Both the position numbers and the translations under genes were made by a program. DNA of 20,000 bases. Origin: an uncultured virus (IMG/VR IMGVR_UViG_3300025679_000006) (lineage: Duplodnaviria > Heunggongvirae > Uroviricota > Caudoviricetes). The notes beneath the pieces were generated by a model that was not told the DNA's origin, did no database searches, and saw only the letters and a list, made by a program, of their open reading frames with translations. Where the stretch lies: the IMG/VR virus record IMGVR_UViG_3300025679_000006, one strand, 5' to 3'. Within the stretch, counting starts at the first letter, position 1, and the number at the start of each line of letters is the position of its first letter. This document shows positions 1 to 20,000 of this stretch, one piece after another.

Positions 1-985
1 CGTTATCTATAAAACAAGAGCTTTGCGTTTCATCAGTTAATATCGGCCATGAGTAATCGTTGATAGAACGATTGTATTGAACCTCGTTGTACTTATGGAT
101 ATACCCCGGAGTGACCGTCTGACCGGCCGGACAAGAGTTGACAACGTCCTTGACCAACTGATTAATGACATCCTGTTTATTTACCTGACCATTCCAAGTT
201 TTATTAGTGAACGCATTGACCATCGCAAATCCATAATCAAACGCCTCAATCTCGGTGATGAAATTGTTCTGACCCTGCATACGGTAAGACGTGCACCACT
301 TAATGTTGCCGTCAAAGATAATAGGTAAAGGATTAGCGTAACCGGCCCTAAGCGTCACACGCCTCATGGTAAATTTATTTGTCTGATCCTTAAACAGCTG
401 GTTCCGTGTCGTCTCCGCCAAGTTATAAATCTGAAAAGAGCCCGTGTTAGCCGTTGCCAATGCCGCCCTTTTGATATTGAAAGTCAATGTGAAGGGGTTT
501 TTAATAACAACAGCCTTCGCTGGATCCCCAGTATTAATAAAAGAAGTAAACGACGTCAACGGTGACGGTATCTGCGGGATATAATTTGTTAAACTATTGA
601 TTTGATTGAGGGCATTGTTCTTAAAATTATTTACAAAAGAGATAGGAATTATAGTCGAACCCTCGATGCTGGTAAGCAATCCCGCGACCTGACCGCTGAT
701 CTGGCTCTCTAAATTACTGATCAGTGCGGCCGGGATCCCCAAAGTGCTCTGCAAGCTCTTAACTAAACTAATGAGCGAAGTCATCTGACTTTGAATGCCG
801 GTGAGGATCCCACTTAATGCGCCAAGGTTTAAACCAGATATGGTCTGTATCTTGTTAAGCAACGTCGACACCTGTGTCGCCTGTGTCTTGAGTGAATCGA
901 CAAAGGTATTACCCGACGAGAAAGTCTGGATATAACTCGCCGGATAAATAGTCAACTCATACTGTCGCCCGAACTTAACGGCCAT
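1..985 (-). CDS. Baseplate hub-like protein (3' end runs off the window), with a ~140 aa helical insertion near the N-terminus
   Basis: Not in the ORF track because it has no stop in the window. Manual translation from ATG at 985 is open to position 2: MAVKFGRQYELTIY...VIKNPFTLTFNIKRAALATANTGSFQIYNLAETTRNQL...VTLRAGYANPLPIIFDGNI...ITEIEAFD. These motifs are typical of myophage hub proteins, and the position after the baseplate genes fits. Confidence 0.8.
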   Translation of the reverse strand, partial: MAVKFGRQYELTIYPASYIQTFSSGNTFVDSLKTQATQVSTLLNKIQTISGLNLGALSGILTGIQSQMTSLISLVKSLQSTLGIPAALISNLESQISGQVAGLLTSIEGSTIIPISFVNNFKNNALNQINSLTNYIPQIPSPLTSFTSFINTGDPAKAVVIKNPFTLTFNIKRAALATANTGSFQIYNLAETTRNQLFKDQTNKFTMRRVTLRAGYANPLPIIFDGNIKWCTSYRMQGQNNFITEIEAFDYGFAMVNAFTNKTWNGQVNKQDVINQLVKDVVNSCPAGQTVTPGYIHKYNEVQYNRSINDYSWPILTDETQSSCFIDN

Positions 986-987
986 GT

Positions 988-1323
988 TTACCCCAAAGTA
1001 GTTTCAACCAATGCCACGTCGCTTGGACTCAACGTGTAAAGGGTCGCCCTGCCATTTTGAAAATCGTTTATAAACACCGGCTCGTACAGATCCTTCATCA
1101 GACATGCCAAGCCAAAAGGAATAAGATTCCTGATCGCCCGTAGCATATTGGTCGAATTGACCATGCGTTTATTGTTGACCGAATACGCACCATAGGTAAA
1201 GCTGTAAAACCACCCCGACTGATTATACGAATACCGCAAAGAAAGATTAAGGTTCTGCCCACTCTCCAATTTAAGGATCATCGTCTGCAGAGGACTGTTT
1301 GTAATGATATCGACCTGTATCAT
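988..1323 (-). CDS. Small baseplate protein (plug-like)
   Basis: 111 aa beta-rich protein (LSLRYSYNQSGWFYSF) lying between the post-tape-measure gene and the hub gene. 4-nt overlap with the upstream gene. Confidence 0.65.
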   Translation of the reverse strand: MIQVDIITNSPLQTMILKLESGQNLNLSLRYSYNQSGWFYSFTYGAYSVNNKRMVNSTNMLRAIRNLIPFGLACLMKDLYEPVFINDFQNGRATLYTLSPSDVALVETTLG

Positions 1324-2159
1324 ATATTTGCTCCATTAAATTGAACGGGTATCAAAGTAGATGCAGCGCTTACCAATGTTGTAGACGGTACCGCCAGCCC
1401 GCTTGTTATCCCACTATTATCCGGCGTTTCTTGAAGCGTTTGTAAAGGCTGTCCCACGAGCGTGCTTAAGTCAGCGCCAGTGGACGTGAGCGAAAGGGTG
1501 TTGGCGAACCTGATCGCTTTAAAGGTGACGGTGAAATCGCTTATGATCCTTGTTTGCTCGTCCTGCTTGACCCTAACATTCTCGATGGCCATGTTCTGCA
1601 GGATCCCCCAAGGCGTCTCCACTTCGCACAGTTGGCGAGAGAGCCATAGGTTATAAAAATACTGAAAGGCGTTCTGCTGTTTATTTGCTGTCGTACTCAC
1701 GCCCGAGAAAAGGCTGTAAATATTTTGAGCCTGATTAACGACCGCCGCAACGCTGGACGTCACGGCCGCAATGCTGTTATAAACCTGTGTCGCCTGAATC
1801 GAAAACTTAGGGGCAAGGCCCAGGACCGTGCCGAAGCTCTGTGCTTCGGTTAAAATATTAAGAAAGAAATTGCTAAAATTATTAGACAACTCCCCGACAT
1901 ACCCCGAGAGCATGAACTTCTCCGGTCGCAACGCAATGTGATCCTGAATGGCCGAATTGTTCTCCGTGTAGTGATCAGTGATATCAGAATCCAATGAGAA
2001 CTCTTCTGTCCCAATGAGATCGAATATAAAACCTGATACGCCGATCAAAGAAGGGTTATCCGTCGGCCTAACTATAAACTGGCTAGTGACATTGCTAACC
2101 AATGCCGGTAGTGTACTGACGTTGCTTTGAACATTAGTGCTTATCGGGGAATCAGCCAT
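1320..2159 (-). CDS. Tail tube initiator / Dit-like baseplate protein
   Basis: Directly follows the tape measure gene. Motifs SDITDHYTENNSAIQDHIALRP and VETPWGILQNMAIENV...SDFTVTFKAIR are typical of this class. Confidence 0.7.
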   Translation of the reverse strand: MADSPISTNVQSNVSTLPALVSNVTSQFIVRPTDNPSLIGVSGFIFDLIGTEEFSLDSDITDHYTENNSAIQDHIALRPEKFMLSGYVGELSNNFSNFFLNILTEAQSFGTVLGLAPKFSIQATQVYNSIAAVTSSVAAVVNQAQNIYSLFSGVSTTANKQQNAFQYFYNLWLSRQLCEVETPWGILQNMAIENVRVKQDEQTRIISDFTVTFKAIRFANTLSLTSTGADLSTLVGQPLQTLQETPDNSGITSGLAVPSTTLVSAASTLIPVQFNGANI

Positions 2160-3178
2160 TATACACTTCCTATCGGACTGCTGTTGACCACATCGTTGTA
2201 GTCTTTGTCCAGTTGTTCCTTAGTGGTCGTAACCTTCGTATGAGGATCGCTCGTTTGAATCGTATTTTTAACGCTCACATGAACCTTGGCTGAATTGGGA
2301 TTAAAATAAGGATCCTGCCCATGCATGCTTTTTTCCGGTAAATATGGGGAAGGTAAATTAGCGTCAGAGAAAAGTGCTTTAAGGTCTTTCCAATCCTCGG
2401 CAAGAAGCTTCCCAGGATGAGCGATCCCATCCATCATGGCCGCAATGAGCCCTAACTCCTTCTTGAATAAATCAGACTTTAATAAATTCTGATCTAAACT
2501 AATGCCGATCTCCTCGAATCCTTTGAAGACGGGCTCCAATGCCACACCAATCTGCGCCCACGTCACAGCCAAGTCATGCCCGAGCCGGGCATTGATCGCA
2601 TGGTACCTAGCCATCTCCGCCAAACTAGCTGCGCTCAAAGCCTCATTGTCTTTCTCTTTAGCCAACTCCTCATTAGACATCGCCCAGATATTAAGCATCT
2701 CGGTACTCATGCCCAACTGCTCCGTGAACCACCGCTGTTGATCAACGCTCATCCCGTGCAAGCGATCATGGAGCATTTTTAATAAAGCAAACTTATCTGT
2801 AACGTGCGTGGGATCCAACCCTAACATCGCCCAAACATTTGAGCCCTCTCCGGTAAACTTCATCCTAAAGACTTCATCCTGCAACGTACCAATGGATGCC
2901 GCTATCGTCCCGGCAGATACACCCGCCTGATCGGCCATAGCGTTCCACTTTTGAATCTCCTGCGTTGACTGGCCGGTCTGCAAGCCGAAATTATTGATCC
3001 CCAGAGCCATATCATCGGCCAGACCAACAAGCTTCTTGGCGCCCTCGTACACCGCACCAAAGCCCGTGGCCGCAATGATGCTCGACATGTTAAGCTCAGT
3101 GACAGCCTTGCCGAAGTCCTTGAGCTTCATCGTGTCGGCCTTAAATCCAAGTTCGAATAACAGTTCGCCTATTTTCAT
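2159..3178 (-). CDS. Tape measure protein (short, 339 aa)
   Basis: Follows the chaperone frameshift pair. N-terminus MKIGELLFELGFKAD, Ala/Gly-rich helical composition, and a GQSTQEIQKW repeat-like motif. Confidence 0.75.
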   Translation of the reverse strand: MKIGELLFELGFKADTMKLKDFGKAVTELNMSSIIAATGFGAVYEGAKKLVGLADDMALGINNFGLQTGQSTQEIQKWNAMADQAGVSAGTIAASIGTLQDEVFRMKFTGEGSNVWAMLGLDPTHVTDKFALLKMLHDRLHGMSVDQQRWFTEQLGMSTEMLNIWAMSNEELAKEKDNEALSAASLAEMARYHAINARLGHDLAVTWAQIGVALEPVFKGFEEIGISLDQNLLKSDLFKKELGLIAAMMDGIAHPGKLLAEDWKDLKALFSDANLPSPYLPEKSMHGQDPYFNPNSAKVHVSVKNTIQTSDPHTKVTTTKEQLDKDYNDVVNSSPIGSV

Positions 3179-3372
3179 TTGGTTTCCTTGTTCATGAAGA
3201 AAAACTCCTCTTCATAGTCTATAAGGAATTTCTCGTACTCTAACATCACGATCACATGCATCGAATCCTGATTTAATATCGACTCCGGTGATCCGTACCC
3301 ACACTTGCTAAGCTTGGTCGCTATGATCAAAGCCTCGTAATCTTCGTCTACTTGGACGTCTGGTCTTCTACT
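3175..3372 (-). CDS. Tail assembly chaperone frameshift extension (gpT-like part of a G-T fusion)
   Basis: The -1 frame is open from the A7 run to TGA at 3177-3175, which overlaps the tape measure ATG (ATGA). Translation: SRRPDVQVDEDYEALIIATKLSKCGYGSPESILNQDSMHVIVMLEYEKFLIDYEEEFFFMNKETK. No good independent start. Confidence 0.75.
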   Translation of the reverse strand, partial: SRRPDVQVDEDYEALIIATKLSKCGYGSPESILNQDSMHVIVMLEYEKFLIDYEEEFFFMNKETK

Positions 3373-3791
3373 TTTTTTAGTAGGCGAATGTTTGGAAATA
3401 GTGATTCGAGGCTTTTGCGAAAAGGGGTTAGGTTGTAAACCATCACCTCCTTGAAGATCTCCAAAAAATCCTCGGCTACTGTTTCGTCATTAAACAAATT
3501 AGGCTCAACCTTTTTATTGTTATAAAGCACTCGCCCGCCCATGCACTCCCAGATTGAATCCTCGATATCCTGTGAAGACATCAAGGTGAGTATCCCGTTC
3601 TTAGCCGTGTTAATGGCATCGTCGGTCAGCTCGAGATTAAACACCTCGCCAATCGAATGGCCTTCTTTAAGGCCAAGCTTCAAATTAACGTCTTTTAATT
3701 CTTTGAGAATGGTCTTAAAAAGTTTGTGACCAGTTACGAAAGGCGACCTAGTTATATCGAGGGTCGCACCACTCTTCAGTGTCATTTTCAT
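3348..3791 (-). CDS. Tail assembly chaperone (gpG-like)
   Basis: 147 aa, located between tube and tape measure, with a slippery site near its 3' end. Confidence 0.75.
   Translation of the reverse strand: MKMTLKSGATLDITRSPFVTGHKLFKTILKELKDVNLKLGLKEGHSIGEVFNLELTDDAINTAKNGILTLMSSQDIEDSIWECMGGRVLYNNKKVEPNLFNDETVAEDFLEIFKEVMVYNLTPFRKSLESLFPNIRLLKKVEDQTSK
3372..3378 (-). promoter_or_regulatory. Programmed -1 ribosomal frameshift slippery heptamer A AAA AAA
   Basis: Coding strand reads CTA AAA AAA GTA in the chaperone frame, near its stop. A -1 slip enters the 65-codon frame that ends at the tape measure start. Confidence 0.7.
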
Positions 3792-3835
3792 CGTGCCACC
3801 CCGATCAAATTGGAAACATCATTGGACTTACTCAT
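3788..3835 (-). CDS. 15-aa minigene (MSKSNDVSNLIGVAR) coupled to the chaperone start
   Basis: Strong SD (GGAGG) 7 nt upstream of ATG 3835. Its TGA overlaps the chaperone ATG as ATGA. Confidence 0.4.
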   Translation of the reverse strand: MSKSNDVSNLIGVAR

Positions 3836-3879
3836 TGCGTTGTCCTCCGTTTTTTTATGCAGTTGTTAAGATTCCCTCC

Positions 3880-4332
3880 CTAGCCGATAGACCTCGGGGC
3901 ATTGGAGAAGTGTAAATTCCAAATTGCGATTGCCTGTTCCGTATCACCTTCGGTATTCTCTTTAGCGTTGATGTTCCTTTTGAAAGCACCGCCAGAGAGA
4001 GTGTAGATATCCTGCTTGATCCCACCATTACCATCGCCGATGTTCTTAATGAACTCGCCGGTTAGCAAAGCAAAGGCCGCAGGGTTTTGCTGGAACAAGG
4101 ACAGAAGGTTAGTCAAGAACATATCGTCTGCCCCGCCCCTCAATAACCGCAAGGTAAACGTGCACTGCCGTCCTTGGTTATCGAAACCATAGATCGAATT
4201 GCCGTCCTTACCCGTTTTGATCTTGACCAAGTCGTTTGGGAAATCCAACACAGCGGTATCCCCATCGCCAAAATCGACAAGGGTGCGACCGTTGATCTGT
4301 ATTGTATCGTCGCCTGTTAAACTGATAATCAT
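3880..4332 (-). CDS. Tail tube protein (DUF3277-like)
   Basis: 150 aa, directly downstream of the sheath. Motif DFGDGD...KTGKDG...TFTLRLL. AGGAGG SD. Confidence 0.75.
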   Translation of the reverse strand: MIISLTGDDTIQINGRTLVDFGDGDTAVLDFPNDLVKIKTGKDGNSIYGFDNQGRQCTFTLRLLRGGADDMFLTNLLSLFQQNPAAFALLTGEFIKNIGDGNGGIKQDIYTLSGGAFKRNINAKENTEGDTEQAIAIWNLHFSNAPRSIG

Positions 4333-4356
4333 GCTATCCTCCTTTTAAAATCCACG

Positions 4357-5475
4357 TTACGGATTGATGTTGATGACAATGCTCGAGCTATGTATCGCCC
4401 CAGCTTCCTTGATAGCGATCTGAACCAGCGGTGATTTCCTTGCTGTCCTGTTGACCGGAAGCTGTTGATTAACCGGAGCACTGTAAATATAATATCCTTT
4501 TTGAAGGACGTTATTAATCAAATCCGCTTGAACCCCGAAATACTCCGGAGAATTCCAAGACCCCGGTGCGATGTACCCGTTGTTAACAGCCTGATCGCAC
4601 ACCTGACGATACACAGACTTGAGGTAGGACATGCCCGGCTCTGTCTGCGGAATCTTAGTGCCGACCTGCAGTAGAGCGTTAAATCCGTTGACCTTGATCT
4701 GGCTGACGAACCAAATGAGATTATAAATCTCATCGAAGAACTTGTTCGCCCCGTTTGAAACGTAAGCCGAGATCCCCGCGAAGTCGGTATAAAGATCCAC
4801 GCCCGCTGTCTCGCACTGATTGTAAATGGTCTGAGTGATCCCTTCATCGGGAGTGATCCCGATCAACTGTTTCAAGTTCATGGTGATCGCCGTATTGTTC
4901 CCCGTGAAATCAACCGACATGCCACGCCCTGCGGCCGCTGCCGCTTGCAAACGAGCATCCAGAGAAGCCGTACTGCGATAAATACAGCGTGTAGAATTGT
5001 CCGTGGCGTTCTTAATATCGGTGAATGGACCGGCGATATCAGAACCTGTTGAAGAAGGCAAGAAGAGAATCTTGTCTTGGAACCCTGCCACGATGGTCGC
5101 CAGAGCAAGCATAAGCCCGGACGTGGGATAACTGTTGCTGATGATCCCACAGAAGAACACAAGCGGAGCGCAACGTGTAATTGCGTTTGCCAAAGTCTCG
5201 GCATTAAGCATAGGGAAGATAATAAGGTTCCCACCCCCGGCCAAAATGTTCGGCTGTTGACTAAACACAGCGATGGCCTGTAAGTAAGCCTCAGATCCTG
5301 ATCCCCAATCTTCGGCAACGGCGGCCGGAGAAACGTAAGACTGGAATGCGCCATATGCGCCTCCCGCAATAGGAACCTCGGACGTGAACAAAGCCACGTT
5401 GTTGATATTATAATTTCCTAACCCCACCGGGGTTTGAATGACTGACACATCAATGACATTCACTATATCGAGCAT
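4357..5475 (-). CDS. Contractile tail sheath protein (DUF3383-like)
   Basis: Motifs TMNLKQLIGITPD, FFDEIYNLIWF, KIPQTEPGM, AVNNGYIAPGSW, RTARKSPLVQIAIKEAGAIHS. AGGAGG SD. Confidence 0.88.
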   Translation of the reverse strand: MLDIVNVIDVSVIQTPVGLGNYNINNVALFTSEVPIAGGAYGAFQSYVSPAAVAEDWGSGSEAYLQAIAVFSQQPNILAGGGNLIIFPMLNAETLANAITRCAPLVFFCGIISNSYPTSGLMLALATIVAGFQDKILFLPSSTGSDIAGPFTDIKNATDNSTRCIYRSTASLDARLQAAAAAGRGMSVDFTGNNTAITMNLKQLIGITPDEGITQTIYNQCETAGVDLYTDFAGISAYVSNGANKFFDEIYNLIWFVSQIKVNGFNALLQVGTKIPQTEPGMSYLKSVYRQVCDQAVNNGYIAPGSWNSPEYFGVQADLINNVLQKGYYIYSAPVNQQLPVNRTARKSPLVQIAIKEAGAIHSSSIVININP

Positions 5476-5486
5476 TTAACTCCTCC

Positions 5487-6089
5487 TTACGTTTGAGGAT
5501 ACACAGTTGGATCCTTACTGGGTATCACGAAGACTACATCTAAATCTGGTTGACCATCATTGACCCTTACCTCAACACTATGCGAGTCCAAGAATTGAGC
5601 GACCTTAACTTTATTGTACCAGGACATGACCTTGACCTCGAGATCGAACCTGTACAAACGAGCAGTCCCTTCTACCTCATTAACAGGGATGATGTTGACG
5701 TTCCTAAATATTTTAAAACTGTTTGCTTCCTGTATCTGCTGAGAGTAGATGGAATGAAGAGCCATGACCGCTTCCTCTTTCCTCTGCAAAGCATCCAAGT
5801 TCCTCGAATAAAGCCCGATGGATATATCCTCGAGCATGTTCGAGTCCTGCTCCTCATTAGCACCATCGATGGTGGGTACCATTAAATTTCTGGAAGAGAT
5901 GACCTTTGGAGATCCTTTGTACTCGATATAAATAAACAGACCGGCCTTAGGCGGGATGCGGAATTTCTGATTATAGATGACAACACGATCACTATCGAGT
6001 CCAAGCTCTTCAATAAGAATAAGCCGTATCAAATCCAAAGTCAGATACGCCGTGGTAGAGTTAGGATTCTCTGATGTGTTAAGTCTCAT
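5487..6089 (-). CDS. Tail terminator / neck protein
   Basis: 200 aa, immediately upstream of the sheath. Motif RLYRFDLEVKV. Synteny. Confidence 0.6.
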   Translation of the reverse strand: MRLNTSENPNSTTAYLTLDLIRLILIEELGLDSDRVVIYNQKFRIPPKAGLFIYIEYKGSPKVISSRNLMVPTIDGANEEQDSNMLEDISIGLYSRNLDALQRKEEAVMALHSIYSQQIQEANSFKIFRNVNIIPVNEVEGTARLYRFDLEVKVMSWYNKVKVAQFLDSHSVEVRVNDGQPDLDVVFVIPSKDPTVYPQT

Positions 6090-6465
6090 CTTCGTAGTCC
6101 TCTAGCAAGTCGTACTCCCGATAGCCATACTCGCTCTGATGCATCTCGGCCATGATCCGGTATTTAACATCCCTGATCAATACGATATCATCGAGATTGA
6201 GCCGAGGCTCGGGTAGTACATGGAGCTTACTCCACTTCCAACTGCGCTCGCCCTCCGGCTTAATAGCCAGCTGACGTTGAGTAAACGCCTGTCGAACACC
6301 TTGCGTGAGGATACAGATTTTCTTCTCTTTGAGATACCCTGAGTCATTACGCTTCTTGACAATCTCTATTTTAATGCTTTGAAAGAACGTCATGACGCCA
6401 GACGATAAGTCCGGCAAATCAGTCGTATCATTAACGTTTCTTTTGTTAGCACGATCTATCTTCAT
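6079..6465 (-). CDS. Head-tail joining / head closure protein
   Basis: 128 aa with QGVRQ...LAIKPEGERSW...DDIVLIRDVKYRI motif. Neck-gene position. Confidence 0.65.
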   Translation of the reverse strand: MKIDRANKRNVNDTTDLPDLSSGVMTFFQSIKIEIVKKRNDSGYLKEKKICILTQGVRQAFTQRQLAIKPEGERSWKWSKLHVLPEPRLNLDDIVLIRDVKYRIMAEMHQSEYGYREYDLLEDYEDET

Positions 6466-7049
6466 CTTGATACCACCCTGCTAGAAATTGACTGTCGTAA
6501 CTGACCCGTATCTATAAGATGAGAAGGTGCGCCACCCGCCCTGCCGTAGCCACCTATCTCCGTGGATCCCTTTTTCAAGGAAGGCCACGTTCCGTATCCT
6601 GACGTAGGAAAAGCCTGATGCACTATGCTCTCTCCAATCGCCGCAAGCTTTTCGTAAGCTATGGTGATATTGGAAGTCTCAAGCCCTTTTAAAATCAACT
6701 GTCCGACCCTAGCCATCATCCCCGGCATTTTGGTCGTAAGCGGAACCTCAAGGAATGACCGGCGCGGTATCCTCCGCTTCGGACTTCCCTTCTCATGGAT
6801 AAGACCCAGATCCGCATTAGATAAATCAGAGTCCTTCTGAACCACTGGGACTTTTTGCTTCCCTGATTTACCGCCGACAGCTTCCTTCTTAATGACTAAA
6901 CGTCCACCTGACTTGACCCCGAGAATGCCAATCTGAGCAACGAAATTCTTCCCAAGTTCCTTCTCGATCTCCTCCAACTTGGTAGTGTCGAGCCGGACCA
7001 TGATCCGGTTCTCTGAACTGTCGCCGATCTTCTTGACCTTAACGCTCAT
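6462..7049 (-). CDS. Virion morphogenesis / neck protein
   Basis: Motifs NADLGLIHEKGS..IPRRSFL and LIDTGQLRQSI, typical of this neck protein family. Confidence 0.75.
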   Translation of the reverse strand: MSVKVKKIGDSSENRIMVRLDTTKLEEIEKELGKNFVAQIGILGVKSGGRLVIKKEAVGGKSGKQKVPVVQKDSDLSNADLGLIHEKGSPKRRIPRRSFLEVPLTTKMPGMMARVGQLILKGLETSNITIAYEKLAAIGESIVHQAFPTSGYGTWPSLKKGSTEIGGYGRAGGAPSHLIDTGQLRQSISSRVVSR

Positions 7050-7492
7050 TGTCGTGGGCCTCCAGCTATGACGAAAACATTGCCGTATAGAAACGGTATA
7101 GTAAGCTCAAGGAACCTCATCCCATATCCGTTGACCGTCAACGAAGACAAGAATGGATCCTTGGTATACGCCTCTGGAAGCTGGTAGCTAACAGACACCG
7201 ATCCCACCGAAGTGGAACTGATCGGAAACTTCGACTGGCTCGACAACCCCTTTGTAGAAAGCTGGATGTTGCGAACCAAGCAAAAGGCGACGAGATACAT
7301 GAAAGCGTTCGTCGTCTGTGCGTCCGTTCCATAAAGCCCGGAGTTAAAATTAATCTGGGCCTCTCCAAGAGCGCGGTTAAAATCCCCGGCTGTAACGTAG
7401 TCGAGGTTGTTACCATCCGTCCCTTGGGCGAAGAAGAAATCCCTCGCGAAAAAGCTCTGGAAATCAGTATATACCGGCGGTGTCCAGGACAT
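7046..7492 (-). CDS. Head-tail adaptor (DUF4054-like)
   Basis: Motif ISSTSVGSVSVSY...LTVNGYGMRFLEL. Position just downstream of the capsid genes. Confidence 0.75.
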   Translation of the reverse strand: MSWTPPVYTDFQSFFARDFFFAQGTDGNNLDYVTAGDFNRALGEAQINFNSGLYGTDAQTTNAFMYLVAFCLVRNIQLSTKGLSSQSKFPISSTSVGSVSVSYQLPEAYTKDPFLSSLTVNGYGMRFLELTIPFLYGNVFVIAGGPRQ

Positions 7493-7494
7493 AT

Positions 7495-7755
7495 TTACCT
7501 TTTCTTGGTCTTAGCCAAAGCCTTCTTGACTGCTGGCCTTTTCTTGGGTTTATCTTTCGGCTCGTCCATACGTACCAGCATTTGTGGATACATGCCTAAC
7601 AACTTGGTACCGAGCTCGTCTTTAACGTCCATGCTGGTGCTGGGATCCATATAAAGACGATCCTTCTTAACGTCGTGCTCGTTCGCACGACCACCACTGA
7701 TGATGTCTTCTTTGGAAATAATAATTGCTCTTCCGCCTTTATTATACAGCTTCAT
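7495..7755 (-). CDS. Hypothetical protein with Lys-rich C-terminus (86 aa)
   Basis: Start re-called to ATG 7755 (MKLYNKGGR), which is preceded by AAGGAG. The ORF-track start at 7809 lies inside the upstream gene. Confidence 0.65.
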   Translation of the reverse strand: MKLYNKGGRAIIISKEDIISGGRANEHDVKKDRLYMDPSTSMDVKDELGTKLLGMYPQMLVRMDEPKDKPKKRPAVKKALAKTKKR

Positions 7756-7918
7756 TAGAGTTCTCCTTTGGTAAGTCACGGGATTTTTTCCGCGTGATCG
7801 TGTTGCCATCTGGTAGTTTTACGACAATAGTCGTCGGGCGATTCTCGACTAGTTCAGCTTGAACCAGTCGCCTACCGCCATTCAATCTATCGTCTAGATA
7901 AACCTTCACTTGGCGCAT
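7742..7918 (-). CDS. Small hypothetical protein (58 aa)
   Basis: Below the ORF-track cutoff. AAAGGA SD follows the capsid stop. Translation MRQVKVYLDDRLNGGRRLVQAELVENRPTTIVVKLPDGNTITRKKSRDLPKENSNEAV. Fills the gap between genes. Confidence 0.6.
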   Translation of the reverse strand: MRQVKVYLDDRLNGGRRLVQAELVENRPTTIVVKLPDGNTITRKKSRDLPKENSNEAV

Positions 7919-7936
7919 CTTTATCCTTTCTTAACC

Positions 7937-8992
7937 TCAGAAGTCGAAGTATAAGACCTCTAATCCGCGATACACGCCGACCCCTGTTGCTTGGCCGTAA
8001 CCTGCATCTTGGAACTGGAAGTTGTTAAGAGTATTGGGCTGTGTAACGGTATAATCCACGGGAATATCCATGCGGAGAGTCTCGGGATCATAACGATACA
8101 TGCAATACCTATTCAACCCTGTCCCTGCGTTCACAACGCTACTGTTGTAGGTTGGCATGCTGTAAATACTGGGAAGGATCTTGATACCGCCGGGAACGAT
8201 CTCGGCAAAGGCCTTCTTCAAATATTCCAGCTTGCTATTGAACGGGTATGTGGGTGACACTGGTGTAGCTAACCCTAACCAATCATTCTGAGGAATGATA
8301 AAGTGGGTTGGCATTGCAGTGTACGCACAATTGGACTGGTAAGACGCCACAACCAATGACACGAAATTCGCGAACTGTGTCGGAGTCATGGAACTGATTG
8401 ACGCGGTGATAGTGGTCAAGTCTGAGTTGACGTTGCTACCACTCTGGCTCAGGAGACCGGGGAAGTTGGTCTGATCGGACAACACGCCCAAAAAGGCCAT
8501 CTTCTGGATACCTAAGTCCCAGTTTTTCTTACGGCTTCTGTGCTTGGATTCGATGATATCCCAGTTGTTCGACTGAAGAGCCTGTTCAATCTCAAACACG
8601 GAATACCCTACTGCCTTCGCCCAATTCAACACAGCGACGGTCTTGCTAGCGATCGCGGAGTCAGCAGACTCTAAGCGGTCGTTACCAGAACCTTGCTGGA
8701 TGATGCCTGACTCGAAATCACGGGCGGTGGACACCGTTAAGTTGGTCAGGATGTTTTGGGAAAACGCACCGTCTCCGACGGAAATAGGGATATAATCCGC
8801 TGGAGCCACCTCGTAGAACTTTTGCTCGGTGATCTGCTTCTTGATAAACGTGAGTGTATCAATAGCGATCTGGTACCCGAGGGTTGTCTGGTCAATGTCC
8901 CCAGTGGCATTGCGCACTGTAAGACCTGACAATGAACGGGCATTGTGCCGGGCTGCACTTTGCTTGACAAAATCCTGAACTGATTGTTTCAT
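7937..8992 (-). CDS. Major capsid protein (HK97 fold, DUF2184-like)
   Basis: 351 aa with motifs LTFIKKQITEQKF, WAKAVGYSVFEIEQA, IQKMAFLG...FPGLL and QATGVGVYR. GGAGG SD. Synteny. Confidence 0.88.
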   Translation of the reverse strand: MKQSVQDFVKQSAARHNARSLSGLTVRNATGDIDQTTLGYQIAIDTLTFIKKQITEQKFYEVAPADYIPISVGDGAFSQNILTNLTVSTARDFESGIIQQGSGNDRLESADSAIASKTVAVLNWAKAVGYSVFEIEQALQSNNWDIIESKHRSRKKNWDLGIQKMAFLGVLSDQTNFPGLLSQSGSNVNSDLTTITASISSMTPTQFANFVSLVVASYQSNCAYTAMPTHFIIPQNDWLGLATPVSPTYPFNSKLEYLKKAFAEIVPGGIKILPSIYSMPTYNSSVVNAGTGLNRYCMYRYDPETLRMDIPVDYTVTQPNTLNNFQFQDAGYGQATGVGVYRGLEVLYFDF

Positions 8993-9023
8993 TCTGATCC
9001 TCCTTCGATGTTTGTTTAAAAAC

Positions 9024-9545
9024 TTATGTAGCTGAACTTGAAGAACTGGAACTAGAACTACGGCAGCTGGAAGAGCTTGAGCTGCTGGAATACTGTGCCA
9101 CTGTACGGATCAACACGCGAAGCAACTGAGCGGTCGCGGTAGTGGTGTCAAGAGCAACGCCCGCAGCAGTATTAACACCCGCCCAAGCAATGACCTTGTC
9201 GCCGGTCGCAACAATCTCGACCATCTGTCCACGAGTAATCGCAGCACCAGATTCCATCTCCATAACTGATCCGGCCAAAGCAACTTCAACTTTGCCACCG
9301 GCAGTATGGGAAGGTTTCTTAGGCGTTAACACAACGAACCCGAAGATCTGGTCAGTCGCTACTGCCTTCTCGACGAGGATTGTGTTAGCACTGCCTGTGA
9401 TCAACCGAACAGCTGTACCGGCATAGAAAGTACCGCTGGACGCTGTGGTAATCTGGCAAGAGATTGTCGAAGGACTAGGGACTGCTGAAAGCCCTCCCTT
9501 AATTGGTCCCTGTGTGATCTGGTTTAGATTTTGAAATTCAGCCAT
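9024..9545 (-). CDS. Capsid decoration/cement protein paralog 2 with 21-aa poly-Ser tail
   Basis: Directly upstream of the capsid gene. Aligns end to end with 9606..10226 (e.g. IFGF, VEVAL.GSVMEMES). Confidence 0.7.
   Translation of the reverse strand: MAEFQNLNQITQGPIKGGLSAVPSPSTISCQITTASSGTFYAGTAVRLITGSANTILVEKAVATDQIFGFVVLTPKKPSHTAGGKVEVALAGSVMEMESGAAITRGQMVEIVATGDKVIAWAGVNTAAGVALDTTTATAQLLRVLIRTVAQYSSSSSSSSCRSSSSSSSSSAT
9027..9089 (-). repeat. Ser-rich coding tract S8-CR-S9-AT
   Basis: Direct translation. Mixed TCN/AGY codons. Confidence 0.9.
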
Positions 9546-9605
9546 TTGAAGCCTCCTTGTTTAATGTTGTCGAACTTAACTCCCAAGCCGATGTCGGTCT
9601 ATCAA

Positions 9606-10226
9606 TTAGATAGCGGATGAACTTGAACTTGAACTCGAACTTCTACAACTACTGCTTGAGCTACAACTAGAGCTAGACAAGCTCGAACTTGAACTACAGC
9701 TTGAACTGCTAGATCTACAAGAGCTCGAACTACAACTCGAACTGCTACTTCTGCAAGAACTCGAGCTTGAACTTCCTTCTTCCAACGCTGTTTCAATCAA
9801 CACCCGGACAAGAACGTTAGCAGCAGGTGCCATGTCGAGAGCGTGCCCGATGTAGGAGTTGACTCCTCTGAAGGGTGTGACCAACGTCCCCGCAGCCACA
9901 AGCTCTAACACTGCCCCACGTTGGAACGCAATTGCTGACTCCATCTCCATGACGGAACCAGTAAGTGCCACTTCGACTCGGTCTGCCTTGGTCCAGATAT
10001 TCTTCTTGGGCCCATAAACAATGAACCCAAAAATATTATCACCGACTCCCGCCAAATCAACGACATATTCATTGGCATTGCCGGAGACCAACTTCACGGG
10101 GCTCGCAGCCACGAACGCATTCACCGACGTGCTGAGAATAACGCACGACAACGTGCTCGGGTTAGGAACGGCGCTAAGCTGTCCTTTGACGGGGGACTGA
10201 TTTATTGCGTTTAGATTCTGACCCAT
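9606..10226 (-). CDS. Capsid decoration/cement protein paralog 1 with 55-aa Ser/Cys tail
   Basis: Lies between scaffold and capsid. Paralog of 9024..9545. Confidence 0.7.
   Translation of the reverse strand: MGQNLNAINQSPVKGQLSAVPNPSTLSCVILSTSVNAFVAASPVKLVSGNANEYVVDLAGVGDNIFGFIVYGPKKNIWTKADRVEVALTGSVMEMESAIAFQRGAVLELVAAGTLVTPFRGVNSYIGHALDMAPAANVLVRVLIETALEEGSSSSSSCRSSSSSCSSSSCRSSSSSCSSSSSLSSSSCSSSSSCRSSSSSSSSSAI
9609..9773 (-). repeat. Ser/Cys-rich coding tract (43 Ser, 6 Cys in 55 aa)
   Basis: SSSSSSCRSSSSSCSSSSCRSSSSSCSSSSSLSSSSCSSSSSCRSSSSSSSSSAI, encoded by mixed codons. Confidence 0.9.
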
Positions 10227-10238
10227 CCGTCCCTCCTC

Positions 10239-10880
10239 TTATTGATCAGTCCCGTAACGAGTCCTACCGCGATCTACCCGGTTCGTCATGGTGTCGATGG
10301 TAAGGGTGCTAGCGACGGAGCCGTTCTCGCGGGCGGTATTCAAGCGCACGAAATGCTGAACGTCCTTCTTGCCGTTACCTTCGGTGATTTTCTTTTCGTT
10401 TTCTTTCTTCTCTTCTTCTTTCTTCTTGGCCTCTTCGTCCTCGGCGTTTTTCTTCGCCATTTTCTCGTCCTCGTCCTTCTTTTTCAGGGCCTCGTCTTCT
10501 GCGTTCTTTTTGTTCTTCGCCTCTTCTTCTTTTTTCTTTGCTTCTTCCTCGGCGTTTTTAACGACAGTTTCCTTCGCACCCTCTTCTTCGCCCTTCTTGA
10601 TCTCCTTCTGCGCATCATCTGCGTTTTTCTTTTTCGCCTTATACTTCGCGATTAAGTCGCTGACGTTGTGCACGGAACCGTCGATCTCCAATTCGTTTTC
10701 AACGGATTGGACGGCTTCGTAGTCGTTCTCTTTAGAATGCTTGGCAAGCTCAGACAACGACACCATCTCGTTTTCGATCTGAACAAACACATTGTCAGCA
10801 TTCCACTTTTGCTTAGTTGGATCTTTGGGATCCACCTCTGCGCCAGCTTTATCGTTGGACTTTCGGAACAATTGAATCAT
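10239..10880 (-). CDS. Capsid scaffolding protein
   Basis: Highly charged K/E coiled-coil located between the protease and decoration/capsid genes. AGGAGG SD. Confidence 0.75.
   Translation of the reverse strand: MIQLFRKSNDKAGAEVDPKDPTKQKWNADNVFVQIENEMVSLSELAKHSKENDYEAVQSVENELEIDGSVHNVSDLIAKYKAKKKNADDAQKEIKKGEEEGAKETVVKNAEEEAKKKEEEAKNKKNAEDEALKKKDEDEKMAKKNAEDEEAKKKEEEKKENEKKITEGNGKKDVQHFVRLNTARENGSVASTLTIDTMTNRVDRGRTRYGTDQ
10390..10640 (-). repeat. Degenerate coding repeat K-K-N-A-E/D-D/E-E-A-K-K-K in the scaffold
   Basis: KKKNADDAQK, VVKNAEEEAKKK, NKKNAEDEALKKK, AKKNAEDEEAKKK. Confidence 0.8.
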
Positions 10881-10900
10881 TTCTCTTCCTCCTTTTTAGT

Positions 10901-11659
10901 TTACGTACTCTTTGCCACCTTCACCGTTACAAAATTGTCCCTCCTCTCCTTCGCCTTTTCGTAGGCAGAGCATTCTTGCGTTTGCCCGAGAAGCCTTTCA
11001 TCAGCATAACGTTGAGAAATCTCCCCACCCGCGCCCGCAACAGAGCACTTGCCCTGGACGAGATATTCGCAAGTGTCACAGACTCTTTGAACTTTGTTAA
11101 CACGAACAGTTACCACATTCTTACGACCCGCGCCTTCTTTAATAGAAGCCTTCTTTGAGTTCACCAACATCTGGGTTGGTTGAATTACGCACTTCTCATA
11201 TCTGGGGGAAGTAACTAAAGCGAGGTGGTTGAACACCCCGTCGATAATCTCCTCATTATATTTAATTGCGTGCCACTCTCCGCCGGGCCCGGTGACTACT
11301 TGGTCGTACGCGCAAGAGACAGAGTAGCCGTTGGCTACCTTCTCCTTGGCTTTGTCGTCGGTCAGAATAAAAGAACAATAGGCCCACCCGGAGTAGTCGT
11401 CGAACCAAACTCTTGTAACATACCCCACAGCATGATCCTGGAAGTCCTTGGGGGACACGTCCACGTGGTTGATAACAACGGGCTTACCCACGAAGGTCGG
11501 GAGCATCTTGTTTATCGTGGCCTTGGTGAGCATTGCGATGCCGGCGTCTACGTCCTCATAGGACACGAGCCCACTCTCTAAGAAGTTGACCACGTATTCG
11601 CTGGGCCAATCCTTAGCGTTCGATTTAGCTTGCTGTATTCTTTTAGTTGTGATAATCAT
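10901..11659 (-). CDS. Prohead maturation protease (DUF2213-like) with C-terminal Cys-rich extension
   Basis: Motifs FVGKPVVINH, AVGYV, GYSVSCAY, FNHLALVTSPRY. About 85 extra C-terminal residues with CDTC..C..C. Confidence 0.8.
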   Translation of the reverse strand: MIITTKRIQQAKSNAKDWPSEYVVNFLESGLVSYEDVDAGIAMLTKATINKMLPTFVGKPVVINHVDVSPKDFQDHAVGYVTRVWFDDYSGWAYCSFILTDDKAKEKVANGYSVSCAYDQVVTGPGGEWHAIKYNEEIIDGVFNHLALVTSPRYEKCVIQPTQMLVNSKKASIKEGAGRKNVVTVRVNKVQRVCDTCEYLVQGKCSVAGAGGEISQRYADERLLGQTQECSAYEKAKERRDNFVTVKVAKST

Positions 11660-12057
11660 TTATTTAATGCCCCCCCCCCGCGACTTAACCAATAGATAAC
11701 TAAATTAAAAATCGAAATCAATATCCCGACGACGGCAATTCCTATCGAGATCGTCACAGCACTTTGATCTGCTTTTCCCTCCACCTTCGCATTAACAAGT
11801 CGTAGATCCTCAACCTTATTTGCTATTTCTTGATGCTGTACCGCATAGACACTCTTGTCCACAAATGTTGTAGCCTGTGCAGTCAGCTGCTCACGCACTT
11901 GGTTTGAGGCGTGCATACGTGCGTCAAGAACTTCCTTAGACAATGTTCCAGCAATTTCGCTAGCTCTCTCCTTAGCTTCGGCAAGCTCCCTGTTTGCCTT
12001 CACCAGAACCTCTAGCGCGACCAGCCGTTTATCAATTATATTGATAGGGTTGTTCAT
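11656..12057 (-). CDS. Coiled-coil protein with C-terminal transmembrane helix (133 aa)
   Basis: Start re-called to ATG 12057 (MNNPINIIDKR), with GGAGGT SD and ATGA overlap with the MuF stop. Hydrophobic segment VTISIGIAVVGILISIFNLVIYWL. Confidence 0.65.
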   Translation of the reverse strand: MNNPINIIDKRLVALEVLVKANRELAEAKERASEIAGTLSKEVLDARMHASNQVREQLTAQATTFVDKSVYAVQHQEIANKVEDLRLVNAKVEGKADQSAVTISIGIAVVGILISIFNLVIYWLSRGGGALNK

Positions 12058-13451
12058 ACTAGCACCTCCAGCTTTAGCTTCTCGACAAACCAAGTAGGCA
12101 TAATGTCTATTGCTTCTTCCAGTTCGGCGTCCGGGACTGTGACGGTGCAAGAGATACTCTCCACGCCTTCGTCCAAAGAGGCCATAGCGCGATGACGACC
12201 GTCTTGCCAAAACAAAATGCGCTTGCCTGTCCACTTATACTCTAAGGTCGGGCCCGCGACAACAGTCCCCATTCGGATTTGCCTACGAATGGCTTCCACT
12301 TTCTCTGGGAGCATTGTAGCGAAGAGATGCTGCATCGTCGGATAACCGAAGCCTTGTTGTACCAGCTCGAGATACTCGGCGGGCTTGAGGTCCACTTTAA
12401 TAACCTTAGCGTTGTGGAGTGCGATATGCTCGTCTGACTCCAGCAGGTTAATACCACTAATCTCGGTATCGTACAAAGGACGCTTGGTCGAGGAGCCCGG
12501 CTTCATAATTACTGGAAGAGCAACACATCTGCATCCGAAGTCTTCGCCGGGGTTGTTCCTTGCCCCAGTCGCCTTGTCAGTAATAGGCGGAGAGTCCCAA
12601 GAGAAGATACGCCCATTCAACTCTTTGTGGTCTTCGCGCACGCGTAAGTCCGAAGAGGTAGACCATTGGTATTGGTTAAGGCCCGCTTCTTCGTACCGCA
12701 CTTGACGATACTTTGCAACGAATAGGGATGTCTCTTGCCGGGCCACAAACTTAGCGCGATTGGCGGTGACCCCATACTCCGACATCAAAATCTTCTTAAG
12801 GCCCTTGGCCCGAATACCTTGTCCGACTGCGTCTTCTACTCTTTGACGCATCCTGTAGATAGCGTCGGCCCCGAGGTCTTCAATCTCATCATAAACGTTC
12901 GCAGTGTAACTGGCAATCATCTTCTCTTCCATAGCGCCATGCATTTCGACTGGGATCTCTAAGTCCTTCGGAGTTAACTTCTCAAATTGTTTGTGCAAGT
13001 CGGCGAGTGTGCTCTTCGCTACGTCGACTGTGTTAGGGATAATAATGTTGTTGTCTGTTAATTCTTGGAGTTTTTTACGCATCTTGGAAATGGCTTCCGA
13101 CTCCACCACGCTCCCTCTTGAAATGGCAGCCCGGATATCGGGAGGGAAACTAGAGAGACTAATTTTAAACGCCTTCTTCGGGATGTTGAAGGTAGCGCCC
13201 AGAAGTTTAAGAGCTTTGGATATCCCGGCGTTAAACTTCCCATAGACGAAGCCCTCGCTGAAATGAATTGTCCCGCTAACGAAAGCTTGCACCAGTGGAG
13301 AAACAGGCGCGTTCTCTCGGCTCTCTGCTGGATCTAACAGATTCAGCAGAGGTTTGTACAACAATTGAAACAGCTCATACGCCAAAGTCTGCTCCAGATA
13401 CTTGGAGTAGGCGTCCTTGTCTCGAATCGGTTGTATGAATTTTGCGTACAT
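12054..13451 (-). CDS. MuF / SPP1 gp7-like minor head protein fused to a C-terminal ParB/Srx-like domain
   Basis: MuF motifs RAKFVARQETS, YQWSTSSDLRVREDHKELNG, PGEDFGCRC. The C-terminal ~118 aa contain P-x-L...QDGRHRAMA. Confidence 0.85.
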   Translation of the reverse strand: MYAKFIQPIRDKDAYSKYLEQTLAYELFQLLYKPLLNLLDPAESRENAPVSPLVQAFVSGTIHFSEGFVYGKFNAGISKALKLLGATFNIPKKAFKISLSSFPPDIRAAISRGSVVESEAISKMRKKLQELTDNNIIIPNTVDVAKSTLADLHKQFEKLTPKDLEIPVEMHGAMEEKMIASYTANVYDEIEDLGADAIYRMRQRVEDAVGQGIRAKGLKKILMSEYGVTANRAKFVARQETSLFVAKYRQVRYEEAGLNQYQWSTSSDLRVREDHKELNGRIFSWDSPPITDKATGARNNPGEDFGCRCVALPVIMKPGSSTKRPLYDTEISGINLLESDEHIALHNAKVIKVDLKPAEYLELVQQGFGYPTMQHLFATMLPEKVEAIRRQIRMGTVVAGPTLEYKWTGKRILFWQDGRHRAMASLDEGVESISCTVTVPDAELEEAIDIMPTWFVEKLKLEVLV

Positions 13452-13760
13452 CTATTCCTTTGAGCTATAGACTGGGATTCCAGCCATAGTTAGATCAGTA
13501 TGACATTTTTCGCACTCATCATCGTAATTCGTAATTGGAGTAACGTGCCCACAATTATCACACTTAATCCCCACAACTTTTTTAGCATTCTCCACTTGCC
13601 CAGTCCCCTTGCAATTCTTACACTGGAACAACATCAACTTACTTCCGCCTTCGCAGACCGGGCAGTTGCAGGTGTTGCTCTTCTTGGAGCCGTAGCCTTT
13701 GTCGCCACGTTCCAACATTCCTTGTCCGCCTTTGAACTTATAAGATTCTGTTTCGTACAT
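13452..13760 (-). CDS. Double zinc-finger protein (102 aa)
   Basis: CPVCEGG, CKNCKGTG, CDNCG, CEKC motifs. AAGGAG SD. Confidence 0.7.
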   Translation of the reverse strand: MYETESYKFKGGQGMLERGDKGYGSKKSNTCNCPVCEGGSKLMLFQCKNCKGTGQVENAKKVVGIKCDNCGHVTPITNYDDECEKCHTDLTMAGIPVYSSKE

Positions 13761-13770
13761 ATTGTCTCCT

Positions 13771-14049
13771 TTAAAAACTCCAGGACGCCGACGTCCCGGT
13801 TGTTGAGCCGTAATGGTTGAACCCGCCTACGATGATTGTGAAACCCCTCGGAGTCGGCCTTGCCAAAGCCTTGTCGTGCTCGGCTTTGTGTTTCATCAAA
13901 TACTCGTAGGACAAATTAATCTCTTTCATCCTCTCCGGATCTCCACCCCGGTCTGGGTGGTTCTTGAGGGCCAAGGCACGATACTGCTTCTTGATCTCTG
14001 CGATCGAAGGTGTGCCTGACATGTCGAGGATGTAGTAGCGGTTGTCCAT
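13771..14049 (-). CDS. Stand-alone J-domain (DnaJ-family) protein
   Basis: YYILD...EIKKQYRALALKNHPDRGGDPERMKEINLSYEYL, containing the canonical HPD motif. Confidence 0.9.
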   Translation of the reverse strand: MDNRYYILDMSGTPSIAEIKKQYRALALKNHPDRGGDPERMKEINLSYEYLMKHKAEHDKALARPTPRGFTIIVGGFNHYGSTTGTSASWSF

Positions 14050-14472
14050 TTATCTCTCGCCGACCTCAAAAGTGTTATCCCCATTACAAGCAGAGCATGT
14101 AGATCCTTTATGCCCCATAAATCTCTTCCCACAATCGTCACACTCTACTTCTACTTTACTATCATTTTTCACGCTCGCGTAGCGTTGTGTCCCGCGATCG
14201 GTGCGCATCTCGAGAGTGTCAAGACGTTGCATAGCTGTTAAATCGTTGTCCTTCTTACGAATCAGTTCTTCTTCTTGCAATTGGTGCTCCTCGAGACTGG
14301 CTTCGTCTTCGCTGTTCTTTTTCTTTTGTAATTCTTTCACCTTAGCGTTGGCCTCCGCTCTTGTCTGGAACATGTCTATGAGTTTCTGACCATCATAGAG
14401 GGTGAAGTTGAGCGCACCCTCTTTGCCCCACCTATCCTCTTTGATCTTGTAGTCATGGTATTCATCAGACAT
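14050..14472 (-). CDS. Modular protein with scaffold-like motif and C-terminal zinc ribbon (140 aa)
   Basis: Contains LDTLEMRTDRGTQRYA and CDDCG...CSAC. Abuts the neighbouring genes. Confidence 0.7.
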   Translation of the reverse strand: MSDEYHDYKIKEDRWGKEGALNFTLYDGQKLIDMFQTRAEANAKVKELQKKKNSEDEASLEEHQLQEEELIRKKDNDLTAMQRLDTLEMRTDRGTQRYASVKNDSKVEVECDDCGKRFMGHKGSTCSACNGDNTFEVGER

Positions 14473-14804
14473 TAACTACCTACTTTTTCTTCGGAGCCTT
14501 CCCATTTGAATTCTCCGTTGATCCCCACTGGAAAATAATCTCCGCAAGTGCAACAAAAAGTAGACCCATAATAAAAAGGATTACGCGCATAGGTCTCCGC
14601 TATTGCTTGGGGCATGTTCGTAGATCCACCACACTTCTCGTGGACGTACGTCTTCCGCACCGGGCGAATAAACCCCTTGGCCCGTTCTTCTTCTGGGAGC
14701 ACCCAATGGTCGACGTGCTGTCCGTCGGGACGCTTCTCCTTGTTCGGGACTGACTCCGTCTCCGGCTCGACTGGCTTGTTCCCACTGTTAGTTGCTTTTT
14801 CCAT
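14472..14804 (-). CDS. Hypothetical zinc-binding phage protein (110 aa)
   Basis: HEKCG...FCCTC motif. AAGGAG SD. Confidence 0.7.
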   Translation of the reverse strand: MEKATNSGNKPVEPETESVPNKEKRPDGQHVDHWVLPEEERAKGFIRPVRKTYVHEKCGGSTNMPQAIAETYARNPFYYGSTFCCTCGDYFPVGINGEFKWEGSEEKVGS

Positions 14805-14812
14805 ACTTCTCC

Positions 14813-15067
14813 TTAAGGCGCAACAGGTGGAACTGCTGCGTTAATTGCTGTTACTGCAGCGTCTACGGCAACCTTGGCAGCGTCGATAGCAGCCTTGTTG
14901 GTCGTGTTCAGCGCAGCTAATGCTGCTGGCAACCCCGCGATTGTGGTTGTCAGGGTACCGATTGATGCTGTTAAATCAATGACGGATTGGTCCATTTTTC
15001 TCTCCCTTTTAATCTGCCTGAGAATAAACAGGCAGAACAACACTTGTGCTACTGCGAATAAAAACAT
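14813..15067 (-). CDS. Small Ala-rich helical protein with N-terminal hydrophobic segment (possible second start at 14995)
   Basis: ATG 15067 is preceded by GAGGT just after the upstream stop. Translation MFLFAVAQVLFCLFILRQIKRERKMDQSVIDL... The internal ATG at 14995 is preceded by AGGGAG. Confidence 0.55.
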   Translation of the reverse strand: MFLFAVAQVLFCLFILRQIKRERKMDQSVIDLTASIGTLTTTIAGLPAALAALNTTNKAAIDAAKVAVDAAVTAINAAVPPVAP

Positions 15068-15075
15068 AGGCGACC

Positions 15076-15552
15076 TCAAAACGTTAGCTTGAACTGTGCC
15101 CCGATAAATGGTGCTTCTTTCCATTTGTTCGACGGTGTGTCAAAACGCGCACCATACCCGCCACCAACGTAAAGATACTGGGTGTACTTTAAGATCGGTA
15201 CGTTTTGAACTGGAAGGAATTGACCGATGTTATAGTCAATGCTCAGGCCCGCTCCGTCCAGGTTCAACATGGCGATGTCTAGCGAGATGTTCTTCCACGT
15301 AATTAAGGTCGCGCCGGTGTAGGTCACAAACTCTTTACGCTTGAAGTCCCAAACAGTACCCTCGCGTACGCCGAGGTAGTTCACAATGTTGGTAACGTCG
15401 GTGAAGATCGTATTGGGGTCAATAGTAACCTGATCCCCGGTCGTGGGGTTGACTACCTTGTACGACGCTGTGCGTTGCGGGCCGAAGATGTCGGCGTTCG
15501 CAACGGTGCACAATCCAAACAGTAACACGATGCTGAGTAATACGTTTTTCAT
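15076..15552 (-). CDS. Exported protein, probable small outer-membrane beta-barrel
   Basis: Sec signal MKNVLLSIVLLFGLCTVANA, alternating beta-strands (YLYVGGGYG), and C-terminal FIGAQFKLTF ending in Phe. Confidence 0.6.
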   Translation of the reverse strand: MKNVLLSIVLLFGLCTVANADIFGPQRTASYKVVNPTTGDQVTIDPNTIFTDVTNIVNYLGVREGTVWDFKRKEFVTYTGATLITWKNISLDIAMLNLDGAGLSIDYNIGQFLPVQNVPILKYTQYLYVGGGYGARFDTPSNKWKEAPFIGAQFKLTF

Positions 15553-15565
15553 TTTGTCTCCTTTT

Positions 15566-16303
15566 TTAAGCTCTGAGTGTCCACATGTCAGAGACTAGGT
15601 TCTTGAAATAGTCGTAGGGCATCCAGAAGTTCCCCGAAAGGCCCCAAGCCGTACCCCAAGAGTTACGTACGAAGACAGCATTCTTGCTGTCGTCATATCC
15701 AATTACCAATACACAATGCCCACCAACAACGCGCTCAAAAGAACCCGGCATTTTAGCAATGCCAGTTGACGCAACGTCCGGAGCTTCAAAGCCACTGTAC
15801 ACTGTGAACCCGATGATGACTGGGAAGCCTTGTGCGAGCGAATTTTTAACGGACATCAAATCGGTACAACGAAAATAGTTAGTAATCTTGTTCGACCCTG
15901 CTGCTGCATACGCAGCGTCGGGTGGCTGTACCGCGAACTGAGTGATATCGTATGGCCACAAGTCCTCGTTACAAGCTCCCTTCCTTGCTAGCCCGGCAAC
16001 TACGTCCCGAATCTGTGCTCCGTCGTCTTCGGCAGTGGTGCCCTCAATCTCTCTACCGTCGTAGTAGATCATTAGCCGAGAAGAAGGCGAGGAGCCTTCG
16101 TGGATAAACAACATTGCTGCCCCGCAGCCGTGCCCAGTGCATGAGCCTAATTCGCCTTGATCCCAACACGCGGGCAACTTGTCGGTAAGCAGGACGCTGG
16201 GAGGCATAAAGACCATCTTGTCGTGTTGCGACTCGTGGTACAGCATATCACGAGAGTCCTTCTTGTCCGGTTTACATCCGTACCGCTTCGTGTGTTTTAT
16301 CAT
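15566..16303 (-). CDS. Papain-family (C1A) cysteine peptidase
   Basis: Catalytic motifs QGELGSCTGH (Gln, Cys), GGHCVLVIGY (His), VRNSWG (Asn). No signal peptide. Confidence 0.92.
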   Translation of the reverse strand: MIKHTKRYGCKPDKKDSRDMLYHESQHDKMVFMPPSVLLTDKLPACWDQGELGSCTGHGCGAAMLFIHEGSSPSSRLMIYYDGREIEGTTAEDDGAQIRDVVAGLARKGACNEDLWPYDITQFAVQPPDAAYAAAGSNKITNYFRCTDLMSVKNSLAQGFPVIIGFTVYSGFEAPDVASTGIAKMPGSFERVVGGHCVLVIGYDDSKNAVFVRNSWGTAWGLSGNFWMPYDYFKNLVSDMWTLRA

Positions 16304-16304
16304 T

Positions 16305-16505
16305 TTAATACTCCAATGGTTTCGACAACTCGTCGAACATGAACTCGATTTCTCCCGAGATCATCTCGTCCTCGCTAGGACGATCCATCGGACCCAACAC
16401 AAGGCGCTTCGTTCCACGAACCGCCACCCAATCCCATATCCTGTTGCTCGAAATCTTATTGACCCGCGAGTTGCGATACATAGATGAACGATACCCCTTC
16501 ACCAT
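16305..16505 (-). CDS. Possible small hypothetical protein (start uncertain)
   Basis: Fills a 150-nt gap and stops 1 nt before the peptidase ATG. Overlaps the upstream gene and has no recognisable motif. Confidence 0.3.
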   Translation of the reverse strand: MVKGYRSSMYRNSRVNKISSNRIWDWVAVRGTKRLVLGPMDRPSEDEMISGEIEFMFDELSKPLEY

Positions 16506-16812
16506 TAACCGAACAGTCCAACCAAATCAAGTTGATGTCCAGCAAGCTGAGCGTTATCTCTTCGTTGGCCCAAAGCTCAAATCCACTAGTGGCGTCGACT
16601 GTATTGTTTCCTATTAAGATCTTTCCGGTGTTATTATGCTTGGCCTTGACTGTAACAGTCACAAGCAAAGAACTATTGGGACTCATCTGCACCCGCGTGC
16701 CGGTGGTCGTCACATTGACTCTGCCACTGTTAAGTGAAAAGCCTGGAATAACTTGAACTGGTGCAGTCTCAATCTTAACGGGCACTGTCGGTGGTACGGG
16801 TATGATCGGCAT
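16456..16812 (-). CDS. Beta-sandwich protein, probably virion-associated
   Basis: All-beta pattern VTVKAKHNNTGKILIG...GFELWANEEITL...INLIWLD. TAATG overlap with the portal stop and AGGAG SD. Confidence 0.6.
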   Translation of the reverse strand: MPIIPVPPTVPVKIETAPVQVIPGFSLNSGRVNVTTTGTRVQMSPNSSLLVTVTVKAKHNNTGKILIGNNTVDATSGFELWANEEITLSLLDINLIWLDCSVNGEGVSFIYVSQLAGQ

Positions 16813-18224
16813 TACTTAGCTCCTACTAGTTGACGTGCTTTCCTATTAGTCTTTGGTGTTGATTCCTTCGCGGTCACAATATCCTTTGGAGTCGTTGTAG
16901 TCATGGCCGGTGTAGGTGGTTCTGGTTCACGACTACCTTGCGAGACCTCGGTATCCATTGTAACAACGTTCTCCTTGCGTAAAATTTCGGCATACTCTTT
17001 GCCGGTCAACATACCCTGGGAATACAAAGCTGAGGCCCGGTTGAACTTCTTATCCAGGATATTCTCCTCTGCCTCTGCACTCAAGATACGCAGTGGCTTG
17101 AAATCGACTTCAAAGTGCTCTGGTATAAAACCAAACAACTGCTTACAACGAAGCTTGATGATGGTGTGCAACGGTTCACGCAAGCGGGCCCGGACTTCAC
17201 TTTCGATGAGGCAGTTATATACCTCAAGATCGTCTTCACCCGAGTTAAACCCTGCGCTGGACATACCAAACAAACGAGTCATTGGCATACGAACCGCGCC
17301 CGACACCCCAATACGATTCTGATTTTGCATTTCGGCGAGCCCACCGAAGGTGATCTGCTTCTGGTCATAGATATCGTTCTTGTCCATGACGATCGCGTTG
17401 GAATAATTCTTTAGCTTGTTAGCCAACTCCAAGCGCTGTTGAATTGACGCTTGGCCTTGGGTTGTTGCGAGCTTCGTATTCAAGTTCTCGAGTTGCCATA
17501 TGTCCTGTTTAGCCTCGTCGAGCAACTCGTAGATTACGTCTTGGTTCTTTGTGTAAGCGTTGAAGTCGCGTATCACGCGCTCAAGCTCAGACATGCCCCA
17601 TCCTTGTAACCTACGGCGGATGAAAGAAGGAGCGTCCTTTCCATTAATCTTGAGAACTCTGCTGCGGTGGATAGGTTGGCCGTAGTAATTGTAGGGACAG
17701 GGGACTTTCTCTTCGAGGATGTAGTTCAGGGTGAGTTCCCAACGATCAGCGTCAATAAAAGATAAGGGGGATTGTTCAGAGACTAAATTCATGTCTAGTT
17801 CCGTTGTCGGATCTTGGTCTGTGTTTATGATTAGTCCTGCTCCCCCATATAGCTTAGCCCACTTCATAGCGTTCTTGATTGCTTCGTAATCTTTCAGCTC
17901 AACGAGCACGTCCTGGAGCAACGCGATATCGTCCTCGGACAACTCGTCTGTTTCGATGTCAACGCCACCCCGGAGTGCGTCTTCAACGGGCTGGTCAATA
18001 AAGGTTTGAATAATACCAAAGGTCATGTAAGCGTAGGAGAGAAGAATGCGGTTGAGCGTAACGGGGTTGTATTGGTTCGCGTTGCCGAGCTGAAAAGGAT
18101 AGGACGACGCACTAGTTGTACCGTATCCCATACCCGGATCGAAGATACCGTCAAGCATCCCATTCCGCCGGGTCTCACCTTTATTCTTAACCTTCACAAG
18201 TTGCTTAATCTTAGGTTTTCTCAT
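16812..18224 (-). CDS. Portal protein (DUF1073 / HI1409-like)
   Basis: Follows terL. Motifs IDQPVEDALRGG, WAKLYGGA, IHRSRVL, GWGMSEL, MPMTRLFGMSSAGFNSGEDDLEVY, FEVDFKPL. Confidence 0.88.
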   Translation of the reverse strand: MRKPKIKQLVKVKNKGETRRNGMLDGIFDPGMGYGTTSASSYPFQLGNANQYNPVTLNRILLSYAYMTFGIIQTFIDQPVEDALRGGVDIETDELSEDDIALLQDVLVELKDYEAIKNAMKWAKLYGGAGLIINTDQDPTTELDMNLVSEQSPLSFIDADRWELTLNYILEEKVPCPYNYYGQPIHRSRVLKINGKDAPSFIRRRLQGWGMSELERVIRDFNAYTKNQDVIYELLDEAKQDIWQLENLNTKLATTQGQASIQQRLELANKLKNYSNAIVMDKNDIYDQKQITFGGLAEMQNQNRIGVSGAVRMPMTRLFGMSSAGFNSGEDDLEVYNCLIESEVRARLREPLHTIIKLRCKQLFGFIPEHFEVDFKPLRILSAEAEENILDKKFNRASALYSQGMLTGKEYAEILRKENVVTMDTEVSQGSREPEPPTPAMTTTTPKDIVTAKESTPKTNRKARQLVGAK

Positions 18225-19504
18225 TGATTCCTCCCAGACAACATGTCGCCCAACGGCCCGGTGCTGATGTCTTGATAATTCAATTCGAAGATGCTGGTCT
18301 GTGCTTTCATGTATGGCTCCATTGCATACCGCGCAGCGTCGCAGGCGTGATTAGACTTATCAATCGGAATCGGAAGAACCTGTTCAGTTGTACGATCAAC
18401 TTTCCACCTGTAGTTGGAAAAGTCACCAACACTTCCTTTGCAATCAGGATGAATGATAATAGCTTCAAAGTTCTTAAGAAATTCAATACCGTCTTCAACG
18501 CTCCCTGGACTTTTTTCCGCGCCCACGCACTGGAAGCCATGGTTAGCCATGTAGGAGATTGTGTCGGGCCTTGCAGAGTCGCCCCGGATTGTCCACTCTC
18601 TACTTTTTGGCACTGTGTCCCAACACTTCGGGTGGTCGTCGATCTCAATGCCATAGCCATAAAACTCACTATCAATATACAGGATACGTTCGCGGATAAA
18701 CATACGAATAAGACAGGTAGGGTTGGAACCAAAACCAAAGTCAGCGCCATAGTAGAATTGTGTTCCTTCGTCTGCGGGAATAAACGTTTCAACGCGAAGC
18801 TTGTTCTTAAATATAACTGCTTGCCCATATTTCTTTGGCCGACCGCCCCACACGTGGTCGTATTTCTCGGGGTCGTTTTTACGGCACCAGTCCATCTCTT
18901 TATAAAGAACTTTAGGGAACCAAGGGTTGTCCCACCAATTGACGAAGCAACGGAGTAACTCCGGCATAACAACCGGCTTGCCGTCCTTCTCAATAAACAT
19001 AACGTATGTGGCAGACTTCTCATCTTCAGGATTGAACGATACCAGTATTTCGGAATCGTCTCCGCGTATTGTTGGTGTTAGAACTGTCCAGCTGTCTTCG
19101 GCGACTTTTTCTGCTTCTTCGACCCAGCAGATTTGCACGCCTTCGGTTGACTTGACTTCACTGATATTTTGTCTAAGGCCCTTGAATATGATCTCAGAGC
19201 CATAAATGCTTGAAATTGAATCACGCTGAATAACGAAGAAGCGCTGAAGCTTATGAAAATATATCCGGTCGCAGAGAAGACGGTGCACCGAGTCTTTGAT
19301 AGACCCCTGAATCTCTCGAGTGCACAAAACGCGATAACATCCGAACGCACACTTCTGTATAATGTAATCCGCGATGGCCCACGACTTGGTACTACCCCTT
19401 CCACCGTAAAGTACCTTGTATCTTGCGTATTCAGTTGCATAGAGTACGTCTCCAACCGTCCCAATAACATTAACATTAAGAGGCTGGACTTGTTGTTCCA
19501 GCAT
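18221..19504 (-). CDS. terL: Terminase large subunit (PBSX-like family)
   Basis: Walker A YGGRGSTKS, CTREIQGSIKDSV, Walker B CWVEEAE, SFNP, nuclease motifs GADFG and NHACDAARY. Confidence 0.95.
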   Translation of the reverse strand: MLEQQVQPLNVNVIGTVGDVLYATEYARYKVLYGGRGSTKSWAIADYIIQKCAFGCYRVLCTREIQGSIKDSVHRLLCDRIYFHKLQRFFVIQRDSISSIYGSEIIFKGLRQNISEVKSTEGVQICWVEEAEKVAEDSWTVLTPTIRGDDSEILVSFNPEDEKSATYVMFIEKDGKPVVMPELLRCFVNWWDNPWFPKVLYKEMDWCRKNDPEKYDHVWGGRPKKYGQAVIFKNKLRVETFIPADEGTQFYYGADFGFGSNPTCLIRMFIRERILYIDSEFYGYGIEIDDHPKCWDTVPKSREWTIRGDSARPDTISYMANHGFQCVGAEKSPGSVEDGIEFLKNFEAIIIHPDCKGSVGDFSNYRWKVDRTTEQVLPIPIDKSNHACDAARYAMEPYMKAQTSIFELNYQDISTGPLGDMLSGRNQ

Positions 19505-19892
19505 CTTTCGCTACCTCATGCTTGATAATGTTTATTACTGGAGGCACAGGTAACGGGCCCCCACCAACTGAACCAACTTCCTGAACGGAAGGAACCGGCC
19601 CGATGATACGATTAAGCACTCGTTCAGCGTACCCCATTTCTTTATTCTTGATATCTCTTAAAAGTGTTTGTGCAATGATGACGCGAAGTGCGCCGGTCTT
19701 TGGATCATCAATAATTAAATTGAGTTCATCAGTGGAATAGTTCATCAAGTCCGTATACATTTCTGCAACGACCTTGGTTGTGTATTCTTTGAAGGTCTTC
19801 ATGATAGGAAGAGTTGCGCCACCACCTCTGGGGTTAGTGACTACACCCTTCTTGAAACTGGTGCGGTTTGGTTTTCTTTTTTTGGTTACCAT
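19476..19892 (-). CDS. terS: Probable terminase small subunit
   Basis: Directly upstream of and overlapping terL. N-terminal FKKGVVTNPRG motif and helical body ending LNRIIG. Confidence 0.7.
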   Translation of the reverse strand: MVTKKRKPNRTSFKKGVVTNPRGGGATLPIMKTFKEYTTKVVAEMYTDLMNYSTDELNLIIDDPKTGALRVIIAQTLLRDIKNKEMGYAERVLNRIIGPVPSVQEVGSVGGGPLPVPPVINIIKHEVAKDAGTTSPAS

Positions 19893-20000
19893 GCTTCTGC
19901 CTATCAGTACCTATCGGTTGTTCGGTTTACATACTCATTATGCTCCATATCTGGCCCTAAAACCTCATATTTCATACATTCACCCCCAAAATAAGCATCA

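Follow-up and report, generated by a model that had tools for sequence, protein, structure and literature searches.

The scaffolding protein of an uncultured tailed phage (IMG/VR record IMGVR_UViG_3300025679_000006) ends in a short peptide that is copied in two otherwise dissimilar accessory proteins, g140 and Zn102, encoded in the same 20,000-nucleotide stretch of DNA (the window). This tag peptide is no artefact: it is conserved, terminal and modular, and it is restricted to genes of the head module. Judged from sequence, it is somewhat probable that it acts as a scaffold-derived capsid-targeting tag that loads g140 and Zn102 into the capsid. A first-pass annotation of the window had read the copies in this way, with proteolytic release and possible injection to follow. 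That interpretation is partly supported by the present analysis; what the tag binds, and that its carriers are packaged, cut and perhaps later injected, is what we infer. The suggestion that the proteins serve as anti-defence effectors finds no support.

Head genes and the scaffold C-terminus

All window features located below lie on the minus strand. The scaffolding protein (213 residues, rich in Lys and Glu; 10239-10880) is encoded between the protease and the cement/capsid genes and has no match in Pfam or PHROG. The prohead protease (DUF2213; 10901-11659) is identified by PF09979 (E = 4.4e-11) and as a PHROG head maturation protease, and the major capsid protein (7937-8992) by PF09950 (E = 3.8e-22) and phrog_264. 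In relatives, protease and scaffold are fused into one polypeptide of 328-745 residues. The window possesses the PF09979 domain and the charged scaffold ending in the tag peptide that mark this DUF2213 fusion family, but encodes them as two ORFs separated by a 20-nt gap rather than as a single polypeptide. Residues 1-174 of the window protease are 60% identical to residues 1-171 of the fusion protein from one related locus (L019), and the last 38 residues of the scaffold are 39% identical to the last 38 of the same fusion. By alignment, what relatives have as the C-terminal half of their fusion protein is, in the window, a free-standing scaffold.

The window protease, which presumably cuts the release sites described below, ends in a novel 78-residue, Cys-containing tail of its own. 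A segment of this tail (..I-S-Q-R-Y-A-D..) was considered as a fourth copy of the tag and dropped, scoring <2 bits on the core profile. The window protease as a whole is likewise untagged, its best core score lying below 2 bits. Pfam, searched at E up to 1, contained nothing for the tail, the C-terminal extension of MuF, a 110-residue Cys protein or the tag carriers of the related loci L105 and L155.

The PF09950 major capsid protein is presumed to be what the tag binds. A PDB sequence search returned no match for the capsid profile or for the L019 protease-scaffold, and for that reason the idea that the capsid resembles that of Bordetella phage BPP-1 was dropped. Compared as DNA with cultured phages, the region gave no match either. 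Among viral contigs, the scaffold as query retrieved only a 100%-identical contig, and the capsid protein was used instead to collect relatives.

The reference copy of the tag occupies scaffold residues 194-211 (TIDTMTNRVDRGRTRYGT; 10248-10301), within the last 20 residues of the protein (coding DNA 10242-10301). It scores 31.7 bits on a full profile built from 54 unique C-terminal 19-mers of scaffolds from other phages, with the window excluded, and 19.9 bits on a 9-column core of this profile that was picked after the data had been seen. The consensus is roughly hydrophobic-[ED]-[TL]-S-x-D-x-hydrophobic-A-R-G-x-x-[RK]-Y-G-S, followed by 0-8 residues to the end of the chain. Nearly every related protease-scaffold fusion has the peptide (..RG-x-x-[RK]-Y-G-S) at its end, in phages with capsid proteins 39-78% identical to that of the window, and so does gp48 of Bdellovibrio phage phi1422, the one relative in culture that was found. 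The 54 ends from other phages, and the score of the window scaffold on their profile, establish that scaffold homologues conserve the motif. When all six frames of the window were scanned with the core profile, only three sites reached at least 7 bits, namely the scaffold, g140 and Zn102, and the copies reported by the first-pass annotation all lie where it had placed them, with that of Zn102 at 13686-13718.

An internal copy of the tag in g140

The 140-residue g140 (14050-14472) consists of an N-terminal part, a long acidic helix, a tag cassette and a C-terminal Cys4 zinc ribbon, and its ATG overlaps the stop codon of the upstream gene. The tag copy (residues 83-100, RLDTLEMRTDRGTQRYAS; 14173-14226) lies within the chain, unlike 13 of the 14 copies found in accessory proteins of relatives, which are terminal. 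An ungapped BLOSUM62 comparison of the last 20 scaffold residues with g140 gives a score of 42 with 8 identities, and the runner-up among the 33 window proteins (6611 residues) scores 16; BLASTP of the scaffold against g140 returns the same alignment over 17 residues. In 5000 shuffles, the best score over all window proteins averaged 22.0 (s.d. 3.9), with P = 0.0004 for a score of at least 42. On the full profile the copy reaches 13.7 bits, a value attained or exceeded by the best non-scaffold protein with P = 0.001, and on the core 11.8 bits. The earlier claim that g140 repeats the scaffold end therefore holds, at P of about 0.0004 over all window proteins. The DNA encoding the scaffold and g140 copies is identical at just 33/66 positions, and the g140 copy is therefore no recent DNA duplication.

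Immediately after the tag lies VKN (residues 101-103; 14164-14172), a candidate release site by its sequence, and then a zinc-ribbon-like module (Cys111, Cys114, Cys126 and Cys129; 14086-14142) with a weak match to DUF7129 that falls below cut-off (E = 0.0012). In an AF2 model of g140, residues 37-88 form a helix, residues 89-101 are of low confidence and residues 107-120 form a small β-hairpin. The core of the tag is thus modeled in a low-confidence linker behind the long helix, as expected for a short linear motif. A protein search for g140 homologues yielded only P0007 and a truncated 89-residue protein that lacks the motif region, and a protein atlas returned nothing at or above 0.9 and only zinc-ribbon leads. 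Co-folding of the capsid protein (alignment A1) with g140 residues 68-112 gave no answer (score 0.00, controls not run) and counts neither way.

The tag of g140 is part of a cassette that is shared with the P0007 family. Residues 72-104 of g140 align with residues 35-67 of P0007 at 50% identity (E = 5e-6 against 1.84 billion proteins), and g140 carries the shared pattern D-L-x-A-x-x-R..R-G-T-x-R-Y-A-S-x-K-N, with VKN where the P0007 family has K-K-N. The tag keeps its R, G and Y in every one of 13 aligned cassette sequences of 28-70% identity, which indicates selection on the peptide. The family includes an internal-tag class, for which no genomic context was found, and its C-terminal domains vary or are absent. 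An N-terminal module (M-P-L-K..G-K-P-Q-K-Q-A-V-A-I-A-Y; phrog_2423) is present in 12 of the 13 aligned sequences, g140 being the exception. Elsewhere, none of 59 unique module-bearing ORFs from 80 other viral loci reaches 10 bits, and the tag is therefore a lineage-specific add-on to the phrog_2423 module. Taken by its alignment, the internal cassette of g140 is a member of a wider family.

A weaker copy near the N terminus of Zn102

Zn102, a 102-residue zinc-finger protein (13452-13760), has its tag near the N terminus, as in the accessory proteins of relatives, followed by CxxC knuckles like those of the DnaJ central domain. The gene has a strong Shine-Dalgarno sequence (AAGGAG) 7 nt upstream of its ATG. 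We also observe that this DnaJ-type zinc-finger protein is encoded beside a J-domain protein.

The Zn102 copy (MLERGDKGYGS, residues 15-25; 13686-13718) had been described as a weaker version of the motif, and its standing depends on the measure used. Compared directly with the scaffold end it has a BLOSUM62 score of 14, which is under the shuffle mean and not above chance, and on the 19-column profile it scores -0.2 bits (P = 0.052). On the core profile, however, it reaches 12.1 bits, with g140 at 11.8 and the next window protein at 5.7, and the joint probability of a second-best score of at least 11.8 bits was 0.001 in 3000 shuffles. The copy is thus upheld by the core profile but lies within chance as a pairwise match.

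Following the tag is KKSN (residues 26-29; 13674-13685), a second candidate release site proposed from sequence, and then nine cysteines between residues 31 and 86. The first-pass annotation had noted that a K/V-x-N site and then a zinc-binding module come after the motif in both accessory proteins, and this order is confirmed. Matches of g140 and Zn102 to zinc-ribbon and DnaJ-CXXCXGXG Pfam families were all under the curated cut-offs. Two homologues of Zn102 keep the tag: P0006 (76% identity), with KKTN after it, and a protein of L105 (6538-6891; 43% identity over 56 residues, E = 9e-12), with KEN.

Accessory copies in related phages

Enrichment of the motif in variable small genes of the head module, which the earlier interpretation led one to expect, is found in relatives. 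Tag matches within the first 35 residues, a restriction picked after the data had been seen, occur in 10 of 672 gene products encoded upstream of the capsid gene, in none of 803 encoded downstream and in none of 2449 opposite-strand ORFs. Across 1488 unique non-scaffold ORF products from 100 related loci, there are 26 matches of at least 10 bits against a null of 4.4 (s.d. 1.9). Nine of these are scaffolds missed by the filter and 11 are small accessory proteins; a single internal match upstream looks like chance and five downstream matches are at chance level. A later metagenome set, from which duplicates of the earlier set had been removed, added three further accessory copies: one N-terminal in the Zn102 homologue of L105, a relative with 78% capsid identity, one N-terminal in L155, and one C-terminal in a 241-residue protein of L105 (p241).

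The usual site of the accessory copy is the extreme N terminus, and C-terminal copies occur only in p58 of L019/L106 and in p241 of L105. The carriers are mutually unrelated, and include DUF5661, phrog_7595, zinc-knuckle proteins and several orphans, which is the pattern of a portable signal. In the DUF5661 carrier the domain begins after the tag, and in the phrog_7595 carrier the match begins at residue 21. The p58 protein of L019 consists of a 38-residue module plus the tag, and a module 76% identical to it is fused, in locus L006, to the N terminus of the protease-scaffold itself; these are two routes to the same address. The carriers adjoin the MuF and protease genes. Of the 62 distinct lineages in which the upstream sequence was long enough, only 9 carry an accessory copy of any kind, and a core-profile scan of the phi1422 head region found none.

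A candidate release site at asparagine

About 30 residues before the scaffold end lies the conserved sequence HFVRLNTA (10332-10355), a candidate release site with the putative cut between Asn and Thr (..L-N/T). A [LIVMFA]-x-N-[ASTDG] site is found 12-50 residues before the C terminus in 55 of 71 unique fusions, compared with 14.2 (maximum 22) in the null. Scaffold domains contain 347 N-[AS] dipeptides where 138 (s.d. 10) are expected, with R, L or K favored at P3, although these shuffle statistics are inflated because related sequences are not independent. In all 11 N-terminal accessory copies an Asn occurs within 8 residues after Y-G-S, and in 10 of them within 5. The N-terminal region of the capsid protein also has a conserved N-[AS]. 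Since Asn follows the tag and N-[AS] is over-represented in scaffolds, the Asn after the tag may be a release site of the prohead protease. It could instead belong to the binding motif, because many scaffolds end in ..Y-G-S-N.

Discussion

We propose that the scaffold C-terminal peptide would dock the protease-scaffold protein inside the assembling procapsid, most likely by binding the PF09950 major capsid protein. Both g140 and Zn102 would carry working copies of the tag and would therefore be co-assembled into the procapsid as cargo, a route that a dozen unrelated small proteins of related phages may share. Between tag and protein body stands the Asn site, [RKL]-x-N and then A, S, D or T. 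The DUF2213 prohead protease probably cuts there, and the cut would let scaffold fragments leave and detach the cargo from the shell wall. A wider reading is possible, if tentative: that throughout the lineage a portable scaffold-end peptide of ~12-19 residues loads a changing repertoire, which an Asn-specific protease cut frees and which is delivered with the DNA. With the same reserve, the repertoire would comprise zinc-knuckle proteins, DUF5661, phrog_7595, phrog_2423 fusions, orphans and the DnaJ-type zinc-finger protein.

According to the available part of PMC5644958, the scaffold of phage 80alpha and CpmB of SaPI1 have a common C-terminal helix-and-hook that binds the N-arm of the capsid protein. 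As in that system, a second, otherwise dissimilar protein here copies the scaffold end, which in 80alpha is capsid-binding, and an amphipathic helix leads into a hook that is short, conserved and basic/hydrophobic. The window tag has no sequence similarity to the RIIK motif that the same text gives for 80alpha and CpmB, and the copies are in the phage's own genes and mostly N-terminal or internal (internal in g140, N-terminal in Zn102), unlike the C-terminal copy in CpmB of SaPI1. That the carriers here are many unrelated small proteins suggests cargo loading and not a redirection of capsid size.

T4 internal proteins have a short N-terminal signal that sends unrelated proteins into the prohead and is removed by the prohead protease. 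Zn102 (residues 15-25) and 11 proteins of relatives are similar in that an N-terminal tag precedes a candidate protease site, whereas the tag of g140 is at residues 83-100. Unlike the T4 signal, the one seen here, with its presumed role in packaging, is a recognizable copy of the scaffold's own C-terminal peptide. The T4 prohead protease cuts after Glu, whereas the candidate cut here is after Asn, and the capsid and protease families (PF09950 and DUF2213) also differ. Encapsulin cargo proteins, which are diverse and encoded beside the gene for an icosahedral shell, share a short conserved terminal peptide. Carriers of the present tag can likewise be found by motif search in the neighborhood of the shell gene, but the setting is a tailed phage that packages DNA and has genes for terminase, portal and tail, and the tag, unlike encapsulin peptides, is common to the scaffold-protease and has no sequence relation to them. 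In herpesviruses, the assembly protein and the protease precursor have a common C-terminal tail that binds the capsid protein and is removed at the M-site, and the scaffold is released by a conserved cleavage site some 25 residues from its end. The putative L-x-N-A cleavage site 12-50 residues before the end in 55 of the 71 fusions is analogous in layout only, and herpesviruses are not known to have accessory cargo with the same tail.

Other explanations of the shared peptide must be weighed. It might be a docking element for the prohead protease (or for portal/MuF), making g140 and Zn102 substrates or regulators and not necessarily capsid cargo. Such docking would suit a tag that always adjoins a candidate N-[AS] site, that is joined to the protease in one polypeptide in relatives, and whose accessory carriers are encoded directly beside MuF and protease. 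However, a shell-binding end is the more economical assumption than an exosite that the protease would carry at the far end of its own chain, and the precedent of scaffold ends, as given in the available part of PMC5644958, favors capsid-protein binding; we consider protease docking rather unlikely. Decidedly unlikely, in our estimate, is that g140 and Zn102 modulate assembly by competing with the scaffold for its site on the shell, whether as alternative or auxiliary scaffolds or as size or timing factors like CpmB. Although CpmB uses exactly such mimicry (PMC5644958, available part) and g140 is laid out like a scaffold end, with a long charged helix and then the tag, the carriers of relatives are very diverse small proteins, most of them globular or zinc-binding, that have the tag N-terminal, which fits cargo better, and the genes of both window proteins belong to the phage and not to a satellite.

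To the idea that the g140 copy is an inert remnant, left by an old partial duplication of or recombination with the scaffold 3' end or a P0007-type gene, we assign a comparably small probability. g140 is almost without homologues, and it has an acidic K-K-N-[AS]-E-D-E-A stretch in common with the scaffold and D-E-A-S..E-E-H..R-K-K in common with the P0007 family, the latter in swapped order. These shared stretches, one of them rearranged, point to cassette shuffling, but the key residues have been kept at a DNA identity of just 33/66, and R, G and Y do not vary among the 13 cassettes, which are 28-70% identical. A merely coincidental likeness of short segments with similar composition is extremely improbable. 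The motif is short, and the Zn102 match alone is within chance in the pairwise shuffle test; yet the shuffles, the profile, the N-terminal enrichment, the six-frame scan and recurrence in the later set make coincidence very unlikely for g140 and unlikely for Zn102.

Loading of cargo by a scaffold-derived tag, if it does operate across the lineage, would give phages a natural equivalent of the cargo-loading peptides of encapsulins, and would bring a new protease specificity. The lineage concerned, tailed phages with a PF09950 capsid and a DUF2213 protease-scaffold, is almost wholly uncultured. The literature searched held no description of the tag motif or of DUF2213 scaffold ends, though most subscription journals lay outside the search and absence is not proven. 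How proteins are chosen for transport in the capsid is known in few model phages, for example for T4 IPIII and P1 DarB (PMC9024508, available part). An address label that can be read from sequence alone would make cargo predictable in metagenomic phages by a motif scan beside the head genes. Because the tag is short, occurs at three positions (C-terminal, N-terminal and internal) and has a candidate release site, the hypothesis is testable by reporter fusions, and the tag itself could serve as a packaging tag. A single peptide would then link scaffold ends, protease targeting and cargo loading.

Gene layout of the head module

All genes of the window lie on the minus strand, and the order of the head module was read through Pfam and PHROGs. 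A small terminase candidate (19476-19892) is followed by the large terminase (18221-19504), the portal protein (PF06381; 16812-18224), an accessory block of ~3.3 kb with nine small or accessory genes (13452-16812), a 465-residue MuF-like head morphogenesis protein (12054-13451), a coiled-coil/membrane protein, the DUF2213 prohead protease (10901-11659), the K/E-rich, 213-residue scaffold (10239-10880), two cement-protein paralogues (PF09956), the major capsid protein (PF09950; 7937-8992) and the tail genes. The accessory block contains a papain-like (papain-family) peptidase (15566-16303), a signal-peptide protein (15076-15552), a 110-residue Cys protein, which is the third Cys-rich protein of the block (14472-14804), a 140-residue protein (g140; 14050-14472), a 92-residue J-domain protein (PF00226, E = 2.1e-10; 13771-14049) and a 102-residue zinc-finger protein (Zn102; 13452-13760).

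The MuF-like protein has a C-terminal extension of ~145 residues (12057-12494, minus strand) that is missing from the 317-327-residue MuF proteins of relatives. The extension has no Pfam match at E up to 1, and its D-G-R-H-R string recalls ParB-type domains. In two related loci, L019 and L106, the MuF gene directly follows the portal gene, whereas nine genes intervene in the window. Both cement paralogues end in long Ser runs with Cys and Arg interspersed (..S-S-S-S-S-C-R-S-S-S-S..; 9606-9790 and 9024-9100, minus strand), encoded by DNA with a 36-nt period. This tail is present in the closest relatives (L003 8383-8922, L105 8410-8937, L107 305-826) and absent from more distant ones; cross-linking and glycosylation are guesses at its role.

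A peptide shared by the scaffold and two accessory proteins

The C-terminal peptide of the scaffold (..R-G-x-x-[RK]-Y-G-S; the tag) was described in the first-pass annotation as recurring in g140 (residues 83-100) and Zn102 (residues 15-25), and the coordinates and strings of all three copies check out. An ungapped comparison of the scaffold's last 20 residues with the full set of 33 window proteins (6611 residues) gave g140 residues 83-102 a score of 42 with eight identities, the runner-up scoring 16. The best score anywhere in shuffled sequences averaged 22.0 (s.d. 3.9), and 42 was reached at a frequency of 0.0004 (5000 shuffles). BLASTP recovered the identical scaffold-g140 alignment. Since the DNA of the two copies is identical at just 33 of 66 positions, the likeness is maintained at the protein level and does not stem from a fresh duplication. 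The Zn102 copy, scoring 14 in the ungapped test, is within chance there.

A 19-column log-odds profile (35.3 bits) was built from 54 unique scaffold ends of relatives, leaving out the window's own family. The scaffold scores 31.7 bits, g140 13.7 and Zn102 -0.2, with all other window proteins at -7.3 or less (P = 0.001 for a best non-scaffold score of at least 13.7; P = 0.052 for a second score of at least -0.2). On the last nine columns (the core), which were picked after seeing the data, Zn102 reaches 12.1 bits and g140 11.8, the next window protein having 5.7 (P = 0.001 for a second-best score of at least 11.8). Exactly three sites of at least 7 bits emerge from a six-frame scan of the whole window, those of the scaffold, g140 and Zn102, and among the nine genes between portal and MuF the tag is confined to the latter two. 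The shared peptide is confirmed, and it belongs to a wider pattern in relatives.

The J-domain gene stands directly before that of Zn102. The Cys knuckles of Zn102 have a weak resemblance to the central zinc-finger domain of DnaJ (E = 0.0096, below the cut-off), and the two proteins together look like a DnaJ split over two genes, with the tag on just one.

An AF2 model of g140 (single sequence; mean pLDDT 66) has a helix at residues 37-88, into which the tag extends with its first half. R-G-T-Q-R-Y-A-S falls in residues 89-101, modelled at low confidence, and the Cys4 module includes a small hairpin (107-120). The model fits a short linear motif behind a helix, resembling in this the ‘helix-and-hook’ of 80alpha (PMC5644958), and is no proof of binding. 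Sequence searches of the PDB found relatives of neither the capsid protein nor the protease-scaffold.

Scaffold ends are conserved in related phages

As sole query, the scaffold found nothing but one identical contig, so the capsid protein was used to collect relatives. These comprise 10 viral loci, 80 of the 251 viral relatives from a profile search, 20 genome-assembly loci and 80 of the 247 relatives from metagenomes. Where upstream sequence was usable, the capsid proteins are 39 to 78% identical to that of the window. Nearly all of these loci encode, ahead of the cement and capsid genes, one protein of 328-745 residues, with a DUF2213 domain in front and a charged region behind. Nearly all of these protease-scaffold fusions end in ..hydrophobic-[ED]-[TL]-S-x-D-x-hydrophobic-A-R-G-x-x-[RK]-Y-G-S, followed by 0-8 residues. 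An end of the same type is seen in gp48 of Bdellovibrio phage phi1422, whose capsid is 43.5% identical and which was the one cultured relative to emerge, and one small clade (L010-L012 and L021) has a diverged scaffold end. The window protease shares 60% identity with the front part of the L019 fusion, whose last 38 residues match the window scaffold, indicating that the window phage has split the fusion. The first-pass annotation had named lack of such conservation among scaffold homologues as refuting its cargo-loading proposal, which therefore stands up to this test.

The window protease ends in a novel 78-residue tail with four cysteines (C-x-x-C ... C ... C; 10904-11137, minus strand), in which the scan of window proteins found no tag. 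The MuF protein of the diverged-end clade ends in ..[IK]-[RK]-Y-G-K-K (L010 5591-6565, L011 5591-6565, L012 5587-6561), and in L099-L101 a 526-539-residue protein before the scaffold gene (ORFs ~5572-7191) ends in ..K-[RA]-R-Y-[IV]-E; both are possible additional tag-like ends of minor head proteins.

Accessory copies lie in small genes upstream of the capsid

Across 1488 unique non-scaffold ORF products (339,826 residues) from the first 100 loci, 26 core matches of at least 10 bits were found, compared with 4.4 (s.d. 1.9) in shuffles. Nine are scaffolds missed by the filter, five (a chance-level number) map downstream of the capsid gene, and one is an internal upstream match (L050) that looks like chance. 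The remaining 11 are small head-module proteins (58-153 residues), ten of which have the peptide inside their first 20 residues; the 58-residue protein (p58) of L019 has it at the C-terminus. With the scan limited to the first 35 residues, 10 of the 672 products upstream match, as against none of the 803 downstream and none of the 2449 opposite-strand ORFs (shuffle means 0.26, 0.32 and 0.78), so that the tag is concentrated in small genes upstream of the capsid, an enrichment of the kind by which the annotation had proposed to check its reading.

The metagenome set (178 upstream and 224 downstream new products after removal of duplicates of the earlier set) added three accessory copies: one N-terminal, in a 117-residue protein of L105 (78% capsid identity), one C-terminal, in a 241-residue protein of that locus, and one N-terminal, in a 96-residue protein of L155. 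It also gave one downstream match, from a family already met at chance level, and one borderline match (L137, 10.1 bits). Of the 62 distinct lineages having a recognised scaffold and 4 kb or more of upstream sequence, nine carry an accessory copy (eight without L050), and the accessory tag is a recurrent but sporadic trait.

A 352-residue protein (L052 4276-5334) opens with ..R-T-G-I-S-K-Y-G-S-A-Q-N-A.. at 6.3 bits, below threshold, and shows weak similarity to part of phrog_30637, a large portal-to-protease fusion family. This protein may represent a bigger cargo that bears the same tag.

Judged by sequence, the carriers are mutually unrelated. One of 82 residues (L071) is a DUF5661 protein whose Pfam match begins well past the tag, and three (L072 p113, L093 p153, L155 p110) belong to phrog_7595, with the match beginning at about residue 21. 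The 117-residue L105 protein, encoded directly before the protease-scaffold gene, is a true Zn102 homologue (43% over 56 residues, E = 9e-12), and the other homologue, P0006, retains ..E-R-G-x-x-x-Y-G-S-K-K-x-N. Pfam and PHROG searches assigned no family to the remaining carriers. The p58 protein of L019 and L106 is a 38-residue phrog_2423 module with the tag directly behind it, and the N-terminus of the L006 protease-scaffold carries, as a fusion, a module 76% identical to this one, suggesting the same address reached in two ways.

HMMER over 1.84 billion representatives recovered two proteins besides g140, a truncated N-terminal homologue and P0007. Residues 35-67 of P0007 align with g140 72-104 (50% identity, E = 5e-6). 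The ten relatives of P0007 all have the phrog_2423 module, which is present in 12 of 13 aligned sequences, g140 being the exception. In this family the module is followed by a cassette, D-L-x-A-x-x-R..R-G-T-x-R-Y-A-S-x-K-N, then by an acidic D-E-A-S..E-E-H..R-K-K stretch and by C-terminal parts that differ or are absent. g140 has the cassette and acidic segments in swapped order, each bounded by K-x-N, and none of the 13 sequences departs from the R, G and Y of the tag. On these alignments, g140 is no isolated oddity. Among 80 other viral loci, none of 59 unique module-bearing ORFs has the tag, which suggests an add-on tied to the window's lineage.

The module (M-P-L-K..G-K-P-Q-K-Q-A-V-A-I-A-Y) is found in an estimated ~7700 stretches of viral contigs, mostly in 41-70-residue proteins with a Lys-rich tail and sometimes fused in front of larger head proteins (examples are viral contigs L184-L263, L019 2927-3103 and L006 5201-5320).

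A candidate release site beside the tag

The K/V-x-N site that the first reading placed after the tag generalises. An Asn stands at most eight residues past Y-G-S in each of the 11 N-terminal accessory copies, and within five in ten of them; the window sites are V-K-N in g140 and K-K-S-N in Zn102, and the corresponding candidates are R-L-N in the scaffold and V-R-N near the N-terminus of the capsid protein. In the fusions, hydrophobic-x-N-[ASTDG] occurs 12-50 residues before the end in 55 of 71 unique sequences (43 with N-A), against 14.2 (maximum 22) when shuffled. Scaffold domains contain 347 N-[AS] dipeptides against 138 (s.d. 10) in shuffles, with R, L or K favoured two residues ahead of the Asn. 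All these statistics are inflated by the relatedness of the sequences. Capsid proteins also have a conserved N-[AS] ~25-75 residues from their start, just before the first conserved block (window 8900-8992, minus strand), which could mark removal of an N-terminal propeptide.

The Asn site always lies between the tag and the protein body, at whichever end the tag stands. This is the position expected of a release site, and we infer a role in cleavage. Such a site would parallel the logic of the herpesvirus M-site. It would also parallel that of the T4 targeting sequence, as cited in PMC9024508. Alternatively, because many scaffolds end in ..Y-G-S-N, the Asn is perhaps part of the binding motif and not a cut site.

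Interpretation

The best-supported explanation, to which we give somewhat better than even odds, is that the tag would be a cargo-loading signal for the capsid; its partner and the steps of packaging, cleavage and injection are predicted. This reading passed two computational checks proposed in the annotation, conservation in scaffolds and enrichment in head genes. Less probably, the tag is a docking element for the protease or portal, the tagged proteins are competitors of the scaffold, or a copy is an inert remnant. An anti-defence role for the tagged proteins is pure speculation.

The literature searched yielded no description of such a signal, and papers mentioning DUF2213 apparently concern other matters. 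Compared with known capsid-targeting signals, the predicted cargo-loading tag is new in that it recognisably copies the end of the scaffold itself, is common to a large uncultured lineage, is usable internally or at either terminus, and is coupled to a candidate Asn-specific processing site.
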